A DNA stretch of 64,000 nucleotides from NCBI GenBank assembly GCA_035403465.1, contig DAONFG010000013.1, forward strand, positions 1,830 through 65,829, given 5' to 3'. The number at the start of each line of letters is the position of its first letter. The first letter of the stretch is position 1. The translations under genes and the position numbers were made by a program. This stretch comes from Spirochaetota bacterium. Lineage in GTDB: Bacteria; Spirochaetota; UBA4802; UBA5550. A model generated the notes under the pieces. It saw nothing but the letters and a program-made list of their open reading frames with translations. It did no database searches and was not told where the DNA came from. Shown here piece by piece: positions 1-64,000 of the stretch.

Positions 1-682
1 CAATGTAGAGGTCAATATCTGAACGCGGGGGGCCCAGCCATGTGAACTTGCTGCGCAGGATATTATCCCCGCCCAGGAGTACACCTGTTACGGGATTGTA
101 AAGGGATATATGATCATCGGAATGCCCCGGTGAATGAAAGATTCTCCACATGGTGCCGTTGATGTTTATGCTGCAGTTATTACCTATTACAACGTCCGGG
201 CTGCTGACGAATTCTATTCCCCAGGACCTGGCGTATAACCTGTAATTGATCCTGTCAAAAAACCTTTTTATTCTCACGCTGAACGCAGCAGGGCTTTTTT
301 TACCCGGAGCCTCGTAGGCAAAGGAATCCCTGTAAGCCCGGCCGCTTTTAATTATTTCCGCCATTCTTTCAGTAACAATGATCTTTAAGTTATACAGCGC
401 AGAGAGTTTCCGCAGCCCGGCAAAATGGTCAGGGTGCGCATGGCTGATAAGTATGCGGGATATTCTATTAACATCCCCTCTCGCTCTGCATAAATCGCAG
501 ATACTTTTATATGCGCGGGTGTACTGTTTCAGGGCAGCGGAATTACCGTAACCCGCGTCAAAAACGACACCATTACCTCCGGTGATAACATACACATTCA
601 CCGGCGGCTTATATATTTTAGAAATTCCCTTCTCTTCGATCACAAAAATACCGGGACTTACCTCTTTTGCATACTCATTCAT
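1..682 (-). CDS. MBL-fold metallo-hydrolase (C-terminal end runs off the window)
   Basis: Manual minus-strand translation from ATG 682: MNEYAKEVSPGIFVIEEKG...VITGGNGVVFDAGYG...LISHAHPDHFAG...FHSPGHSDDH. It carries the HxHxDH zinc motif of the metallo-beta-lactamase fold. It is absent from the ORF track because the window edge truncates it. Its start overlaps the stop of the upstream ORF by 8 nt. Confidence 0.8.
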   Translation of the reverse strand, partial: MNEYAKEVSPGIFVIEEKGISKIYKPPVNVYVITGGNGVVFDAGYGNSAALKQYTRAYKSICDLCRARGDVNRISRILISHAHPDHFAGLRKLSALYNLKIIVTERMAEIIKSGRAYRDSFAYEAPGKKSPAAFSVRIKRFFDRINYRLYARSWGIEFVSSPDVVIGNNCSININGTMWRIFHSPGHSDDHISLYNPVTGVLLGGDNILRSKFTWLGPPRSDIDLYI

Positions 683-881
683 TCATAAATCTCTTAACTG
701 AAGAAAGTCCGGCAATCATGAGCCAGCCCTTTGCGACCTCTTCGTTGCTCCTGCCAATATAGAGGTTCGGGAACTCATTCCTGACTTTTTCCCTGATACG
801 CGAATTATTCTTAGCAGTAAATTCAAGAATCGACTTTTTATCATTATCATCAAGTTCATGCCAGCTGAATTTATCGGTCAT
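675..881 (-). CDS. hypothetical small protein (68 aa)
   Basis: ORF from the track with no motif I recognise. Its stop overlaps the ATG of the downstream MBL gene (ATGAATGAATGA junction), which suggests an operon. Confidence 0.45.
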   Translation of the reverse strand: MTDKFSWHELDDNDKKSILEFTAKNNSRIREKVRNEFPNLYIGRSNEEVAKGWLMIAGLSSVKRFMNE

Positions 882-1056
882 GGAAAAGTCTCCGGTTGAT
901 TATATTTAAACAGATTATATAAAATTAAAACGATTATGAACATAATCTGTAACAGGCTTGATAAAACTTTTTCATACAATTTTGTAAATGTTTTTTCAGA
1001 ATTAATTCTTGATTAATATCTTTGCGATGGAAAACTGGCTTTATCCGGGGCGGCAA

Positions 1057-1422
1057 ATGTATATTTTTGAACTCATTGCGGAAAGAAAAATTCAGCAGGC
1101 GATTGAAGAAGGGCAATTTGACAATCTCCCGAACAAGGGCAAACCCCTTGTAGATGACGGCCTTGACATGGTCCCCGAAGATCTCCGCATGGCCTATAAA
1201 ATCATGAAAAACGCAGGTATTGTGCCTGAAGAGATTGAACTGAGAAAGGGAATTGTCAACCTCTATGAACTTCTTAACGTCTGTGCAGACGAAAACGAAA
1301 GGAAGGCCATCAGGGCAAAAATCAACGAAAAACAGCTGAAATACAACCTGATCATGGAAGCGCGCGGTAAAAAAATTACAGACGTTGAGTACCTGGATAA
1401 AATAATGGATAAACTTAAATAA
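1057..1422 (+). CDS. DUF1992 / DnaJ-C28-like domain protein
   Basis: The core ELIAERKIQQAIEEGQFDNLPNKGKPL...MAYKIMKNAGIVPEE resembles the DUF1992 signature (GxFDNLPGxGKPL). I moved the start from the track's 1009 to ATG 1057 (MYIFEL...). Confidence 0.7.
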   Translation: MYIFELIAERKIQQAIEEGQFDNLPNKGKPLVDDGLDMVPEDLRMAYKIMKNAGIVPEEIELRKGIVNLYELLNVCADENERKAIRAKINEKQLKYNLIMEARGKKITDVEYLDKIMDKLK

Positions 1423-1429
1423 ACTTTTT

Positions 1430-1500
1430 GCGGGACTGCATCTCCCGCCCGAAGGGAAACCCTGCGGAAACCTTCAGGGGGCTTCGCCCCTTGAACCCTG
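1430..1500 (+). repeat. intergenic ~70-nt element, copy A (GGGGC-hairpin family)
   Basis: The sequence gcgggactgca..cccgc..aaaccctgcggaaaccTTCAGGGGGCttcGCCCCTTGAAccc aligns by eye with the copies at 23454, 25010 and 63716, all in the same orientation. It lies between convergent genes. Confidence 0.6.
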
Positions 1501-1525
1501 TCAGTAGATTAACTTCATCACAAGT

Positions 1526-2317
1526 TTAATGATTCTTTGCCATATACTTCTTCATTGCAGGCACATCCTCTGTCATGAAAGAATCGACTCCCGCGTCTGC
1601 AAGCCTGTTATACTGTGCTGCATCTTTTATATCCCAGACCTGCACCCATATCCCTTTTTTATGCATCATCCTCACAAGCCCGCTGTTTACGATATATGAC
1701 ATGCCTATGTATTCCGCTGTCTGGAGCACGTCAGCAGTGAATCCTCCGGTAAAATAAATCAGCCCTGATTTAAAGAGGCCGTATACACCAATTATCCCTG
1801 TCATTGAAAATGCGGTAGCTGAACCGGGCAGGATCTTCCTGACGAGTTTGATGTTATTGCCGAAGTATGACGAGGTAATCACGCGGTCTCCTGCTTTCAT
1901 GTTTTTTATTGTATCTGCATACCTCTTTACAAGTTCACTGTCGTTTTGCATAAGCACTACACTGAACTTTTTTCCCGGGAACGCAGAGAGAAGCTCGGAG
2001 AGGGTGATAAAACTGAAACCCTTTCCCCTGAACGGGAAACTGCTGCCGTCAATTGTAAAATGATAGGCCGCATCCATAGCCTTTATAGATGCGGCTGTAT
2101 GTGATATGACTGTTCCTGAACCGTTGCTGACCTTTTCAAGAAGATCTGAAGAGATTACCATTACCTCGCTGTCAGAGGAGAGCTGAACACTGACAGATGC
2201 TGCGTCTGCACCTTCGTCAAAACCGGCCCTGAACGCCTGCAACGTGTTCTGCGGAAGGTGTTTTACTCCGCCGTTGAGACTATATATAACCGGGAGCTTT
2301 TCAAAATATGGTTTCAT
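1526..2317 (-). CDS. glycerophosphodiester phosphodiesterase (GDPD)-fold protein, probably non-catalytic
   Basis: The 263-aa length and layout (NTLQAFRAGFDEGADA...; C-terminal VWDIKD...LADAGVDSFMTEDV) fit the UgpQ/GDPD TIM barrel. The HRG, PENT, ExD and HD catalytic positions appear substituted (see findings). Confidence 0.6.
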   Translation of the reverse strand: MKPYFEKLPVIYSLNGGVKHLPQNTLQAFRAGFDEGADAASVSVQLSSDSEVMVISSDLLEKVSNGSGTVISHTAASIKAMDAAYHFTIDGSSFPFRGKGFSFITLSELLSAFPGKKFSVVLMQNDSELVKRYADTIKNMKAGDRVITSSYFGNNIKLVRKILPGSATAFSMTGIIGVYGLFKSGLIYFTGGFTADVLQTAEYIGMSYIVNSGLVRMMHKKGIWVQVWDIKDAAQYNRLADAGVDSFMTEDVPAMKKYMAKNH

Positions 2318-2464
2318 GACTGGACCCCTGTAATAAATGATTCCCTCTTTTCCCGAATGATGGATGCCCGGAAAAGGAAATAATGTAATTTGTTATTGCT
2401 TTTAGTGATTAAAAGATATAGATTATATAAAAGGCAACATAAATTTCAGACCGGGGAATATATT

Positions 2465-3013
2465 ATGGCACAGGCAACTCAACTGATAAAAGCTTACATG
2501 ACAGAATCAATACCACCTGACGGCGGATTCATAATTACTGCTTATTTTACGACAGGGAGCAATTACTCGATCTATGAAATTACAGCATACAGGAATGTTA
2601 AGGATGTTTTCAGAACTAATGACGGTATCACATTCAAAACTGACGGCAACAGGACACACCTCCTGGTTGAACCTGCTGTTTTTACCAAAAAATACATAGA
2701 ACCTGTCAACCGCGAAACCGGTTTTTCAATACCCTACAGGTTCGCCGAACTTGACATCAAAACAACGGCAAAAAGCGAAAAACTTATGGTTGGACTTGAA
2801 CCGCTGATGCTCTATTCATCATTTACAATACTTGAAAAGAAGGGTGACTATTTTTCATATATTTTTCATCCCACAAAAGATGTTTACATAGCCATGAAAA
2901 AATTCCTTGCTGACAGCCTGTACAATGACTGCAGCCTCTCCACTACTGATTCAAAAGACACAGCAGCAAAGGTACTTGAAACAGTGAGGAAGTTCACAAT
3001 CTTCACTGGATAG
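2465..3013 (+). CDS. hypothetical protein
   Basis: ORF track 2390..3013 begins at a TTG with a basic, low-complexity leader. ATG 2465 (MAQATQLIKAY...) is the more plausible start. No motif recognised. Confidence 0.5.
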   Translation: MAQATQLIKAYMTESIPPDGGFIITAYFTTGSNYSIYEITAYRNVKDVFRTNDGITFKTDGNRTHLLVEPAVFTKKYIEPVNRETGFSIPYRFAELDIKTTAKSEKLMVGLEPLMLYSSFTILEKKGDYFSYIFHPTKDVYIAMKKFLADSLYNDCSLSTTDSKDTAAKVLETVRKFTIFTG

Positions 3014-3106
3014 CAAAAATTAAAGCGTAATAAAATGTTGACAAAAATGATTATCCTGAATCAACTAAGTTTATTCTAAATAATTAATGAGGTTATTCAA
3101 ACAGGC

Positions 3107-3934
3107 ATGTCATCAGACAACTCAGATCCCTTAAGTAGATCCCGCATAAAGAATTTCATCAACAGTATAAAAAAATCATTCAAAAACAGCTCATCCGAGT
3201 TTGACGCTGACGTTTATGAACAGCTCGATCCGCGCAGAAAAGAGATGATTGACGGAATTATCACTCTCTCCGAACTGAACGCCAAGGATATCATGATTCC
3301 GCGCGTAGACATGGTTGCAGTCGATTCAGAGATTGAACTGAAAGCTCTCATAAAACTTATAATCGAGGCAGGCCATTCCAGGCTCCCGGTGTACGACGAG
3401 ACCATTGACAATATCACTGGAATACTATATGTAAAAGACCTGATCAGGCTGCTCAGCGAAAAGCCGAAAAAATTCAATCTCAAAAAACTGCTCCATGATC
3501 CCTTTTTTGTTCCCGAGACCATGCCGCTTGACGAACTTCTTCTTGAATTCAAGGCACGCCAGCTTCACATAGCTGTTGTTGTTGATGAATACGGCGGCGT
3601 CGGCGGGATTGTCACCATGGAGGACATACTTGAAGTCATTGTAGGCGAGATCAACGACGAATATGATACAGAAGAGCCCCCTGAATTAGAGAAGAAAGGC
3701 CCCTCGACATGGGAAGTTGATTCGCGCATGCTGATTACTGATTTCAATGATGAACTGGGACTTGATATCCCGACAGACGATTTTGATACAATCGGCGGAT
3801 TTGTATTTGACCTCTTCGGCAGGGTACCCGAGAAGGATGAAGTGGTCAAATACGGGAATGTTTCCTTCAAGATAAAGGAAATCGAGGGCACAAAAATCAT
3901 CCGGATCACCATAACCATCGCAAAACAGAGATAA
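3107..3934 (+). CDS. corC: CBS-pair + CorC/HlyC domain protein (CorC/TlyC family magnesium/cobalt efflux or hemolysin-like)
   Basis: The motifs DIMIPRVDMVAVDSE...AGHSRLPVY...ITGILYVKDL (CBS pair) and the C-terminal GGFVFDLFGRVPEKDE...FKIKEIEGTKI (CorC_HlyC) are typical of this family. Confidence 0.85.
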   Translation: MSSDNSDPLSRSRIKNFINSIKKSFKNSSSEFDADVYEQLDPRRKEMIDGIITLSELNAKDIMIPRVDMVAVDSEIELKALIKLIIEAGHSRLPVYDETIDNITGILYVKDLIRLLSEKPKKFNLKKLLHDPFFVPETMPLDELLLEFKARQLHIAVVVDEYGGVGGIVTMEDILEVIVGEINDEYDTEEPPELEKKGPSTWEVDSRMLITDFNDELGLDIPTDDFDTIGGFVFDLFGRVPEKDEVVKYGNVSFKIKEIEGTKIIRITITIAKQR

Positions 3935-3935
3935 T

Positions 3936-4709
3936 ATGCCGCTGCTCCGCACAGATGGAATTGTTCTCACCAGGCGGCTGTCAGGCGAGTCTGATTTTAT
4001 ATGTTCGATCTACACCCGGGACCACGGAAAAAAACAATTTATCTTCAAGGGTCTGAAAAAAACCCGCAAAAGACCAGTCAGCCTGTCAGAACCCGGCTCA
4101 GTGATATGCATAACTTATTACTCGAAGGAGAACAGCACAATAAACGCTGTATCATCCTTTGAACCCGTTTTTCTTGCCCCGGCGATAAGAAAAGAAGCCC
4201 TGAAGATCCATTCACTTTACTATATAGTCGAACTTGTTGAAAAAACATCGGGCGAAGCTGATTCCGCGTCAGACCTGTACAACCTTATTTCATCGGGAAT
4301 CGGGGCGCTTGAAAAAACCGGCATGGTCATGCACTTCAACCTCTTTTTCACGGTACGCTATATGGCCATGCAGGGCATACTCCCTGGTACCGGCAGATGT
4401 ATACATTGCGGATCAGAAAATGCCTTGTCATATGATGTGGACAGCCACACCCTCAATTTCACATGTTCAGCCTGTTCTGAATATGAAGGTGCGGATATAA
4501 GCGGCAGAACTGCGCTCTTCATGCGGAGGTCATCGTCCGAAAGGTTCAGCCTGATTGACATGTCAGATGTTCCGGAGAACGAGGTGTCGCTCCTGTTTAT
4601 AAAAACTGCGGGTTTTATCGAAAATTACTACGGGTTCAGGTTTAAAAGCCTGGACATGCTCATGTTCAGCAGAAGCAGTTCAGACAAAGAAAAGGGCCGC
4701 AATCCCTGA
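3936..4709 (+). CDS. recO: DNA repair protein RecO
   Basis: The N-terminal OB-fold signature is MPLLRTDGIVLTRRLSGESDFICSIYTRDHGK. A central Cys4 zinc motif is present (CIHCGS...CSACS). It starts 1 nt after the corC stop. Confidence 0.8.
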   Translation: MPLLRTDGIVLTRRLSGESDFICSIYTRDHGKKQFIFKGLKKTRKRPVSLSEPGSVICITYYSKENSTINAVSSFEPVFLAPAIRKEALKIHSLYYIVELVEKTSGEADSASDLYNLISSGIGALEKTGMVMHFNLFFTVRYMAMQGILPGTGRCIHCGSENALSYDVDSHTLNFTCSACSEYEGADISGRTALFMRRSSSERFSLIDMSDVPENEVSLLFIKTAGFIENYYGFRFKSLDMLMFSRSSSDKEKGRNP

Positions 4710-5993
4710 ACAGAGTATAACACCGAAACCCGCAGCTATGCCCTTCCTGAAGTTCCGTGAACCTATGGCAAAGGCCATTATAAATTTTAGTATGGTATTC
4801 GAAAATGCCGCGAGTGTAATTGCAACAGTCGCCTGGTGCATCCTTTCGGGACTGTTTTTCGAAAGGTTGCTCATGGTCAGGGTGATGGCGTCGACATCGG
4901 TCATACCGGAAAGAACACTCACGATGTAAACACCGCTGTCGCCTGCCGTGATGCTTATGAAGCGCGTGATAAGAACTATGGCCGCGTAAAGCAGCCCGAA
5001 CTTTACCGCAGGCATGATACTGAAAGGATTGGCAAGCGGAACATCTTCGGTCTTTTCTTTCCCGGTAATCCTCCAGATTATGAAGCATAAGACAAATCCC
5101 GCAGCAGCCATTGTTCCAAGGGTTACAGCAAGCCCCGGAAGAAGACTGCTGTTGATTATCGCAACCTCGACCAGTACCCTGGGGAACATTGTTGAGCAGG
5201 CCAGGAGCACAGCCAGCGAACAGGATAAGGCAAGCCTGTTCTCTGTAAGGCTTCGTTTTGCGAATGTCAGCGTAGTGGCAGTGCTCGAAACAAGTCCGCC
5301 AAGGAGGCCGGTAAGACCTATACCCTTCCGTGATCCCAGAATTTTTATCAGCACATAGCCGGTAAAACCAATGCCTGAAATAAGGACAACCATGAGCCAT
5401 ACATTGCGGGGATTAAAGAGGACCAGGGACTCAAGCCCGGGGTACATCTTGTAAACTTTCAGCCCGCCTGCAACAGAACCGAGTACAACTTCAACCGAGG
5501 GATTAAAGAGCGGCAGAATTACAAGCGAAACTATGGCAAATTTAATAACAGCAAGCATATCTTCAGGAGTGATCCTGCCCGAAAGAGTCTCCATGTAGCG
5601 CTTGAGGTAGAGTACAAGGACAACAATTACAGTGATTGAAGCAGAAAGTATAAACATACCCTGTGAAACAAGGACACCGACAGTATAGCAGATAAGTATA
5701 CTGACTTCAGTGGTAAGCCCGCGCTCATTGAATTTATAAAACGAGATGGCATATACGGCCAGTGCAAGTAAAACGACAGCAGCCATTGAGACAAGAAGGA
5801 ATCCAGGGCGGTAATTGCGGTCAATGAACATTGATATGCAGCCGAAAAGTGAAATCAGCGAGTAAGTGCGTATGCCCCCGATAATGTCGCCATCCGGATC
5901 TTCACTCCTGGCAGTGGTTACTGATCGCTCAAATCCCATAAGCGCACCAAGTAGAAGTGATATTATGAAAGGCTGAATTATACTGATATTCAT
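4680..5993 (-). CDS. MgtC/SapB-family membrane protein with DUF4010-like C-terminal region
   Basis: It is polytopic, and the N-terminal LLLGALMGFERS motif is typical of MgtC. The track start is 6026. The internal ATG 5993 (MNISIIQPF) is preceded by GGAGG. The 3' end overlaps convergent recO by 30 nt. Confidence 0.7.
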   Translation of the reverse strand: MNISIIQPFIISLLLGALMGFERSVTTARSEDPDGDIIGGIRTYSLISLFGCISMFIDRNYRPGFLLVSMAAVVLLALAVYAISFYKFNERGLTTEVSILICYTVGVLVSQGMFILSASITVIVVLVLYLKRYMETLSGRITPEDMLAVIKFAIVSLVILPLFNPSVEVVLGSVAGGLKVYKMYPGLESLVLFNPRNVWLMVVLISGIGFTGYVLIKILGSRKGIGLTGLLGGLVSSTATTLTFAKRSLTENRLALSCSLAVLLACSTMFPRVLVEVAIINSSLLPGLAVTLGTMAAAGFVLCFIIWRITGKEKTEDVPLANPFSIMPAVKFGLLYAAIVLITRFISITAGDSGVYIVSVLSGMTDVDAITLTMSNLSKNSPERMHQATVAITLAAFSNTILKFIMAFAIGSRNFRKGIAAGFGVILCSGIAALFFV

Positions 5994-6074
5994 ATGGCCT
6001 CCATTTTTAAACAGGGTCTGCCGCATAAAGTATATGGTTCAGTGCTTACCGGACGGTAAGATGAGAGAAAGAGA

Positions 6075-6242
6075 TTATTTGCCGCTGCCCCTTGTAAGCG
6101 GGCAAGCAAGGACCTTGAACTCCCCGTTCTTGGGATCCTGGCTTGTTGCCATGGAACTTAGTGAACCGCCGTAATTACACAATACCTGGTAGTTTCTCAG
6201 TTCTATATGATGTTTGCATTTTTTGCAATCTTCAAGTTTCAT
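6075..6242 (-). CDS. small Cys-containing protein (55 aa), possible zinc-ribbon
   Basis: Manual translation gives MKLEDCKKCKHHIELRNYQVLCNYGGSLSSMATSQDPKNGEFKVLACPLTRGSGK. It falls below the track's length cutoff. It is co-directional with and just upstream of the MgtC-like gene. Confidence 0.4.
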   Translation of the reverse strand: MKLEDCKKCKHHIELRNYQVLCNYGGSLSSMATSQDPKNGEFKVLACPLTRGSGK

Positions 6243-6523
6243 TATTCTGCTCCGGTGATTCAGTCTGAATATTTAAAAGATTAAAATTATGTCACTTCTA
6301 TTATAAAGCCTTAGATAATTATTTCAATGGTTATTGTCAATAATTAAATTAGATATAAAATGGACCGGCTGTTTTTTTCAATTCCTGTATATAATCTTTA
6401 CCGCAATTGTCAAGTAAAGCAGAAGATTTTTGCAATCAGCAGTTCCCTCACACTCCACTGTTTTCATACTTGACACCATGATTATGCTGTTGTATTTATT
6501 AAGTAAGTTAAAAGGCGGGGAAG

Positions 6524-7273
6524 ATGCTGAAAAACAAAGGTAACGTTAAAAAAATATCCGGGAAAAACAAGCTTCTGCTTATTACAGGCCTTGCCGTGGC
6601 GGTAATCTTCCTGGTACTGAACGCTGTATTCGGATTTTTTAACTGCGGAATGCGGCGGGAATACAGGGGTGTTGATGATAAATTTATCAGGGATATTCGC
6701 GATAAGATCACAATGCTTGAAAAAGAGGAAGTAAAAGACCCTGCTGCTATAGGCCGGCTTGCGGAGCAATATAACCTCCTGGGAACAATTTATCTCGAGA
6801 AGGAACTTTATGGACCTGCAATCGACGCCCTTAACAATTCAATGAAATACGGCAACACATCAGCCCCTATTTATTATTCCCTGGGACTGGCATACGCGAA
6901 CAGAAGTGTTGCAACGAATTCTGCTGACGACCTGGACAAGGCCGAAGCATGCTACAGGAAAGCAATAGAGAAGAGGCCGGGATTTCAGGACAGCATGTAT
7001 GGACTTGCAGTGCTCCTTTTCTACCACAGGGATAAAAAGGAAGAGGCCATGAATCTTGTTAACGAGATTGTGGCAAAAAACCCGGCATTCTACGAGGCAA
7101 GGTTTGCACAGGGAAGATTTCTTTACGAAACAGGGAACAGGGAACAGGCTTTATCAGTCTACCAGTCGCTCGCCTCTGACCTTGAGAAGCTCCCTCCGTC
7201 AGGAATTGTGAATGAGTATAAAAGCAACTGCAGCAACAACATAAATACGCTGATATCCGAACTGGGGAAATAA
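6524..7273 (+). CDS. membrane-anchored TPR-repeat protein
   Basis: It has an N-terminal TM helix (LLLITGLAVAVIFLVLNAVFGFF). TPR-like helical pairs follow (AEQYNLLGTIYLEKELYGPAIDALNNS..., GLAYANR...AEACYRKAIEKRP, YEARFAQGRFLYETGNREQAL). Confidence 0.7.
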   Translation: MLKNKGNVKKISGKNKLLLITGLAVAVIFLVLNAVFGFFNCGMRREYRGVDDKFIRDIRDKITMLEKEEVKDPAAIGRLAEQYNLLGTIYLEKELYGPAIDALNNSMKYGNTSAPIYYSLGLAYANRSVATNSADDLDKAEACYRKAIEKRPGFQDSMYGLAVLLFYHRDKKEEAMNLVNEIVAKNPAFYEARFAQGRFLYETGNREQALSVYQSLASDLEKLPPSGIVNEYKSNCSNNINTLISELGK

Positions 7274-7280
7274 CAGGATA

Positions 7281-8069
7281 TCAGCGCCATTCCTCGTCAG
7301 GCAGAGGTCTTTGAATTCTTTTGTCCTTTGAATCTTCGACGAATTTTTCTTTAAGTATTACTATATCTACCCTGCGGTTATATGCCCTGCCCTCGGGTGT
7401 TGAGTTATCTTCAATGGGCCTGAACTCTCCGAATGCGACTGAGGAAAGCTGCCTCTGGTCTACGGATTCCTCGTAAGCAAGGTGCTGAAGAACCGCAAGG
7501 CTCCTTGCCGAAGAAAGCTCCCAGTTAGTCCGAAAACCCCCCTTTGCCTGTGACTGGGTAACCTTACTGTCATCAGTATAGCCTTCAATACGCACAAAGT
7601 TCGGGACGTATTTTATTATATTGGATATCTTTCTAAGTACGGGTCTCATCTCCTCTTTCAGTTCAGCTGAACCCGGATCAAAAAAGAAATCTGAAGAGAG
7701 GCTTATCACAAGGCCCCTCTCATCCTCCTGGATCCTTATGTACTTGGCCTTGACCTCGAGTTTAAGCAGCTCTGTTGCGCGGCTGATCATCTTCTTGCCC
7801 AGGGACTTCCCTTTTTCGTTCGAAGGGAGGGCCATCATGTTATGCCCCATTTCTGTCAGTTTTCCCTTGGACAAAGACCTGCCACCTTCCATTATACCAA
7901 GGTTACCCTGGAAAGAGTTAATTATCATTTTAAAATCGTCAGCAGCGTTTGTTGTGACATCACCCATCATGACGATGAAAAAGCACATGAGCAGGTTGTT
8001 CATGTCCCCCATGGTAACCATCCACGCCGGCGGTGGTGGCGCTGAACTCTTTTTTCTTGGTTTACCCAA
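7281..8069 (-). CDS. motB: flagellar motor stator protein MotB (OmpA-like C-terminus)
   Basis: The N-terminal plug/TM is PAWMVTMGDMNNLLMCFFIVMM, with the conserved Asp. The C-terminal peptidoglycan-binding motif is RIEGYTDD...NWELSSARSLAVLQHL...NRRVDIVI. Confidence 0.9.
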   Translation of the reverse strand: MGKPRKKSSAPPPPAWMVTMGDMNNLLMCFFIVMMGDVTTNAADDFKMIINSFQGNLGIMEGGRSLSKGKLTEMGHNMMALPSNEKGKSLGKKMISRATELLKLEVKAKYIRIQEDERGLVISLSSDFFFDPGSAELKEEMRPVLRKISNIIKYVPNFVRIEGYTDDSKVTQSQAKGGFRTNWELSSARSLAVLQHLAYEESVDQRQLSSVAFGEFRPIEDNSTPEGRAYNRRVDIVILKEKFVEDSKDKRIQRPLPDEEWR

Positions 8070-8081
8070 TTTCTATTCCCC

Positions 8082-8861
8082 TTATTCCGCTTTCTCGTCG
8101 TTAAGGCTGACCCTCATATCAGGGGCAAGGAATGATGCGAGTTTCTCCTTAAGTACCCTGGGGTTATCACCTGCCTGTATCGAGAGGACACCCATAACAA
8201 GAATCGATTTATACAGGACCTCTTCACCTGTAAGTGAGTCGAGGTTACCGGCAAGCGGCGTGAGAATCAGGTACGCAAGAACGGCGCCATAAAATGTTGT
8301 AATAATAGCAACCGCAAGGTACGGACCTACAGTGGATTTGTCGTTAAGGTTAACGAGCATAAGAACAAGACCCATAAGTGTACCGATCATACCGAATGCC
8401 GGGGCAAGACCGGCAAAATCGTCAAATATCTTTTTATTGCCGTCATGGCGTGAAGCCATCTGGTCTATGTCAACTTCAAGGATTGTCTTTACAAGTTCAG
8501 GGTCAGTACCGTCAACAAGAAGCTGCAGCGCTTTTTTAAGAAACTCATCGTCTATTGCCTCAATATCGTCTTCGAGAGAAAGGAGCCCCTCCCTTCTTGA
8601 CTTTTCGGAAAACTGGACCAGTGTGATTATAAGTTCAACATGGTCATATTTAGGCGGAAATACCGCGATTTTAATAAATGTAGGCAATTGCATCAGTACA
8701 GGGATCGGGTATGCAATCATGAGTGCGCACCAGCCACCGCCAAAGGTAATCAATACAGAGGGAATGTCCCAGAACATGATCAGACTTCCGCCTGCGACCA
8801 GTACACCGAAAGCCAGAAGGGCTAAACCGACAAAAAAACCTATTACTAATCCAATATTCAT
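8082..8861 (-). CDS. motA: flagellar motor stator protein MotA (MotA/TolQ/ExbB channel family)
   Basis: 259 aa with 4 TM segments. The motif APAFGMIGTLMGLVLML...AIITTFYGAVLA is typical of MotA. It lies immediately upstream of motB. Confidence 0.9.
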   Translation of the reverse strand: MNIGLVIGFFVGLALLAFGVLVAGGSLIMFWDIPSVLITFGGGWCALMIAYPIPVLMQLPTFIKIAVFPPKYDHVELIITLVQFSEKSRREGLLSLEDDIEAIDDEFLKKALQLLVDGTDPELVKTILEVDIDQMASRHDGNKKIFDDFAGLAPAFGMIGTLMGLVLMLVNLNDKSTVGPYLAVAIITTFYGAVLAYLILTPLAGNLDSLTGEEVLYKSILVMGVLSIQAGDNPRVLKEKLASFLAPDMRVSLNDEKAE

Positions 8862-8936
8862 TTTTAACCTTTAGATAACCATTTGTTTTATAATCTTAAC
8901 ATCACATATTGCACAGTCAAGTTTTAAATAAAAGAG

Positions 8937-9353
8937 CTATTTGACACCCTGATCAATCTTATGTTTTTTTACAACTTCAACGATCTCATCAAACATCTTT
9001 GCAGGATCATTATAGTTCGACATATCACCTGTTCCAGATCCTGTTTTTGCCCTGACACCGGTTGTCACCGCGTCAATTACAAGGTTAAGGCCGCGCCGCA
9101 CATCGCGCTTATTATCAGGGATATCCATATACAATTCCGGTTTTGCCAGCCTGGCCTTTACCTCTTCCTGCAGGGACTTTCCTGTAGTATTAGCATCGTC
9201 AAAATTGCCGATTTTCATGAGTTCATCTATCTTTCTTTTATAGTCAAGTTCGCGCCATGCAGAGGTTTTTGCAGTTTTTTTTCTGTTCATGAACCGTACA
9301 ATGAACTGCAGGGCTATCAGGGCCAGAACTACCGGCAGTATCTTTTCGAACAT
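8937..9353 (-). CDS. hypothetical membrane-anchored protein upstream of motA
   Basis: It has an N-terminal TM helix (ILPVVLALIALQFIVRF) and a charged soluble domain. No motif recognised. It is co-directional with motAB, with a 75-bp gap. Confidence 0.5.
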   Translation of the reverse strand: MFEKILPVVLALIALQFIVRFMNRKKTAKTSAWRELDYKRKIDELMKIGNFDDANTTGKSLQEEVKARLAKPELYMDIPDNKRDVRRGLNLVIDAVTTGVRAKTGSGTGDMSNYNDPAKMFDEIVEVVKKHKIDQGVK

Positions 9354-9532
9354 TTAGCTTTCCATTTCATTTGAGTGATTTACGTTATATTTAACACAAA
9401 TTAAAGCCGGTCAAGCAACTTTCACATCCATAAACAAAAAGCCGGACATCAGTCGGGGATCAAAATTATAGACTTGACTCTCTGCTAAAATTAAGTTTAT
9501 TATTGATAGATACTTAACTCCCGGAGGATAAA

Positions 9533-10588
9533 ATGGACGTTTATAATCCTGTCTTAAACATCAAATGGCCCATCCCGGGCGTAATCGGGATATCAGTCAT
9601 TCTGGGTCTTATATTTGCCATACTTGTTATTTATCTTATTCTCTATTATTTCAGGTTAAAGGACCAGGCCCGCATCCATAACTACCAGCTATTCCTTTTC
9701 CATGTAAAACGCAAAGGGCTTTCCAACTTCCAGATCAAGATACTGCGGAACATGTCGGCATACCTCAAACTTGCCAATCCCAAGGAACTTGTAGCCAGGG
9801 CAGCAATCTTTGAATCAGCCATGACCGACTTTATTGAATACATAAAAAAGCAGCCTGACGAGATGGAACATCTCACTGATATCATCCGTGACCTGGCAGT
9901 TATTCACAAAAAAATATTCAGGACAACGGAAAACCCCAAACAGTTTGAGGCGTTGCCCGACCTGGAAGACTCAGAGGTTATATACCTGACAGATGATGAA
10001 GGGAACACCTTCCCCGGCAAACTCGCGGGTAGAGGAAACGGTTTCATCGCCCTGGAGCTCTTTACACCGGTAAAAAACCTTAAAATCTATGAAACTGAAA
10101 AACCTGTGTCAGTTCATGTTCTTAAAATCAATGACGCCGAGTACAAGGTAAAAACTGTCACCAGGGGGATCGACATGAACCACCTGCTTGTACGGACCCC
10201 CGGTGAAATAACTAAAGAGAGGGAATTCCGCCATCCTTATATAAATGTTATGATTAACGCTTTTGTTACTGTTGAAAGACCCCAGGCAGAGGCAACACCG
10301 GTAAGTTCCGAAACAGCAGATACCTCAGTTACTCCTGAAAAAATTGAATGTACGATTGCCCAACTTAATGAATATGAATGTGTCCTGCGCTCTCCCGTGA
10401 TGCTCAGCTTCGACAGGCACTACCCGTTAAGCTTTGAACTGGATAACTTTAAGTTCATCACCATGTCACGCGTCATATCATCGAAGACTGTAGAAAAGGA
10501 GAGTGTTTACTACCTCACCATCAAGTTCATCGAAATGTCGGATTCCGGCAGGGCGGTTCTCAGGAAGTTTATTGCAGACAGCATGTAA
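9533..10588 (+). CDS. membrane protein with PilZ-like C-terminal region (degenerate motifs), putative
   Basis: There is a good RBS (GGAGGAtaaaATG) and an N-terminal TM helix. The segment KEREFRHPYINVMINAFVTV ... IAQLNEYECVLRS resembles the PilZ RxxxR / DxSxxG layout, but the key residues are changed. Confidence 0.35.
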   Translation: MDVYNPVLNIKWPIPGVIGISVILGLIFAILVIYLILYYFRLKDQARIHNYQLFLFHVKRKGLSNFQIKILRNMSAYLKLANPKELVARAAIFESAMTDFIEYIKKQPDEMEHLTDIIRDLAVIHKKIFRTTENPKQFEALPDLEDSEVIYLTDDEGNTFPGKLAGRGNGFIALELFTPVKNLKIYETEKPVSVHVLKINDAEYKVKTVTRGIDMNHLLVRTPGEITKEREFRHPYINVMINAFVTVERPQAEATPVSSETADTSVTPEKIECTIAQLNEYECVLRSPVMLSFDRHYPLSFELDNFKFITMSRVISSKTVEKESVYYLTIKFIEMSDSGRAVLRKFIADSM

Positions 10589-10749
10589 ATAAAGTTCATG
10601 CAGGGACAAGACCTGAGACAACATGAGTTATGATACAACCGGCGTAAAGATGAGCCGTTTTATCAGGTTTAACCGGGCATCCTTTGTTAGGATAATATTA
10701 TTCCCGAAGTTACCGGATCATCAATTAAACGTGACGGGTAACGAGAATT

Positions 10750-11511
10750 TCAGGATGCGGACATCATGTCGAATCTTGCGATTATCTCCTCTGTGAGGGC
10801 CATGTAGTCCTCTGCGCCGTTGCTGTCAGGCTTGTATTCAAATATGGTCTTGCCCCAGCTTGGAGCCTCCTGGAGCGCAACGTTCTCCCTGATGAATGTA
10901 CCGAAAAGCTTTCCGGGGAGACGCTTTTCGGTCTCCTCCATGACTTCGCGGTTGATCGACTTCTTGGGATTGTACATGGTGCCGATTATACCCGCGACCT
11001 CGACATTCCTGTTAATCCTCTTCTTGACCATCTGCACAGCCTCAAAAAGGTTATACATACCGTGGAATGGCAGGAACTGGGCCTGCAGCGGAACAAGTAT
11101 GTATTCACTGATGGCAAGGGCATTCAGCGTGAGCACACCGAGTGAAGGGGGGCAGTCTATTAGCACATAATCATATCCCGTAAGTCCTTCGAGCGCCTCC
11201 TTAAGGAGAAATTCCTTTGCAGGGATCGGCAGGAATTCAATGTTCTTCATTTCGGGATTCGCCGGGAAAAGGTCGATACCCTTGCGCTTGACTATAATAT
11301 CCTGGTAGCTAATTTCGCCCTTGAGCACATTGTATATGGACTCGACAACCTTGTTGGGGTTAATCCCGAAATGGTATGTAGCCTGCGCCTGGTGGTCCAT
11401 ATCAATAACCAGCACTTTCTTGCCTATAATCTGCAGCGCCGCGGCCACGTTTACCGTTGTTGTTGTCTTGCCGACACCGCCCTTGTTATTTGATATGGAT
11501 ATAATTTTCAT
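10750..11511 (-). CDS. ParA/Soj/MinD-family P-loop ATPase (orphan, no parB adjacent)
   Basis: It carries the deviant Walker A in MKIISISNNKGGVGKTTTTVNVAAAL, plus VLVIDMDHQ and LIDCPPSLG. I chose the start at ATG 11511 (the track gives 11532). Confidence 0.85.
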   Translation of the reverse strand: MKIISISNNKGGVGKTTTTVNVAAALQIIGKKVLVIDMDHQAQATYHFGINPNKVVESIYNVLKGEISYQDIIVKRKGIDLFPANPEMKNIEFLPIPAKEFLLKEALEGLTGYDYVLIDCPPSLGVLTLNALAISEYILVPLQAQFLPFHGMYNLFEAVQMVKKRINRNVEVAGIIGTMYNPKKSINREVMEETEKRLPGKLFGTFIRENVALQEAPSWGKTIFEYKPDSNGAEDYMALTEEIIARFDMMSAS

Positions 11512-11553
11512 GTTAACCCCTGGATTATTCATATTTCCGGAACTTCAGAACTT

Positions 11554-12063
11554 TTACTTAAGGTGTGAATGCGAATTCATGATCTCCACAAATTCCTCTA
11601 CCTGTTTCGCATCTATTATGCCGATCTTCTTTATGCTCTCGGGACTAAAGAGCGCGAAAACTCCTGTTGCAGATGCGCTCACCTCACCTTTTGAGTTTAT
11701 GATGCACCCCTTCATGACAACTTCGCGTTCACTGGTACGGGCATCTATTTCGGCTTCAGCCCTGAGGCGTTCGTGCATTAATGTTGGTTTATGATAGGTA
11801 ACGGTCATGGTCTTGGTCAGGATGAATTTCTCGGTAAGGAAGATAGCGCCCCAGGCCATGACCTCGTCGAGCATTGTTGACAGTATGCCGCCATGAACTA
11901 CGCCGTTCCAGCCCGCCATATAATCGGGCACATCCATTTCAGAGAATACAAGTTTATCGTTGCCGTGAAACTCCATACCCAGGCCCTTATGGTTTGCCGG
12001 TCCGCAGCCGAAACAGGTATTATGCGCCGTATTGGGAATTTTTATAAAATCAGCCCTGTTCAT
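11554..12063 (-). CDS. PaaI/hotdog-fold thioesterase
   Basis: The motifs CFGCGPANHKGLGMEF and VVHGGILSTMLDEVMAWGA are typical of PaaI-family thioesterases. I moved the start to ATG 12063 (MNRADF...). Confidence 0.75.
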   Translation of the reverse strand: MNRADFIKIPNTAHNTCFGCGPANHKGLGMEFHGNDKLVFSEMDVPDYMAGWNGVVHGGILSTMLDEVMAWGAIFLTEKFILTKTMTVTYHKPTLMHERLRAEAEIDARTSEREVVMKGCIINSKGEVSASATGVFALFSPESIKKIGIIDAKQVEEFVEIMNSHSHLK

Positions 12064-12334
12064 CCAGCTGTCCGTCCTGTAAACTTTTATTTCGAAAATA
12101 GAGCATGACGTCAACAGAAATCATGCAGAAATTGACCAGGTAGAGTATGATCACCCTGTCCCTGAGAAAAAATATTTTATGCAGAATACCCGCCACGTAG
12201 CCCGCAAGCACGATTATCAGGAAAAAAAGGCTTTTACCCTCTACTGAACGGGATTTCCAGCTTTTATATATAGAAACGGGCCATGCAGCACCGAAACAAA
12301 CAAGCATTATAATCTCAAAGATACTCATAATCAA
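12050..12334 (-). CDS. small 3-TM membrane protein, PQ-loop/SemiSWEET-like (tentative)
   Basis: 94 aa with three hydrophobic helices. The segment AWPVSIYKSWKSRSVEGKS resembles a PQ-loop motif followed by K-x-K-S..G.S. Confidence 0.4.
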   Translation of the reverse strand: MIMSIFEIIMLVCFGAAWPVSIYKSWKSRSVEGKSLFFLIIVLAGYVAGILHKIFFLRDRVIILYLVNFCMISVDVMLYFRNKSLQDGQLDEQG

Positions 12335-12516
12335 TCCTTATATGATCTGATAGATTTTCCAACCGGGAATTGCAAGCAATAAAAGCCCCGGAATGCATTT
12401 TATACCCTCATGTGGCCGTGTTTTTGACACCGGAAGTTTCCCAACAATATTGATTTTGTTGACAAATCTGTTAGCTTGTAATTTATATAATAAAAAATGA
12501 ACATGAGGTAATCCGG

Positions 12517-12858
12517 ATGAGTCTGCTTAGTGAAATGGGTGATTCTCTGATAAAATACGGTGAAATCCTGATCAGCAAGACCGAGGATTTTACCCGTACA
12601 GCAAGAATTAGAATAGAAATACGCAAAAAGGAAATAGAAATCAACAACATAAAAATCATAATTGCCGACCATGTCATAGCACAGACGCACAAAAAGGCTG
12701 CCATCGACGCGGAACTTGTCAATGCACGGATCAGCGCCATAAATTCACTCAACCTTGAAATAACAGGTCTCAAGGTCAGACTTGAGGAGCTGAAGAACCA
12801 AAGTAATGCGCCGGAATCGGATAAAAACGGCACTGAACCAGGGACATTAAAAGAGTAG
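12517..12858 (+). CDS. hypothetical coiled-coil protein
   Basis: 113 aa with heptad-like, charged sequence (IRIEIRKKEIEINNIK...LEITGLKVRLEELKNQ). It ends 2 nt before the rnr start. Confidence 0.5.
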   Translation: MSLLSEMGDSLIKYGEILISKTEDFTRTARIRIEIRKKEIEINNIKIIIADHVIAQTHKKAAIDAELVNARISAINSLNLEITGLKVRLEELKNQSNAPESDKNGTEPGTLKE

Positions 12859-12860
12859 CC

Positions 12861-14978
12861 ATGCCTGTATCATCAAAAATAATAATCAGCAATATAGAGA
12901 AACTCCCGGAGCTTTTTACAAAGGCGGACCTGCACAGGGTGCTTCAAAACAAAAGAGAAGAGAAGAAACCCGGGCGCAAACCGGGTTCTCAACGCAAACA
13001 GGCCACTAACCTTACATCAAAGGATATAGCCGTAATTGAAAACACTATACATGCCATGATACTGGCCGGCTTCCTGATCAAGGAGAAGGCAAAATTCCGC
13101 AAAATGAGCCTTGTGATTGAGGGGACCATATCGGTCAACCAGTCGCGGGATACAGTGATCAAATACAATGACCAGGAAATCCTGGTAAAGCGCGATGACC
13201 TGGCTTCAGCACAAAGGGGAGATTCGGTCTCGGCAAAGGTATTTGAACTTCGCAGGGGATTCTTCTGCGCCGAAATTTTAAAAGTTCATAAACGTAAAAA
13301 GGAATTTCACATTGCGCGGGTTACAGGTAAGTCAGGGTCAATAGCTACGCTTAAACTGCTCGATGTTCCCGGCGAGATTGAATCCTGTGCCAACATAAAG
13401 AAAATCAATGTTAATAAAAATGATTACGCAGTAGTTGCACTTACGGGCGGGTACCTTTCGGGAAAGTCCGAGTCGGTGATACAGGAGGTTTTCTCCGAAG
13501 ACAACGAAGACTATGACTTCATACGCATAAAGAACAGGCACTCGCTTCCCGATGACCAATCGTACTTTAATGAATCCGAGGATGATATCACAGTCCCCGA
13601 ATCCGAACTGAAAAACAGGAAGGACTACACAAAGCTTTTCACCGTGACCATTGACGGTGAAACCGCGAAGGACTTCGACGATGCCATCTCGATAAAAGCT
13701 TCGGGCAGAGGCACAAAGATATACGTTCACATCGCAGATGTTTCAGCATATGTAAAACCGGGTTCACGCATCGACATTGAGGCATATACCAGGGGTACAA
13801 GTTTCTACCTGGGGAACAGGGTAATCCCCATGCTGCCCGAAAAACTCTCCAATGACCTGTGCTCACTGCGCGAAGGAGTGCCCAGGTATACACTCACAGC
13901 AGAGATGAACTTTGACGCTAAGGGCAAACTTGTCAAGTTCGAGGCATTCAGGGGAATTATCAAGGTAAACAAGCGGCTGACATACACAAGGGCCGATGAG
14001 CTTATTTCCAGGAAGACGCTCGGCCAGCTGCCGCGTACTCTTCAGCAGATGTTCAGGTTCGCGAAGATGCTGAATGAAAAACGGACTGCCGACGGCAGGC
14101 TTGACCTGAACCTCACCGATGTTGAGGTGATATACGAAAAGAGCCATGTAAAAGAGATAAAATTTGCCACCAGGCTAAAGAGCCACATGCTTATCGAGGA
14201 ATTTATGCTCAGCGCTAATGAAGCGGTGTCAAGGGAACTTAAAGAAAAAGAGGTCCCCTCGCTCTACAGGGTACATGAAGAAATGAGCCCTGATAACATT
14301 GAATCGCTGAAAAAGTTCCTGACTGTACTGGGCCTTAAAATAGACCGCACACTCCCCATAGGACGCAGTGTACAGGAGATTTTGTACCGCGTGCAGGGAA
14401 AGCCCTATGAACAGGTCGTGAACCTGGTTGTACTCAAGTCAATGATGTCTGCCTATTACGGCATCGAACCGCTCGGGCACTTCGGGCTGGGATTCCTTGA
14501 CTACACCCACTTTACGTCTCCCATACGCCGCTACCCCGACCTCATTGTGCACAGGTGCCTGAAGAGCCTTATAGACAAAGCTGCACCTGTTTACAAAGTG
14601 GCGGAGCTTATAGAGATCGGCGAAAAATCCTCCGCCATGGAGCGCGTCGCTCAGAAAGCTGAACGCGACATGGTTAAAATGAAATCATGCCGCATAATGA
14701 AAAACAGGATAGGTGAAGTTTTTGATGTTGTCATAAGCGGTGTATCTAAATACGGCATGTATGTCTCGATAATCGAGATGCCCATCGAAGGGATGATTCC
14801 CCTGCGGAATATTTCCGATGATTATTACATCCTCCAGGAGGATGATTTTACTATAGTGGGCCGCAAGTATAACAAACGCTACAGGCTGGGCGACAAGATC
14901 AAGGCAAGGCTTTCGCTTGTTGATATTGACCTTCTCCGGATTGATTTTGAATTGTACAGCGGGTCGGGTAAAAAATGA
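12861..14978 (+). CDS. rnr: ribonuclease R
   Basis: RNB catalytic-domain motifs are present (TIDGETAKDFDDAIS, SFYLGNRVIPMLPEKLSNDLCSLR, FTSPIRRYPDLIVHR). A C-terminal S1 domain is also present (GEVFDVVISGVSKYGMYVS). Confidence 0.92.
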   Translation: MPVSSKIIISNIEKLPELFTKADLHRVLQNKREEKKPGRKPGSQRKQATNLTSKDIAVIENTIHAMILAGFLIKEKAKFRKMSLVIEGTISVNQSRDTVIKYNDQEILVKRDDLASAQRGDSVSAKVFELRRGFFCAEILKVHKRKKEFHIARVTGKSGSIATLKLLDVPGEIESCANIKKINVNKNDYAVVALTGGYLSGKSESVIQEVFSEDNEDYDFIRIKNRHSLPDDQSYFNESEDDITVPESELKNRKDYTKLFTVTIDGETAKDFDDAISIKASGRGTKIYVHIADVSAYVKPGSRIDIEAYTRGTSFYLGNRVIPMLPEKLSNDLCSLREGVPRYTLTAEMNFDAKGKLVKFEAFRGIIKVNKRLTYTRADELISRKTLGQLPRTLQQMFRFAKMLNEKRTADGRLDLNLTDVEVIYEKSHVKEIKFATRLKSHMLIEEFMLSANEAVSRELKEKEVPSLYRVHEEMSPDNIESLKKFLTVLGLKIDRTLPIGRSVQEILYRVQGKPYEQVVNLVVLKSMMSAYYGIEPLGHFGLGFLDYTHFTSPIRRYPDLIVHRCLKSLIDKAAPVYKVAELIEIGEKSSAMERVAQKAERDMVKMKSCRIMKNRIGEVFDVVISGVSKYGMYVSIIEMPIEGMIPLRNISDDYYILQEDDFTIVGRKYNKRYRLGDKIKARLSLVDIDLLRIDFELYSGSGKK

Positions 14979-15298
14979 AGTTTGTCCTTCACCACAACGA
15001 GAGCTTCCCGCCTCATTACGACCTTATCCTTGACACCGGCGGGACTGTTGAAATATTCAGGATACCTGAAGATTTCTTCTTTGATCTTGTAAGCGGGTCA
15101 CCGGTGGAATACGAAACAGTGACCGGTGCTGATAAAAACAGCGGGCCGGTGAACTGTGGAGAGGGAAAAGTTTCAGTTGAAGACTCAGGCGAGTATAGCA
15201 TTGAAAAGCCAGGTACCATGATACTGAAAGGCGTGAAGATCAGCGGCAAACTCATTGCTGATTCCGGCAGCAGGCATATTACGCTTATACCGGGCTGA
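14975..15298 (+). CDS. short LigD 3'-phosphoesterase-like (DNA polymerase ligase N-terminal domain) protein, putative
   Basis: MKFVLHHNESFPPHYDLILDTGGTVEIFRIPE resembles the FVIxxH....HYDLxLE..G.L..W start of the LigD PE domain. Its ATG overlaps the rnr stop (ATGA). Confidence 0.4.
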   Translation: MKFVLHHNESFPPHYDLILDTGGTVEIFRIPEDFFFDLVSGSPVEYETVTGADKNSGPVNCGEGKVSVEDSGEYSIEKPGTMILKGVKISGKLIADSGSRHITLIPG

Positions 15299-15338
15299 AA
15301 CCGGTCGGTCCATGATTATTTAAACAGCGGAGGCTTCT

Positions 15339-16385
15339 GTGAAAAAAGCGGCAATTGTCGGTGCTACAGGTTTTGGCGGACTTGGACTTATCGACATTCT
15401 AACCAGGCACCCTGAAATTGAAATCGTGTTCCTCTCTGCACTGGATCACGGAAGCAGGATTTCGGCAATGTTCCCGCACCTTGAGGGCATATGCGGGCTC
15501 GAGGTTATTCCCCCTGAAAAAATTGAAACTGACGGTATTGACATAGTATTCCTATCAACACCGGACCAGGCGGGAATGAAAATTGCCCGTAAATTTTACG
15601 ATAAAAAAATCCCGGTTATAGACTTCAGCGGCGACTTCAGGTTCGGATCAACTGATGACTACAGGGTCTATGCCGAGAACAAGGGGATGTCAGCAGTTCA
15701 TGATTCACCTGACCTGCTGCCGGCATCAGTCTACGGCCTCCCTGAAAAATATTATGACAGGATAGCCGGTGCCGGAATCATAGGCAATCCGGGATGTTTT
15801 GCCATGAGCATGATCCTGGGCCTGCTCCCGGTTGTTGAAGCCGGAATGATCAGTCCCGGTACCGTAATCTGCGACGGCAAGACAGGTGTTTCAGGCGCCG
15901 GGATCAACCCGGGAAAAGCCAACACCTACCCTGCCAGGTACGACAACACCAATACCTATAAAGAAGGAAAACACCAGCACCAGGTTGAGGTTGAAACCGT
16001 GCTTAATCATTTCGCATCAAAGGGAGAGTATAAAATAATGTTTGTGCCGCAGATAGTTCCAATGAACCGCGGCATATTGACAACCATATACTGCGATCCG
16101 GCATCTTCATGCGACACAAAAAACCTCATTGAACTATATACCGGGTATTACGGTAAATCACCTTTTATCCATGTCACTGACAAGTCACCTTCAACGGCAG
16201 AGGTCAGGGGAACAAACAGGTGCCTTATCTCTCCGCGCTATGATTCCAGGACCGGAAAGATACTCATAGTATCGGTTATCGACAACCTTATGAAGGGACA
16301 GTCAGGCAACGCTGTTCAGAACGCCAATATACGTCTTGGTTTTGACCAGGAAGCAGGTCTTGACCTGAATCCGTTTTACCCTTAA
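15339..16385 (+). CDS. argC: N-acetyl-gamma-glutamyl-phosphate reductase
   Basis: GTG start. The Rossmann motif is AIVGATGFGG, and the active-site motif is GNPGCFAMSMILGLLP (catalytic Cys). The C-terminus is NLMKGQSGNAVQNAN. Confidence 0.9.
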   Translation: MKKAAIVGATGFGGLGLIDILTRHPEIEIVFLSALDHGSRISAMFPHLEGICGLEVIPPEKIETDGIDIVFLSTPDQAGMKIARKFYDKKIPVIDFSGDFRFGSTDDYRVYAENKGMSAVHDSPDLLPASVYGLPEKYYDRIAGAGIIGNPGCFAMSMILGLLPVVEAGMISPGTVICDGKTGVSGAGINPGKANTYPARYDNTNTYKEGKHQHQVEVETVLNHFASKGEYKIMFVPQIVPMNRGILTTIYCDPASSCDTKNLIELYTGYYGKSPFIHVTDKSPSTAEVRGTNRCLISPRYDSRTGKILIVSVIDNLMKGQSGNAVQNANIRLGFDQEAGLDLNPFYP

Positions 16386-16427
16386 TTTCTGTTGACAATA
16401 AATAACAAGGGATGTTATCAGACTTTT

Positions 16428-18173
16428 ATGTCAAAAATAATCCAGAAAGGAATCATTGCTTCACCTGGCATCAAGATCGGCAAGGCTGTTGTCTACTATG
16501 GCGACGAGGTCAAGGTCCCTAAATATATTATCAGCGAGAATCAGCTTGACGCTGAAATACAGCGGTTTGAAGAGGCTATTGAACGCACCAAGCAGGAGAT
16601 CCTCGAGATCCAGCAGAAAATCAGCAATGACAACCTTAACGACATTGCCGACATATTCTCAACCCACCTCATGGCGCTTGAAGACCCGCTATTTATTGAT
16701 AAAGCACGTAAAAGGATCCGCAGGGAACTCAAGAATGCGGAATGGGTAATCAATGATATATCCATAGACCTTATAAATACCCTGGCAAAAATTGATGATG
16801 AGTATCTCCGCGAAAGGATCATTGATATATCAGACATCAACAAGCGTATAATCGGGAATTTACAGAAGAGAAAAAAGGTCAGCATGTCCGATATCAACGA
16901 GGACGCAATAATAATTGCACCCGACCTGACCCCTTCCGAAACCGCAACGCTTAACAGGAAATATGTACTTGCATTTGTAACAGCCCACGGCGGAAAAACT
17001 TCTCACACCGCCATCATGGCCAGATCTATGGACATACCAGCCATAGTGGGTGTAGATGAAATTACTTCGCATGTTAAAACAGGCGACATGCTGATTGTCG
17101 ACGCAATACACGGGAAGATAATCATCAATCCCTCAGATGCCGAGATCGAGGAGTACAACGGATACAAAAATGATATCATCGAGATTGAACATGAGCTGGC
17201 CAAAATCACCAGCCTCCCGTCCCAGACCCTTGATAACATTGAAATATTCCTCTACGGCAACCTTGAGATGCCTGTTGAAATGGATATTATCAAGACACAT
17301 GGAGCTCAGGGCATAGGCCTGTTCCGGTCTGAATTCCTGTTTCTGGAGAAGGGCCTTCCAGATGAAGCCGTGCAGTACATGCAGTACAAAAAGGTTGTAG
17401 AATACTTCTCTCCACACCCGGTCACCATAAGAACACTGGACTACGGCGGAGACAAACTTTCCTATTTCATGAAAAACTACAGGGAGCTTAATCCCTTCCT
17501 GGGATGCCGTTCTATACGCTTCAGTCTTAAACACACGGATATTTTCAGGACACAGCTGCGCGCAATACTAAGGTCCAGCGCTCATGGTAAAGTGAAAATA
17601 ATGTATCCCATGATCTCGACACTGGACGAGCTTCTTACGGCTAAAGAGATTACTTATGATGTGATGCACGAACTTGACAGCCAGGGCATAAAATACGACA
17701 AAAATGTTGAAATGGGAATCATGATCGAGGTTCCATCGGCAGTAATAACGGCGGATATTCTTGCGGAACATTCAGACTTCTTCTCAATCGGCACAAATGA
17801 CCTTGTACAGTACCTTCTTGCTGTTGACAGGGTAAACGAGAATGTGGCAGATCTTTACAATCCTCTTAACATCGCAGTTCTCAGGTACCTTAAGACTATA
17901 GCTTCGGTATCCACCGCAACAGGCACACCAGTCTCAATATGCGGCGAAATAGCAGGCGACCCCAAGTACACCATGCTTCTCTTGGGCCTGGGTTACAGGG
18001 AACTCTCGATGAGTACCAAGAACATGTACCAGGTAAAACGCATCATACGCTCTGTTACCGTTGAGGAATGCGAGGATTTTTCGCGTTCCCTGCTTTCAAT
18101 GAAAAAGACAGACGAGATCGAACAGACCGTCGACGCGATGATGAAACAGAAATTTCCGGATATCATTATCTGA
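16428..18173 (+). CDS. ptsI: phosphoenolpyruvate-protein phosphotransferase (PTS enzyme I)
   Basis: The motifs GIIASPGI, GGKTSHTAIMARSMDIPAIVG (phospho-His loop), GIGLFRSEFLF and FFSIGTNDLVQY match enzyme I. I moved the start to ATG 16428 (MSKIIQKG). Confidence 0.9.
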   Translation: MSKIIQKGIIASPGIKIGKAVVYYGDEVKVPKYIISENQLDAEIQRFEEAIERTKQEILEIQQKISNDNLNDIADIFSTHLMALEDPLFIDKARKRIRRELKNAEWVINDISIDLINTLAKIDDEYLRERIIDISDINKRIIGNLQKRKKVSMSDINEDAIIIAPDLTPSETATLNRKYVLAFVTAHGGKTSHTAIMARSMDIPAIVGVDEITSHVKTGDMLIVDAIHGKIIINPSDAEIEEYNGYKNDIIEIEHELAKITSLPSQTLDNIEIFLYGNLEMPVEMDIIKTHGAQGIGLFRSEFLFLEKGLPDEAVQYMQYKKVVEYFSPHPVTIRTLDYGGDKLSYFMKNYRELNPFLGCRSIRFSLKHTDIFRTQLRAILRSSAHGKVKIMYPMISTLDELLTAKEITYDVMHELDSQGIKYDKNVEMGIMIEVPSAVITADILAEHSDFFSIGTNDLVQYLLAVDRVNENVADLYNPLNIAVLRYLKTIASVSTATGTPVSICGEIAGDPKYTMLLLGLGYRELSMSTKNMYQVKRIIRSVTVEECEDFSRSLLSMKKTDEIEQTVDAMMKQKFPDIII

Positions 18174-18928
18174 TGAAGCTTTACAATGAACTCGCTGAAT
18201 ATTACTTCGCGATTGAATCCAACCACAGGGATATAACAAACGACATACAGTTCATCAGGAGCTGCGTAAGCGGCACCGAACAGCCTGAGCTCCTTGACCT
18301 TGGATGCGGCACCGGCGAACACCTGAATATGCTGAAAAAATTCGGGTTCAGGTCAACCGGTATCGACAACAGCCCGCGCATGCTCGAAATTGCAAAGGAA
18401 CGCTTCCCTTCCGGCATAAGGTTCCTGAACCGGAACTTCAAGAGCTTCGATTTCTACAACGAGTTCGACATCGTCACATCGATGTTCGGGTCAATGGTCT
18501 ACCTGATCCAGGACAGCGATGTGGATAATTTTTTCTGGAACACCTGGCGGGCCATGAAAGCGGATGCCACGGGAATCTTCGAGGTCTGGAACTCGATACC
18601 GATAAAAATTATCAGGAACAAGCCCATGTCCCTTGTTTCGACTACGCGTTACGGTGATGTACTGATTGAACGTGAAAGGGGTTTCAGGCTTACCGATGAT
18701 CCGAAGAAAACAATTACAGAGGTGAACTACAGGTACAGGGTGCATACGCAGAGGGGCCCCGTAACCTACGAGGACACCCACATAATGCGCTCCTTCACGC
18801 TTGCAGAGATACTGAAATTCCTTGAAAACAACGGGCTGAAGATGGTGAACGTCTTTGCCAATTCATCAAGGGAGCCCTATAACGAGAATTCCAACAAGAT
18901 GCTGGTAGTTTTCGAAAAGGAGAAGTAG
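18173..18928 (+). CDS. class I SAM-dependent methyltransferase
   Basis: Motif I is LLDLGCGTGEH, followed by GIDNSPRMLEIAKE. The ATG overlaps the ptsI stop (TGATG). The track's 18068 start lies inside ptsI, so I rejected it. Confidence 0.85.
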   Translation: MKLYNELAEYYFAIESNHRDITNDIQFIRSCVSGTEQPELLDLGCGTGEHLNMLKKFGFRSTGIDNSPRMLEIAKERFPSGIRFLNRNFKSFDFYNEFDIVTSMFGSMVYLIQDSDVDNFFWNTWRAMKADATGIFEVWNSIPIKIIRNKPMSLVSTTRYGDVLIERERGFRLTDDPKKTITEVNYRYRVHTQRGPVTYEDTHIMRSFTLAEILKFLENNGLKMVNVFANSSREPYNENSNKMLVVFEKEK

Positions 18929-21379
18929 CTACATCGTAGCCGGCTTCTCCACAGCCGACTGGCCGCCCAGATCAATCTTCCATTCGTCAAAAGTCTCCTT
19001 CCACCTGTTGTAAAGGTTCCTTGTTACATTGATGTCCCGGAAAAATTTTTCAGGATTCTCAAGAGCAAGGAAGAAGACCTCTTCCATTGTTGATACCGGG
19101 TGAAAGATCATCTCGTTGCGGACATATTCAGGTATCTTTTCAAGGTCCTTTTCGTTCTCCTTGGGAAGAATAACATGCTTCATTTCCGCCCTGTGAGCAG
19201 CCAGAACCTTCTCCTTGAGTCCGCCTATGGGAAGGACTTTACCTCTGAGTGTAATCTCACCGGTCATTGCAACGTCCCTGCGCACAGGTATTTTACTTAA
19301 TAACGACGACATTACAACTGCCATGGTAATACCCGCTGAAGGTCCGTCCTTGGGGATTGCGCCTTCCGGTACATGGAGGTGCAGGTCATAATTCCTGATT
19401 ATTTCTTCATCTATATTGAAAAACTGCTGGTTTGCTCTTACATAAGTGAACGCGGCCTGTGCAGATTCCTGCATAACCTCGCCGAGTTTACCTGTGAGTT
19501 TAAGGTCGCCCTTGCCCTTGATAAGCGAGGCTTCGATATTAAGTATTTCTCCGCCTACCTCGGTCCATGCAAGTCCGTTCGCAAGGCCAATTTCGCTCTT
19601 CTCCTCTTTAACTCCATACTTAAACCTGATCGGCCCGAGATACTTCTGAAGTACCGCGTCTGTGATGACCTTATGGAAATCAGGCTCGTTTTCAACAACT
19701 TCGCGTGCCACTTTTCTGCATACCTTGGCGATAACGCGCTCCAGGCTCCTTACACCGGCCTCGCGCGTGTAGTGCCTTATTGCGAAGAACATCGATTCTT
19801 CTGAGAATTCAATATTCACCGGCTGCAGCCCGTTCTCTTCTATCTGTTTGTTCAGGAGAAAGTCTATTGCGATTCTGAGCTTTTCAGGTTCAGTGTAGCT
19901 TGAAAGTTCTATGATCTCCATCCTGTCCTGCAGAGGCAGCGGTATATTATGCTGCACATTCGCAGTTGTGATGAACATTACATCCGAAAGGTTATATGTA
20001 ACCTCCATGTAGTGGTCAATAAAGGCGTTGTTCTGCTCAGGATCCAGTACCTCGAGCAGGGCCGATGACGGGTCTCCCCTGAAGTCCATGGACATCTTGT
20101 CGATCTCGTCAAGTAGTATGACAGGATTTACGGTTCCGGCCTTCTTCATCATCTGTATTATTCTGCCCGGCAGCGCGCCGACATACGTGCGCCTGTGGCC
20201 GCGGATCTCCGCCTCGTCACGTACTCCGCCCAGCGACATCCTTACGAACTTCCTGTTAAGCGCACGCGCCACTGAACGTCCCAGCGATGTCTTGCCCACT
20301 CCGGGAGGCCCCACGAAACAGAGGATAGGGCCTTTGAGCTTCTTGGACAGCTTGTTCACTGCTATATACTCAATGATCCTCTCCTTGACCTCTTCGAGCC
20401 CGTAATGGTCAGTATTGAGAATATCAAACGCTTCATCAATCTTACGTATATCCTTGGTCTTTTTGTGCCATGGAACATCTCTGAGCCACTCTATGTAATT
20501 CCTTACAACAGCTGACTCAGCGGACATTGGAGGCATTTTTTCAAGGCGTTTCAGTTCCTGCAGCGACTTGGTCCTGGCCTCTTCGCTCATCTTTGCTGCT
20601 TCTATCGAATTCCTGAGCTCGGTTATCTCATCAACTTCACCTTCGCCCTGGCCGAGTTCCTTTTTAATAACTTTCATCTGCTCATTGAGATAGTATTCCT
20701 TCTGGGTCTTCTCCATCTGCTTGCGCACCTGGCCCTGGATCTTCTTCTCAATGTACATTACTTCGATTTCGCCATTTATCAGCTCGGCAAGACGCGCCAC
20801 CCTTTCAGCCGGGTTGCCAAGATCAAGCAGCGACTGTTTGAATTCAATCCTCATCTCGATATGTGAAGCAACAACATCTGTAAGCTGTGAAATATCGTCA
20901 ATGCTCTCCGCTGAAGTAAGCGCCTCTTTAGGCACCTTTTTATTGAGCTTTATGTACCTGTCAAAAGCCTCGAGCAGTGACGCTTTCAGCTGGTTCTTTT
21001 CGGTTTCAAGTTCAACCTGTCGTTCAACACGCTTTATTCCGACACTGACATGGTCTTCTCCTGAAACATAATCAGACACAAAGCATCGTGACACACCCTC
21101 AACAAGGACCTTTATTGTACCGTCGGGAAGCTTAAGCAGCTGAAGGATCTCGGCCACTGTGCCCACTTCATAAAGGTCATTCTGCTCAGGTGAAGGATTC
21201 TGCGCGTCCCTCTGTGTAAGGAGTACAATAAACCTGTCGCTCTTCATTGCCTTATCGAGCGCATTGACAGACTTCTCCCTCCCTACAAAAAGCGGAATCA
21301 CCATATAAGGAAATACCACAACATCCCGTAGCGGGAGAAGCGGATATTTTTTGTCATAATCTATAGTTTTTGTAGCCAT
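18929..21379 (-). CDS. lon: ATP-dependent Lon protease
   Basis: 816 aa. The LON N-domain starts with [13 protein letters not shown]. Walker A is GPPGVGKTS, and the proteolytic Ser motif is [11 protein letters not shown]. Confidence 0.95.
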
Positions 21380-21395
21380 CTTTTCTCCTGGCCTC

Positions 21396-22652
21396 TTAAG
21401 CCGTTTTCTCTTTCTGCCTGTACGTGATTACAGGCTCGCCTGTTTTAAGCACCATCTCTTTATTTACCACAATCTTGCTGATATTGGTGCCCGAAGGGAT
21501 CTCGTACATAAGGTCAAGCATCAGCTCTTCCATTACAGAACGCAGTCCCCTTGCGCCGGTCTTCCTTTCAAGGGCGATCCCTGCGATCTCCCTGATTGCA
21601 TCATTCGTGAATTCAAGTTCGATATCCTCAAATGAAAATATCTTCTGGTACTGCCTTACGAGTGAATTCTTGGGTTCTGTGAGTATCCGGACCAGCGCCT
21701 CAAGGTCAAGGTTATGCAGGTGAGCGATCACGGGAACACGGCCGATAAACTCAGGTATGAGACCGAACCTGATAAAATCCTCCGGCGTGAGACTCTTTGA
21801 CATCTCTGCACTGTTCATCTCCTTTGCCGGCCTGATATCAGCGCCGAAACCCAGGGACTTGCTCCCCATCCTTCCCTGGACAATTTTGTCAAGGCCGATA
21901 AACGCGCCGCCCAGAATGAAAAGTATATTCGTTGTATTGATTGAAATGAATTCCTGGTGCGGGTGCTTGCGTCCTCCCTGCGGGGGAACATTCGCGAGGG
22001 TTCCCTCAATGATCTTCAACAGGGCCTGCTGCACGCCCTCGCCGGAAACGTCCCTTGTAATAGAAGGATTTTCAGACTTCCTTGAAATCTTGTCGATCTC
22101 ATCTATGTAGATTATACCTATTTCAGCCTTTTTGATGTCGCCGTCAGCATTCTGTATAAGCCGGAGGAGAATATTTTCAACATCCTCTCCCACGTATCCG
22201 GCCTCTGTAAGCGATGTAGCGTCAGCAATGGCAAACGGAACCTTCAGGAGACGCGCCAGTGTCTGGGCCAGGAGTGTTTTCCCTGAACCGCTGGGGCCTG
22301 CAAGAAGTATGTTGCTCTTCTCAAGTTCAACGTCATTTTTAGTAATGCTTTTATTTGAAAAAATCCTCTTGTAATGGTTATACACCGCAACCGCCAGGAT
22401 TTTCTTTGCAGCGTCCTGCCCGATCACGTACTGATCAAGTATCTCGCTGATCTCCCGGGGTTTGGGCAGATCGCCAAAATTGCTTTCAATCGCGCTGTTT
22501 GCCTCATCTGCGATTATTTCATTACAGAGTTCAATGCATTCATCACATATATAAACGTCAGGGCCCGCAACGAGTTTCTTAACAACTTCCTGACTCTTTC
22601 CGCAGAACGAGCAGCTTAATGATGCACCCTGGTCTTTTTTCTTTGCAGCCAT
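21396..22652 (-). CDS. clpX: ATP-dependent Clp protease ATP-binding subunit ClpX
   Basis: The N-terminal zinc-binding motif is CSFCGK...CDEC. Walker A is GPSGSGKT. Other motifs are IIYIDEIDK and the IGF-type loop LGFGA. Confidence 0.95.
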
Positions 22653-22660
22653 ATATTCAC

Positions 22661-23248
22661 CTATTTTTCTGTTCTTTCAATAACCTTGTCTATAAGTCCA
22701 TATGTTACTGATTCCTGTGCAGACATGAAATAATCACGGTCCATGTCGGATTCTATATCTTTTACCGGTTTTCCTGTGTGGAAGGAATAAATCTCGTTAA
22801 GCCGGCCTTTCATCTTTATGACCTCCCTGGCATGGATCTCGATGTCAGACGCCTGGCCCTGGAAACCCGCAGAGGGCTGGTGGATCATAATCCTTGAATT
22901 GGGGAGCGCGGATCTTTTACCCTTTGCTCCTGCAGCAAGAAGAAGCGAACCCATTGATGCCGCCTGCCCCAGGCATATTGTGGCAACATCGGGCTTAATG
23001 TACTGCATTGTATCATAAATAGCCATTCCCGCAGTAACCACACCGCCCGGAGAATTAATATAAAGAAATATATCCTTTTCCGGATCATCAGCTTCAAGAA
23101 AAAGCAACTGCGCGATTACAAGACTGGAAATATGGTCATCTATTGCTTCGCCGAGAAAAATTATTCTATCCTTAAGCAGCCTGGAGTATATGTCGTAAGA
23201 ACGCTCCCCCCTGCTGGTCTGTTCAACTACTATTGGTACAAGACTCAT
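22661..23248 (-). CDS. clpP: ATP-dependent Clp protease proteolytic subunit ClpP
   Basis: The sequence [27 protein letters not shown]...[11 protein letters not shown]...MIHQP carries the catalytic Ser and His motifs. Confidence 0.95.
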
Positions 23249-23453
23249 TTTATCATCTCCTCTTTATAAATTAATACGTTGTTGAGGCCGGAATAATGAA
23301 AAGAAAACTGAAAAAAATTTCTTTTTTCAGCATAAAATAACCCTGCATCCACAATACAGAGCTATTTTCTCTTCAAAAGATTATTCATGATTTATCAGTA
23401 ATATTATCGGTCTGTAAGTTAAATATTTTTTAACTAAAATAAGCGCCTTGTTG

Positions 23454-23510
23454 CGAAACTTCGTTCCTTCACAGGAAAACCCTGCAGCGGCATTTAAGGA
23501 ATTTCACCCG
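23454..23510 (+). repeat. intergenic ~70-nt element, copy C (degenerate hairpin)
   Basis: gcgaaacttcgttcc...aaaaccctgcagcgg...ttaagg aligns with copy B (cgaaactgcgtccc...cccctgcagggc...tcaagg). It lies in the 365-bp tig-clpP spacer. Confidence 0.45.
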
Positions 23511-23613
23511 TCACACCGCAGTTAAAGAATTAATTCACAAAAAACAATATGCCGGACTGCACTGCATGAACAAAATCCGGCATGTATATACTTTAAAACA
23601 GGTCAGTATTCAG

Positions 23614-24957
23614 TTACATCCTGTTTTTAACAAAATCATCAAGCGTAACAGCGCCCAGCTTGTTGATTTTTGCATTTTCATATATAAAATCGAGGGCCAT
23701 TTCAAGGAGTATATCCTGCTCCACATTGGACCTGGTATTGTTCTCTTCCATCATTTTGTAAAGTTCTTCAGCAGGCCTCTGCATGGATTTTGCCAGGTTT
23801 TCAACAACTTCTTTAAATTTATCGTCAGAAACCTTCATATCCTCTTTTTTTACAACCTCCGACAGAAGGAGCGTGTTCCTGATAGACTTGACCGCATCCT
23901 CCTTCAGCTTGCCCCTGTACTCCTCGGGATCAATACCCAGGAGTGACGCGAACTGGTCCAGGCTCTCCGCGTGGTACCCTATGCGTTGTTGTGTCTTCTG
24001 GAATATTGAATACATCTCGTTCATCATCATCGTTTCAGGTATGTCGAATGTGCACTTGTCGGCTATTTTAAGGATAAGCTCGTTCTTGGACTCATTTTTA
24101 ATCTTGTCGCCCACAAATTTCTCAAGATAGCTGCGCGTTTTTGTTTTCATGTCATCAGTAGATTCATAACCGCTCTTTACTGCAAATTCATCATTAAATT
24201 CGGGGAGTGTTACAGTGCTGATCTCGGTTACAACTGCCAGGTAGGTAATCGCCTTTCCCGCGAAATCGCTGATGTAGTAATCAGCAGGATAATTTATTAT
24301 AATTTCCTTCTCGACACCGGTTTTAAGGCCAAGGAGATGTTTATCAAGGGTGTATTCATCCCTGCTCTTGCCGACAACAATCGAATAATCCCTGAACTCG
24401 ACAGTGTCGATCATATCTTTTTCAACATCATCAATGCGCTTCAGTTTAAAACGTATAAGGTTGCCTTTACCGACCACCGCATCGGCGTTCTCAATCTTTT
24501 CTATCACTGCTGTTTTTTCACGGACTGTGTCGATCTCGTTCACAACGTCCTGGTCAGTAACGCTGCAGGACTTTTCGTCAGCGGAAATTCCTTTATAATC
24601 AGCAAGCTCAACAGAGGGCATTACTTCAAGTCGTGCCGTGAACCTGAATGGTTCGTCCCTTTTTATTGCTGCGTATTCAATTCTCGGTTCCGAGACTGGT
24701 GCAAGCTCCTTCTGCTCAACGGCCTCAAAAAGCGCGCTTTTAGCGAGATTTTCAGCGACATCAGTCCCTGCGTGTTCGCTGTATTTTGATTCGATGATCG
24801 GGAGCGGCGCCTTGCCCGGTCTGAAACCGTCGATTTTTGCGTTCTTCTGGATCTTGTTAAAAACAGCCTTGTATTCCAGTTCAACCTTCTCAACAGGGAC
24901 CTCTATTTCAAGTTCCATAACGGCGTTTTCAAGTTTTTTCTCGCTTAAAATATTCAA
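23614..24957 (-). CDS. tig: trigger factor
   Basis: 447 aa. The N-terminal ribosome-binding motif is GFRPGKAP. Its position upstream of clpP-clpX-lon is the classic arrangement. Confidence 0.9.
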   Translation of the reverse strand: MNILSEKKLENAVMELEIEVPVEKVELEYKAVFNKIQKNAKIDGFRPGKAPLPIIESKYSEHAGTDVAENLAKSALFEAVEQKELAPVSEPRIEYAAIKRDEPFRFTARLEVMPSVELADYKGISADEKSCSVTDQDVVNEIDTVREKTAVIEKIENADAVVGKGNLIRFKLKRIDDVEKDMIDTVEFRDYSIVVGKSRDEYTLDKHLLGLKTGVEKEIIINYPADYYISDFAGKAITYLAVVTEISTVTLPEFNDEFAVKSGYESTDDMKTKTRSYLEKFVGDKIKNESKNELILKIADKCTFDIPETMMMNEMYSIFQKTQQRIGYHAESLDQFASLLGIDPEEYRGKLKEDAVKSIRNTLLLSEVVKKEDMKVSDDKFKEVVENLAKSMQRPAEELYKMMEENNTRSNVEQDILLEMALDFIYENAKINKLGAVTLDDFVKNRM

Positions 24958-25009
24958 TTTATCTACCTCATCACTATCCTGAAAATAATCAGTAATATTT
25001 GACTTGTCT

Positions 25010-25081
25010 CGAAACTGCGTCCCGCACTCGCCGGCAAGCCCCTGCAGGGCTTTTTCAAGGGGCTATGCCCCTTATACCCCG
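25010..25081 (+). repeat. intergenic ~70-nt element, copy B (GGGGC-hairpin family)
   Basis: The sequence is cgaaactgcgtcccgcactcgccggcaaGCCCCTGCAGGGCtttttcAAGGGGCtatGCCCCTTatacccc. It contains two adjacent GC hairpins, and GCCCCT/AGGGGC segments that could pair alternatively. Confidence 0.6.
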
Positions 25082-25397
25082 TTTAAAAATCAAATTCGCA
25101 ACAAACTGTTAAGGTTATATATCATACTCCGTATTCACCATTTAAAACCGTTAATTATCAGTTCAGCGATTAAATCCCCGGTAAAGGAAATGTAGTTTTC
25201 TCCCGGGAACAGATGCAGATATATAAAACTATAAGTCTATAACTATAAATTCTGAACGGAGATAGGCGTCAAACATTTTTTCAAAGCACCGCTTTACATT
25301 ACAGGTCGGAATTTTACAGTGAAGTTGTATGAATTGCAGGTTAATGCAGAGTTATAATGAAGGGAAATATCTGCTCAGATTCGGAAATCTATACAGT

Positions 25398-25697
25398 CTA
25401 TTCAAACTGAAAGTAGCCCTCAAGGCCCGCCACCTCAAGAGACCTGTAAACATATTCATTATAGTTTACCAGGCGGATTGTCCTCCTCTCAACAAAGAGT
25501 CCGGACTTGATCCTTAAAAGACATGAAAGAAAAACCGAATTGAGTGTTGTGATATTCTTCATATCCAGCACAAGATCTCTCTTATCAGTTTTGATAAACC
25601 GGTCAATATTCTCTTCGAAAAACCTGAGATTACTCATTATCTCGTCAGAAGAGAGAATATACACCCGGGAATCTTCATTTTCGATGATTTCAAACAT
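25398..25697 (-). CDS. STAS-domain protein (anti-sigma-factor antagonist family)
   Basis: The 99-aa size and the pattern LVLDMKNITTLNSVFLSCLL...LVNYNEYVYRSLEVAGL resemble SpoIIAA/RsbV-type STAS proteins. No partner kinase is nearby. Confidence 0.6.
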   Translation of the reverse strand: MFEIIENEDSRVYILSSDEIMSNLRFFEENIDRFIKTDKRDLVLDMKNITTLNSVFLSCLLRIKSGLFVERRTIRLVNYNEYVYRSLEVAGLEGYFQFE

Positions 25698-25980
25698 ATC
25701 CGCCCCTTGTGATACATCAGGAAATTATAAAAAAAGCAAAACATCCGCAGACTGGTCTGACTTTTACCATAAAAATTCAGTTTACTATAGAAAGGCATTT
25801 TACTAAAAAGCCCGGCAGTTTAGAAGAAATAGTATTGCACCGGGCATCTTCTATGTAATAAGTATAACACGTGCTTTATTTTATTCAAGCACAAAAAAAG
25901 TGTTTTATTATTGATTATAAAATATTACGCCTCAAAATCATCAAAATAAGTTCATGCACAACTTCACAAGGAGTCTGATA

Positions 25981-27423
25981 ATGAAAAGAAGGATAGCTGC
26001 CTATCTGCTTGCGTTCATAACACTACTGCTTCTCCCTGTTCTTGTAACAGTATCACTGGGATTTGCGATGGCACTTAATGAAAACTTCCACATATCCGTG
26101 GTTAAAAATCTTAATATTGTCGAGACGATCATAAAGTTTAAAAACTACCAGATGGAGAATGAAATCAGGCATGAAATTGAAAAAAAAACCGGAATCGGCC
26201 AGTTCAAGCCCGAATATGACAGGATTAAGGCCGAATACGAAAAAAATCTGCAGACATTTAACGCCCTTAATAAAACCAGAGAATATGACAGCCTGGAAAA
26301 GGAGATAGATGAACTGGATGATACAGACTGGGAGGATGCACCTGACACCTTCAGAAATAAAGAGGAATGGAAAGCCTATAAAAAAAAGAAAACAGCTGAA
26401 CTTGAAGCAAAACAGGACTCTATAGAAACATACAGGGACACAAGCAGCGAGCTGCTCGGTGTCGCCGAATCCGGGATGAAAAAATCACGTGATGCCTTTG
26501 AGGATGCGGACGACCTGATGAAAGACAAAGAGGAGGAGGCCCGGGATATACTTGAAGACCGCAGCAGCGATTTCATGAACGAAATAGTATCCGACATGTC
26601 GAAAGTCGGCCACGACCTGTCCACTGCGGTCAATGAACTGTTTATCGAGGTTGAAATTCGTAAAATAATAAGGACTTACCTCGCCTTCTTCACAGACTAT
26701 TTTCAGCAGAAAAAAACCGGCGGTATATACGAATCAAATCTGAATATAGAGTCCGGTGAAATCGGCAGCACGAAGAAAGTTGTACTTCCGCCATTTGAAC
26801 TGAGTTTTAATGTCAAAACAGATGAAAACGGTATTATTAAAGAGAAAAACATATTCAGCGGTCTATGCGTTGAAATGATCAATGCAACCCCGGGACTTAA
26901 AAGTCCATGGGTACTTACAAAAATATTCAGCATGGCTGATTCATGGCTTGCCGAAAAAGCTGCCGGGAGCATACTCAAAGGTCTCCCCGTGAGGTACAGT
27001 GACGGCGTACTGAAATCTCAGGGTCCGGTTATCCTTTCAGGTGAAAGGGCGCAGATGGCGGAATATCTTATGATTGCAATGACAGCGGGAAGATTCTTCA
27101 TATTCATCGGCCCGGTTATCGCGGTTATGCTTGTACTCATGGTTTTTGCAGCAGCACCTGACAGGAGGTCAAAATGGAAAATTGCAGGTCTTTCCATTGA
27201 AATTCCATCAGCGCTCATGTCTGCCCTGGGTATTGCCGGGATTATTGTTTCAGCATTTCCGGGCTACTTCTTCAGTATCCCGGTAGATGATCCTGCGGTA
27301 AGAGGATTCTTTGAACAGGGAATTTTCAGTACAGGCCTGCATTTCTTTATCCCGGTAACACTGCTCTTTTTTATACTTTCTGTGACCGGGGGATTTATGC
27401 GTAAAAGGGGAAATAAAATCTAA
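25981..27423 (+). CDS. hypothetical membrane protein with acidic coiled-coil ectodomain
   Basis: AAGGAG lies 7 nt upstream of ATG 25981. The protein has an N-terminal TM helix, a long D/E/K-rich helical region, and C-terminal TM helices. No motif recognised. Confidence 0.55.
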   Translation: MKRRIAAYLLAFITLLLLPVLVTVSLGFAMALNENFHISVVKNLNIVETIIKFKNYQMENEIRHEIEKKTGIGQFKPEYDRIKAEYEKNLQTFNALNKTREYDSLEKEIDELDDTDWEDAPDTFRNKEEWKAYKKKKTAELEAKQDSIETYRDTSSELLGVAESGMKKSRDAFEDADDLMKDKEEEARDILEDRSSDFMNEIVSDMSKVGHDLSTAVNELFIEVEIRKIIRTYLAFFTDYFQQKKTGGIYESNLNIESGEIGSTKKVVLPPFELSFNVKTDENGIIKEKNIFSGLCVEMINATPGLKSPWVLTKIFSMADSWLAEKAAGSILKGLPVRYSDGVLKSQGPVILSGERAQMAEYLMIAMTAGRFFIFIGPVIAVMLVLMVFAAAPDRRSKWKIAGLSIEIPSALMSALGIAGIIVSAFPGYFFSIPVDDPAVRGFFEQGIFSTGLHFFIPVTLLFFILSVTGGFMRKRGNKI

Positions 27424-27583
27424 TTGACTCAATCATATACCGGAGTGATTTTGTTCTCGTAATAAGAACGCGGCAGGTCATCCCGGTATCATCGTGCGGT
27501 CGCCCTGAACGCATAGAAGAAATACCCCCGGTGTATAAACCGGAATAACAAAAATTCAACTAACCATTATTACGGAGAAACGA

Positions 27584-28696
27584 ATGGAAGATAATATTGT
27601 ATGGCTCGACTTTGAGCTTGTAAGAAATTTCATGAAGGACATATTTATAAAAATTGGGGTACCTGCAGAGGATGCAGCAATCAGCGCTGACGTACTCATT
27701 GAATCTGACAAGCGCGGCATAGATTCGCACGGCCTTAACAGGATGAAGCCCATATACTACGATAGAATAAAGGAAGGGATACAGCTTCCCGTTACAAACT
27801 TCGAGGTGGTAAAAGAAGGCCCCGCGACAGCAGTGGTTGACGGCCATAACGGCATGGGGCATGTTATCGCAAAGAAGTCCATGCAGATGGCAATAGACAA
27901 GGCAGCGAAGTTCGGGCTGGGTATGGTTGCGGTGCGTAATTCAACGCACTATGGCATTGCGGGATACTACGGTCTAATGGCCGCACAGAAAGGAATGATC
28001 GGGATTACCGGTACAAACGCAAGGCCGTCAATAGCACCGACATTCGGCATAGAGAACATGCTCGGCACAAACCCGCTTGTTTTCGGCATACCCACGGACG
28101 AGGAGTTCCCCTTTGTTCTGGACTGCGCCACATCGGTCAGCCAGCGCGGCAAGATCGAGGTCTACGCGCGCACTGGCAAGCCCATGCCGCAGGGATGGGT
28201 CATTGACCAGCAGGGCAACTCGACCACCGACCCAATAGACGCGCTGAAAGACCTGATCGCAGGCACAGCGGCACTTACACCGCTTGGGGGAATCGGCGAA
28301 GATGGCGCCGGCTACAAGGGTTACGGCTATGCAACTGTTGTCGAGATTCTATCCGCAGCTCTCCAGGGAGGCAGCTACCTCAAGATGCTCACAGGATTCC
28401 AGGACGGTAAAAAAGTACCGTACAGTCTTGGCCACTTCTTCATGGCAATTGACATTTCACATTTCATTGAAGTTGATGAATTTAAAAAGATAACCGGTGA
28501 CATCCTGCGCCAGCTTCGCAACTCGAAAAAGATGCCGGGAGCTGAAAGGATCTACACTGCAGGTGAAAAGGAATACCTCGTGTGGCTTGAAAGGAAAGGA
28601 AAAGGGGTACCCGCAGGCGAGGAACTCCAGGCGGAAATGATTACCATGCGCAACGAAACCGGCCTGTCACAGTACAGGTTTCCGTTTGAGAAATAG
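27584..28696 (+). CDS. Ldh_2-family (malate/L-lactate/ureidoglycolate-type) dehydrogenase
   Basis: The motifs SHGLNRMKPIYYDRI, VRNSTHYGIAGYYG, GTNPLVFGIP and KGYGYATVVEIL are characteristic of the Ldh_2 family. Confidence 0.85.
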   Translation: MEDNIVWLDFELVRNFMKDIFIKIGVPAEDAAISADVLIESDKRGIDSHGLNRMKPIYYDRIKEGIQLPVTNFEVVKEGPATAVVDGHNGMGHVIAKKSMQMAIDKAAKFGLGMVAVRNSTHYGIAGYYGLMAAQKGMIGITGTNARPSIAPTFGIENMLGTNPLVFGIPTDEEFPFVLDCATSVSQRGKIEVYARTGKPMPQGWVIDQQGNSTTDPIDALKDLIAGTAALTPLGGIGEDGAGYKGYGYATVVEILSAALQGGSYLKMLTGFQDGKKVPYSLGHFFMAIDISHFIEVDEFKKITGDILRQLRNSKKMPGAERIYTAGEKEYLVWLERKGKGVPAGEELQAEMITMRNETGLSQYRFPFEK

Positions 28697-28714
28697 CGAT
28701 TTGATTAACCTTTT

Positions 28715-28743
28715 TGTCATTCCGGCCTTTGTGCCGGAATCTT
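28715..28743 (+). repeat. TGTCAT-flanked hairpin element, copy 1
   Basis: tgtcATTCCGGCctttgtGCCGGAATctt has an 8-bp stem. It lies 19 nt downstream of the Ldh_2 stop and may double as a terminator. Confidence 0.55.
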
Positions 28744-28784
28744 AATGATATAGCAGGTATATCAACAAACTTTAAGAGTCATAA

Positions 28785-28823
28785 AGATTCCGGTAATCCA
28801 CTCCGTGAAAACCGGAATGACAG
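28785..28823 (-). repeat. TGTCAT-flanked hairpin element, copy 2 (inverted relative to copy 1)
   Basis: Its reverse complement reads tgtcATTCCGGTtttcacggagtggattACCGGAATctt. It has the same flanks and stem as copy 1 but a different loop. Confidence 0.55.
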
Positions 28824-28831
28824 GTAATCCT

Positions 28832-29932
28832 ATGGATAAAACAGACATCATCATAATTGGCGCCGGGGTCGCGGGACTTGCCGCAGCATACAACCTCTCT
28901 GCAAAATACAGAAACATTATTGTTCTGGAGAAAGAGGATACTTTCGGCAGGCATACAAGCAGCAGGAACAGCGAGACAATCCACTCAGGAATCTACTATC
29001 CGCAGAACACGCTAAAGGCCAGGCTATGCCTGCGCGGCAATGAACTTCTATACAGTTTCATGAAACAGCAGGACGTCTCGCATATAAACTGCGGGAAGTA
29101 CATAATTGCGACATCGAAGGATGAAATCCCTGAAATAGAAAAACTTAAAATCAACGGCGAATTAAACGGGGTACCCGGTCTTCGCCTTGTTACGGGTGCC
29201 GAAATCAGTTCAGTTGAACAGGATGTCAATGCACTTACGGGAGTCCATGTACCATCTGCGGGTGTAATGAACTCATATGAGCTGATGAAACGGTTTGAAG
29301 GAATCGCGAAGGAGAACGGCGTACTCTTTGCGTACAGGACCGGCGTAACCGCTGTTGTCCGGGCCGGCGATGGTTATACCATACATACGGATAACGGCGA
29401 TGACATCTCCGCAGGTATTGTGATCAACTGTGCGGGTCTGTTTTCGGACAAAATTGCAGCCTCTGCGGGTATTGACATTGACGCAGCCGGTTACAGGCTT
29501 AAATACTGCAAGGGTGAGTATTATAAATCCGAAAATACCGGCCGCATGAAATCCCTGGTCTACCCCGTACCTTCGCCGGACGGGAAGTCCCTGGGGATAC
29601 ACACCCGGATGTTCACAGACGGATCTGTTATATTCGGTCCGAACGCATATTACATGGATAAGAATGAAGTTGATTATTCTCTGAACAATGACAGGCGCGA
29701 CGAGTTTATGAATTCAGTTCCCCTGTTCATGAAACGCGATGTAAGCGATATGTCGGTATGCGACTGCGGGATAAGGCCCAAGCTGCAGGGAGCCGGCGGG
29801 AAGTTCAGGGACTTTGTCATACGGGATGAGGGGGACAGGGGGCTTCCGGGACTGATAAACTGTATTGGGATTGAGTCACCGGGACTCACATCGTCCCTTG
29901 CTATCGCGGAGTTTATTTCGGGGATGGTTTAG
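28832..29932 (+). CDS. FAD-dependent oxidoreductase, L-2-hydroxyglutarate oxidase/dehydrogenase (LhgO)-like
   Basis: The dinucleotide-binding motif is DIIIIGAGVAGLAAA, followed by SSRNSETIHSGIYYPQNTLKARLC (LhgO-like NSGVIHAGxYY). I moved the start from GTG 28805 to ATG 28832. Confidence 0.75.
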   Translation: MDKTDIIIIGAGVAGLAAAYNLSAKYRNIIVLEKEDTFGRHTSSRNSETIHSGIYYPQNTLKARLCLRGNELLYSFMKQQDVSHINCGKYIIATSKDEIPEIEKLKINGELNGVPGLRLVTGAEISSVEQDVNALTGVHVPSAGVMNSYELMKRFEGIAKENGVLFAYRTGVTAVVRAGDGYTIHTDNGDDISAGIVINCAGLFSDKIAASAGIDIDAAGYRLKYCKGEYYKSENTGRMKSLVYPVPSPDGKSLGIHTRMFTDGSVIFGPNAYYMDKNEVDYSLNNDRRDEFMNSVPLFMKRDVSDMSVCDCGIRPKLQGAGGKFRDFVIRDEGDRGLPGLINCIGIESPGLTSSLAIAEFISGMV

Positions 29933-29948
29933 ACGGTCTGCTGTTTTG

Positions 29949-30311
29949 TTAAATAAATTTCTCAACTGAAACACCAAATACCGCTGCAAGTGTTTTTGCC
30001 ACGTCGATATTTATCTTTCTGCTGCCATTTTCCATATTGGAAATATGCTGTCGCGGAATACCTCCGAGTTTTTCTCCTAACTGCGCCTGTGTCATCCCCC
30101 TTGATAACCTGCATGCTTTCATTGCACGTGCCGGGGTCATATTTTTTATGGTTGTTTTATACCATTCAGTTTCATCAGCAATGACATACTCATCATCAGT
30201 CTCTATTTTCACTTTATTACCATATTCTTTTTTTACGGCATTAATTATAGATTCTGGAATATCACCTGTAATATCAATTTTAATATGGGGCGTTTTCACG
30301 TGAACCTGCAT
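29949..30311 (-). CDS. XRE-family HTH antitoxin (HigA-like position)
   Basis: The C-terminal HTH is RLSRGMTQAQLGEKLGGIPRQHISNMENGSRKINIDVAKTLAAVFGVS. It overlaps the upstream toxin gene by 32 nt. Confidence 0.7.
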   Translation of the reverse strand: MQVHVKTPHIKIDITGDIPESIINAVKKEYGNKVKIETDDEYVIADETEWYKTTIKNMTPARAMKACRLSRGMTQAQLGEKLGGIPRQHISNMENGSRKINIDVAKTLAAVFGVSVEKFI

Positions 30312-30543
30312 AATAGACCTCGATTAATATTGTACCCTTTTCATGTTTCCAACATGCTACCCATTTATACGAAAGATGGCAATGATACTTACCCTGACCA
30401 AGGCTGCTGAAATGCGACCAGTCCTTCAAAACCGGTCCTTTATTTTTTAAGTCATCAATCAATAATGCCATCATGTCTTTTGATACAGATGGCATTGTCT
30501 CAATGTTTTTCTGTGACCGTTTATTTATCAGAACAGTAAACAT
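30280..30543 (-). CDS. RelE/ParE-superfamily toxin (HigB-like, toxin-first arrangement)
   Basis: 87 aa. The C-terminal pattern GKYHCHLSYKWVACWKHEKGTILIEVYYAGSRENAPY is typical of RelE/StbE-type mRNA interferases. Confidence 0.65.
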   Translation of the reverse strand: MFTVLINKRSQKNIETMPSVSKDMMALLIDDLKNKGPVLKDWSHFSSLGQGKYHCHLSYKWVACWKHEKGTILIEVYYAGSRENAPY

Positions 30544-30550
30544 TATTAAG

Positions 30551-30580
30551 AATGTAACCCTAAACGGTTACATTGTCAAA
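30551..30580 (-). promoter_or_regulatory. putative TA promoter/operator
   Basis: A perfect 9-bp inverted repeat, AATGTAACC-N6-GGTTACATT, spans 30551-30574. On the minus strand it reads TTGACA-N17-TACATT, with the ATG 7 nt after the -10 box, so the mRNA may be leaderless. Confidence 0.5.
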
Positions 30581-30599
30581 TATTTTTTTATCCACAGCA

Positions 30600-31415
30600 C
30601 TACCTCAGCTTATCCCGGAACTCCTCAAGTTTAACGAACCTGTAACCTTCACTTTTAAGTCTCGGGATAACCTTTTTCAGTGCCGGGTAAAGATTACTCT
30701 TCGGCTGGTTCATGTGACCTATTATTATAACACCGTTCTTCGCGCCCTTTATTATTCTGCGTTCTATCCTCTCCGCAGAGAAACCAGCGGCATCACCCGA
30801 GATTATTGTAAAATTAACCGGGATATGACCTGCATCGCTGCATACCTTAACCGCAACGTCATCGTAGTAAGCGGTGCCCGACCTGTAATACTTAGTTACC
30901 CGCCCCGTGAGATCGAATATTTTTTTTGCATTGAGCGCTACTTCATCATAGGCATCGGCAGGGGTCTTTGTGCCGCGCCTGCCGTAGATCTTTGCCCCGT
31001 TCACCGACGCGGGCTTGTGACGGAGACCGTGGTTTTCAATTTCAAAAAGCGGGTCAGCTGCAAGTTCTTTTGCAAGTCCCGGGTTATCATCGATCCATAG
31101 TCCGCACAGGAAGAGCGTTGCCGGTATATTATTGCTTCGAAGAAATTCAACCAGTTCCCTGTCGTACCCGTTACCCTTTCTGCCGCCGCACGCATCGAGA
31201 GTAATCGCAATAACCTTCTCAGTTGTATCGATGCGCCGCACCACACCAGCTGTCCACATTGAGAAGACCCCCGGTTTGATCCCCTCGTATTTTGCCGCGG
31301 CAGCATCCCTTTTCCTGGCGTATGCCGCGTCAGGATGCGCCCTGTCCGCAACCGCATTAACAGACAACATTCCCGACACAATTGCACAGATGATCGTATT
31401 ATTAATAAATTTCAT
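30600..31415 (-). CDS. polysaccharide deacetylase (NodB homology domain), secreted
   Basis: The motifs are IAITLDACGG, IPATLFLCGLW and ENHGLRHKP. The signal peptide starts at ATG 31415 (MKFINNTIICAIVSGMLSVNAVA). The track's 31550 start would overlap dprA. Confidence 0.8.
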   Translation of the reverse strand: MKFINNTIICAIVSGMLSVNAVADRAHPDAAYARKRDAAAAKYEGIKPGVFSMWTAGVVRRIDTTEKVIAITLDACGGRKGNGYDRELVEFLRSNNIPATLFLCGLWIDDNPGLAKELAADPLFEIENHGLRHKPASVNGAKIYGRRGTKTPADAYDEVALNAKKIFDLTGRVTKYYRSGTAYYDDVAVKVCSDAGHIPVNFTIISGDAAGFSAERIERRIIKGAKNGVIIIGHMNQPKSNLYPALKKVIPRLKSEGYRFVKLEEFRDKLR

Positions 31416-31497
31416 CAGACGGCTCCTTTCAGGCTTTTCATGATTCAGCCTGATACTGTGCAAGTCTACAAAAATCCTGACCTTAACGGTAAATTTG

Positions 31498-32604
31498 TTA
31501 TACAGCACGAATCCTGTTACCCCTGCGTAAAATGTTACCGGCGATTTCAAGAGAAGTAACAGCCCTGCTTATTTCACCGGCAGGTACTGAATTGATCCTT
31601 GCTATCTCATCAATGTCAGCCCATGCGTTCAATGCAGCCTGCATCACGATCTTCTCGGTCCCATTGAATGTTACCCCGGATTCCATACTAACCTTCAGCT
31701 GAACATTTTCGCCCCTGTCATTCTGCTCATTTTCTCCCGCGGAATAGAGCGGATCGATATCGCATAGAAACTCTTCAAGTCCTGAAATAATCTGCGCACC
31801 CTGCTTTATCAGGCTGTGACATCCGCTATAGGTTTCATCAAATGCATTACCGGGACAGACATAGAGGTCACGGTTCTGTTCAAGCGCGTACTTTGCAGTG
31901 ATCATTGCCCCGCTTTTTAATGGAGCCTGCGTGATTATAAGTGCTTCAGAAATTCCGCTTATGATCCTGTTTCTCCTGACAAAAACCCATGGTTCGCCCG
32001 ATCTTACGCCCGGGGGAAGTTCGCTTATTACTGCTGATCCCGGTGTATCAAGTATCCGTTCATAAACATCCCTGTTTGCCCTTGGCGTGATAACATCGAT
32101 ACCCTGGGGCAGCACTGCTAATGTACTGCCGCCTGCAGCGAGCGCTCCAAGATGAGCGTTGCGGTCAACACCAAGAGCAAGTCCGCTTGTCACGGTGATT
32201 TTCCGGGATACCAGGGAAGAGGCAATCCTCCGTGTAATCTCCTCGGATACGGAGTTTGACCCCCTTGTGCCCACTATCGATATATGCCTTCCCCGGGTAA
32301 GTTCTCCCCTGCAGTAGAGGACTAAAGGCGGCATATGAATCTCACGCAGCAATATCGGGTACGAATCGTCCCAGGCCGTCACTATGTGTACACCGGATGA
32401 TTCACAGACGCGTATGATTGCCCCTGCAGCAGATACGGGGTCTCCACCATAGAGTTTAACAAGGTGTTCCTGGACTTTATGCTCACCGTGACTTATTGCA
32501 TCCATAAGCTCACCTATAAAAACTCCGCTGTTGTACACAATCCCGGCAGCACCAGGGGACGATATTACCGAGAGCATCACAGAATTGAATATCTCTTCAT
32601 TCAT
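31498..32604 (-). CDS. dprA: DNA-processing protein DprA/Smf (full length)
   Basis: The Rossmann-like core is ISIVGTRGSN...VTSGLALGVDRNAHLGALAAGGSTLAVLPQGIDVITPRANRDVYE. A C-terminal winged-helix-like tail is present. Confidence 0.9.
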   Translation of the reverse strand: MNEEIFNSVMLSVISSPGAAGIVYNSGVFIGELMDAISHGEHKVQEHLVKLYGGDPVSAAGAIIRVCESSGVHIVTAWDDSYPILLREIHMPPLVLYCRGELTRGRHISIVGTRGSNSVSEEITRRIASSLVSRKITVTSGLALGVDRNAHLGALAAGGSTLAVLPQGIDVITPRANRDVYERILDTPGSAVISELPPGVRSGEPWVFVRRNRIISGISEALIITQAPLKSGAMITAKYALEQNRDLYVCPGNAFDETYSGCHSLIKQGAQIISGLEEFLCDIDPLYSAGENEQNDRGENVQLKVSMESGVTFNGTEKIVMQAALNAWADIDEIARINSVPAGEISRAVTSLEIAGNILRRGNRIRAV

Positions 32605-32878
32605 TATTTTTTACCAGTTCAACGTGAGTATATGCGGTTCTTCAAAAACTGCGGTATGAAAAATACCGGCTTAAGCTGCAGCATATCCCGCACAAATGTT
32701 ATACGTTCTGAAACAACAACCGGTAAAAATTTTTTTTATCATGCAGCTTTTTTTTACTGATTTTATCCATGTATCGTGATTTAGTTTATGAATAGCCCTT
32801 TAGCCGGCTTTAATTATCAATTACTGATGACAGAATCCTGATTTTTCAGTATTATGGTTTATTGACGGGTGATTAATA

Positions 32879-33612
32879 ATGGCAGATCAGAAACTAAATG
32901 ATATAATAAAACTCAGTTCAGAGATAAATACAGTCCGGGACCTGGATATACTGCAGGAACGCATACTGTATGAAACAAGAAAAATTGCCGATGCAGATGC
33001 CGGCACCATATACATACGGCACCAGGATAACCTTGTGTTCACACACGCGCAGAACGACACACTGAGCAGCAGGCTACCCGAGGGTAAAAAACTTATTTAT
33101 TCCAGCTTCCAGCTCCCTATAACAGGGAAGTCCATTACGGGGTACGCAGCCATGGCGGGTGAAACCCTTATGGACGATGATGTTTATTCAATACAGGGCA
33201 AGCCCTATTCATTCGAAAGTCATACGACGAGAAGGCCGGGTACAGGACTGAATCGATGATGAGCATACCGCACAAGAACGAAAGGAACGACATACCGGGC
33301 GTCATGCAGATAATAAACACACGCGACTGCAGCGGTCAGATAATCTCTTTTAATGACAATGACATGCTCTATGTGAATCACTTTGCGGGAATGACAGGCA
33401 TGATCATACAGAAGGCGCAGATGCGCGATCCCAAGGAGACGGGCGCACACGTTAACCGCGTAGCATCATATTCAGTAGAGATTTATGAGCTTTGGGCAAA
33501 ACATAAAGGTCTGCCGGACAGGGAGATAAGGGACCTGTCCGGAAAAAAATTCGACCCTGACCTTGTAGATGTCTTTTTTGAATGCCTGGACTTGATAAAA
33601 TTCATACGATAA
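32879..33612 (+). pseudogene. decayed GAF + HD-GYP signalling gene (frameshift and internal deletion)
   Basis: The GAF domain is split between two frames at the A-run near 33215-33219 (..GKPYSFE / KSYDEKAGYRTESMMSIP..VMQIINTRD). The HD-GYP start (RDPKETGAHVNRVASYS) joins directly to the family's C-terminal GKKFDPDLVDVF, with no HD or GYP motifs in between. Confidence 0.6.
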
Positions 33613-33632
33613 AAATACCCGGAGACAGAAGA

Positions 33633-35504
33633 ATGATCGCTGACAAATATGAACTTGAAAAATACCTGGGCGAAAATCCCTGGCCCCTTGCATTTTCCCA
33701 GGAGAGACAGGTAGAATATATCTATAAATTCCACACAGAACTGTCACGTGAGGAGATATGGAAATTCCTTTCGGACACGTCGGAATTAAACCGTAGCCTG
33801 GGACTTAAAAAAATATCTTTTACAGAAAGGGATGGAAAACTGTACGGCACAGGCAGCCCGGGGTGGTACAGGGCCGAGTGGGAGGAGGTCCCCTGGCAGT
33901 GGGAGTACCCATCAGACATAAAAATGTCAAGGATCTACAGCAGGGGAATTGCGTCATATGTAAGGATACACTACTTTATACGGAAACCTGCCGGGTCAGG
34001 AAATGATATCTGCATGTACTTCGGATGGGTTCCTTCGGGATTTACAGGAAGGATCCTGCTGAAACTTTCGATAAGGCGTTTTGAAAAAAAGTTCAGGTCA
34101 GTGATCGAAAACCTGAAACCCGAAATTGAAGAAAAGCCCTTCTTCTACCTGAACCCGCAGATTGCTGAACCTAAAGCCGGCATGAACAAAAAGGACTCAC
34201 CGGTTGACGAAGGAAAACTTGACCGTTTAAAACAGGATATAATAAATTCCGGTTCCCCTGCACCGGCTACAGAGGCCCTGGTTAATTTTATCAGGAACGC
34301 GCCCGATGACCAGCTCTACAGGATCAGGCCCTTTGAACTTGCAGGAAAGTTTAACACAGGGAGGGATGATCTGCTTAAGACCATGCTGCACGCATGCCTG
34401 GGCGGACTGCTCAACATGTCGTGGGATGTAATATGCCCGCATTGCCGCGGTGTACGAGAAAGGCACGCCCTGCTGCGGGAAATCGGCAAAACCGCGTCAT
34501 GTGAAATCTGCGATATAGTATTCTCTCCCGGCTCCCTCAACATGATCGAGATAATATTCACCATTAATCCCGAAATCAGGAAAGTTGAAAGAGTATTATA
34601 CTGCAGTGCTGAACCTGCAAAGAAGCCCCATATAGTTCTACAGAAGCACCTTCAACCGGGCGGCAACTACCTCTTTATACTTCCGCAGTACGAAAAGCGC
34701 CTCAGGTTCCGCGTACATGGAAAAAAATACTACGGCCTGCTGGACCTGAAAAAGAATGCTCCGCTCCGAAACCTCTACTGGGACGACATAAGCAGCAGCA
34801 CAATAATAGAAACAGCACCGGGATCAACGGTTTTCCTTAGCAATACTGAAAAATCTCCCGCCGGTTATGTCATTGAACACAGCGAAGATGACGCGAATGC
34901 CCTCCGGCCGTCGGATTTATTCAGTTACCAGGAGTTCCGGGACCTCTACTCTTCAGAGGCTGTGGCCGCTGACCTGGCGATAGACATAGGTGTCCAGAAC
35001 ATCATGCTTGTTGACGTGGCAGGTTCAACAGGTTTCTACGGTGACACGGGAGACAGCCGCGCCTTCCTTACAATGAAGCAATATTTTTTACAGGTCCACG
35101 ACATCGCAATGGAATACCGCGGCGCAATAGTGAAGACACTTGGTGACGGTGTGATGCTTGTATTTGACAAACCAATGAACGCTGTCAGGGCAGGTATCAG
35201 GATACTGAAAAATTTCAGCGGCGACGGTGACTTCCCGTTCACTGTAAGGGTATCCATTCACAGGGGTCAATGTCTTGCTGTAAACCTTGACAGTGCCATT
35301 GACTGCTTCGGCCAGGCAGTGAACGTTGCTGCAAAGCTGCAGAACTTTACAGGTTCAGGCGAAATGACCCTGTCGGAATCCTTTGCATCTGAACATACGG
35401 TTGACAGGTACCTGAACGAAAAAGGATACACGAAAAATTTTACGGAAGCACGGATCACTGGAGCCGGGAGTATAGGGTACCTGAAGATTAAGGTGAAGAG
35501 GTGA
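33633..35504 (+). CDS. class III adenylate/guanylate cyclase with large N-terminal sensor region
   Basis: The C-terminal CHD motifs are IMLVDVAGSTGFY, KTLGDGVMLVF, RVSIHRGQC and FGQAVNVAAKLQ. A central CxxC...CxxC motif is present (CPHCRG...CEIC). GGAGA RBS precedes ATG 33633. Confidence 0.8.
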   Translation: MIADKYELEKYLGENPWPLAFSQERQVEYIYKFHTELSREEIWKFLSDTSELNRSLGLKKISFTERDGKLYGTGSPGWYRAEWEEVPWQWEYPSDIKMSRIYSRGIASYVRIHYFIRKPAGSGNDICMYFGWVPSGFTGRILLKLSIRRFEKKFRSVIENLKPEIEEKPFFYLNPQIAEPKAGMNKKDSPVDEGKLDRLKQDIINSGSPAPATEALVNFIRNAPDDQLYRIRPFELAGKFNTGRDDLLKTMLHACLGGLLNMSWDVICPHCRGVRERHALLREIGKTASCEICDIVFSPGSLNMIEIIFTINPEIRKVERVLYCSAEPAKKPHIVLQKHLQPGGNYLFILPQYEKRLRFRVHGKKYYGLLDLKKNAPLRNLYWDDISSSTIIETAPGSTVFLSNTEKSPAGYVIEHSEDDANALRPSDLFSYQEFRDLYSSEAVAADLAIDIGVQNIMLVDVAGSTGFYGDTGDSRAFLTMKQYFLQVHDIAMEYRGAIVKTLGDGVMLVFDKPMNAVRAGIRILKNFSGDGDFPFTVRVSIHRGQCLAVNLDSAIDCFGQAVNVAAKLQNFTGSGEMTLSESFASEHTVDRYLNEKGYTKNFTEARITGAGSIGYLKIKVKR

Positions 35505-35517
35505 ATATATAACGAAG

Positions 35518-35548
35518 CAAAAAAACGCGCCGTTTCCGGCGCGTTTTC
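35518..35548. terminator. bidirectional rho-independent terminator
   Basis: aaaaAACGCGCCGtttcCGGCGCGTTtt has a 9-bp GC-rich stem flanked by an A-run and a T-run. It lies between the convergent cyclase and ACAD genes. Confidence 0.8.
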
Positions 35549-35575
35549 CATGAAGTAGCATACACTTCCGGAAAA

Positions 35576-37291
35576 TCAGGGATTCTGCTTATAAACATCT
35601 ACGAGGCTGTAAACCTCATCATTAAGCACTTTTTCAAACTGCTCCCTGTCAGGAACAGGGCGTTTAATCATTTTCATTATCTTTTCAAGCTGCGCTTCTG
35701 AATTAAGCGGTTTGCCGTAAAGCTCCACTGCAAATGCAGAGAAGTCCCTTACAAAAAGATCGAACATCTGGTTCATAACCGCGTCGCTGATCTTCTCAAT
35801 CTTCGCACTTTCTATGATAAGGTGTCCATAGGCAACCATTGTAAAAAGCTCACCTACTGCAAGGAGGTAATCGAACTCCATCATCTGCTTCATGAGGTCC
35901 TGGCCTGAGACCATGAGGTACTCCTTGTACGCCTGGATCTGCTCCATGAAAACTTTCACATTGGGCAGGTGTGCAAGACTGCTGTACACCGGGTTGAAGT
36001 CATGAAATTTTGTTTTGGCATATGCCTTGGTCGGTCCCTGCCTGAACATGAAGTCGTCGTTCCTGTTGTCAGTGATCCTTCCGATCTCCTCGAACTGGCC
36101 GGGCATGAACATGTAGCTGGGAATAAGTTTAGCGATCAGGGCCATGTTCACATGACGTGTACCTTCCAGCTTAGGGAAACCCCTGAGCTCTGCAACAGCC
36201 TGTTCAAAGTACATGTCCTTTTCAAAGCCCCTTGCAGCAATAATATCAAAAAGGTGCTCATGAACTGTCTCCCCCTGGATAGCGACCTTCATTTTCATAA
36301 TCGGGTTGAAGAGCAGGTAACGCTTGTCGTTCTCATTTGCAATCCTCATGTAGTCTGTAGCACGAAGGCCAAAGAGCTTCATGCCCATTATCCTGAGCCA
36401 TGCATCAGAGAAAAGCCTCTTGACATGCGCGAATTCTGTCACCCTCTGTCCGTAAAGCTCCCTGTGGTACGCGTGGTTCAGGGATTCGTATAGTGAGTGT
36501 GTACAAATTCCTGTCGCTCCTGATCCGATGTTGAACTTGCATATATTGATCGTGTTAAGCATATCGTCCCATGCCTTGGGACCTCGTGAAAGAATATCGG
36601 CTTCGGTAATGGGATAATCATGAAGAGCGAACTCGGCAACATACTGCTGGTTGGCATCAATAACATTCTTAACGCACTCATAATTCGGGTGAGCTGAATC
36701 CACGGCAAAGAATACATACTCGCCGGTATCAGCGATCTTTCCGAAAACAGTTACCGTTGATGCCACGTTACCGTTTCCTATATAATACTTGCTGCCGTTT
36801 GCGACATATGTTCCGTCACCTTTGGGGTAGAGCTTCATCTCGGATGAATATATATCCGCGCCATGCTCTTTCTCAGAAAGACCGAACGCGCAGAATGCGT
36901 TCTTTTTAAGTTTTTCTGCTGCCCTCTGTTTGGCCTCTTCGTTGTCTCCAAGAAGAACAGGGTCAAGTCCAAGGGTCGACACGTGGTATGTATACCAGTA
37001 TGCCGCGCCGTAAAATCCGCATATCTCGGAGAATTCATAGTTTCTATATGTGCTGTAGTACTGGTTGGGGTCAGAGCCGTAACCTTTGGGAAGGAAGATT
37101 GTTTCAAATATCCCCTCTTCGGTTACAAATTTCTGCCAGTCTTCGCACCACTCCCTGTTATGATATGCTTCTTTCTGTTTAGCAAGTCCCTTTTTTTCAA
37201 ACCATTCAATGGTTTTAAGCATGATCTCCTTTGACCGTGCATCGGGATAATTTCTGTCTCTGTAAATTTTGGGATTAAGTAGTATGTTCAT
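35576..37291 (-). CDS. acyl-CoA dehydrogenase-family protein, long (~570 aa) form, paralogue 1
   Basis: The middle-domain motif is FGLSEKEHGADIYSSEMKLYPKGDGTYVANGSKYYIGNGN. The ACAD-like helical N- and C-domains are present. AAGGAG RBS. Confidence 0.75.
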   Translation of the reverse strand: MNILLNPKIYRDRNYPDARSKEIMLKTIEWFEKKGLAKQKEAYHNREWCEDWQKFVTEEGIFETIFLPKGYGSDPNQYYSTYRNYEFSEICGFYGAAYWYTYHVSTLGLDPVLLGDNEEAKQRAAEKLKKNAFCAFGLSEKEHGADIYSSEMKLYPKGDGTYVANGSKYYIGNGNVASTVTVFGKIADTGEYVFFAVDSAHPNYECVKNVIDANQQYVAEFALHDYPITEADILSRGPKAWDDMLNTINICKFNIGSGATGICTHSLYESLNHAYHRELYGQRVTEFAHVKRLFSDAWLRIMGMKLFGLRATDYMRIANENDKRYLLFNPIMKMKVAIQGETVHEHLFDIIAARGFEKDMYFEQAVAELRGFPKLEGTRHVNMALIAKLIPSYMFMPGQFEEIGRITDNRNDDFMFRQGPTKAYAKTKFHDFNPVYSSLAHLPNVKVFMEQIQAYKEYLMVSGQDLMKQMMEFDYLLAVGELFTMVAYGHLIIESAKIEKISDAVMNQMFDLFVRDFSAFAVELYGKPLNSEAQLEKIMKMIKRPVPDREQFEKVLNDEVYSLVDVYKQNP

Positions 37292-37335
37292 TTTATACTC
37301 CTTCGGATAACGTGGATTCCGTGAAACCAGAATCT

Positions 37336-37366
37336 GTTTATTGAATATATGAATTATTCAATAAAC
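37336..37366. promoter_or_regulatory. putative operator palindrome upstream of ACAD paralogue 1
   Basis: A perfect 12-bp inverted repeat, GTTTATTGAATA-N7-TATTCAATAAAC, lies 45-75 nt upstream of the ATG. It overlaps a TTTACA-type -35 box and an AT-rich -10 region on the minus strand. Confidence 0.5.
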
Positions 37367-37734
37367 TTTGTAAACAAAATGGAACGACGTTCTTTTGTGT
37401 CAACAGAATTTACTATTATAAATTTAATTTGGGGAAAAAACAACAGTGTTTATTCCTAAATTGCTGTACAGAAAAAGCCATGGACTTAAACATTGAAAAC
37501 GCTGAACAATTTGAGACTATTCACCATTAAAATAATACAAGTTGAGAAATTTGCTCAGAAAAATTGAGTTCAGATGAGGAACTTGTTCTATAAAAATACC
37601 GCTATTCGCTTGTAATTTGACAAAAATGTAATATTATAAGTAATATATAAGCTCTATTTGAGACAATTTCAGGTAAGGAGATATCCAGGGTTTAACATTT
37701 TGTATGCAGAAATACTCCCGGTGCAGTAATAACT

Positions 37735-39054
37735 ATGACTAAAAAGGCAGCAATTAATAAATTTTTCAATTCAATGGGATTCAAAATTCTCGCCGCTTAT
37801 GTGCTGCTTTCACTTATTAATCTATCTTTTATTGTTTCTATAATTTTTGAAAACCAGGCTGATCTGATAAGCCGGAATACCAAGCTTGAATCCGAAAAGC
37901 AGCTGGCAGAATTAATCGGTTCAATAAAGAAGTTTTCCATTGAAACAAAAAAGGGATCGTTATTCACCCGGGGTAAGACCGGTGAATTTCTGAAACAGAC
38001 ACTGGATTTATTAAGCATCCACTCCAGCAATTATTTTGTATTCAGTGAAAAAGGTTCAATCCTGATAAGGTCATCTGACAGGATTGAACCCCCTGACACA
38101 TATCTTAAAGACGGCCTTCGCTCGTTAACGGCAATGACCTTCTCCGGGAAAGAATACTATCTGCGGATAGATGAGCAGAAAAGACTCATGTACTGCTACA
38201 TTCCGCTGAGCGGGTTCCAGCTCGGGGATTCGATCCTTCTCCTTGAGAAAGAGATAAATGGTATGAATGAATCCCTGAAGCATCTTTATTCCCAGGTACT
38301 TTACGTAATTCTCATAGTCATTTTCTTTCATACAGTTTTCGCGTTACTCCTCTTCCGTTATATCATTAAACCTGTTTACCTTTTAATAAACGGCGCAGAA
38401 AGTTTATCGGAAGGAAAGCTGCACACGCGCATTCACCTACCCGGCAGGAATGATGAATTTGCCTCGCTTGCCCATACATTCAACCGCATGGCTGAATCGA
38501 TGCACAGCAATGTTCAAAATCTTTCAGGCGAAATCACCAGTGCCAGGGAGATCATTAAAAAATCTGAAAAAAAGACAACGCGTGATGATCTTACCGGACT
38601 TTTTAACCGCCAGTACCTCATGGAGCGTCTTGACGAAGAGACTAAAAGAACAAAAGTAAACAATTCCGCCACGGCCCTGATGCTCATAGAGCTTGATAAT
38701 TTCAAGGAGATAACCAGTATATACGGCCACCAGACTGAAAATATTATAATCGCTGAAAGTGCAAAAAAAATAAACCGCTCGTTAGCAGCCGGCGAAATCG
38801 CCTCACGTTACGACGACGAGATGTTCGCCGTATTAGCGCCGGGCATAACAGCTCCGCTGATGCTGGAGACAGCGGAAATTATCAGGCGCACGATTTCTGA
38901 ATCCAACATTATTACGGCTGACGGAGAATTCAGGGTTACAGTAAGTATCGGGGCAGCCGATACCTCAGGCAGCCGGGATTTAAGGGAGCTTGCAGAGGAA
39001 GCAATTAAAAAGGCACGGGAAAACGGAAGAAACAGAGTGGAGATTATTTCGTAG
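37735..39054 (+). CDS. membrane sensor with HAMP and degenerate GGDEF domain (DDEMF in place of GGDEF)
   Basis: It has two TM segments flanking a periplasmic region, and a HAMP domain (EGKLHTRIHLPGRNDEFASLAHTFNRMAESM). The GGDEF fold is shown by RDDLTGLFNRQYL and LDNFKEITSIYGH, but the active site reads SRYDDEMFAVL. Confidence 0.8.
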   Translation: MTKKAAINKFFNSMGFKILAAYVLLSLINLSFIVSIIFENQADLISRNTKLESEKQLAELIGSIKKFSIETKKGSLFTRGKTGEFLKQTLDLLSIHSSNYFVFSEKGSILIRSSDRIEPPDTYLKDGLRSLTAMTFSGKEYYLRIDEQKRLMYCYIPLSGFQLGDSILLLEKEINGMNESLKHLYSQVLYVILIVIFFHTVFALLLFRYIIKPVYLLINGAESLSEGKLHTRIHLPGRNDEFASLAHTFNRMAESMHSNVQNLSGEITSAREIIKKSEKKTTRDDLTGLFNRQYLMERLDEETKRTKVNNSATALMLIELDNFKEITSIYGHQTENIIIAESAKKINRSLAAGEIASRYDDEMFAVLAPGITAPLMLETAEIIRRTISESNIITADGEFRVTVSIGAADTSGSRDLRELAEEAIKKARENGRNRVEIIS

Positions 39055-39063
39055 AGCACTGAC

Positions 39064-40356
39064 ATGAAAAAGTATTCAATCATAGCATTGATTTTAACAA
39101 GCCTGCTGGTTACCGCATACCTCGTATTCATCAATAAAATCAACATATCAATCAGGTTAAGCGAACTCGCGGCAAGCCTGCAGGAGCTTGATAAAAATGA
39201 AAGTAACATTGACCATATAGGCCTTATCGCAACATATGAAATAAATAAAAAAATCTACGAAAACCGCATCCAGCAGGAGGAGGCTGACACGCTTGAGCAG
39301 GTTGTCGACTCTCTTGTCGTCAAAGAAAAAAATTACCCATCGGCAATACAGACTCAGTATGGTTTTTTATCCTTACCGGGCATATGGATAATCAATTTCA
39401 ACAGGAAAATACTCGGCAAAAATCCGCTGTATTACAAGGCTGATACAGGCAGCACATCTCCTGACCTTGATATGGCTTATTATTATGAAAGAAACTATTT
39501 ATTTGAACATGCCATCAAGCGCTACGAAAAGGCGCTTGAAGAGAGGACTCTCAGCAGTACATTCAGGGCAAGCATCCTGCTTCACCAGGGTTACTGCTAT
39601 GCTCTTGCGGGAATAAATGACAAAGCCCGGGCAAATTACCTGGCAATAATGGAAAAATTCCCCCAGGAAAGCAGCGCAATAACAGCGGCTATCCTGCTGA
39701 AATACCTTGAAGGGTTCCAGCTTGCACGGGACCGGATACTGGGTAGTGATGCCGATCCGCTCACCATGAGCCAGGACCTGATGAACCTGCTTGCGTACAA
39801 GCAGGCCATGCAGATCTTAAAGGAAGCGGAAAAAAAAGCCTCCCCTGATGATCTGCCAAGGATAAAGTATTTCATGGCAAGATGTTATACAGGTATGGGC
39901 CAGCCGGATAAGGCAATCGAGAGTCACCTGGAGGTTATTACCCGCTCGCCATCATCAGACTACGCCAGGGATTCCAACCGGAAGATCCTCCTGATTGGTA
40001 CAAGAAGCGGGGATAAAAAAATCATAGCCATAGCAAAAAAAGTCAATACCAGGCTTAAAGACCCGGTTTTTGACCAGATGGTTATTGAACAGGAAAAGAC
40101 AGGGAATACAGAAGAATTAACCGGAGTTGTAAAAATCGATCTCCCTCAAAAAATGATAGATGATGTGGATAAATACACGAAGACAGTTGAGGATAAACCC
40201 GCCGCGCAAAGAGAACTGGTCATACTTACAAGTGACGGTAACACTTTCAAGGGAATCCTTGTAAAAGAGACATCAGCAGAAGTCGTGCTCGAAACATCAA
40301 TCGGGACCATTACCGTAAAGAGAGAGAAAATCACCCGCATAACAGGGAAGGAATAG
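39064..40356 (+). CDS. membrane-anchored TPR-like protein
   Basis: It has an N-terminal TM helix and TPR-like pairs (AYYYERNYLFEHAIKRYEKAL; HQGYCYALAGINDKARANYLAIMEKFP; ARCYTGMGQPDKAIESHLEVI). It starts 9 nt after the previous stop. Confidence 0.6.
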   Translation: MKKYSIIALILTSLLVTAYLVFINKINISIRLSELAASLQELDKNESNIDHIGLIATYEINKKIYENRIQQEEADTLEQVVDSLVVKEKNYPSAIQTQYGFLSLPGIWIINFNRKILGKNPLYYKADTGSTSPDLDMAYYYERNYLFEHAIKRYEKALEERTLSSTFRASILLHQGYCYALAGINDKARANYLAIMEKFPQESSAITAAILLKYLEGFQLARDRILGSDADPLTMSQDLMNLLAYKQAMQILKEAEKKASPDDLPRIKYFMARCYTGMGQPDKAIESHLEVITRSPSSDYARDSNRKILLIGTRSGDKKIIAIAKKVNTRLKDPVFDQMVIEQEKTGNTEELTGVVKIDLPQKMIDDVDKYTKTVEDKPAAQRELVILTSDGNTFKGILVKETSAEVVLETSIGTITVKREKITRITGKE

Positions 40357-40363
40357 TATCCTT

Positions 40364-41185
40364 ATGCCAGCCAGGATCCTGCTTGCACTTATACTCACCA
40401 TATTCCCGTTCACAACGCTCTTTGCTGATATTATTATTACCATTGATGACATGGTCCTCAACGGCAAGATACTTGAAGAGAATAAAAAAACAGTTACATT
40501 CGGCAACTACCATGGAATCTTCATCATAGACCTTGACAAAATCAAGGAGATATACAGGACCGGCAGTTATGAAGATGATTTAAAAATACTCAGCGACAAG
40601 GGCAGAGTGGTCAATAAGGATGAAGTCAGAACCAACTACGATTCGGGACTAAAAAAGATCCGGGAATTTGAAATCGAGGAAGATGGCCGGGAACCTTTTA
40701 CTTACTTTAACCTTGCAATCGCGCCGTATATTATTTTTAATTTGGGAAAACTTGGTACGATCCTCCCCTGCAGTTACGGTGTTTCATTAACTGCCTGTAT
40801 TCCGGTCAGTAACTTCGAGTTCGCAAAAAAAATATTTCTTTCAGGTGTCAGTATCGAGGCCGGGTACTTTTATTCAGAGAAAGGAGAACGGGGTGTGACC
40901 GGGTACCGTGCATCAGCAGGACCGCAGTGGCAGTTCCCTGTTCTAACCGGTTCATTTAAACTGGACTGGTTTATTTCCGCTGCGTTCGGTGCAGGCTGGT
41001 ATAACGTAAAGGGACTGGAACAGGAGATGACAGCTGTAAAATGGAATTCCGGAATCAGTACCGGCCTGGTATTCACCGTTTCTTCAATAACGATTTCACC
41101 ACTGCTCAGGTTTGATTATATATATGACAGCAAGGTCCCCCTTTACGGAATGGGTGCTGCTCTAAGCTTAGGCTACAGGTTTTAA
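40364..41185 (+). CDS. putative outer-membrane beta-barrel protein
   Basis: It has a signal peptide (ILLALILTIFPFTTLFA) and an alternating-hydrophobic C-terminal half. It ends in ...AALSLGYRF, a terminal-Phe OMP signature. It starts 7 nt after the previous stop. Confidence 0.5.
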   Translation: MPARILLALILTIFPFTTLFADIIITIDDMVLNGKILEENKKTVTFGNYHGIFIIDLDKIKEIYRTGSYEDDLKILSDKGRVVNKDEVRTNYDSGLKKIREFEIEEDGREPFTYFNLAIAPYIIFNLGKLGTILPCSYGVSLTACIPVSNFEFAKKIFLSGVSIEAGYFYSEKGERGVTGYRASAGPQWQFPVLTGSFKLDWFISAAFGAGWYNVKGLEQEMTAVKWNSGISTGLVFTVSSITISPLLRFDYIYDSKVPLYGMGAALSLGYRF

Positions 41186-41196
41186 GCAGGCAAGTG

Positions 41197-42237
41197 ATGA
41201 GAATATTAAAATATAAATATAATTCCGGATACCAGGTAAAAGTAAAAAACCTGCTTCGCAGTTACCTGCTGCGCAAACTCTATGCACCGGCTGTAACACT
41301 GTTCAGTATAATCCTGTTATGTTCAGGGTGCGGCGATGAGTTCGGGATACTGCTGGATGATCCTCACACTGATCCTGGAATATACTGGACTGAAAATAAT
41401 AAAACAATCAACTATGTAAAGAAAGACAAAACCGGCAAAAAAACACTACTCACCGGTTCTGGCATACCACTTGACATAGAAATTTACCCTCCAGGCAGGA
41501 AAATATACTGGACTGAATACACTGGCAGCGCATTTCAGATATGGAACGCAAGTACTGACGGCAGCAGCAAAACCCTGTTTTACCAGCCGACAGGCAGTGA
41601 TTTCGGGCCAACAGCAATTGCGGTCGATCCCTTAACCGGACTGGTATACTGGAATGAATATAGCGTATCATCCGGTCACAATGATGTCTGGCGTTCGCCG
41701 GCATATGCCCCTGAAAAATGGGTTAAGACAATTACACCTTTTTACACCTTAGATATGTGCATCGATACGATAAACAATAGAATATATATTACAGCAAATA
41801 ATTACTGGGACATCTATACGACATCATCAATATTTTTTGGATCGGGAAACAGCGGTGTTATATGCAACGGCAACCTTATTGATGGCTCATACTCACTGCC
41901 GGTCAATGGAACGGGGCCGACGGATCCTTCTATTTCACTCAGGGGCATAGCAGCAGATGGGACTGCAGGTTATGTGTATTATGCAAACAATGACAGCTCG
42001 TACAATCAGACAATCAGAAGGGCACTATCAGCTAATTTAGCAGATAGCGAGGAATGGATTTCAGCAGGTAGCTATGCTATCCGGAAAATCGCTCTTGACC
42101 TTAAAGAGAGAAAAATATACTGGACATCGGGTTCTGGCACCAGCATTTGGCGTGCAGACATTGATACAGCGAATTCAAACATTGAACTATTCCTTTCCCT
42201 GGACAGCATACCTACAGGCATCGCCATTGTACCCTGA
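41197..42237 (+). CDS. lipoprotein with YWTD-type six-bladed beta-propeller repeats
   Basis: A lipobox-like LLCSGC is present. Six spaced repeats contain IYWTE / IYWTEY / VYWNEY / IYITAN / VYYANN / IYWTSG, reminiscent of LDL-receptor class B (YWTD) blades. Confidence 0.6.
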   Translation: MRILKYKYNSGYQVKVKNLLRSYLLRKLYAPAVTLFSIILLCSGCGDEFGILLDDPHTDPGIYWTENNKTINYVKKDKTGKKTLLTGSGIPLDIEIYPPGRKIYWTEYTGSAFQIWNASTDGSSKTLFYQPTGSDFGPTAIAVDPLTGLVYWNEYSVSSGHNDVWRSPAYAPEKWVKTITPFYTLDMCIDTINNRIYITANNYWDIYTTSSIFFGSGNSGVICNGNLIDGSYSLPVNGTGPTDPSISLRGIAADGTAGYVYYANNDSSYNQTIRRALSANLADSEEWISAGSYAIRKIALDLKERKIYWTSGSGTSIWRADIDTANSNIELFLSLDSIPTGIAIVP

Positions 42238-42265
42238 TCCCCGGCGATACCGCTCCCCTGACCAA

Positions 42266-44335
42266 TCATAAATATTTCGATATAAGTTCATCAACCGGAA
42301 CCGGACGGCAGAAATAGAATCCCTGGAACATGTCGCATCCCAGGCCTTTAAAAAATTCAAACTGTTCCTGCGTCTCAAAGCCCTCTGCTATAACCTGCAG
42401 GTCAAGGGAATGCGCCAGTTCCATGATATGCCGCACCATCGCCTCTTTCCTTGGATCTCCAGGTACTGACTGCGTAAAAACCATATCCATTTTTAGAATA
42501 TCAACCGGAAGCTCGGCAAGGTATGTAAGCGAAGAAAATCCCTTGCCGAAATCATCTATCGCGATTTTAAAACCGCTAGTCTTAAGCCGGGAAAGGCTCT
42601 CCCTGCCCGCAGCAATGTTCTCCATCAGCCGGTCTTCAGTTACCTCAAGTGTTATGCGGTTATTTTCGATCCCGTGCTGCGCCGCGAATGACGAAAGAAA
42701 TTCACTGTACGCTGTATCGACCAGCTGGATTGTGGATAGGTTTATACTTGTGCTGAACCTGTTCCTGATTTTCATCTCCATATCATGAAAAGCCTTATGA
42801 ACGACCATGTTGTCGACCTCTTTCATAAGTCCCGCATCCTCCAAAACAGGCAGGTACTTATCGGGTGCCCCTATGGAAGTGTCGCTTCCAGTGTACCTCA
42901 GAAGAGCTTCTGCGTGGATCAGTTTTTTATCATGATCAACAATCGGCTGGTAAAACAACGTGAACTCGTTCATGACTATACTGTTCCTGAGTATATTGAC
43001 TGTATGAATTTTCCTGCTTGTGACATCCAGGAGGTCCTGTGTAAATACCTGGAAGGTATTCTTTGTTTTTTTTGCACTGCCGATTACCCGGTAGGCATTG
43101 CTGAGAATTGTTGTGACATCCCTGCCGTCCTGGGGCACCTGGAGCACGCCGGCGCTGGCAGTTATCATGCAGGTAATCCCTGAAACTCGGAAAGGATTCC
43201 TGAGGCAGGTGATAATTTTGCCGGCAATGTCCTGCGCTTCTTCCATTGTCACTACATCCCAGAGCATGAGGGCAAATTCATCACCACCTATGCGGTAGAG
43301 AGATCCGCAAGTTGAAAAAAGTTCTATGATCCTTTCAACAAGCATCTCCAGCACATCATCACCGACATTTTCACCGTAACATTCGTTCAGGCTCTGGAAA
43401 TCATCAATATCAAGGAAAACAATAAACATGGTGCTCCTTTCCCTGTCGATCCTGGTCAGTTCATCCTGGAGATCCTTGTGGAACGCCATCCTTCCCGAGA
43501 TATTCAAGGCCAGGTCATTGTAGATGGAGAATTCCAGTACAGTCCTGGCTATCTCCATCTGATCGGCTTTTGTAAAGATAGTTTTAATCCTGCCCCAGGT
43601 GATGAAAAGCAGGCAGCTCACTATACCCAGGCTGAAAGAAGGGATCATGGTGCTCCCGCTGGCGCTTACAGGCGTGAATATAATATTATAGAGATAAAAT
43701 GAAAGGAAATAGGTGATGATTATCATTCCGGCTATCATGTACCTGTCAGGGTAAATGTCATGCCTGGCCAGGCCGTAAACCAGGATTATACATAATGAAT
43801 AGACCGCGTAGATCACCAGCATTATATTTTTTATCATGAACAACGGTCCGGTATCACTTCCCTGCATGTGCATTTTATAAATAACATCGCCATTCCCGGT
43901 TAATTCTTTGATCATCAGGCCCGGATTGTAAAGGGTTGCAGCGGCGATCAGAAAAAATACGGCTAGTGATGCCCTCAGCAGGACTGTGTTATATTTATTT
44001 ATTATCCGCCCATGACCGGAAATTTGTCTGATATACACCAGAAGAATGACAGGGAAGACGAGCATGAACGTTTCACGAAAAATAAGACAAAAAGCGGCCC
44101 TGCCTGTATCGGGATAGATATATGAAAAAATAAACGCGAAAGCATCGGCGGATATATAGATCAACACTGTACAGCTGAACACCATCGAGAGTAATGTTTC
44201 CTTTTTCCTTAGAATGCAGTATGTATATGAAAACTGCATCAGGGCGCAACTGGCAATTCCTGCGAAAAGAATTGTTACGGTAAAATATAATAACGGAATA
44301 TTGGCCATGCTCACCCCTGTAAAACTACTTTCCAT
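42266..44335 (-). CDS. polytopic membrane sensor with GGDEF and EAL domains (both apparently intact)
   Basis: The N-terminal ~260 aa are multi-TM. The GGDEF domain shows FLDIDDFQSLNECYG...YRIGGDEFALML. The EAL domain shows YQPIVD...AEALLRY, IDDFGKGFSSLTYL, KMDMVF and IAEGFETQEQ. Confidence 0.9.
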   Translation of the reverse strand: MESSFTGVSMANIPLLYFTVTILFAGIASCALMQFSYTYCILRKKETLLSMVFSCTVLIYISADAFAFIFSYIYPDTGRAAFCLIFRETFMLVFPVILLVYIRQISGHGRIINKYNTVLLRASLAVFFLIAAATLYNPGLMIKELTGNGDVIYKMHMQGSDTGPLFMIKNIMLVIYAVYSLCIILVYGLARHDIYPDRYMIAGMIIITYFLSFYLYNIIFTPVSASGSTMIPSFSLGIVSCLLFITWGRIKTIFTKADQMEIARTVLEFSIYNDLALNISGRMAFHKDLQDELTRIDRERSTMFIVFLDIDDFQSLNECYGENVGDDVLEMLVERIIELFSTCGSLYRIGGDEFALMLWDVVTMEEAQDIAGKIITCLRNPFRVSGITCMITASAGVLQVPQDGRDVTTILSNAYRVIGSAKKTKNTFQVFTQDLLDVTSRKIHTVNILRNSIVMNEFTLFYQPIVDHDKKLIHAEALLRYTGSDTSIGAPDKYLPVLEDAGLMKEVDNMVVHKAFHDMEMKIRNRFSTSINLSTIQLVDTAYSEFLSSFAAQHGIENNRITLEVTEDRLMENIAAGRESLSRLKTSGFKIAIDDFGKGFSSLTYLAELPVDILKMDMVFTQSVPGDPRKEAMVRHIMELAHSLDLQVIAEGFETQEQFEFFKGLGCDMFQGFYFCRPVPVDELISKYL

Positions 44336-44666
44336 TTATAATATGGACGTTTATAATGCATTAATCAACCCTTAACCGGAAATAAAATAATCCGGCATTG
44401 CAATATGTGATATTCCGTTTCCCTGTTTGTCAATTATGATAATACTTTTTTATTGCGCTGATATTCAGAAGGTACTGGCATATAATGCTCCCTGGTAAAT
44501 AAAATATATAATTAATCTGATTTTTCAATCCTGAAATATTGACTGAAGATCGATTTTTATACAATATACTTAGATAAGCTGTTAGTTCAGGGATCATTGT
44601 TAATCTATCCCCGATTGAAAATGAAGCTGCCAGGGTAACAATTAACATATATTGAGAGGTTTCCTG

Positions 44667-45584
44667 ATGTTAAGACTTACACAGATTATCCGTCATGCTG
44701 CTGTACTAATCCTTGTATACACATTAGCCATGGGAATCTCCGCCACCCTGGCCGGGGAAACATCGGACTTTACTGTTCGAATGAACGACCGGCAGGCCCT
44801 GAAAAAACTTGAACCATGGAAGAGATCCATGCTGGACACATACCTTGCAGCAAACAGGCGCTCATCAAAACCCGATGCAGTGAGTTTTACCATGATGACT
44901 TTATCACTCATGCCCGGAAAAGATATATACTTTGCCGACGGATACGCCCGGGGCGGACACGAATTTTTAATTCCCCTGCTGCTCATTGCAGATAAAGATA
45001 AAGCCCGCATTCTTGATACCGGCACCGACCGACTTGACTCCGATGGAAATAAAAAATCTTTTACGGTTTCAAATGCCTGCACCCGGGAGTATTATGCGGA
45101 AACTGACCGGTACGACTCAGGTTCCGGCGCTAAATGTGACAAGTGCTTTAACCAGCTTAAAAAACATTCATGCATTGACCTGAATTCACTGCTGACAGAA
45201 ACGATAAAATCAGCTGTTAATGAAAATAAAATTGGCAGGGAATTTATATTAAACGGGGCAAGATGCATGGCAATCCTGGTAAACAATTCACGGGAGGCTT
45301 ACATTCCTGAAAAATCCGGGGATATAATAGATGAGCGGTTTAAAGCGCTGATCAAATCCGGAAAACAGCGGACAGGCGCGGCCTGTTGGAATAAAGAAAA
45401 CAAATCCATAGAATCCCCGTTAATACAGGTTTCGGGAAACAGTTTCAGCATATCAGGAGTTATGGAAATTACTGGAGGTTCACCGGGTAACAGCTGCCTC
45501 ATCGAATTTGAATTCTCATGGGACGGGAAAACAATCCGCTTCATACAGAAGGAACTGGCAAAGACCATAACGTACATTGAATAA
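44667..45584 (+). CDS. hypothetical secreted protein
   Basis: The signal peptide starts at ATG 44667 (MLRLTQIIRHAAVLILVYTLAMGISATLAG). It contains several Cys residues, and no motif was recognised. Confidence 0.5.
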   Translation: MLRLTQIIRHAAVLILVYTLAMGISATLAGETSDFTVRMNDRQALKKLEPWKRSMLDTYLAANRRSSKPDAVSFTMMTLSLMPGKDIYFADGYARGGHEFLIPLLLIADKDKARILDTGTDRLDSDGNKKSFTVSNACTREYYAETDRYDSGSGAKCDKCFNQLKKHSCIDLNSLLTETIKSAVNENKIGREFILNGARCMAILVNNSREAYIPEKSGDIIDERFKALIKSGKQRTGAACWNKENKSIESPLIQVSGNSFSISGVMEITGGSPGNSCLIEFEFSWDGKTIRFIQKELAKTITYIE

Positions 45585-45588
45585 TAAA

Positions 45589-45614
45589 AGAGGCTGCCTG
45601 TTAAGGCAGCCTCT
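45589..45614 (-). terminator. rho-independent terminator for ACAD paralogue 2 (hairpin also follows the + strand gene)
   Basis: AGAGGCTGCCtgttaaGGCAGCCTCT has a 10-bp stem. On the minus strand it is followed by TTTTATTATT. Confidence 0.75.
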
Positions 45615-45669
45615 CCATATTCATGATCTCTATTTTTCAGCAGGACTATCCCGCCGGTAACAATCAATG

Positions 45670-47367
45670 TCAGTCATTCATCCTGTATTCAGATTTCATC
45701 GGGTAAACCCATTTCTCCCATACCCTCATGAACTTATCCATATCCGCAACGGGGTTCATGATCATCTTCATGCAGTATGCAAGCTGTTCAGGTGAATTTG
45801 ACTTCTTCTGGTAGAGCTGCACAGCGTACTTTGAGAAGTCCCTGACAAGCACGTCAAAGATCATATCAAGTACATCGTCTTCTACTTTCTGGAGGTGCGC
45901 ATTTTCAATGATGAGCTGGCCGTAAGCAACAACGGTCATCAGTTCACCTATTGCAAGGAGATAATCGATATCTGAATTCTGTGCTTTTGTAGGTGTTGCC
46001 TTGGCAAGGAATTCCTTGAACACGAGTATCTGCTTTTTAAGAACATTTATATTCGGAAGGTCCTTGCTGTTATACGCTATATTGTAATCATGGAACTGTA
46101 TCCTGCTCAGGCCGCTTGTTGGTCCCTGGTTCAGGAGGAAAGTGTCATTCCTGTCATCAGCAACAGACGGGATTGCAGGGAACTGGCCGGGGTTGAAGAA
46201 GTAATTTGTTATGAACTTAACAACAAGCGCCATGTTTACATGCACTGTACCTTCAAGTTTGGGATACATCCTGATCTCAACTGTAGCCATCTCGAAGTAT
46301 GGTTCACTCTCGAATCCCCTTGCCGCAATAACGTCCCACAGCAGGTTGATTACCTCTTCCCCTTCCCTTGTGACCTTCATTTTACAGAGCGGATCATAAA
46401 GCAGGTAGCGCCTGTCTTCTGCAGATGCCGTCCTCATATAGTCAACAGCGCGAAGGTTAAAGAGCTTCATCGCGCATATGCGCAGGTAAGCGTCTGTAAG
46501 GAGCTGTTTAACATGCGGAAAATCTGTTACATACTTTCCGTAAAGGTTCCTGTTTGCAGCATGCTCAACCGCTTCATAGAATGCGTGTGTGGCGATACCC
46601 ACGGCTCCTGGCCCCAGGTTGAATTTACACACGTTTACAGTATTCAGCATGTTGTCCCACGCCTTGGGACCTTTTTCCGATATATCAGCATTGGTTATGG
46701 GGTAGTCATGAACAGCATATTCAGAAACATAGTTCTGGTGGGCAACAACGTTCCGGATACACTCATAGTTTTTATGTTTTGAATCAACTGTGAAGAATAC
46801 ATATTCATTTGTATCAGCCATCTTGGCGAATGTTGATACCATTGCGGCTTCATTACCGTTCCCGATATAATACTTGTCGCCGTTTGCCTTGTATGTGCCG
46901 TCACCCTGCGGGTAAAGCATCATATCGCTTGAATAGATGTCTGCACCATGTTCTTTTTCTGAAAGGCCGAAAGCGAATACTTCACCCTCTTCAAGAAGTT
47001 TCGCGGCCTTATGCTTCATCTCCTCATTGCTTCCCATCCAGATGGGGCATATTCCGAGCATTGAAACGTCCCATACATACCAGTATGTGATCCCGTAGAA
47101 TCCCATGAGTTCAGCCCAGTGGAAAGTCCGGTATGTATCCCACCTGTTGTCCTTTGCGCCATATCCTGCAGGCGTGAGCAGTTTGGCAAAGTATTTGTGT
47201 TCCTTCTGAAAATCAACAAAATCCTTTGGCCATGTCCTGTTGTGGTAGTCCTCTTTAACCTTTTTGAGTCCTTTCTTTTCGAAAAACTCGATGGTCTTAA
47301 GCATCATCTCCTTCGATTCCTTGTCAGGAAACTCCACATTGTATTTTTTCGGATTTAAAAGTAGCAT
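45670..47367 (-). CDS. acyl-CoA dehydrogenase-family protein, long form, paralogue 2
   Basis: It is colinear with 35576..37291, and by eye roughly half the positions are identical. Shared blocks are FGLSEKEHGADIYSS, GDGTY.ANG.KYYIGNGN, KLEGT.HVNMAL and DYLLA.GEL.T.VAYG.LIIE. Confidence 0.75.
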   Translation of the reverse strand: MLLLNPKKYNVEFPDKESKEMMLKTIEFFEKKGLKKVKEDYHNRTWPKDFVDFQKEHKYFAKLLTPAGYGAKDNRWDTYRTFHWAELMGFYGITYWYVWDVSMLGICPIWMGSNEEMKHKAAKLLEEGEVFAFGLSEKEHGADIYSSDMMLYPQGDGTYKANGDKYYIGNGNEAAMVSTFAKMADTNEYVFFTVDSKHKNYECIRNVVAHQNYVSEYAVHDYPITNADISEKGPKAWDNMLNTVNVCKFNLGPGAVGIATHAFYEAVEHAANRNLYGKYVTDFPHVKQLLTDAYLRICAMKLFNLRAVDYMRTASAEDRRYLLYDPLCKMKVTREGEEVINLLWDVIAARGFESEPYFEMATVEIRMYPKLEGTVHVNMALVVKFITNYFFNPGQFPAIPSVADDRNDTFLLNQGPTSGLSRIQFHDYNIAYNSKDLPNINVLKKQILVFKEFLAKATPTKAQNSDIDYLLAIGELMTVVAYGQLIIENAHLQKVEDDVLDMIFDVLVRDFSKYAVQLYQKKSNSPEQLAYCMKMIMNPVADMDKFMRVWEKWVYPMKSEYRMND

Positions 47368-47478
47368 CTGGTTACCTCTTTATTTATTTATAAACAGAAT
47401 GTGAAATATTTTGAGTATTGGTTCCTCTGAAAAAACATCATTAACAGGACTTTTACAGAAAAAATTGACATGTCAGCC

Positions 47479-47503
47479 TTATTAACAATATTGATGTTAA
47501 TAA
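47479..47503. promoter_or_regulatory. putative operator palindrome upstream of ACAD paralogue 2
   Basis: A 9-bp inverted repeat, TTATTAACA-N7-TGTTAATAA, has the same N7 spacing and TTATT.AA half-site flavour as 37336..37366. It overlaps a minus-strand TTGACA-N17/19 AT-rich promoter. Confidence 0.4.
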
Positions 47504-47665
47504 AAAAGATTGCACCTTTATTGTCAATATTTTTGCGCCGTTTTTTATAACAAAATTCTCTTAAATGAAACATATTCCATAACCGGAACAAAAAACCTGA
47601 TAATTATTTGACCTTGTATGCCGGTGATAAACATTGGATAAAAACCTGATTAAGGGAGTAAAAAT

Positions 47666-48820
47666 GTGAAAAAACAGGGACCAGAAGTATCAATTCCTGA
47701 ACTTGACCAGATTCTTGAATCATATATAAAAAGCAGCCAGAACCTGAATTATGCCCTGAAAATAACAGGACATCCGGGCGTTGGAAAATCCGCCATTGTA
47801 AAACAGGTTGCAGACAGGCTTAACTACTATTTTATCGATACACGCCTTGCGTTCAAGGAGAATGTAGACCTCGGGGGATACCCTGTACCTGACAGCGAAT
47901 CAGGGCAGATGATATACTACAGGCCCAGGTTTATTCCGCCCGCTGCAGTTCCCGAAGGCTGTAACGGCATAGTATGGTTTCTTGATGAATCGAACAGGGC
48001 GCACCCCACAGTTATCCAGACCCTGTTCCAGATAATTACAGAGGGGAAATGCGGCGAACACAGCCTCCCCGGTAAAACCGCAATCATTCTTGCCGGTAAC
48101 CTTGGAGACATGGACGGAACAACAATCACTGACTTTGACGACTCTGCGCTTGATGGAAGGCTTGCGATCTTTCACCTTAAGCCTTCGGCAGAACACTGGC
48201 TGCCATGGGCCTACAGCCAGGGGATCCACCCCTCGGTGATCCGGTACATCTCGATGTTCCCGGAAAAGCTGTGGGATGAACGCAACATCAATCCCAATCC
48301 GCGCGGCTGGCACCAGGTATCAGGCGCACTTATACACTCGTACAACCTTCCCGCAGAGGAAGCCTTCGCCGAATTCCTCGCTGGTGAAAATACAACCCTC
48401 GTCAAGCTTATAAGTACACTGCTCGGCGAAATAACAGCGCGGGATTTTATCATGCAGATCACTTCCCCCAGGATGATCACTTCACGTGATATCCTTGATG
48501 GATCAGCAGAAAAACTTGAACTGCTTAAAAACCGCGCCATCCCGTCCGAGGACCTGCTCTGGGCCCTGAACGGGACAATCGAAACCATGAGGGAGCTTGT
48601 CATACGCGAAAACGGGAACATTCCGGGCGCCAGTTTCGTGGAACTTGCGAACATGCTGAAATTCATTGCATACTCCCGCGGCGATATACGCATGACATAC
48701 TTCTTCCTGCTGCTGAAGGAATGCGGTATATTCACCAGCATACCTGCAGCAGTTAAACTGGTCGATGACCAGGAGATGCGCATAGAACTGAAACAGAAGT
48801 TCGGGGAACTTCTTAAATAA
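47666..48820 (+). CDS. AAA+ ATPase, MoxR/RavA-like (AAA_5-type) with C-terminal extension
   Basis: GTG start, 7 nt after GGGAG. Walker A is GHPGVGKS, Walker B is IVWFLDESNRA, and a sensor-1-like AIILAGN follows. The C-terminal ~170 aa have no recognisable motif. Confidence 0.8.
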   Translation: MKKQGPEVSIPELDQILESYIKSSQNLNYALKITGHPGVGKSAIVKQVADRLNYYFIDTRLAFKENVDLGGYPVPDSESGQMIYYRPRFIPPAAVPEGCNGIVWFLDESNRAHPTVIQTLFQIITEGKCGEHSLPGKTAIILAGNLGDMDGTTITDFDDSALDGRLAIFHLKPSAEHWLPWAYSQGIHPSVIRYISMFPEKLWDERNINPNPRGWHQVSGALIHSYNLPAEEAFAEFLAGENTTLVKLISTLLGEITARDFIMQITSPRMITSRDILDGSAEKLELLKNRAIPSEDLLWALNGTIETMRELVIRENGNIPGASFVELANMLKFIAYSRGDIRMTYFFLLLKECGIFTSIPAAVKLVDDQEMRIELKQKFGELLK

Positions 48821-48831
48821 AGGTACTCCCG

Positions 48832-50283
48832 ATGCAGAAAGTTGAAGATACAATCAGCGGTCTATGGAGAAAGAGCCGTTTCGCATCGTACTTCTACCAC
48901 GGGATAGACCTTGCCGAATCCGGGGACTTACCCACTCTCGGGCTCATGGTCTACACGTCGCGCCTGACGCTCTTCTTTAACCCGGAATTCACATCGCAGC
49001 TTACAGTGGATGAACTTACCGGCCTGCTGGTCCATGAGATGCTTCATGTTGTCCTGAACCACGAGCACAGGGGTAACCGTGACCAGGACATCTACAAGCG
49101 CAACCTTGCACAGGACATGGTGATAAACTCGTATTTAAAAGAGAACCGGAAAACCTTCTTTTCCCGGAAGAGCAGCTATATCCATGATACACCTGAACTT
49201 ATCCTTCCCGCCGGACTCCCGGTAATCCCCGGAACTTTTTTCAGGGACACGGGAAACTATGACCCGGTCTGGGAGGATGTTTACTCATGGCTCAGGGAAC
49301 AATCACGCGAAGAGATAAGGAAGTTCAGCTTTAATGAAAATGAAGAAGGTTCAGGAAATACCCTGGCGAATGTTGAACCCGGGATACGGCAGATGCAGCA
49401 GACCCTCAACAGCCTTGACCTGTCGTATAACACCGCGCCGGAACAGAACCTGTCATCGTTCAAAAAGAGGGACGCGCTGATATTCGAGAAGCCTGACGGC
49501 GACCCGCTATCCACTGGCGTGCACATAATGAAGAACAGGAACGAAATCGATCCCTCATCAACAAGGCTCAACCACCTGATGCTCATGGCGGAAAAGGATG
49601 AACTCTGCAGGGAGGAGAGGATATTCGGCGAAATACGCGGCCTTATCGAATCCGTAAAAAAAAGGGACATGTCGTGGTCTGAAAAAATCCGCACTATCGT
49701 TGATTCAACGTCACAGTCAGATGAATATGAATACACTTATCATAGGTTCAATAAACGCTATTTTTCACAGGGCATATACTCCCCCGGCAGATCCTTCAAA
49801 TACAGAAACGTGCTCACTGTTGCCGTTGACGTATCGGGATCAATGGTTATGAAACCCGGCGACATTGAGGCTGCCTTTGGAATAATTGAAGACCTGCTCC
49901 CGCGCTTCAGGGTCTGCCTGCTGTGCATTGACGAAACAGTCTTTATACCAGAGAAGCAGGGTGATATGTTTACACGTTCAGCTGACAATGCAAAGCCATA
50001 CGAATATAAAAAGGGTGACTGGCGCTTTATAAAAACCGGCAGCAGCGGAACAACATACTTTGAACCTCTTTTCAACACATTCATGCAGGGCCACAGGGAA
50101 CTGCTCATTGTTATCACTGACGGATTCATCTATGACCTTGACAGGCTCCGGAAATATCACAACACTCTCTGGCTCATAAGCGAACACAGGGATGAACCGT
50201 TCACACCGGCATTCGGCAGGATTGTGAAGATAGAATCAGTAAAACCTGCCGGACTTCACCTGAATCCGGGGAATGCAGTATGA
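48832..50283 (+). CDS. putative metallopeptidase (HExxH) + VWA-like domain protein (DUF2201/COG3864-type)
   Basis: The N-terminal motif is LLVHEMLHVVLNHEHRG. The C-terminal VWA has MIDAS-like LTVAVDVSGSM and LIVITDGF. It starts 11 nt after the AAA gene. Confidence 0.75.
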   Translation: MQKVEDTISGLWRKSRFASYFYHGIDLAESGDLPTLGLMVYTSRLTLFFNPEFTSQLTVDELTGLLVHEMLHVVLNHEHRGNRDQDIYKRNLAQDMVINSYLKENRKTFFSRKSSYIHDTPELILPAGLPVIPGTFFRDTGNYDPVWEDVYSWLREQSREEIRKFSFNENEEGSGNTLANVEPGIRQMQQTLNSLDLSYNTAPEQNLSSFKKRDALIFEKPDGDPLSTGVHIMKNRNEIDPSSTRLNHLMLMAEKDELCREERIFGEIRGLIESVKKRDMSWSEKIRTIVDSTSQSDEYEYTYHRFNKRYFSQGIYSPGRSFKYRNVLTVAVDVSGSMVMKPGDIEAAFGIIEDLLPRFRVCLLCIDETVFIPEKQGDMFTRSADNAKPYEYKKGDWRFIKTGSSGTTYFEPLFNTFMQGHRELLIVITDGFIYDLDRLRKYHNTLWLISEHRDEPFTPAFGRIVKIESVKPAGLHLNPGNAV

Positions 50284-50981
50284 CAGAACCAAAGACAGCA
50301 ATGAATGAACTTTACGCAGCAGGCCTTGAATCCGGCGCAGACCTTGAATTCCTGAGCCGCGCATTGATAGTTTCAGGCGACGCGGAACATATCTTCCTTG
50401 CAGGTAAAAACTGGAAGAGCTTTGACTACAATGCGGGCCTGGAAAAACTTTTTGACTCAGGAAATAATGAACTGGTACACAAGGCCGGAATATTCTGGAC
50501 TTCATTTGATTATGATGCCGGCATGGATTTCCTTGCGCACCGTGGCAACGCAGACTACATATACCGCGCAGGCCGCTTCTGGCCGGGTTACAATCACGAT
50601 TTCGGCCTTGAACTGCTTGGCAGAATGAAGAGCGCTAAGTTTATCTACTACGCAGGCAAGGAATGGAAAAAGTTTAATTTCACAAGGGGATTTGAACTGC
50701 TGATGGAAACGGATTCAGCGGAGTTTACATTCTACGCAGGGGCATACTGGAAGGAATTCGATTTCAGCAGGGGCTTCACGAAGCTGTTTTCGCTTGGTGT
50801 TCCTGAATACATCTACAGGGCCGGGACGCTATGGCGCGTGTTTGATTACGCTGCCGCGTGGCGCATGCTTGAAATTCTTGTTACAAGCGGTGAAGAGTGG
50901 CGGGGAAGGGCATTTGCGAATAACAGGTGGAAACCGGAACTTATAAAAATATGGGACACACTGTGGCTTGAACAGGTTTAA
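50280..50981 (+). CDS. novel tandem-repeat protein (six ~28-aa repeats, consensus IYxAGxxWxxFDYxxGxELL)
   Basis: The ATG overlaps the upstream stop (ATGA). The repeats begin IFLAGKNWKSFDYNAGLEKL, VHKAGIFWTSFDYDAGMDFL, IYRAGRFWPGYNHDFGLELL, IYYAGKEWKKFNFTRGFELL, TFYAGAYWKEFDFSRGFTKL and IYRAGTLWRVFDYAAAWRML. Confidence 0.7.
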   Translation: MTEPKTAMNELYAAGLESGADLEFLSRALIVSGDAEHIFLAGKNWKSFDYNAGLEKLFDSGNNELVHKAGIFWTSFDYDAGMDFLAHRGNADYIYRAGRFWPGYNHDFGLELLGRMKSAKFIYYAGKEWKKFNFTRGFELLMETDSAEFTFYAGAYWKEFDFSRGFTKLFSLGVPEYIYRAGTLWRVFDYAAAWRMLEILVTSGEEWRGRAFANNRWKPELIKIWDTLWLEQV

Positions 50982-51004
50982 GAGACTGCCCTTAATGTAT
51001 ACAA

Positions 51005-51047
51005 TGTCATCACGAGGAGACCGAAGGTCGACGTGGTGATCTGTTTT
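51005..51047 (+). terminator. TGTCAT-flanked hairpin element, copy 3, acting as likely terminator of the AAA-VWA-repeat operon
   Basis: The sequence is tgtcATCACgaggaGACCgaagGGTCgacGTGGTGATctgtttt. It is an interrupted stem with a GAAG loop, followed by a T-run. Confidence 0.55.
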
Positions 51048-51159
51048 GCCCGGTTATAGCGTCATGTGACTTCAACGGTTTAAATAAACATTGTTTATTC
51101 AATACAGATTGCCACGGCGCAATGACGTTTACTTTCAGGACAGCCTCTTTAACTCCATG

Positions 51160-52086
51160 CTACTTGTTCAGTGTGGAATCGAATTTCTTTATTTCCGGCT
51201 TAACGCTCTTTACGTCTGTCTTCTCGAAATTCTGGACAGCATCTTTCTGCTCATCCTTCTTTGCTTCCACGTCTCCCTTTATCTGCTCCTGCTGGCCCTT
51301 GATGTCATCCTTGATTGCCTGGATGTTCGCCTGGTCTTTTGCCTTCTGGTCCTCGACAGCCTGTTTATTCTTTGCTTTCTCATCAACAACAGCCTGCCTG
51401 ATCTCCTCTCTCTGCTCTTCGAATCTGCGTCTTATATCCTCGCGGATAACTTTAATGTCATCCTTGATCTTCTGGATGTTGGCGCGGTTCTGTTCTTTAA
51501 GGTCTGCAACACTTATAGGTTTACCCTTTTCAATATTGGCCTCTTTACCGGCTTCAACCTCTTTGTATGTGCTGTCATCGCTTCCAGATTCTTTAACTAC
51601 AACCACACCATCTATACAGGCTACATTGCTCTTGCCCTCATCCTCTGAAACAAGAAACTCTGTTCCACGGACACCCGCAACAGATGTCGGTGTTGTAACC
51701 TTGAACTTCTCGCCGTCAACCAGCTTGCGAGTAACCTTGGAAAACATTTTACCGTTTTCAACATAGAACTCGGAGTTTTCCCTGTTATTTGCCACATTCC
51801 TTACAAGTTCTGTCATAACAACACTGCTGTTCTCAAGGATCCTTACAACATTAGTGCCGAAATAGATATCAACAACTGCCTTAGGCCCTGTTTTAATAGT
51901 CATACCCTGTTTGACTGCATCGCCGATCTTTGCAGCTGCGGTCTGTCCGCCAGCCACGATTTTTACATCACCAGCCATAAAGTTAATCAGTCCTTCATAA
52001 TTAACAGTAGTAACCTGATCTTTTTTGCAGGAGATAAATCCAAGCACTGCCGCCAGCAGTACAGCAACAACGGTTATTTTTTTCAC
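51160..52086 (-). CDS. FecR-domain lipoprotein with C-terminal K/E/Q-rich coiled coil
   Basis: GTG 52086 lies 4 nt after GGAGGA. It gives VKKITVVAVLLAAVLGFISC, a lipoprotein signal. The FecR-like core is FKVTTPTSVAGVRGTEFLV. The track's longer start (52245) lacks a signal peptide. Confidence 0.7.
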   Translation of the reverse strand: MKKITVVAVLLAAVLGFISCKKDQVTTVNYEGLINFMAGDVKIVAGGQTAAAKIGDAVKQGMTIKTGPKAVVDIYFGTNVVRILENSSVVMTELVRNVANNRENSEFYVENGKMFSKVTRKLVDGEKFKVTTPTSVAGVRGTEFLVSEDEGKSNVACIDGVVVVKESGSDDSTYKEVEAGKEANIEKGKPISVADLKEQNRANIQKIKDDIKVIREDIRRRFEEQREEIRQAVVDEKAKNKQAVEDQKAKDQANIQAIKDDIKGQQEQIKGDVEAKKDEQKDAVQNFEKTDVKSVKPEIKKFDSTLNK

Positions 52087-52379
52087 AACATCCTCCAGAT
52101 TTTGCTTCGTGATTTGATTGGTATCTGCAGCTGTATCCCGTTCTGCATTTATCATTCGAAGTATATGTCCACGGTTTAGTGCTGCATACACTGTTTTTAT
52201 AAATGCATAAATCAGAAACTGCAATGATATACAAATTATTATCAAATATCAGGAAATCAACCCTATTTTCAGCATTTTTTTTAAAACAGGGCGCTTTAAA
52301 CGCTGTAAGCCATAAAAAATTTTCACTTTTTGCTCCTCTGAAGCGTAGTAAATGTAAATACACCCGAAAAGGAGGACTT

Positions 52380-52727
52380 ATGCTGAACTACGCAGCAGCA
52401 ACGATTGAAGGATTTGTTACCCACGATCCCCAGGTTAAAAAAACCAAGACAGGGAAATCCGTGTGTACATTTGCCCTGGCCATCAATCATTATTCAAAGA
52501 ACGATGAAGCGCCCAAGGTTTCGTTCATCGATGTAGAGACATGGGAAAAAATCGCGGAGATCTGCTCAAAAAACATTAAGAAAGGTAAAAGGATTATGGT
52601 CATCGGATCACTTAAGCAGGACAGGTGGGAGGATGACAAGGGCAAGGTGCAATCAAGGCTGAAGATCATAGGGAGTGAGATCAGGTTTCTTGAATCACTT
52701 AAGAGTACAGCAGAGGCGGCGGTTTAA
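52380..52727 (+). CDS. ssb: single-stranded DNA-binding (OB-fold) protein, short form lacking acidic tail
   Basis: AAGGAGGA RBS precedes ATG 52380. MLNYAAATIEGFVTHDPQVKKTKTGKSVCTFALAIN...FIDVETWEKIAE...KGKRIMVIGSLKQDRWEDDKGK matches the SSB OB fold. The protein ends ...STAEAAV without a DDDIPF-type tip. Confidence 0.75.
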   Translation: MLNYAAATIEGFVTHDPQVKKTKTGKSVCTFALAINHYSKNDEAPKVSFIDVETWEKIAEICSKNIKKGKRIMVIGSLKQDRWEDDKGKVQSRLKIIGSEIRFLESLKSTAEAAV

Positions 52728-52752
52728 GCCGCCCTGCTGTTAAGAATTTCTA

Positions 52753-54123
52753 TCAGAACGGCACTTTGTTTGTCCTTGACCAGATACCCATCTCCTGGGC
52801 TGACTTTATCAGGTCCTCCCTGAAGTCAGGGTGTGCGATGCTTATAAGGTTTTCAGCCCTTCCCCATACAGACCTGGCCTTCATGTTTACAGCACCATAC
52901 TCTGTAACAAGATAGTGAACCATTGAACGCGGTACAGTTACAACCGAGCCCGGAGTAAGAAGAGGCTTAATCCTGGACTTAATTTCACCTGTCTTCTTGT
53001 CTTTATAAGTGGACGTGAACGCAAGGAAGCTTTTACCGCCCTTTGAATGGAAAGCGCCTATAACGAAGTCAAGCTGACCGCCCGTACCCGAAATCTGCCT
53101 GAGGCCCGAAGTTTCGGAACAGACCTGCGAGAGGAGGTCAACCTCAACTATATTATTTATTGAAACAACTTTGTCATTCTGTGCAACGAAATCCGGGTTA
53201 TTAGTATGGTTAACCTTGCATGATGCAAGACGCGGGTTATCATGGATAAAATCATAAGTCTCCCTTGTCCCCAGGCAGAAAGAAAAAGAACTCTTGTTGA
53301 TATCAAAGCTCTTCATGGCGTTGGTAATCTTGCCGGCATTGTACAGGGTTACCATTGCATCACAGAACATCTCGCTCTGTACTCCAAGGTCTTTTACATC
53401 TGTATGGACAATCATTTCACCTATAGTGTTGGGAAGTGTACCTATACCAAGCTGCAGACATGATCCGTTTTCAACGTGGGGTACTATAAACTCGGCAATT
53501 TTCTTTTCCGCGGGAGATGCCTCACCCATTTTGGGTGTAGCGTACGGCGGTGTATTAGTCCCTTCGATGATAAAATCCACTTCGCTGATGTGGACATACT
53601 CGTCGTTTCCGCCCAGGCATCTGGGCATGTTCTCATTGACTTCAACAATTACTATGTCCGCCCAGAGTGCGATACCCCTGTTATGTGAATTACCCAGACC
53701 GAAGTTGAAACAGCCGTTCCTGTCCATTGGTGTAGTCTGAGCAACCCATATCGTCGGTTTAATATGATGAAGATCCCTGTGGTGATAGGCCAGGATTGTT
53801 GCCTCATGATAGTTGAAAGGCAGGTGGCATGTCAATCCCTTGTCCCCGGCCATCCTGTCGATAAGTGTATAATACCAGCTGAAGTACTGGAATGATTTCT
53901 GTTCAGGGTCATTCTGGACTACCTGCGGAAATGGCGGAACAGTACCTGTTCCCCTGATTGCCACATTCTGGACCTGGCCTACACGCTTGCCCAGCGCAAC
54001 ATCAAAATCAACCGGTTTTGTAGCAAACATACCGTAATCGATTATGTTATTCGATTGTACCAGATTTGCAGCAGCATCAGCTGTTAACAGCTTTCTTTTA
54101 TATTCAGCTAAATATGTGTTCAT
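52753..54123 (-). CDS. acetyl-CoA hydrolase/transferase family protein (butyryl/4-hydroxybutyrate CoA-transferase-like)
   Basis: 456 aa. The motifs [10 protein letters not shown] and [18 protein letters not shown] are characteristic of this CoA-transferase family. Confidence 0.8.
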
Positions 54124-54288
54124 GGTTCATCCCCCATTTACAATAAATTTTTTATATTTAAAAACATGTAAATTTTACAATTTCTGGAAATTATTAGCAA
54201 GGGCGCATGTTGTTAAATCCGCGTGCACCTATATATAAAAAATTTGTAGTTAAATATACCACAATAAGCATATTTTGTAAGTCGGGGA

Positions 54289-54320
54289 TTTCCGGATACC
54301 CTGATCCCGGTATCCGGAAA
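54289..54320 (-). terminator. hairpin 6 nt downstream of hisS (no U-tract)
   Basis: TTTCCGGATACCctgatcccGGTATCCGGAAA has a perfect 12-bp stem. There is no T-run on either strand, so terminator function is uncertain. Confidence 0.4.
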
Positions 54321-54326
54321 CATCAA

Positions 54327-55574
54327 TTACCTGCGGGAAATTATATAGTCATCAATCCTTGTGAATTCGACCTCCTCCTGGAGGCCGCTCGAAAGATTTT
54401 TTACCGATGCTTTTCCCGATGCAAGTTCATTATCACCGATAATAAGCGCATAAACGGCATGTTCCCTGTCTGCCCTTTTCATCTGGGACTTAAATCCCTT
54501 GACCTCTGGATCTATATCTGCAGAGATTCCTTTGGACCGTAGTATATACACAAGCTCAACGCCTTTGACAAGCGACGCGCCCCCTGAATGCATAATGAAG
54601 CACTCGGGACCTGACTGCGGGACCTGTGTCCCCTCGATCAGCAGGTTGATCCTTTCCATCCCTGCGGCAAATCCCACACCGGGAGTTGGCTTACCTTCAA
54701 ACTGCTCAACCAGGTAATCGTAGCGCCCTCCGCCCGCAAATGCGCTCTGGCTGCCCAGCCGGTCAGAAACAAATTCAAAAGTAGTCTTTGTATAATAGTC
54801 AAGGCCCCTGACCATGTGCGGGTCCTCTTCGTATTTTATACCTTCAAGGTCAAGGTATTCCTTTACCTTCGCGTAGTGCGTACTGCATTCACCGCAGAGA
54901 TAGTCCCTTATGACCGGGGCATTATCCTTGAGTGCAGCGCACGACTGGTTCTTGCAGTCAAGCAGCCGGAGCGGATTCGTTTCGAAACGCCTTTTACAGT
55001 CCGGGCAAAGCTGCTGGAAATTATTTTTATAATATTCTTTAAGTTTAATAATGTATTCCCTGCGGCAGTCTTTGCAGCCTATTGAGTTCAGGTGTATACT
55101 GAACAGTCCCACACCCGCTTCTGTGGCGATCCGGTTCACAACGGATATAATCTCGCTGTCATAGTACGGGTCGGAGCTGCCGAATATTTCTGCCCCGAAC
55201 TGGTTGAACTGCCTGAGCCTCCCCTTCTGCGGTTTCTCGGCCCTGAACATGGGACCGTAATAGAAAAACTTGCAGAGCGAGAGCCGGTTGTACTCCCCGT
55301 TCTCCACGTAGGCACGTACCACGCCCGCTGTACCTTCAGGACGCAGTGTAAGGCTCCTGCCCCCGCGGTCTTCAAACGTGAACATCTCCTTTGATACTAT
55401 ATCCGTATCAGCTCCTATGCCCCTGGAAAAGACCTCTGTGAATTCCATGACCGGGACAATCAGCTCCCTGTAATTAAATCTCCTGAACACGCTTATTGCA
55501 GTATCCTTTACAAAATTCCAGCGGTCGCTCCTGTCAGGAAAAATATCTTCAACACCCGGAGGTTTGGTTATCAT
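54327..55574 (-). CDS. hisS: histidine--tRNA ligase
   Basis: The sequence KPPGVEDIFP...SKEMFTFEDRGGRSLTLRPEGTAGVVRAY...MFRAEKPQKGRLRQFNQFG...GGGRYD carries the class II aaRS motifs of HisRS. Confidence 0.95.
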   Translation of the reverse strand: MITKPPGVEDIFPDRSDRWNFVKDTAISVFRRFNYRELIVPVMEFTEVFSRGIGADTDIVSKEMFTFEDRGGRSLTLRPEGTAGVVRAYVENGEYNRLSLCKFFYYGPMFRAEKPQKGRLRQFNQFGAEIFGSSDPYYDSEIISVVNRIATEAGVGLFSIHLNSIGCKDCRREYIIKLKEYYKNNFQQLCPDCKRRFETNPLRLLDCKNQSCAALKDNAPVIRDYLCGECSTHYAKVKEYLDLEGIKYEEDPHMVRGLDYYTKTTFEFVSDRLGSQSAFAGGGRYDYLVEQFEGKPTPGVGFAAGMERINLLIEGTQVPQSGPECFIMHSGGASLVKGVELVYILRSKGISADIDPEVKGFKSQMKRADREHAVYALIIGDNELASGKASVKNLSSGLQEEVEFTRIDDYIISRR

Positions 55575-55589
55575 CTATATGCTCCTCTG

Positions 55590-56804
55590 TTATATTCTTT
55601 TTCTAAAAATTGCGTCTTTAAGTATGGGCTTATCAAATTTAACACTGCATACCGTGTTGGGTCGCGCCATGTCTGTTATGCGGCCTGACGGATCGGTTAT
55701 TTCAACTACCGTACAGCTTGCATCCATCACGTCCTTCTTTATAGGGTATATCGCTTCCAGCCTGTCACCTGTATAAACCGGATTAAATGTCTTCATGATT
55801 ATTTCTTCGGACTGTTCGCTCCCGGCCTCCCTGTATCCCAGGAATACAGCCTTGTTGATGTAAGGGACGCCGGAAAATTCCCCCATTGCGCCGAACTCGT
55901 TAAACAGGTCGGACGTATAAGGCCTGTGGCTCACCAGGTCAAGCTCCTCCAGCCAGAATGGGACCATCTTTTCAAATTCAGGCGTACCGGCAAGGCTGCA
56001 GGCATGCCTGTATATCCTTGTTGTATTTGCCGCGTGGTAAAGAGATTTCATCCTGCCCTCAATTTTAAATGCGTCAACACCGGCTTCAATGTATTGTTCA
56101 AGTTTATCAACAAGCTGAAGGTCCATGGATGAGAGGATCTCGGTCCCCTTAGCATGTTCTATCACATCAAGGTAGTTGCCCGGCCTCTTCTCCTCTATCA
56201 GGGAATACCTCCACCTGCAGGGCTGCGCGCAGTCACCGCTGTTCGCGTCGCGGCCTGAAAGGTACCTGCTCAGGAGGCACCTGCCCGAATACGCAACGCA
56301 TAACGCGCCGTGTGCAAAAACCTCGATCTCCGCGCCCGTACTATCCTTTATCATCCTGATCTCGTCGAGCGTAGTCTCGCGGGCCAGCACTATGCGGCTG
56401 AAACCTGCATCCATCCAGAACTTCACGGCCCTGCGGTTAAGCGTATTCATCTGTGTCGACAAATGAAACTCCGCATTGATCCCCGAATCTTTCAGTATCA
56501 TGAGCATGCCGGGGTCAGAAACCATTACTGCGTCGAACCCGTAATCCTTTATGCTGCGGATAAATATTTCAGCTTCACGCACGTCAGCATCATGAAGGAA
56601 TGCGTTCATCAGGAACGTGGTCTTTACAGAATGTTCCCTGCAGTATACAGCCGCCTCTGCAAGTTCCTCATGGCTGAAGTTGTCCGCCTGTACCCTGAGG
56701 TTAAACTGGTCACCTCCGAAGTAAACCTCGTCTGCCCCGAATTTTACGGCAAACCTCAGCTTCTCGGGGTTGCCGGCAGGTGAAATTACCATTGCGCGCT
56801 TCAT
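55590..56804 (-). CDS. peptidase U32 family protein
   Basis: The motifs GADEVYFGG...FNLR, HSVKTTFLMN, FDAVMVSDPG, ELEVFAHGALCVAYSGRCLLS and CAQPCRW are typical of U32 collagenase-like proteins. Confidence 0.9.
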   Translation of the reverse strand: MKRAMVISPAGNPEKLRFAVKFGADEVYFGGDQFNLRVQADNFSHEELAEAAVYCREHSVKTTFLMNAFLHDADVREAEIFIRSIKDYGFDAVMVSDPGMLMILKDSGINAEFHLSTQMNTLNRRAVKFWMDAGFSRIVLARETTLDEIRMIKDSTGAEIEVFAHGALCVAYSGRCLLSRYLSGRDANSGDCAQPCRWRYSLIEEKRPGNYLDVIEHAKGTEILSSMDLQLVDKLEQYIEAGVDAFKIEGRMKSLYHAANTTRIYRHACSLAGTPEFEKMVPFWLEELDLVSHRPYTSDLFNEFGAMGEFSGVPYINKAVFLGYREAGSEQSEEIIMKTFNPVYTGDRLEAIYPIKKDVMDASCTVVEITDPSGRITDMARPNTVCSVKFDKPILKDAIFRKRI

Positions 56805-56805
56805 G

Positions 56806-57813
56806 TCAGTTGAGCCTCTGGTTGTCTATGAATCCGTTATTGATACGTTTGATATATTTCTCAACTGCCCTGTTGTGTTCCCTTAGAGTCGCCGAGAAAT
56901 AATGCGACCGGTCGTTCCTTGCCACAAAGTACAGGTACGCGGTAGCAGCGGGCTGCAGTGCGGCCATGATGGAATCGCGGCCGGGACACGATATGGCAGT
57001 GGGAGGGAAACCTTTGTACATGTATGTATTGTATGGTGAATCAATCTTCAAATCATCAAAGTAGAGCCTGCCCCTGAATTTCCTGAGCGCATAACGCACA
57101 GTGGGGTCGCAGTCAAACCGCATGCCCTTCCTGATCCGGTTATGGAAAACCGATGATACATATTTTCTTTCCGAAGGTACAGCTGCCTCCTCTTCTATAA
57201 GAGATGCAAGCCTGACCAGGTCATCAAGTTTCATTCCGCTGTTTTTAATCCTGTCGTAGCCTATACTTTTAATAACATCCCTGAACCTGCCGTGCATGAG
57301 CGCTATCACGTTCCTGGCATCCATATCCTCTGCAAAGACATAAGTATCAGGAAAAAGGTAGCCCTCTGCAGAAACTGAATGAATCCCGGTACTTTCAAGA
57401 AACTGCCTGTTTTGGCAGAATTCAATAAATTCTGACGCAGATGTGATCCCGGCATCTTCAAGCTTCTCTGCTATCTCGTATATGTTATATCCCTCGGGAA
57501 TGGTGACCCTGGAGGTAATCTGACTGCCGCTTCCGAACATAGAAATTACTTCATGGGTCTTCATGCCGCTGTAAATTTTGTATTTGCCCGACTTGTAAGT
57601 GAACCCGGGCCTCGCGCTGCACAGCAGAACAAAAAACCGGGGACTGGTTATAAGCCCGGCCTTATAGAGCTCAGCCGCGACCCTGCGAAGCGCCTGGCCT
57701 TCGTTAATGACAAAAACAGATTCAGCCATGCCCGAAGGAGCTGAATCAAGAATTAACACCGCTGCCGAAACAAGCAGCAAGGCCGCGATTATCACTATCA
57801 GAATTCTTTTCAT
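56806..57813 (-). CDS. mltG: endolytic murein transglycosylase MltG (YceG family)
   Basis: It has an N-terminal TM helix. The motifs are RVTIPEGYNIYEIAEKL, LASLIEEEAAVPSERKYVSSVFHNRIRKGMRFDCDPTVRY and YNTYMYKGFPPTAISCPG. Confidence 0.9.
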   Translation of the reverse strand: MKRILIVIIAALLLVSAAVLILDSAPSGMAESVFVINEGQALRRVAAELYKAGLITSPRFFVLLCSARPGFTYKSGKYKIYSGMKTHEVISMFGSGSQITSRVTIPEGYNIYEIAEKLEDAGITSASEFIEFCQNRQFLESTGIHSVSAEGYLFPDTYVFAEDMDARNVIALMHGRFRDVIKSIGYDRIKNSGMKLDDLVRLASLIEEEAAVPSERKYVSSVFHNRIRKGMRFDCDPTVRYALRKFRGRLYFDDLKIDSPYNTYMYKGFPPTAISCPGRDSIMAALQPAATAYLYFVARNDRSHYFSATLREHNRAVEKYIKRINNGFIDNQRLN

Positions 57814-57822
57814 TTACCCGGT

Positions 57823-58746
57823 CTACCTGAATTTGACATCTGCAATAAATCTATCCATGTTAGGTACCGTTAAATTGTCCACTTTTTTTCCCCTTACAGC
57901 CTTTGCTTCAAATTCAGAAAGCATCTTTTTATTGCCCGCGGCATTTTCAGGGTACTCGCCATATTCTGCAGTATAGAGCGGAATATTCAGTTTATGGGCT
58001 GATTTTGCAGCTTCGAAAATTCCGCCATCTTCCGGCGATTCGACGATAAAAACGGCATTCGAAGCGGCGCATACAAGCCGGTTCCTGGCGTAGGCATTGA
58101 ATTTATTAGCCGGGTCTTCAGGCTTCATATGTGAAACTGCCACAAATCGCTCAGGGTCAAAGACCTGTTTGACCTGTTCGGGGATTGCAAGTTTCATGAT
58201 ACCGCAGGGTAAAAATGCGATCGTGCTGCCGCCGTACTCCAGAGCAGACCTGTGGGCCGTGACATCTGCACCCTGCGCAAGACCGCTTATGATGGTTATG
58301 TTATGCTGCACAAGCTCCCTTGCCGCTGTATAACATATGAATTCGCCCCTGCTGCTTACCCTGCTCTCCCCCAGTATTGCTGCCCCCTGCGTATTAAGGA
58401 TAGATGTATTACCCGCCGCGTAAAGCACGGGAGGAGTAGTATTGCCAAGCCTTTCATGCAGCTTCACGGGATAGAGCGGTGAGAAGAATGGGAGCACGGA
58501 AATACCGGAATCCATGAGCAACAGGTATTCCCGTTCTGCTGCCTCGAGGTTCTTTTCGGCTTCGGCAAATGCCGCGGTCAGTTTATCGTTAAAGTGAAAT
58601 TCATTTTTAATTTCAGCTGCGCTAAGCCCGAAGATGTCTGAAACGGAGAGTCCTGCAGCTGATACCGCGGCATAAATCTCTTTCAGTGCGGCAGTACCGA
58701 TTCCCTGCACCTGGTTAAGGGCAAGCCAGTGTTTTGTACTGTTCAT
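57823..58746 (-). CDS. DprA/Smf-like paralogue (short, no C-terminal winged helix)
   Basis: The N-terminal helix-hairpin-helix-like segment is WLALNQVQGIGTAALKEI. The Rossmann core is ISGLAQGADVTAHRSALEYGGSTIAFLPCGI...ARNRLVCAASNAVFIVES. Confidence 0.75.
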   Translation of the reverse strand: MNSTKHWLALNQVQGIGTAALKEIYAAVSAAGLSVSDIFGLSAAEIKNEFHFNDKLTAAFAEAEKNLEAAEREYLLLMDSGISVLPFFSPLYPVKLHERLGNTTPPVLYAAGNTSILNTQGAAILGESRVSSRGEFICYTAARELVQHNITIISGLAQGADVTAHRSALEYGGSTIAFLPCGIMKLAIPEQVKQVFDPERFVAVSHMKPEDPANKFNAYARNRLVCAASNAVFIVESPEDGGIFEAAKSAHKLNIPLYTAEYGEYPENAAGNKKMLSEFEAKAVRGKKVDNLTVPNMDRFIADVKFR

Positions 58747-58778
58747 GATGATGGGCCTGTCATACCTGCTGCACCGGG

Positions 58779-59114
58779 CTACATGGCGGGATTCTTTATT
58801 CTTTTCTGCACCTGCGCTATCAGGTCAAGGTACTGCCTCTGAATGACAAGGTGATCTTTAAGAAACAGGTTCGCGTCAAGTTCCTTTTTCAGCATGTCAA
58901 GTTCAGCCGCACCGTATGGTTTATCCGCCTCAGGAGAGTTCATGCTTTCACTGAGTTCCCTGCCTATGCGTACCAGGTCAGCAAGAAGCCGCTGTGACGC
59001 AGCATCATCATGCAGCTTTTCCAGGCTCTCCCTGTATTTTAATGTGATCTCGTGACTATTTATCAGATCGGAGAGTTCTTTCGCCTTTTGTATGATCTCT
59101 GAATACTCGTCCAT
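58779..59114 (-). CDS. YlbF/YmcA-family (UPF0342-like) regulator, putative
   Basis: It is a 111-aa all-helical protein. The sequence IIQKAKELSDLINSHEITLKYRESLEKLHDDAASQRLL...LKKELDANLFLKDHLVIQRQYLDL resembles YlbF-type competence/biofilm regulators. Confidence 0.5.
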   Translation of the reverse strand: MDEYSEIIQKAKELSDLINSHEITLKYRESLEKLHDDAASQRLLADLVRIGRELSESMNSPEADKPYGAAELDMLKKELDANLFLKDHLVIQRQYLDLIAQVQKRIKNPAM

Positions 59115-59116
59115 AT

Positions 59117-60040
59117 CTACCAGAGCACATCCATGGGATTAAGAAGCCTGCCGTCATGCCAGAGTGTAAAATGAAGGTGCGGGCCGGTTGAAAGTCCTGT
59201 TGATCCCACCTTGCCTATAAGCTTTCCGGCCTTAACCTGCTGTCCCGGCTTCACACATATCGCAGACATGTGCCCGTAAAGAGTCCTGTACCCGTTGTCG
59301 TGTTCAATCATCACAGCCTTGCCGTAAGCGCCCATCCACCCCGTACTTGCAACACGGCCGTCACGCGACGCGCCTATAAACGTGCCGTATGGCGACGCAA
59401 TATCTATTCCGTTGTGAAACCTTGTGCTGCGGTAGATCGGGTGCTTCCTGTTGCCGAAGAATGAACTGTATCTTCCTCCAAGCGGCGACCTGAACATCTC
59501 CCTGAGGTTGAACTTACCCGCAAGGTTGGCGCTCATGTTCTTCGTCATCGGCCGCGCGTCCCTGATAAAAACTGCCACCGGGTATTTTTCATCACTGAAC
59601 ATATCGCTGATCCATGAAACCAGCGGCCGCTCCTGTACAACAATATCATCATCTGTTACGCCGTAAATCTCTTTCAGGCTGGTAATCTCAGTGGTATCAT
59701 TGACAAATTCAACTATCCCCTGCTCAGATGGAACTATTACCACACGTCCTTCACGGGCCTTCAGGTCATTCCAGAAAAGATTTATGCCTATGAGAGTATC
59801 AATGTTAACATGGTGTTCACGGGCCAGCTTCCAGAAATTGTCACCCTTCTCCACGCTGATAAAATTCAGATTGATCCCGGAGAACGATACCCTCTCCCGC
59901 ATAAATTTTAGGTATTCAGCCTCTGACGCGAAGTAATTCCTGGGGTTTCCGATTATGTCTCCTTTACCCGTGGTACAGCTGAAAATAAGGGCGGACAGTA
60001 TTCCACCTGCGATCAGAACTGTTATTATTTTTTTTACCAT
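59117..60040 (-). CDS. LysM + M23 family metallopeptidase (lipoprotein)
   Basis: The signal/lipobox is MVKKIITVLIAGGILSALIFSC. The LysM segment is VEKGDNFWKLAREHHVNIDTLIGIN. The M23 motifs are HNGIDIASPYGT, YGHMS and GSTGLSTGPHLHF. Confidence 0.9.
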   Translation of the reverse strand: MVKKIITVLIAGGILSALIFSCTTGKGDIIGNPRNYFASEAEYLKFMRERVSFSGINLNFISVEKGDNFWKLAREHHVNIDTLIGINLFWNDLKAREGRVVIVPSEQGIVEFVNDTTEITSLKEIYGVTDDDIVVQERPLVSWISDMFSDEKYPVAVFIRDARPMTKNMSANLAGKFNLREMFRSPLGGRYSSFFGNRKHPIYRSTRFHNGIDIASPYGTFIGASRDGRVASTGWMGAYGKAVMIEHDNGYRTLYGHMSAICVKPGQQVKAGKLIGKVGSTGLSTGPHLHFTLWHDGRLLNPMDVLW

Positions 60041-60136
60041 TATTTTAACCGTGAATGAATTACTAAAATATTTCAATACCATCAGTATCTACCGCTCCTG
60101 TGCAGTATGGGAAACTACAGTCTCCGCCATTACAAA

Positions 60137-60682
60137 TTAATGATTCTTTTTTTCCCTGTGTTTAAGTGAATAAACAAGCTCTTTGAAGAGTTCATAAAAA
60201 TCCTTGAGCTCATCTTTTTCCCTGAGCGGCCTGGGATCGGGCAGTTTGCCGTCAATAATGTCCCTGAAATAATTCGACATAACATAAACAGGACCTGATA
60301 TCCTGTGCGTAATTCTTATGACAAGCAGGTATAGAATCAGACCCTGCACAAGTACGCAAAATACAAGGGAGGCCAGCAGTATCCTGTTATTCCTGGCAAT
60401 CCTTTCTATGGTATTCAGGTTGTTTTCATGACTCTGTGTAAGTTTTCCCAGTGTGGCCTGGTAACTGTCGCCCGATGCGCCTTCAATATTGGCAGCCTGC
60501 ATCAGCTGGAATATGTTATCCTCGATCTGGTATATATTCCCGATTTTTTCATTGTTATAAACCACGCTTGCGGATATTGCAGAAATAATTACAAGCGACA
60601 CCGCTGTTACAACTCCGATAACGGCAAATGCTGTTTTCAGCTGGAACTTTTTATCTATAATCAGCTTTTTACGTTTCCCCAT
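60137..60682 (-). CDS. two-TM membrane protein with HAMP-like cytoplasmic segment
   Basis: The start is MGKRKKLIIDKKFQLK, followed by a TM helix, an ectodomain and a second TM helix. The segment RITHRISGPVYVMSNYFRDIIDGKLPDPRPLREKDELKDFYELFKELV is HAMP-like. Confidence 0.5.
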   Translation of the reverse strand: MGKRKKLIIDKKFQLKTAFAVIGVVTAVSLVIISAISASVVYNNEKIGNIYQIEDNIFQLMQAANIEGASGDSYQATLGKLTQSHENNLNTIERIARNNRILLASLVFCVLVQGLILYLLVIRITHRISGPVYVMSNYFRDIIDGKLPDPRPLREKDELKDFYELFKELVYSLKHREKKNH

Positions 60683-60850
60683 CTGCCACCGCCTGTTAAA
60701 AAATATCCGCACTCTTTATAAATTATCTATAAAAATGAGTCAATCATAATTCCGGAACCGGCAAAACTCTTTTTTCACAAAAATGAGCCTGTTTATTTCA
60801 CTGGTTCTTTTGAAAATACAAAGGAAGGGAAATCACCACCCGCTTCGCTG

Positions 60851-60938
60851 GAGACACGGAGAGCAAGGAGGTTTAGTTTTCTTTCTGCAAAAAACGGCAT
60901 CCATCACTTTTGTCCTTTCTCTGTGCTCTCTGTGCCTC
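60851..60938. repeat. long imperfect inverted repeat (CACRGAGAG-type arms)
   Basis: GAGACACGGAGAGCA (60851-60865) pairs with TGCTCTCTGTGCCTC (60924-60938) at 13 of 15 positions, across a 58-nt loop. It lies between maf and the HAMP-protein gene. Confidence 0.45.
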
Positions 60939-60961
60939 TGTGGCAGATTTAAAATTTATAA

Positions 60962-61561
60962 TTACTGTTCCAGCAGCACATGCTCAAGGCCGGCGTTTAC
61001 CAGCATCGGGAAGAAGAGCCTCAGCGGAAATCCTATGACATTGGTCATTGAACCCGAAACCGATTTTACAATCATGTCGCCGTTCTCCTGGACAGCGTAT
61101 GAACCGGCCTTGTCCGAAAATTCTGTAATATCCAGGTATTTCCCGATAGTATCATCATCAAGCTCCCTGAATGTCACGCTTGTGTGCTCAAGGGCTGTAT
61201 GAATAACCCGGCTCTCGCCTTCAATCAACGCAAGGCAGAGACCGGTTATAACCCTGTGGGTCCTGCCCGAAAGCCTTAAAAGCATTAACACCGCGTCCTG
61301 CCTTGATACAGGCTTGCCCAGGATTACTCCGTCTATTGTCACGATGGTATCAGCGGTTATTATAACCCGGTCGCCGCGGGATTCAGACTGATCCAGGATA
61401 AAACCGGTTTTCTCTTTTAATACGCGGAAAACATATGATTCGGGGGGTTCATTGTCGTGCCGGCTTTCATCAACATCAGGAGGCACAATGGTTACCATGC
61501 ATCCCAGCGATTCCAGAATCTGTTTTCTCCTGGGTGATCCCGAACCGAGTATGATCTCCAT
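60962..61561 (-). CDS. maf: Maf-family nucleoside triphosphate pyrophosphatase
   Basis: The motifs are MEIILGSGSPRRKQILESLG and DKAGSYAVQENG. The start shares one nucleotide with the relA stop (TAATG). Confidence 0.9.
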   Translation of the reverse strand: MEIILGSGSPRRKQILESLGCMVTIVPPDVDESRHDNEPPESYVFRVLKEKTGFILDQSESRGDRVIITADTIVTIDGVILGKPVSRQDAVLMLLRLSGRTHRVITGLCLALIEGESRVIHTALEHTSVTFRELDDDTIGKYLDITEFSDKAGSYAVQENGDMIVKSVSGSMTNVIGFPLRLFFPMLVNAGLEHVLLEQ

Positions 61562-63603
61562 TACTTGAGGACTACCTTCTCGTTTATCTTGTAGGCACTG
61601 ACAACATTCTTTATTTTTTTGATTCTTTTAATAATCTCTGTAAGATGTTCATTGCCTGTTACTTCAAGAATGAACTTGATCAGCGCTTTCTCCCTGCCCT
61701 GCACCTGGGCTTCAACCTTGATAATATTCGACCTGGCGAGTGAAATTTCATCTGTTATATCTTTCAGGAGATTAGGCCTGTCAACTGATTCAACCGCAAG
61801 CTTTACCGGGTACTTTTTGTTTTCATCAGTGTCCCATACAATATTTATAAACCGCTCCTTTTCACTGCTAAGGCGCTCAAGGGATGGGCAGCTCTTCTTG
61901 TGAATCGTAATACCCCTGCCGCGGGTGATAAACCCTGTTACTGCGTCGCCGGGTATGGGCTGGCAGCACTGGGCTAGTTTTATCATGACATTGGATGTCC
62001 CTTCGACGCTGATGCCAACGCGTCCGTCTACCTTGTAATTTTTAAGCCTGAGCTGTTCCTCTTCAGGGATTGAGACGCTGGCCTTGTTAAACTCCCGCTT
62101 TTTCTTCTCCTCTTTTTTCCTGGCCTCATCCTCCCTGGAGGTGTCTTCACTGTTCTTCCTGAGCCAGTTCCGTATCTTGTACCTGGCATTTGCCGACTTT
62201 ACAAATTTGAGCCATGAATCTGAAGGTTTTGCACTCTTCGATGTGAGGATTTCCACTATGTCGCCGCTTTTAAGCTTTGTCCGGAGAGGAACAAGCTTGT
62301 TGTTCACCCTTGACCCGGAACATTTATTCCCCACCTCGGTGTGAATCGCATACGCAAAATCCACGGGAGTTGACCCTGCCGCCAGTTTAACGATCTTCCC
62401 TTTAGGAGTGAATATGAAGATTTCATCTTCGTACAGGTCCATCTTCACTGTTGATACAAAATCACGGGTATTCATGGAATCTATGTTAAAGGTGCTCAGG
62501 CTCTTGAGCATATCTACGTTCTTGTAGTCCTTTTTAGCTCCCCCGCCCTCTTTGTATGCCCAGTGCGCCGCGATTCCCATCTCTGCAGTGCCATCCATTT
62601 CGCGCGTGCGTATCTGCACCTCCAGTGGAAATCCACCCGGTCCGATCACAGTGGTGTGAAGCGACTGGTACATGTTGGATTTGGGGACCGCAATGTAGTC
62701 TTTGAACCTGCCCTCGATAGGGGACCATATTGAATGAATAATACCGAGTATCGCATAGCAGTCACGCACGTCATCTGTGATAATCCTGATCCCCCGGATA
62801 TCATAGATCTCGTCAAAGGACTTTGCGGACTGCTGCATCTTTCTGTATATCGAGTAATAGCTCTTCGCCCTGATCCTTACGTCGACAGTTATATCAAGCT
62901 CATTAAGTTTACCATTTATGATATCCCTGACATACTCAATATAACGCTCGACCTCGTCCTCTTTCTGCGCTATCCGCGCACGTATATCATCCGAGTCCGC
63001 CCTGTTAAGCACATGGAACGAGATATCCTCAAGCTCTGTAGCAACCCTTGATATACCAAGCCTGCGGGCAATCGGCGCATAAATATCCAGGGTCTCCTTT
63101 GCGATACGGATCTGTTTTTCTTCGGGCTGGAACATGATAGTGCGCATGTTATGCAGCTTGTCTGCCAGTTTTATTATTATGACACGAATATCCTTGATAG
63201 TGGCAAGAAGCATCTTTCTCAGGGTTTCGTTCTGCGCGTGGGTTCTTGACCTGTTTTTAAGTGATGAAATTTTGGTAACACCGTCAACAAGCATCGCCAC
63301 ATCTTCGCCGAATTCCGTTTTAAGATAATCAACGGAATACTGGGTGTCCTCGACTATGTCATGAAGGAGTGCTGCGCTTATTGTGATTGTATCGAGTTTA
63401 AGGAGGGCGAGTGTTATGGCAACTTCAAGCGGGTGGATTATGTAGGGTTCTCCGGATAGCCTCATCTGGCCTTCATGAGCATCCTTTGCGACCGCGTATG
63501 CTTTTTTTACGATCTCAACATCAGCATCCGGATCATTCTTGAGAATGAGTTCAATAAGAGTTTCAATATCTCTCCGTCTTATTTTAAATCCGAATGAACT
63601 CAT
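61561..63603 (-). CDS. relA: bifunctional (p)ppGpp synthetase/hydrolase, RelA/SpoT (Rel) family
   Basis: The HD hydrolase motifs are HPLEVA..AALLHDIVEDT, and the synthetase motif is YRSLHTTVIGPGGFPLEVQIRT. A TGS domain (VFTPKG..LP.GSTPVDFAY), a CC motif and a C-terminal ACT-like domain follow. Confidence 0.95.
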   Translation of the reverse strand: MSSFGFKIRRRDIETLIELILKNDPDADVEIVKKAYAVAKDAHEGQMRLSGEPYIIHPLEVAITLALLKLDTITISAALLHDIVEDTQYSVDYLKTEFGEDVAMLVDGVTKISSLKNRSRTHAQNETLRKMLLATIKDIRVIIIKLADKLHNMRTIMFQPEEKQIRIAKETLDIYAPIARRLGISRVATELEDISFHVLNRADSDDIRARIAQKEDEVERYIEYVRDIINGKLNELDITVDVRIRAKSYYSIYRKMQQSAKSFDEIYDIRGIRIITDDVRDCYAILGIIHSIWSPIEGRFKDYIAVPKSNMYQSLHTTVIGPGGFPLEVQIRTREMDGTAEMGIAAHWAYKEGGGAKKDYKNVDMLKSLSTFNIDSMNTRDFVSTVKMDLYEDEIFIFTPKGKIVKLAAGSTPVDFAYAIHTEVGNKCSGSRVNNKLVPLRTKLKSGDIVEILTSKSAKPSDSWLKFVKSANARYKIRNWLRKNSEDTSREDEARKKEEKKKREFNKASVSIPEEEQLRLKNYKVDGRVGISVEGTSNVMIKLAQCCQPIPGDAVTGFITRGRGITIHKKSCPSLERLSSEKERFINIVWDTDENKKYPVKLAVESVDRPNLLKDITDEISLARSNIIKVEAQVQGREKALIKFILEVTGNEHLTEIIKRIKKIKNVVSAYKINEKVVLK

Positions 63604-63715
63604 AAGTTAACCATTCATAACCACTCCGCAGTTTCGTTAATACAGCCGCATGGAAAAAAGTATTACAATTTTATTTATATACGATTCAAGTCAACACATA
63701 TTATCGGGCGGTTTT

Positions 63716-63780
63716 AAAAACTCTGCTTTTAAAACCGCAGAAACCCCGGGGCAATCCGGCAGGGGCTAAGCCCCTTACAC
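63716..63780 (+). repeat. intergenic ~70-nt element, copy D (GGGGC-hairpin family)
   Basis: aaaaactctgc..aaaaccgcagaaacc..CCGGggcaatCCGGcAGGGGCtaaGCCCCTtacac shares AAACC.GCRGAAACC and the hairpin with copy A. It lies between the HAD gene's 3' end and the relA start. Confidence 0.55.
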
Positions 63781-63792
63781 TAAATATTCTAT

Positions 63793-64000
63793 CATGCAAA
63801 ATTATGAAGCAGTGATGCAAGCTCCGCAACATCATTCACAATAAACCCGGGTTCAGCCCTCTCCATTTCATCCCCATCTGCATAACCGTATTTCACACCC
63901 ACAGAGAGAATACCGTTGGACCTGGCCCCCTCAATATCATAGATCCGGTCCCCTATCATGACAGTTTCAGCGGGGTCAGAGCCCGTATTATTTATTATAT
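63793..64000 (-). CDS. HAD-superfamily hydrolase (phosphoglycolate phosphatase-like), N-terminus outside window
   Basis: Manual minus-strand translation gives ...ETVMIGDRIYDIEGARSNGILSVGVKYGYADGDEMERAEPGFIVNDVAELASLLHNFA*. GDxxxD is HAD motif IV. Confidence 0.7.

Follow-up and report, generated by a model that had tools for sequence, protein, structure and literature searches.

A conserved five-gene cluster of Spirochaetota as a candidate outside-in sensory relay across the envelope

In the Rcs (RcsF-OMP-IgaA) and NlpE-CpxA systems of enterobacteria, an outer-membrane lipoprotein signals to an inner-membrane component and, through it, to a cytoplasmic transmitter. LapD/LapG is an inside-out c-di-GMP receptor system in which LapD carries a degenerate EAL receptor domain, and PelD has an I-site. 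The YfiBNR (TpbB) system of Pseudomonas aeruginosa is tripartite: its inner-membrane cyclase, of TM-periplasmic-HAMP-GGDEF architecture, is under the control of a periplasmic protein and a lipoprotein of the outer membrane (PMC2837407, PMC3375315, PMC4655355, PMC4887326). The lb139-lb136 regulatory locus of Leptospira interrogans has also been described (Eshghi et al., 2014, Infect Immun 82:2542), and PMC5100919, PMC5318464, PMC8638967 and PMC13066512 cite it. Genetic evidence supports the lb139 sensor as a regulator (PMC5100919, PMC5318464, PMC13066512), and the locus as one that acts on motility and chemotaxis genes; in published work, virulence is abolished and the expression of motility genes is reduced when LB139 is lost.

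The window analysed here is a stretch of 64,000 nucleotides from a Spirochaetota bacterium (contig DAONFG010000013.1). The original prediction had proposed that four co-directional and tightly spaced genes of this window span the whole envelope, and these open reading frames (g1-g4) were found on the + strand with gaps of 9, 7 and 8 nt. Together with the convergent gene that follows them (g5), the features of the region are:

37617..37646, + strand: promoter-like site TTGACA-18-TAATAT (10/12 match), a weak lead only
37735..39054, + strand: g1, inner-membrane sensor, 439 aa (Pfam and NCBIfam matches, hydropathy, syntenic orthologues)
37846..38286, + strand: periplasmic input domain of g1 (phmmer family, conservation alignment)
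38812..38826, + strand: degenerate active-site motif DDEMF of g1 (sequence and alignment of 22 orthologues)
39064..40356, + strand: g2, periplasmic TPR protein, 430 aa (Pfam/NCBIfam matches, hydropathy)
40213..40347, + strand: C-terminal small beta domain of g2, homologue of the g3 N-domain
40364..41185, + strand: g3, predicted outer-membrane protein, 273 aa (AF2 model, Foldseek, family alignments)
41194..42237, + strand: g4, predicted lipoprotein with a YWTD beta-propeller, 347 aa (AF2 model, Foldseek, homologues matching PF00058)
41329..41361, + strand: Cys46 of g4 (putatively lipidated) and peptide CGDEFGILLDD, conserved among module lipoproteins
42266..44335, - strand: g5, convergent 7TM-GGDEF-EAL protein, 689 aa (Pfam, TM prediction, motifs)

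The start codon of g4 is GTG, with an ATG one codon downstream, and the convergent g4 and g5 are spaced by 28 nt. The promoter-like site lies in the 443 nt that precede g1; such sites were no more numerous in the region than expected from shuffling, and comparison of the upstream regions of orthologues with that of g1 gave no shared motif. The order g1-g5 was syntenic in about 20 uncultured Spirochaetota genomes of several families, where the junctions were mostly gaps or overlaps of -26 to +17 nt and the genes flanking the five-gene block were unrelated between genomes, and for these reasons the grouping is not mere chance. The intact GGDEF-EAL gene that had been predicted downstream of the cluster also belongs to the block, being at the equivalent position in 18 of the 22 clusters with enough sequence to tell and missing from the other 4. 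Of the 69 sensor-domain genes in 122 genomes of the order, 54 had a g3-like gene at 8 kb or less, a linkage counted among relatives and hence not independent evidence; the sensor-domain genes without such a neighbour were mostly on short contigs. Given this strong co-conservation of the four genes, and since their products are predicted across the inner membrane, the periplasm and the outer membrane, the trans-envelope assembly originally suggested is a reasonable reading.

The g1 protein comprises a first TM helix (aa 17-37), a periplasmic domain (38-184), a second TM helix (185-207), a HAMP domain (206-257, E 2e-10) and a GGDEF fold (PF00990, aa 282-434, E 5.5e-29, 101 bits against a cut-off of 23.8). 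Its orthologues in the syntenic clusters were 34-50% identical to it, and its best full-architecture match in NCBIfam was DgcN/YfiN (aa 180-423, E 3e-25, 88.8 bits against a cut-off of 325). No relative of the periplasmic domain was found in Pfam, NCBIfam or PDB. A phmmer search with aa 1-205 yielded 113 matches among 1.84 billion representatives; this sensor domain is a rare family, in which the motif FENQxDL is near-invariant directly after the first TM helix. Among 81 full-length relatives carrying it, the transmitter was SpoIIE/PP2C in 40, GGDEF in 37 and a hybrid histidine kinase (HisKA/HATPase/REC) in 3, and such variation of the C-terminal transmitter is typical of an input domain.

The GGDEF domain of g1 is degenerate, as originally predicted. 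Its motif reads RY-DDEMF (aa 360-364), in which both Gly and the fourth-position Glu of GG(D/E)EF are lost, and because of this the domain is predicted to be unable to make c-di-GMP. The motif was GGEEF in 6 of the 22 orthologues and degenerate in 16, no two of them alike; the six canonical sites suggest that the ancestral state was that of an enzyme. Five residues upstream of the motif g1 has AAGE and no RxxD I-site, and an I-site-like REID was present in only one distant orthologue among the 22. The assignment of g1 as a LapD-type receptor was rejected, as Pfam gave no EAL domain and neither Pfam nor NCBIfam gave a match to the LapD/MoxY periplasmic domain, and that of a PelD-type c-di-GMP receptor was discarded on the lack of RxxD.

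The original prediction had placed the complex possibly under the control of c-di-GMP. This could occur from the inside out as in LapD, where c-di-GMP or GTP on the degenerate GGDEF domain would act through HAMP on the periplasmic domain, and this would capture or release the TPR-barrel-lipoprotein assembly, altering the cell surface, for instance in adhesion. We regard this explanation as quite unlikely. It agrees with the degenerate site in g1 and in most orthologues, with the co-conserved c-di-GMP enzyme gene adjoining the cluster, with a weak LapD match over the HAMP-GGDEF part of g1 (42.6 bits against a cut-off of 1020 in NCBIfam) and with lipoprotein heads that resemble adhesin or ligand-binding domains; however, g1 has neither I-site nor EAL domain, the ancestral state would be that of an enzyme, and the Leptospira homologue acts as an upstream regulator of transcription (PMC13066512). 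Moreover, the same periplasmic module is found on PP2C and on kinase transmitters; these serve as outputs and do not act as nucleotide receptors. This range of transmitters, the missing I-site and the GGEEF orthologues argue for outside-in signalling, with c-di-GMP as the output and not as the controlling signal. As for the enzyme g5, it has seven predicted TM helices, Pfam matches to EAL (E 2.6e-62) and GGDEF (E 1.3e-25) and intact GGDEF, EAL and DDFGKG motifs, and is likely a c-di-GMP phosphodiesterase.

The second gene product was confirmed as a TPR protein anchored in the inner membrane, with a single predicted N-terminal TM helix (aa 5-24), a conserved membrane-proximal segment, TPR matched by profile at about aa 135-300 and a C-terminal beta domain (384-428) that gave a weak match to the NCBIfam model LA_3334. 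In every case the g2-type gene either came next after the sensor gene or was divergent from it. In Leptospira, sensors were 24-33% identical to g1 aa 1-205 (E 1e-7 to 1e-16 per genome) and their gene was followed by that of a membrane-anchored TPR protein homologous to g2 (profile E 1e-37 to 1e-40). The Leptospira genes matched by the profiles were adjacent to each other, and the third gene of the locus reached 387 bits against the LB_137 family model, whose cut-off is 200. By sequence, then, lb139-lb138 of Leptospira, part of a described regulatory and virulence locus, is the homologue of the sensor-TPR pair, and the earlier claim that no system of this composition had been described was only half right, the locus of this homologue being published.

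No match to g3 was found in Pfam or NCBIfam. Its layout consists of a signal peptide (aa 1-21), a five-strand N-domain (22-66), helices (69-107) and an 8-stranded barrel (116-273). In the AF2 model (pLDDT 83) eight antiparallel strands over aa 116-272 close the barrel next to a small periplasmic N-domain, and Foldseek retrieved NspA (E 5e-7) and also Ail, OmpX, OmpA and OprF-N, a likeness at fold level only, with sequence identities of 10-17%. These data, and the C-terminal LSLGYRF with its terminal aromatic residue on which the barrel had first been proposed, place g3 as a modelled small outer-membrane barrel of the OmpX/Ail/NspA/OmpA-N type. The barrel may be merely an anchor, there being no obvious means of passing a signal through eight strands. 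The N-domain of g3 and the C-terminal domain of g2 are homologous, with an hhalign probability of 94.9% (E 4e-8) in the profile-profile comparison and E 0.004 in pairwise BLASTP.

The six YWTD-like blades and lipobox predicted for g4 were likewise recovered. Its AF2 model (pLDDT 86) has a six-bladed propeller at about aa 62-346, whose best Foldseek matches were the YWTD domains of LRP4, LRP6 and LDLR (E about 1e-14); the best 50 matches were all YWTD propellers (LRP4, LRP6, LDLR, nidogen) with probability 1.0. While g4 itself was below Pfam reporting, some homologues matched PF00058, and the model allows g4 to be classified as a six-bladed YWTD / LDL-receptor class B beta-propeller. The lipobox reads LLCSGC-G; its Cys is conserved and (S/G)GC-G follows a hydrophobic stretch in all g4 orthologues, consistent with putative lipidation. 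After this Cys, module lipoproteins share the peptide CG(S/D)EFxILL(D/E), predicted as disordered in the AF2 monomer of g4 (pLDDT <50); within the first 110 aa, g4 alone has the motif among the 5226 ORFs of the genome. The peptide was of the 'EF' type in 12 GGDEF modules and of the 'GL' type in 5 modules linked to PP2C or MCP, and it is common to lipoproteins whose heads are unrelated. We propose it as a docking motif. Paralogous modules of the PP2C type had their own TPR protein (31-34% identity) and barrel protein (23-28% identity), and their lipoprotein heads were LamG_3/DUF2341, Kelch+PKD or five cadherin-like domains; YWTD orthologues of g4 sometimes had added Ig stalks (Big_2 x5, DUF5018 x7 or ASH). 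The lipoprotein head is thus swappable (YWTD, Kelch, LamG, cadherin-like) and the lipopeptide is kept.

The likeness to TolB, CpoB and Pal seen by the original prediction proved superficial. A structural role in envelope integrity or division on the Tol-Pal pattern, with propeller, TPR and outer-membrane proteins taking part, is very improbable: the composition is alike on the surface and the g2 TPR matched the CpoB/YbgF model (TIGR02795) weakly (E 5.5e-8), but its 33.4 bits are far under the curated cut-off of 90.1, and Pfam gave no OmpA_C/Pal, TolB_N/PD40 or TolQRA in the cluster. The absence of TolQRA components, also searched in NCBIfam, had been anticipated. Besides, the propeller of g4, which matched YWTD structures and not TolB, is replaced by other folds in paralogous modules, and the module was found in only about 40% of the genomes of the order that were searched, which is not what core envelope machinery would show.

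The peptide also bears on another explanation, a dedicated display or anchoring system in which the g3 barrel and g2 TPR would escort the export of a surface lipoprotein, or hold it by its N-terminal peptide. The main role would then be adhesion or ligand capture and not signalling, the sensor merely monitoring or regulating the system. The specificity of the lipopeptide to module lipoproteins fits with this, and so do the variable-length Ig-like stalks, consistent with surface exposure, and the nearly constant adjacency of the barrel and lipoprotein genes, one pair of which lacks a HAMP sensor and lies beside a chemoreceptor gene. Nevertheless, no unit is conserved more strictly than the sensor-TPR pair, which survives in Leptospira without barrel or lipoprotein, a signalling protein always accompanies the module, and a barrel of eight strands leaves too little room for a conventional translocon. 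Display as the main function is therefore unlikely.

The gene order, folds, topology signals, co-conservation, domain swapping, common peptide and common small domain point, with somewhat better than even confidence, to an outside-in sensory relay spanning the envelope, which we read as neither a c-di-GMP-controlled machine nor a Tol-Pal analogue. The outer-membrane lipoprotein g4 would present a ligand-binding head, here the YWTD propeller, possibly exposed at the surface, and its lipid, together with docking of its N-terminal peptide on the g3 barrel and/or g2, would keep it at the outer membrane. Pairing of the periplasmic N-domain of g3 with the homologous C-domain of g2 would link the outer membrane to the inner-membrane-anchored g2, which would touch the periplasmic domain of g1, and we infer that the signal then crosses the inner membrane through this HAMP sensor. 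The transmitter at the cytoplasmic end would be interchangeable across the family (GGDEF, PP2C phosphatase, hybrid kinase). Since the GGDEF domain of g1 presumably cannot make c-di-GMP, the output here would most likely be exerted via the co-conserved membrane enzyme g5, possibly by contact between the GGDEF domains of both proteins tuning c-di-GMP hydrolysis.

More tentatively, and at less than even confidence, these clusters may form a spirochaete family of modular trans-envelope receptors with swappable lipoprotein heads, a barrel/TPR/HAMP relay and cyclase, PP2C or kinase outputs. If this were true, the cyclase site may decay while the domain is retained to regulate the neighbouring GGDEF-EAL enzyme; its repeated independent decay beside a conserved phosphodiesterase would be a natural case of conversion of an enzyme into a pseudo-enzyme regulator. 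It would also explain the two unknown genes of the virulence-regulating lb139-lb136 locus. The module suggests a concrete role for LB138 and LB137, which accompany the sensor LB139 in Leptospira and are uncharacterised.

Compared with the known systems, the cluster resembles LapD and Pel in its inner-membrane protein with a HAMP or degenerate GGDEF domain, and PelD/PelE/PelB/PelC in having an inner-membrane-anchored TPR protein, an outer-membrane barrel and a lipoprotein; g1 differs from LapD in having no degenerate EAL and from PelD in having no I-site, and the cluster has no protease, adhesin, glycosyltransferase or polysaccharide porin. With Rcs and NlpE-CpxA it would have in common a lipoprotein whose N-terminal linker associates with a beta-barrel and a signal directed toward the inner membrane, whereas there is no sequence or fold kinship, the outputs differ, and the module has large interchangeable ligand-binding heads and a dedicated TPR connector. 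YfiBNR is similar in the tripartite control of a HAMP-GGDEF protein and in the DgcN/YfiN match of g1. However, YfiB is a Pal/OmpA_C-like lipoprotein and YfiR a small soluble repressor, both non-homologous to g2-g4 (no OmpA_C or YfiR-like match in Pfam or NCBIfam), and here the cyclase site appears dead and g1 is accompanied by a TPR protein, a barrel of eight strands and a propeller lipoprotein. Leptospira lb139-lb136 is alike in the TM-periplasmic-TM-HAMP input with its cognate TM-anchored TPR protein, in a third secreted protein that opens with a similar small N-terminal domain and in an EAL gene in the vicinity (also PMC13066512). It is unlike in its PP2C output with a STAS partner-switching substrate, against a dead GGDEF facing a GGDEF-EAL enzyme here (no STAS gene in the cluster, no SpoIIE in g1). 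Its LB_137-family protein is not recognisably an 8-stranded barrel and has only the N-domain (first 40 residues, hhalign probability 54%) in common with g3, which fails to reach the LB_137 model of NCBIfam, and no propeller lipoprotein bearing the docking peptide was found in the Leptospira loci examined. Few systems are known that connect the outer membrane or surface of diderms with cytoplasmic second-messenger enzymes (Rcs, NlpE-Cpx, Fec-type, YfiBNR), and to these the module would add one built from other components: a HAMP sensor whose output can be exchanged, a TPR connector having a domain common to the components of both membranes, a small barrel and a lipoprotein receptor that plugs in.

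The ORF listing placed four + strand genes exactly where the original prediction, which had described them as a single envelope operon, had located them, with intergenic gaps of 9, 7 and 8 nt. Together with a convergent fifth gene they form what is referred to here as the module:

37735-39054, + strand: g1, ORF of 439 aa, HAMP sensor with a degenerate GGDEF domain
39064-40356, + strand: g2, ORF of 430 aa, membrane-anchored TPR protein
40364-41185, + strand: g3, ORF of 273 aa, outer-membrane eight-stranded barrel
41194-42237, + strand: g4, ORF of 347 aa, YWTD beta-propeller lipoprotein (starting at GTG, the next codon being ATG)
42266-44335, - strand: g5, ORF of 689 aa, convergent GGDEF-EAL gene, 28 nt past g4

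A 443-nt AT-rich gap lies upstream of g1. The promoter and terminator scan of the cluster remained at background level, with no + strand terminator between the genes, and no shared promoter or regulatory motif was seen upstream of 20 g1 orthologues. A second copy of the module was not found in this genome, which is 89% complete. The neighbourhood is rich in nucleotide second-messenger genes, as a DUF5939-class III nucleotide cyclase gene (33582-35504, +; not syntenic in the relatives) is present upstream of the cluster in addition to g1 and g5. Two paralogous long acyl-CoA-dehydrogenase-like genes (35576-37291 and 45670-47367, both on the - strand) bracket the cluster and are outside the block conserved in relatives. 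Between g5 and the second of them there is an ORF of 310 aa (44652-45584, +) with an N-terminal hydrophobic segment and no Pfam match, which is not co-conserved.

Whole-genome searches with g3 and g4 gave adjacent matches in many relatives, and the corresponding loci were examined by fetching 12-18 kb around them. Relatives' contigs searched with g4 alone yielded no related loci; the g3 alignment did recover loci. The order g1-g2-g3-g4 followed by convergent g5 was kept in the genomes G014, G025, G006, G034, G028, G024, G013, G184 and G341, among others, as well as in additional named MAG contigs, the junctions in relatives being mostly of -26 to +17 nt, overlaps included. In an all-against-all ORF comparison of 13 loci, only the g1-g5 families were common to at least 10 of them and the flanks were unrelated; g5 was found in 18 of the 22 clusters with enough sequence to tell. 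The original observation was confirmed, and the five genes are syntenic in many relatives. All named records carrying the module are uncultured Spirochaetota MAGs, some of them labelled Leptospirales.

Several variants of this arrangement were observed. The sensor is relocated beside g5 in G019 and G341, and in G008 and G226 the YWTD gene is swapped for another small lipoprotein encoded on the other strand. The one in G008 (contig C2, locus L032, 5558-6334, +) is a 258-aa protein without Pfam match whose N-terminal peptide, CNSNEFAILLE, is similar to that of g4. In G307, TGA and TAA stop codons break up the sensor gene (contig C8, locus L053, 9598-10668; G307:C8:237329-237915) and g4 is lost. 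The genes for the TPR, barrel and GGDEF-EAL proteins remain there, and the module appears to be decaying in this genome.

The sensor g1 has a periplasmic domain of 147 aa between two hydrophobic segments, followed by HAMP (E 2e-10) and GGDEF (E 5.5e-29) domains. Its active-site motif is RY-DDEMF and, therefore, this GGDEF domain cannot be a cyclase; it also lacks the usual c-di-GMP-binding site, having AAGE at the position of the RxxD I-site. Among 22 distinct orthologues GGEEF was present in 6, the others showing AGEEF, SGEEF, VGEEF, DGEEF, SGDEF, TDDEF, ADDEF, ADDSF, SNDRF, INDRF, GTDMF, EGLVF, SEENI, SGENI, GPSGF or DDEMF. The cyclase site has therefore degenerated on many occasions, with both the domain itself and g5 next to it being retained. 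The g5 protein has seven predicted TM helices followed by GGDEF and EAL domains with intact GGDEF, EAL and DDFGKG motifs, and conservation in g5 covers E(A/S/T)L and DDFGKG. The periplasmic domain of g1, taken in isolation, gave no Pfam or NCBIfam match (E up to 10) and no relative among PDB sequences in a profile search. Near-invariant membrane-proximal residues on the periplasmic side were found in g1, FENQxDL after TM1, and also in g2, N-x6-R after the TM.

The g2 protein consists of a single long N-terminal hydrophobic helix followed by TPR matches, each individually weak, and its profile search of PDB sequences returned generic TPR matches only. It reached 33 bits with the CpoB/YbgF model, whose cut-off is 90, and membership of the cluster in the Tol-Pal, BAM, Pel and Lap systems was ruled out on domain content. 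For g3 no Pfam or NCBIfam match was obtained. In its AF2 model (pLDDT 83, built with 38 homologues) the signal peptide is followed by a small domain of five strands (aa 22-66), then by a pair of helices and finally by eight long strands (aa 116-272), which Foldseek groups with NspA, Ail, OmpX, OmpA and OprF-N; the protein ends in LGYRF. The C-terminal ~45 residues of g2 and the N-terminal ~45 residues of mature g3 proved homologous, both in a profile-profile comparison (probability 94.9%, E 4e-8) and pairwise (E 0.004). Through g2 one copy of the small domain is tethered to the inner membrane, and through g3 the second copy is tethered to the outer one. Both this shared domain and the lipopeptide of g4 described below suggest how the parts of the module may connect. 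Searches of Pfam and NCBIfam (E up to 10) with the N-terminal region of g2 and both small beta domains gave nothing or weak Leptospira-specific families. The NCBIfam models related to the small domain (Lepto_7_Nterm, LA_3334 and LB_137) are Leptospira-only. The g3-type domain also stands alone at the start of many other proteins of ~250-500 aa across the phylum, with matches outside the order of the source organism at, for instance, G187:C13:34395-34613 and G141:C20:17581-17790.

The lipoprotein g4 has no Pfam match, but its AF2 model (pLDDT 86) is a six-bladed propeller whose top 50 matches in the PDB consist entirely of YWTD domains, from LRP4, LRP6, LDLR, megalin and nidogen. After the hydrophobic leader there is a conserved Cys, and the peptide that follows it begins all module lipoproteins irrespective of their head: CG(S/D)EFx(I/V)L(L/M)(D/E) in 12 GGDEF-type modules and C(G/S)xGL(D/N)xL in 5 PP2C-linked or chemoreceptor-linked lipoproteins. 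Only one of the 5226 ORFs of this genome, about 248 of which are lipobox-like, has the pattern within its first 110 residues, and this is g4 itself; therefore, the peptide is not a general lipoprotein sorting signal of the organism. Its pLDDT below 50 in the monomer model fits a short motif that would fold only on a partner.

When 1.84 billion representatives were searched by phmmer with residues 1-205 of g1, which exclude HAMP and GGDEF, only 113 proteins were recovered. HAMP was present in 76 of 81 full-length relatives, and the C-terminal domain was SpoIIE/PP2C in 40, GGDEF in 37 and HisKA-HATPase-REC in 3. Within the order, 50 of the 122 genomes searched contained 69 sensor-domain genes, 54 of them with a g3-like gene at most 8 kb away on the same contig; most of the others were on short contigs. 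Paralogous loci of the order (L050, L058, L059, L062 and L067) have four parts, namely a HAMP-PP2C sensor (30-33% identity to g1 over aa 13-263), paralogues of g2 (31-34% identity) and g3 (23-28% identity), and a lipoprotein. The heads of the latter are LamG_3/DUF2341, Kelch plus PKD, or five cadherin-like domains plus DUF2341, and Ig-type stalks, made of five Big_2, of seven DUF5018 or of ASH, are present in some YWTD orthologues. At locus L064 (G426:C31:2045000-2064000, 7764-15732) a GGDEF-type module is adjoined by a hybrid-kinase sensor that has a divergent TPR gene to itself. The GGDEF-type sensor and the hybrid kinase, which is 898 aa long and contains REC and Hpt, stand back to back; each of the two is accompanied by a TPR gene of its own, but only one barrel gene is present. 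The third g3-like barrel gene of G014 (locus L051, G014:C1:508000-524000, 5768-10967) sits between a dCache-HAMP chemoreceptor gene and that of a 675-aa lipoprotein starting CYNGLDELI. Such a pair of barrel and lipoprotein may serve a chemoreceptor as well.

The constant input part (sensor periplasmic domain, TPR protein and small-domain protein), the interchangeable transmitters, the equally interchangeable lipoprotein heads resembling ligand binders and the conserved docking peptide fit a putative periplasm-to-cytoplasm input module using outer-membrane partners. The same features fit poorly both with a machine controlled by c-di-GMP, a possibility raised in the original prediction, and with a Tol-Pal-like structural system, to which that prediction saw a loose resemblance. 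The interpretation given there is on the whole partly supported. For the input module, g5, a co-conserved membrane GGDEF-EAL protein, would be the obvious candidate target of g1 output in this genome. It is at this output step that the model is weakest here, because g1 cannot synthesise c-di-GMP.

Finally, the sensor domain extends to another family of the phylum, in which 55 of 75 genomes encode it within HAMP-PP2C proteins about 500-513 aa long. At three loci (L068-L070) the gene next to the sensor is recognised by the g2 profile (E 1e-37 to 1e-40). The one that follows, or is divergent, reaches 322-387 bits with the NCBIfam LB_137 family (cut-off 200), and there is also an adjacent gene for a STAS anti-sigma antagonist. 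These genes make up the lb139-lb136 locus known from L. interrogans. According to published reports, lb139 codes for a sensor whose phosphatase domain may drive a partner switch, the lb139 transposon mutant neither kills nor colonises hamsters and shows down-regulated motility and chemotaxis genes, and lb136-lb139 behave as an operon adjoined by STAS and c-di-GMP phosphodiesterase genes (PMC5100919, PMC5318464, PMC8638967, PMC13066512). At L069 (2170-3807, +; 5234-5695, +; 5803-6201, -) the stretch just past the STAS gene codes for an EAL-domain protein and contains another small ORF that is STAS-like; the position of the EAL gene agrees with the lb139 locus layout in PMC13066512 and echoes the c-di-GMP enzyme beside the cluster in the window. 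Full-length homology between g3 and the LB_137 family was rejected, as only the first 40 residues align (probability 54%), so that just the beginning of the small N-domain is in common; therefore they are not called orthologues, and the third component of the Leptospira locus would be analogous to g3. The output also differs, being PP2C in the Leptospira loci and GGDEF in the module of the window. The claim that no such system had been described thus holds for the GGDEF-output variant, but a PP2C-output relative was already known genetically in Leptospira. The module of the window is real and conserved, and represents a GGDEF-output variant of a spirochaete sensory module that had not been described before.

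What the first reader, a model, noticed from the sequence alone, without database searches (positions are those of the whole stretch)
47666..51047. AAA+ (RavA/MoxR-like) + HExxH-peptidase/VWA + novel repeat protein: a compact three-gene ATP-driven module of unknown function
Seen in the sequence:
- Gene 1 has Walker A GHPGVGKS, Walker B IVWFLDESNRA, and a C-terminal extension with no motif I recognise.
- Gene 2 starts 11 nt later. It fuses an N-terminal HExxH site (LLVHEMLHVVLNHEHRG) to a C-terminal VWA/MIDAS (VAVDVSGSM ... LIVITDGF).
- The gene 3 ATG overlaps the gene 2 stop (ATGA at 50280-50283). It encodes only tandem 28-aa repeats.
- A hairpin plus T-run at 51005-51047 closes the unit. About 300 bp of AT-rich DNA separates it from the divergent acyl-CoA dehydrogenase.

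Established knowledge: MoxR-class AAA+ ATPases act with VWA partners (RavA-ViaA, CbbQ-CbbO, NorQ-NorD). The peptidase+VWA fusion is the DUF2201/COG3864-type partner, and to my knowledge its biochemical role is unknown. Comparative genomics has associated MoxR-vWA pairs plus a variable third gene with stress and conflict systems.

Inference: the repeat-only third protein is the variable adaptor, substrate or effector, and the trio is an undescribed system.
Basis: partly seen in the sequence, partly recalled or inferred. Interest (0 to 1): 0.72.

Follow-up and report, generated by a model that had tools for sequence, protein, structure and literature searches.

The report
AAA motor, peptidase-VWA, repeat-protein operon
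This is a real, strongly conserved three-gene operon of uncultured spirochaetes: a MoxR-like ATP motor, a zinc-peptidase/VWA partner and a new kind of helical repeat protein. It looks like a cytoplasmic protein-remodelling machine, often sitting next to a fatty-acid enzyme, and not like a defence system.

Summary
All sequence observations hold. The three ORFs are g1 47666-48820, g2 48832-50283 and g3 50280-50981. The Walker A/B, HExxH and MIDAS motifs, the 11-nt gap, the ATGA overlap and six exact 28-aa repeats are all present. The window comes from a Spirochaetota MAG.

- g1 is a weak but consistent AAA_5 (MoxR-like) ATPase.
- g2 is a divergent DUF2201 zincin plus VWA protein. Its best fold match is NorD.
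- g3 is a confidently modelled alpha-solenoid with no Pfam, NCBIfam or PDB family.

g1-g2-g3 is contiguous in about 50 species-level genomes of Spirochaetota and a few Desulfobacterota, in several different neighbourhoods. The genes are usually translationally coupled and under purifying selection.

Nothing points to defence. There are no PADLOC hits, and the flanks are stable housekeeping genes. About two-thirds of trio loci adjoin a VLCAD-like acyl-CoA dehydrogenase. It is divergent in spirochaetes, sometimes with a coupled TetR gene, and co-directional in Desulfobacterota. That enzyme family mostly occurs without the trio.

The AAA+DUF2201 pair itself is already known from phages and plasmids. 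Verdict: a new three-component variant of the MoxR-VWA chaperone theme, with an unknown client. Moderate interest.

The parts
47521..47551 (+). Promoter-like block (TTGTCA ... TATAAC) inside the 298-bp, 28% GC intergenic region. It is the best-conserved stretch of the leader.
   Evidence: The alignment of the ACD-g1 intergenic region from the window, L001, L002 and L007 shows this block nearly invariant while the rest diverges. Sequence read. GC. Function is inferred, not shown.
47666..48820 (+). g1: 384-aa AAA+ ATPase, MoxR-like at the AAA_5 level, 43 kDa, soluble.
   Evidence: ORF. PF07728 AAA_5 scores 27.1 bits against a cutoff of 22, and all 30 orthologues hit it. phrog_1297 'ATPase' matches at 2e-50 over res 19-336. 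Phage homologues are annotated as MoxR ATPase. dN/dS is 0.07-0.08. No TM segment.
47768..47791 (+). g1 Walker A, GHPGVGKS (res 35-42).
   Evidence: Invariant G35 H36 P37 G38 G40 K41 S42 in 30 orthologues.
47972..47989 (+). g1 Walker B, VWFLDE (res 103-108).
   Evidence: Invariant W104 F105 L106 D107 E108.
48832..50283 (+). g2: 483-aa DUF2201-type protein with an N-terminal zincin peptidase domain, a disordered linker (about res 170-204) and a C-terminal VWA domain with MIDAS.
   Evidence: PF13203 hits at 4.6e-16. phrog_1314 hits at 6e-41 over res 15-469. The AF2 model has pLDDT 74. The best Foldseek hit is NorD in the NorQD complex (9qhe_G, E 8e-4), followed by many VWA domains; the N-terminal part matches small zincins, selecase and MATCAP. 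dN/dS is 0.07-0.15.
49033..49068 (+). g2 zinc site, HEMLHVVLNHEH (H68 E69 H72 H77 H79).
   Evidence: All five residues are invariant in 36 homologues.
49828..49842 (+). g2 MIDAS DxSxS (D333 S335 S337). The distal MIDAS residues are T408 and D430-G431 (nt 50116-50124 for T429-D430-G431).
   Evidence: Invariant columns. VWA fold.
50280..50981 (+). g3: 233-aa (27 kDa) alpha-solenoid, aromatic-rich (19% F+Y+W), soluble.
   Evidence: ORF. No Pfam, NCBIfam, PADLOC or PHROG family. The AF2 model has pLDDT 89.8 and pTM 0.82, with 16 helices. No PDB fold match at E<1e-3. One uncharacterised phage protein matches at TM 0.5. dN/dS is 0.12-0.18.
50379..50882 (+). Six tandem 28-residue repeats of g3 (res 34-201), consensus xxEYIYRAGxxWxxFDYxxGLxxLxxxG.
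   Evidence: Perfect 28-residue spacing of the AGxxW anchors, far above shuffles. No repeat is detectable at DNA level. A profile finds 249 cluster representatives at E<=1e-3.
51006..51047 (+). Hairpin (9-bp stem plus inner 4-bp stem) followed by CUGUUUU. A possible weak terminator.
   Evidence: Fold is -18 kcal/mol, but z = -0.5 against shuffles. Not called by the terminator scan.
45670..47367 (-). Divergent neighbour: a 565-aa VLCAD-like acyl-CoA dehydrogenase. It is the only gene outside the trio whose linkage recurs across phyla, so it is a candidate client or co-regulated partner.
   Evidence: PF00441 and PF02770 hit. PDB ACAD matches. Adjacent in about 33 of about 50 trio loci. Co-directional ACD>g1>g2>g3 in L063, L078 and L079, with a 6-nt gap in L078. 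Only about 6 of 80 ACD loci carry the trio.

Best explanation
The trio is a chromosomal, vertically inherited operon that encodes a cytoplasmic ATP-driven machine for remodelling and processing proteins.

Shown:
- The three genes are contiguous and mostly translationally coupled.
- They are under purifying selection.
- They are kept together in several unrelated genomic neighbourhoods.
- g1 has intact AAA+ motifs.
- g2 has an intact zincin site and an intact MIDAS in a VWA fold. Its closest solved relative by fold is NorD, the partner of a MoxR ATPase.
- g3 is a six-repeat alpha-solenoid.

Inferred, by analogy with NorQ/NorD and CbbQ/CbbO:
- g1 forms a hexamer.
- The VWA domain of g2 docks on the g1 ring.
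- The MIDAS metal binds an acidic residue of a target.
- ATP hydrolysis pulls on or twists the target.
- The zincin domain, tethered by a flexible linker, then cleaves the exposed target.
- g3 is the stoichiometric specificity subunit that presents the target, as helical-repeat scaffolds usually do.

The most likely field of action is acyl-CoA (fatty-acid) metabolism. The leading single candidate client is the adjacent VLCAD-like acyl-CoA dehydrogenase, at about 0.25-0.3. The trio is not a defence island.
For: Synteny:
- g2 is directly upstream of g3 in 52 of 57 loci with at least 3 kb of upstream DNA. This is 47 by the script plus five threshold artefacts (L055, L057, L064, L073, L074).
- The trio also occurs in unrelated contexts: L072 (PPDK), L073 (NrfD/Fer4), L045-48, L050/55/57/64 (NrfHA) and Desulfobacterota.

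Coupling and selection:
- g2 and g3 overlap in 27 of 48 loci, 20 of them by the 4-nt ATGA-type overlap. A further 13 have gaps of 30 nt or less.
- dN/dS is 0.07-0.18 for all three genes.

Catalytic residues and folds:
- Catalytic and MIDAS residues are invariant.
- The g2 fold matches NorD and other VWA domains plus small zincins.
- The g3 solenoid model has pLDDT 89.8.
- All three proteins lack TM segments.

Mechanistic precedent:
- In NorQD, a VWA finger sits in the AAA+ pore and the MIDAS binds acidic residues of the client (PMC9976466, PMC13036017).

Link to acyl-CoA metabolism:
- The ACD is adjacent in about two-thirds of trio loci and in both phyla, in two orientations.
- A TetR gene is translationally coupled to g1 and divergent from two ACD genes in about 14 species.

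Against defence:
- No PADLOC hit for g2 or g3.
- The flanks are conserved housekeeping genes: HisRS, SSB and acetyl-CoA hydrolase.
- No close relatives on viral contigs or plasmids.
Against: - No interaction among the three proteins was tested.
- g1 is only a borderline member of the MoxR-type families. AAA_5 scores 27 bits, AAA_3 and bpMoxR are below cutoff, and the best PDB sequence hits are ClpB D2 and CobS at E>1e-3.
- PF09967 does not hit the window g2.
- The ACD family is much more widespread than the trio and has variable neighbours. About 74 of 80 ACD loci lack the trio, and about a third of trio loci lack the ACD.
- In one sub-clade an MCP-signal membrane protein sits between g1 and g2, which the ACD idea does not explain.
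- Two g3 orthologues (L044, L047) have no g1 or g2 within 7 kb.
- The roles of g3 as adaptor or as substrate cannot be separated by sequence.
Confidence: 0.5

Rival explanations
1. Dedicated activase or maturation factor of the neighbouring VLCAD-like acyl-CoA dehydrogenase. The trio would load or repair FAD, release a tightly bound inhibitor or CoA adduct, or trim the enzyme, as CbbQO does for Rubisco and NorQD does for NOR.
For: - The ACD is adjacent in about 33 of about 50 trio loci.
- The linkage survives a change of orientation between phyla. It is divergent in Spirochaetota. It is co-directional in L063, L078 and L079, with a 6-nt ACD-g1 gap in L078.
- A TetR gene is coupled to g1 and divergent from the ACD genes.
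- MoxR-VWA pairs are typically dedicated to one metabolic enzyme (PMC9976466).
Against: - Reverse test: only about 6 of 80 metagenomic loci of the same ACD family (58-86% identity) have the trio nearby, including ACDs 85-86% identical to the window's (L080, L082). The enzyme therefore clearly works without the trio.
- About a third of trio loci have other neighbours.
- Known activases of this type have no peptidase domain.
Confidence: 0.25
2. Regulated-proteolysis switch in which g3 is itself the substrate. The solenoid would sequester a partner, for example a regulator or an enzyme. It would be unfolded by g1 and cut by the g2 zincin on a signal, releasing that partner.
For: - g3 is made in step with g2, because their reading frames overlap.
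- g3 evolves fastest of the three: 38-67% identity against 55-85% for g1, and it has the highest dN/dS.
- Each repeat carries a conserved F-D dipeptide. This gives a row of carboxylates that could serve as MIDAS ligands. This last point is inference only.
Against: - No cleavage site, degron or disordered tail is conserved in g3. Its C-terminal tail is variable.
- The highly conserved residues of g3 are mostly those of the solenoid core, as expected for a stable scaffold.
Confidence: 0.15
3. An anti-phage or other conflict system of the MoxR-vWA ternary type. The repeat protein would be the sensor or effector, which is the reading the first reader leaned towards.
For: - Three-gene MoxR-vWA systems with a variable third component are described as conflict systems (PMC7159879).
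- Distant AAA+DUF2201 pairs lie on phages and conjugative or mega-plasmids.
- g1 has a weak BrxF hit, E 4.5e-4, over the P-loop region only.
Against: - No PADLOC hit for g2 or g3.
- g3 is not a VMAP, iSTAND, FtsH or beta-propeller protein, and bpMoxR is below cutoff.
- There is no toxic effector domain.
- The locus is fixed between housekeeping genes across dozens of species.
- All three genes are under strong purifying selection with no hypervariability.
- The trio is absent from viral contigs and plasmids.
Confidence: 0.07
4. A domesticated module derived from a mobile element, still doing the unknown job it does in N4-like and rV5-like phages and in plasmids. That job could be virion assembly, or replication or establishment of the element.
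For: - g1 matches phrog_1297 at 2e-50 and g2 matches phrog_1314 at 6e-41.
- The gene order is the same, ATPase then peptidase-VWA, in Vibrio phage phi50-12.
- Iyer et al. proposed a role in virion assembly for the jumbo-phage pair (PMC7824862).
Against: - Identity to phage proteins is only about 20-29%.
- No other phage or plasmid genes lie in the window neighbourhood.
- g3 has no counterpart in phages or plasmids.
- The locus is vertically inherited.
Confidence: 0.03

Closest known systems
AAA+ ATPase plus DUF2201 (PF13203/PF09967, 'VWA-like domain-containing protein') gene pairs of phages and plasmids. Examples are Vibrio phage phi50-12 gp052/gp051, PHROGs 1297/1314, and the Ralstonia and Paraburkholderia megaplasmids.
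   Same: - Same gene order, ATPase then zincin-VWA.
- Same domain pair, same HExxH site and same MIDAS.
- Profile-level homology for both proteins.
- Function is uncharacterised in all of them. Iyer et al. only proposed a role in virion assembly.
   Different: - The window pair is chromosomal and lies in a stable housekeeping context.
- g2 is about 80 aa longer, with a disordered insert, and is too diverged for PF09967.
- The third gene differs. It is a helicase in phi50-12, a 297-aa unclassified protein placed between the pair on plasmids, and the 28-aa-repeat solenoid here.
NorQ/NorD and CbbQ/CbbO, the MoxR-class AAA+ and VWA chaperone pairs.
   Same: - An AAA_5-type ATPase is encoded next to a protein with an N-terminal domain, a disordered linker and a C-terminal VWA/MIDAS domain.
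- NorD is the best structural match of g2 in the PDB.
- These pairs give the mechanistic template: VWA finger in the pore, MIDAS on the client.
   Different: - NorD and CbbO have no peptidase domain.
- Their clients (NOR, Rubisco) are known and encoded alongside.
- They have no solenoid third subunit.
- g1 is 384 aa, with about 100 extra C-terminal residues compared with the 30-kDa NorQ (size).
- Sequence similarity to them is not detectable by HMMER.
RavA-ViaA (E. coli).
   Same: A MoxR-type ATPase with a VWA partner. This is a precedent for action on a respiratory flavoenzyme (from my own knowledge, not tested here).
   Different: - No sequence match to RavA in the PDB search.
- ViaA lacks a zincin domain.
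MoxR-vWA ternary conflict systems (VMAP, iSTAND, FtsH and beta-propeller types; Kaur et al. 2020, PMC7159879).
   Same: A three-gene logic: MoxR, vWA and one further conserved component.
   Different: - The third component is none of the four defining types.
- bpMoxR is below cutoff.
- There are no effector domains, no hypervariability and no island context.
Bat (Bacteroides aerotolerance) operon of Bacteroides, Leptospira and Borrelia: MoxR, DUF58, VWA and TPR proteins.
   Same: A spirochaete MoxR-VWA operon that includes helical-repeat (TPR) proteins and still has no established function (PMC3557215, PMC5700661).
   Different: - Bat proteins are membrane-anchored and include DUF58, and none has a peptidase.
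- Here all three proteins are soluble.
- g3 matches no TPR model.

Membership tests
MoxR-class AAA+ ATPases (AAA_3/AAA_5, COG0714) | Intact Walker A and Walker B | tested here: met
   GHPGVGKS and VWFLDE are invariant in 30 orthologues.
MoxR-class AAA+ ATPases (AAA_3/AAA_5, COG0714) | Pfam AAA_5 (PF07728) at or above the gathering score | tested here: met
   27.1 bits against a cutoff of 22. All 30 orthologues match. This is a weak margin.
MoxR-class AAA+ ATPases (AAA_3/AAA_5, COG0714) | Pfam AAA_3 (PF07726, MoxR proper) at or above the gathering score | tested here: not met
   13.3 bits against a cutoff of 27.
MoxR-class AAA+ ATPases (AAA_3/AAA_5, COG0714) | Helix-2 insert, pre-sensor-1 hairpin and an all-alpha lid with an SPR-type sensor 2 | not tested
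The sequence has ALDGRL (res 161-166) and NPRGW (res 211-215), which resemble the MoxR 'ALLDRF' and 'SPRA' boxes as I recall them. This is a lead only.
MoxR-class AAA+ ATPases (AAA_3/AAA_5, COG0714) | Adjacent gene encodes a VWA/MIDAS protein | tested here: met
   g2 starts 11 nt downstream. VWA fold and MIDAS are confirmed.
RavA-ViaA | Detectable homology to RavA (AAA+ with triple-helical and LARA domains) and a ViaA-type partner | tested here: not met
   RavA is absent from the PDB hits at E<=1 with the single sequence and with the profile. The partner carries a zincin domain.
DUF2201 peptidase-VWA family | PF13203 (DUF2201_N) above the gathering score, with HExxH | tested here: met
   59.7 bits against a cutoff of 23.2. 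H68, E69 and H72 are invariant.
DUF2201 peptidase-VWA family | PF09967 (VWA-like DUF2201) C-terminal domain | tested here: inconclusive
   There is no hit in the window protein at E<=1. At least 14 homologues at 43-50% identity carry PF09967. phrog_1314 aligns over res 15-469. The model matches VWA folds. The MIDAS residues are invariant.
DUF2201 peptidase-VWA family | Encoded next to an AAA-type ATPase | tested here: met
   Seen in the window, in phage phi50-12 and on plasmids.
MoxR-vWA ternary conflict systems (Kaur et al. 2020) | Third component is a VMAP, an inactive STAND, FtsH, or a beta-propeller fused to vWA | tested here: not met
   g3 has no Pfam hit and is an alpha-solenoid. bpMoxR scores 13.3 bits against a cutoff of 27.
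MoxR-vWA ternary conflict systems (Kaur et al. 2020) | Linked effector domains, variability and a conflict-island context | tested here: not met
   No PADLOC hits for g2 or g3. Housekeeping flanks are conserved. dN/dS is 0.07-0.18.
Bat operon | DUF58 protein, membrane-anchored VWA proteins and TPR proteins | tested here: not met
   No DUF58 or TPR Pfam hits. The maximum 19-residue hydropathy is 1.44 or less, so no TM segment.
Known helical repeat families (TPR, Sel1, HEAT, ARM, ANK, PPR) | A match to a curated repeat model or a convincing fold superposition | tested here: not met
   - No Pfam or NCBIfam family.
- No Pfam match in 10 longer repeat-family proteins either.
- No PDB match by sequence.
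- The best Foldseek hits are Sel1-like or designed repeats, at E>=6.5e-3 and TM<=0.32.
Dedicated enzyme-maturation MoxR-VWA pair (NorQD, CbbQO, CoxDE type) | Consistent genomic linkage with the client enzyme gene | tested here: inconclusive
   The ACD is adjacent in about two-thirds of trio loci and in two phyla. The trio is present at only about 6 of 80 ACD loci.

The most novel reading that the evidence does not exclude
The trio is the first MoxR-VWA machine that acts on a beta-oxidation flavoenzyme. The solenoid g3 would recruit the VLCAD-like acyl-CoA dehydrogenase. g1 and g2 would then remodel it and proteolytically trim or clear it, under acyl-CoA (TetR) control. This would give the widespread but uncharacterised DUF2201 peptidase-VWA family its first biochemical role, and it would define a new 28-residue repeat as a client-recognition module.
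Probability: 0.2. Interest if true: 0.7.

Novelty: new variant of a known kind. Interest (0 to 1): 0.42.

Why it matters
AAA+ ATPase plus DUF2201 peptidase-VWA pairs occur in bacteria, plasmids and many phages, and none has a known function. This spirochaete and Desulfobacterota version adds two handles that the mobile-element versions lack. One is a fixed, translationally coupled third subunit with a confidently predicted fold. The other is a recurrent link to a specific acyl-CoA dehydrogenase and a TetR regulator, which gives a concrete and testable candidate client.

It also defines an unclassified 28-residue helical repeat family with about 250 clusters at 50% identity, some of them on phage-like contigs. 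If the client hypothesis fails, the finding is still a tidy but ordinary lineage-specific chaperone operon.

Tried and rejected
- The word-index protein search with g3 gave only 3 homologues, which suggested extreme rarity. This was an artefact. The exhaustive profile search found 249 clusters, and the genome scan found 64 species-level loci.
- PDB sequence searches with single sequences and with profiles gave nothing usable for g2 or g3, and only ClpB or P-loop noise for g1.
- Rfam found nothing in the leader or the operon, nor in the whole window. There are no tRNAs.
- TRF found no DNA-level repeat in g3.
- The terminator claim is weak. The hairpin is not better than shuffles.
- PADLOC gave no defence family for g2 or g3.
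- Viral-contig scans with the g3 and g2 alignments found no relatives. g3 is absent from phage and plasmid records.
- The last protein search, with g1, returned only close 'hypothetical' relatives and did not reach other clades.
- 'Obligate ACD maturation factor' was considered after L078 and L079. It was then downgraded by the reverse scan of ACD loci.
- The long repeat proteins P0128 and P0124 were checked for AAA/VWA neighbours, and none were found.

Full report
**1. What is in the sequence**

The window carries three co-directional ORFs exactly as reported: g1 47666-48820 (GTG start, 384 aa), g2 48832-50283 (483 aa) and g3 50280-50981 (233 aa). g1 and g2 are 11 nt apart. The g3 ATG overlaps the g2 stop as ATGA.

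Upstream lies a 298-bp intergenic region of 28% GC, and beyond it a divergent 565-aa acyl-CoA dehydrogenase, here called ACD. Downstream there is a hairpin at 51006-51040 followed by four U. It folds at -18 kcal/mol, but that is no better than shuffled sequence (z = -0.5), and the terminator scan did not call it. It is at best a weak terminator.

Rfam finds nothing in the leader, the operon or the whole window, and there are no tRNAs. A g2 copy that is 100% identical is annotated in a Spirochaetota MAG.

**2. The three proteins**

*g1.* It hits Pfam AAA_5 just above threshold, at 27.1 bits against a cutoff of 22. AAA_3 and bpMoxR are below threshold. All 30 aligned orthologues hit AAA_5, and Walker A and B are invariant. 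PDB sequence searches give only ClpB-D2, CobS and P-loop noise, and RavA is absent. g1 matches PHROG 1297 ('ATPase') at 2e-50 over residues 19-336. It also has about 800 phage homologues at 25-29% identity, several annotated as MoxR ATPase. Only the last 50 or so residues are clade-specific. I could not model g1.

*g2.* It hits PF13203 (DUF2201_N) at 4.6e-16, but it does not hit the VWA-like model PF09967. Several homologues at 43-50% identity do carry PF09967. H68/E69/H72/H77/H79 and the MIDAS residues D333/S335/S337/T408/D430 are invariant in 36 sequences. The AlphaFold model (pLDDT 74) shows two domains joined by a disordered linker at about residues 170-204. Its best PDB match is NorD in the NorQD complex. 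A long list of VWA domains follows, and the N-terminal part matches minimal zincins, selecase and MATCAP. The peptidase and VWA assignment is therefore confirmed.

*g3.* It has no family in Pfam, NCBIfam, PADLOC or PHROGs and no PDB relative by sequence. It contains six 28-residue repeats in perfect register at residues 34-201, far above shuffles. It also has a degenerate N-terminal unit and a conserved C-terminal cap. There is no repeat at DNA level.

The g3 model is confident, with pLDDT 89.8 and pTM 0.82. It is a 16-helix alpha-solenoid. Foldseek finds only generic Sel1-like, TPR or designed repeats in the PDB, at E>=6.5e-3 and TM<=0.32. In the viral library one uncharacterised phage protein matches at TM 0.5.

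All three proteins lack TM segments.

**3. Is the trio a unit?**

The first word-index search found only three g3 homologues, which was misleading. An exhaustive profile search found 249 cluster representatives at E<=1e-3. A scan of one genome per species found 64 loci. Nearly all are Spirochaetota or 'Leptospirales' MAGs, and a few are Desulfobacterota-type MAGs.

Of 57 loci with at least 3 kb upstream of g3, g2 is directly upstream in 52. This is 47 by the script plus five threshold artefacts (L055, L057, L064, L073, L074). g1 precedes g2 wherever the contig allows.

The exceptions are as follows.
- Two g3 orthologues are orphans: L044 and L047.
- In L043 and L054, g3 lies 2.5-5 kb downstream of g2.
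- In one sub-clade an MCP-signal membrane protein is inserted between g1 and g2: L034, L036 and L041. It also sits directly upstream of g2 in L043, L051 and L054.
- One long phage-like repeat protein matches only weakly: L075.

g3-type proteins taken from the profile search (P0001, P0125, P0133) also follow an AAA plus DUF2201_N pair, in unrelated neighbourhoods.

g2 and g3 overlap in 27 of 48 loci, 20 of them by a 4-nt overlap. dN/dS is 0.07-0.08 for g1, 0.07-0.15 for g2 and 0.12-0.18 for g3. This is a genuine, selected three-gene module.

**4. Context and what it says about function**

In the window's clade the flanks are syntenic across many species. They are the ACD, a FecR-domain protein, SSB, acetyl-CoA hydrolase and HisRS. 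That is the signature of vertical inheritance, not of an island. PADLOC gives nothing for g2 or g3. Viral-contig scans and plasmid searches find no close relatives.

The only outside gene whose linkage recurs is the 565-aa VLCAD-like ACD. It is adjacent in about 33 of about 50 trio loci. In about 14 species a TetR gene is translationally coupled to g1 and divergent from two ACD genes. In three Desulfobacterota-type loci (L063, L078, L079) the ACD is co-directional and immediately upstream of g1, with a 6-nt gap in L078. Linkage that survives a change of orientation across phyla suggests a functional or regulatory tie.

I then ran the reverse test with an ACD alignment against metagenome contigs. 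Of the 80 best loci, at 58-86% identity, only about six have g1, g2 or g3 nearby. The ACD neighbourhoods are otherwise highly variable. The trio is therefore not a general requirement of this enzyme family. At most it is a lineage-specific accessory.

**5. Relation to known systems**

The AAA plus DUF2201 pair is not new. The same order and domains occur in N4-like phage phi50-12, where gp052 is the ATPase and gp051 is the PF13203+PF09967 protein, mislabelled HNH endonuclease. They also occur on betaproteobacterial megaplasmids, where a 297-aa unclassified protein sits between the ATPase and the DUF2201 gene. Iyer et al. noted a MoxR plus metallopeptidase-vWA pair in jumbo phages and proposed a role in virion assembly (PMC7824862). 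No biochemical function is on record in the library searched.

The mechanistic template comes from NorQ/NorD. There, one VWA protein plugs the AAA+ hexamer pore with a beta-finger, its MIDAS binds acidic residues on the client, and ATP hydrolysis remodels a linker and the client (PMC9976466, PMC13036017).

The MoxR-vWA ternary conflict systems of Kaur et al. are defined by VMAP, iSTAND, FtsH or beta-propeller third components. g3 is none of these. The spirochaete Bat operon combines MoxR, DUF58, VWA and TPR proteins, but those are membrane-bound and have no peptidase.

**6. Most likely mechanism**

*Shown.* The trio is a co-inherited, co-translated set of soluble proteins. It comprises an intact AAA+ motor, an intact zincin and MIDAS-VWA protein, and a helical-repeat scaffold.

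*Inferred.* A g1 hexamer engages the g2 VWA domain. The MIDAS holds a carboxylate of the target. ATP-driven pulling exposes the target to the tethered zincin. g3 supplies specificity as an adaptor, or it is itself the regulated substrate. The target probably lies in acyl-CoA metabolism, and the adjacent ACD is the best single candidate, at about 0.25.

*Unexplained.* The MCP insertion and the orphan g3 genes remain unexplained.

**7. Verdict**

The trio is real and undescribed, and g3 is a new repeat family. However, the 'RavA-like' label and the conflict-system lean are not supported, and the core pair is already known from mobile elements. This is a new three-component variant of the MoxR-VWA chaperone kind. 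Interest is moderate, at 0.42. All carriers found are labelled MAGs or metagenome assemblies, and none is a cultured isolate. The function therefore remains inference.

Noticed in passing
L034, L036, L041 (between g1 and g2); L043, L051, L054 (upstream of g2): In one spirochaete sub-clade, a multi-TM protein with a methyl-accepting chemotaxis signalling domain (PF00015) is inserted tightly between g1 and g2. L036 has two copies. In L043 and L054, g3 is displaced 2.5-5 kb downstream. No explanation so far accounts for this.
   Followed up: partly
L021, L023, L024, L028-L031, L035, L037, L038, L052, L061, L068: A TetR-family regulator gene ends 4 nt inside the g1 start in several of these loci and is divergent from two tandem acyl-CoA dehydrogenase genes. 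That gives a four-gene operon TetR-g1-g2-g3. The window's clade lacks the TetR gene.
   Followed up: partly
L075 (ENA contig of 226 kb), 6001-7929; also P0145, P0187: Long, lysine-rich proteins (349-1624 aa) carry many copies of the same 28-aa repeat, interleaved with a 'KLPKKSLKLE' motif. P0124 lies on a phage-like contig packed with small ORFs that have no family hit, plus a Peptidase_S74 tail-fibre chaperone. No AAA or VWA gene is nearby.
   Followed up: partly
L070, L071 (P0128) and P0136: Proteins of 762-985 aa have a shared N-terminal domain of about 330 aa and 10-20 'YLYxAGxDWPxxRY' repeats of the same family. Their neighbourhoods have no Pfam hits at all. Origin unknown.
   Followed up: no
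L076 (NC_055824.1, gp051) and L077 (NC_025830.1, Av05_00170); phrog_1314: Phage DUF2201 peptidase-VWA proteins are annotated as 'HNH endonuclease' in RefSeq and in PHROGs. This is probably a propagated misannotation, since the Pfam content is PF13203+PF09967.
   Followed up: partly
L160, L162 (Ralstonia and Paraburkholderia megaplasmids); L161 (Allomeiothermus plasmid): Canonical DUF2201 genes on plasmids sit in backbone regions near ssb, parB, H-NS and virB genes. On the two megaplasmids the order is ATPase, a 297-317-aa unclassified protein, then DUF2201. This is another three-gene version with a different extra subunit.
   Followed up: partly
window 44652-45584 (+): A 310-aa ORF with a hydrophobic N-terminus and no Pfam hit lies between the GGDEF-EAL gene and the ACD. 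Its close relative L002 has only about 540 nt there, so this gene is an insertion or loss difference between near neighbours.
   Followed up: no
window 51160-52245 (-), with mirror ORFs 51091-51766 (+): The convergent FecR-domain protein has a long, low-complexity K/E/Q-rich C-terminal half. It generates long spurious ORFs on the opposite strand.
   Followed up: no
window 52203-52727 (+), L001-L017: A short (about 115 aa) SSB gene stays 1-4 kb downstream of g3 throughout the window's clade. An ssb gene also directly precedes the distant DUF2201 gene on the Allomeiothermus plasmid. This is probably coincidence, but I did not test it.
   Followed up: no
The word-index protein search returned 3 homologues for a family that has at least 64 species-level genomic loci. 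Several orthologues seen in NCBI MAG contigs were not retrieved as proteins. Rarity inferred from that tool alone would have been wrong.
   Followed up: yes
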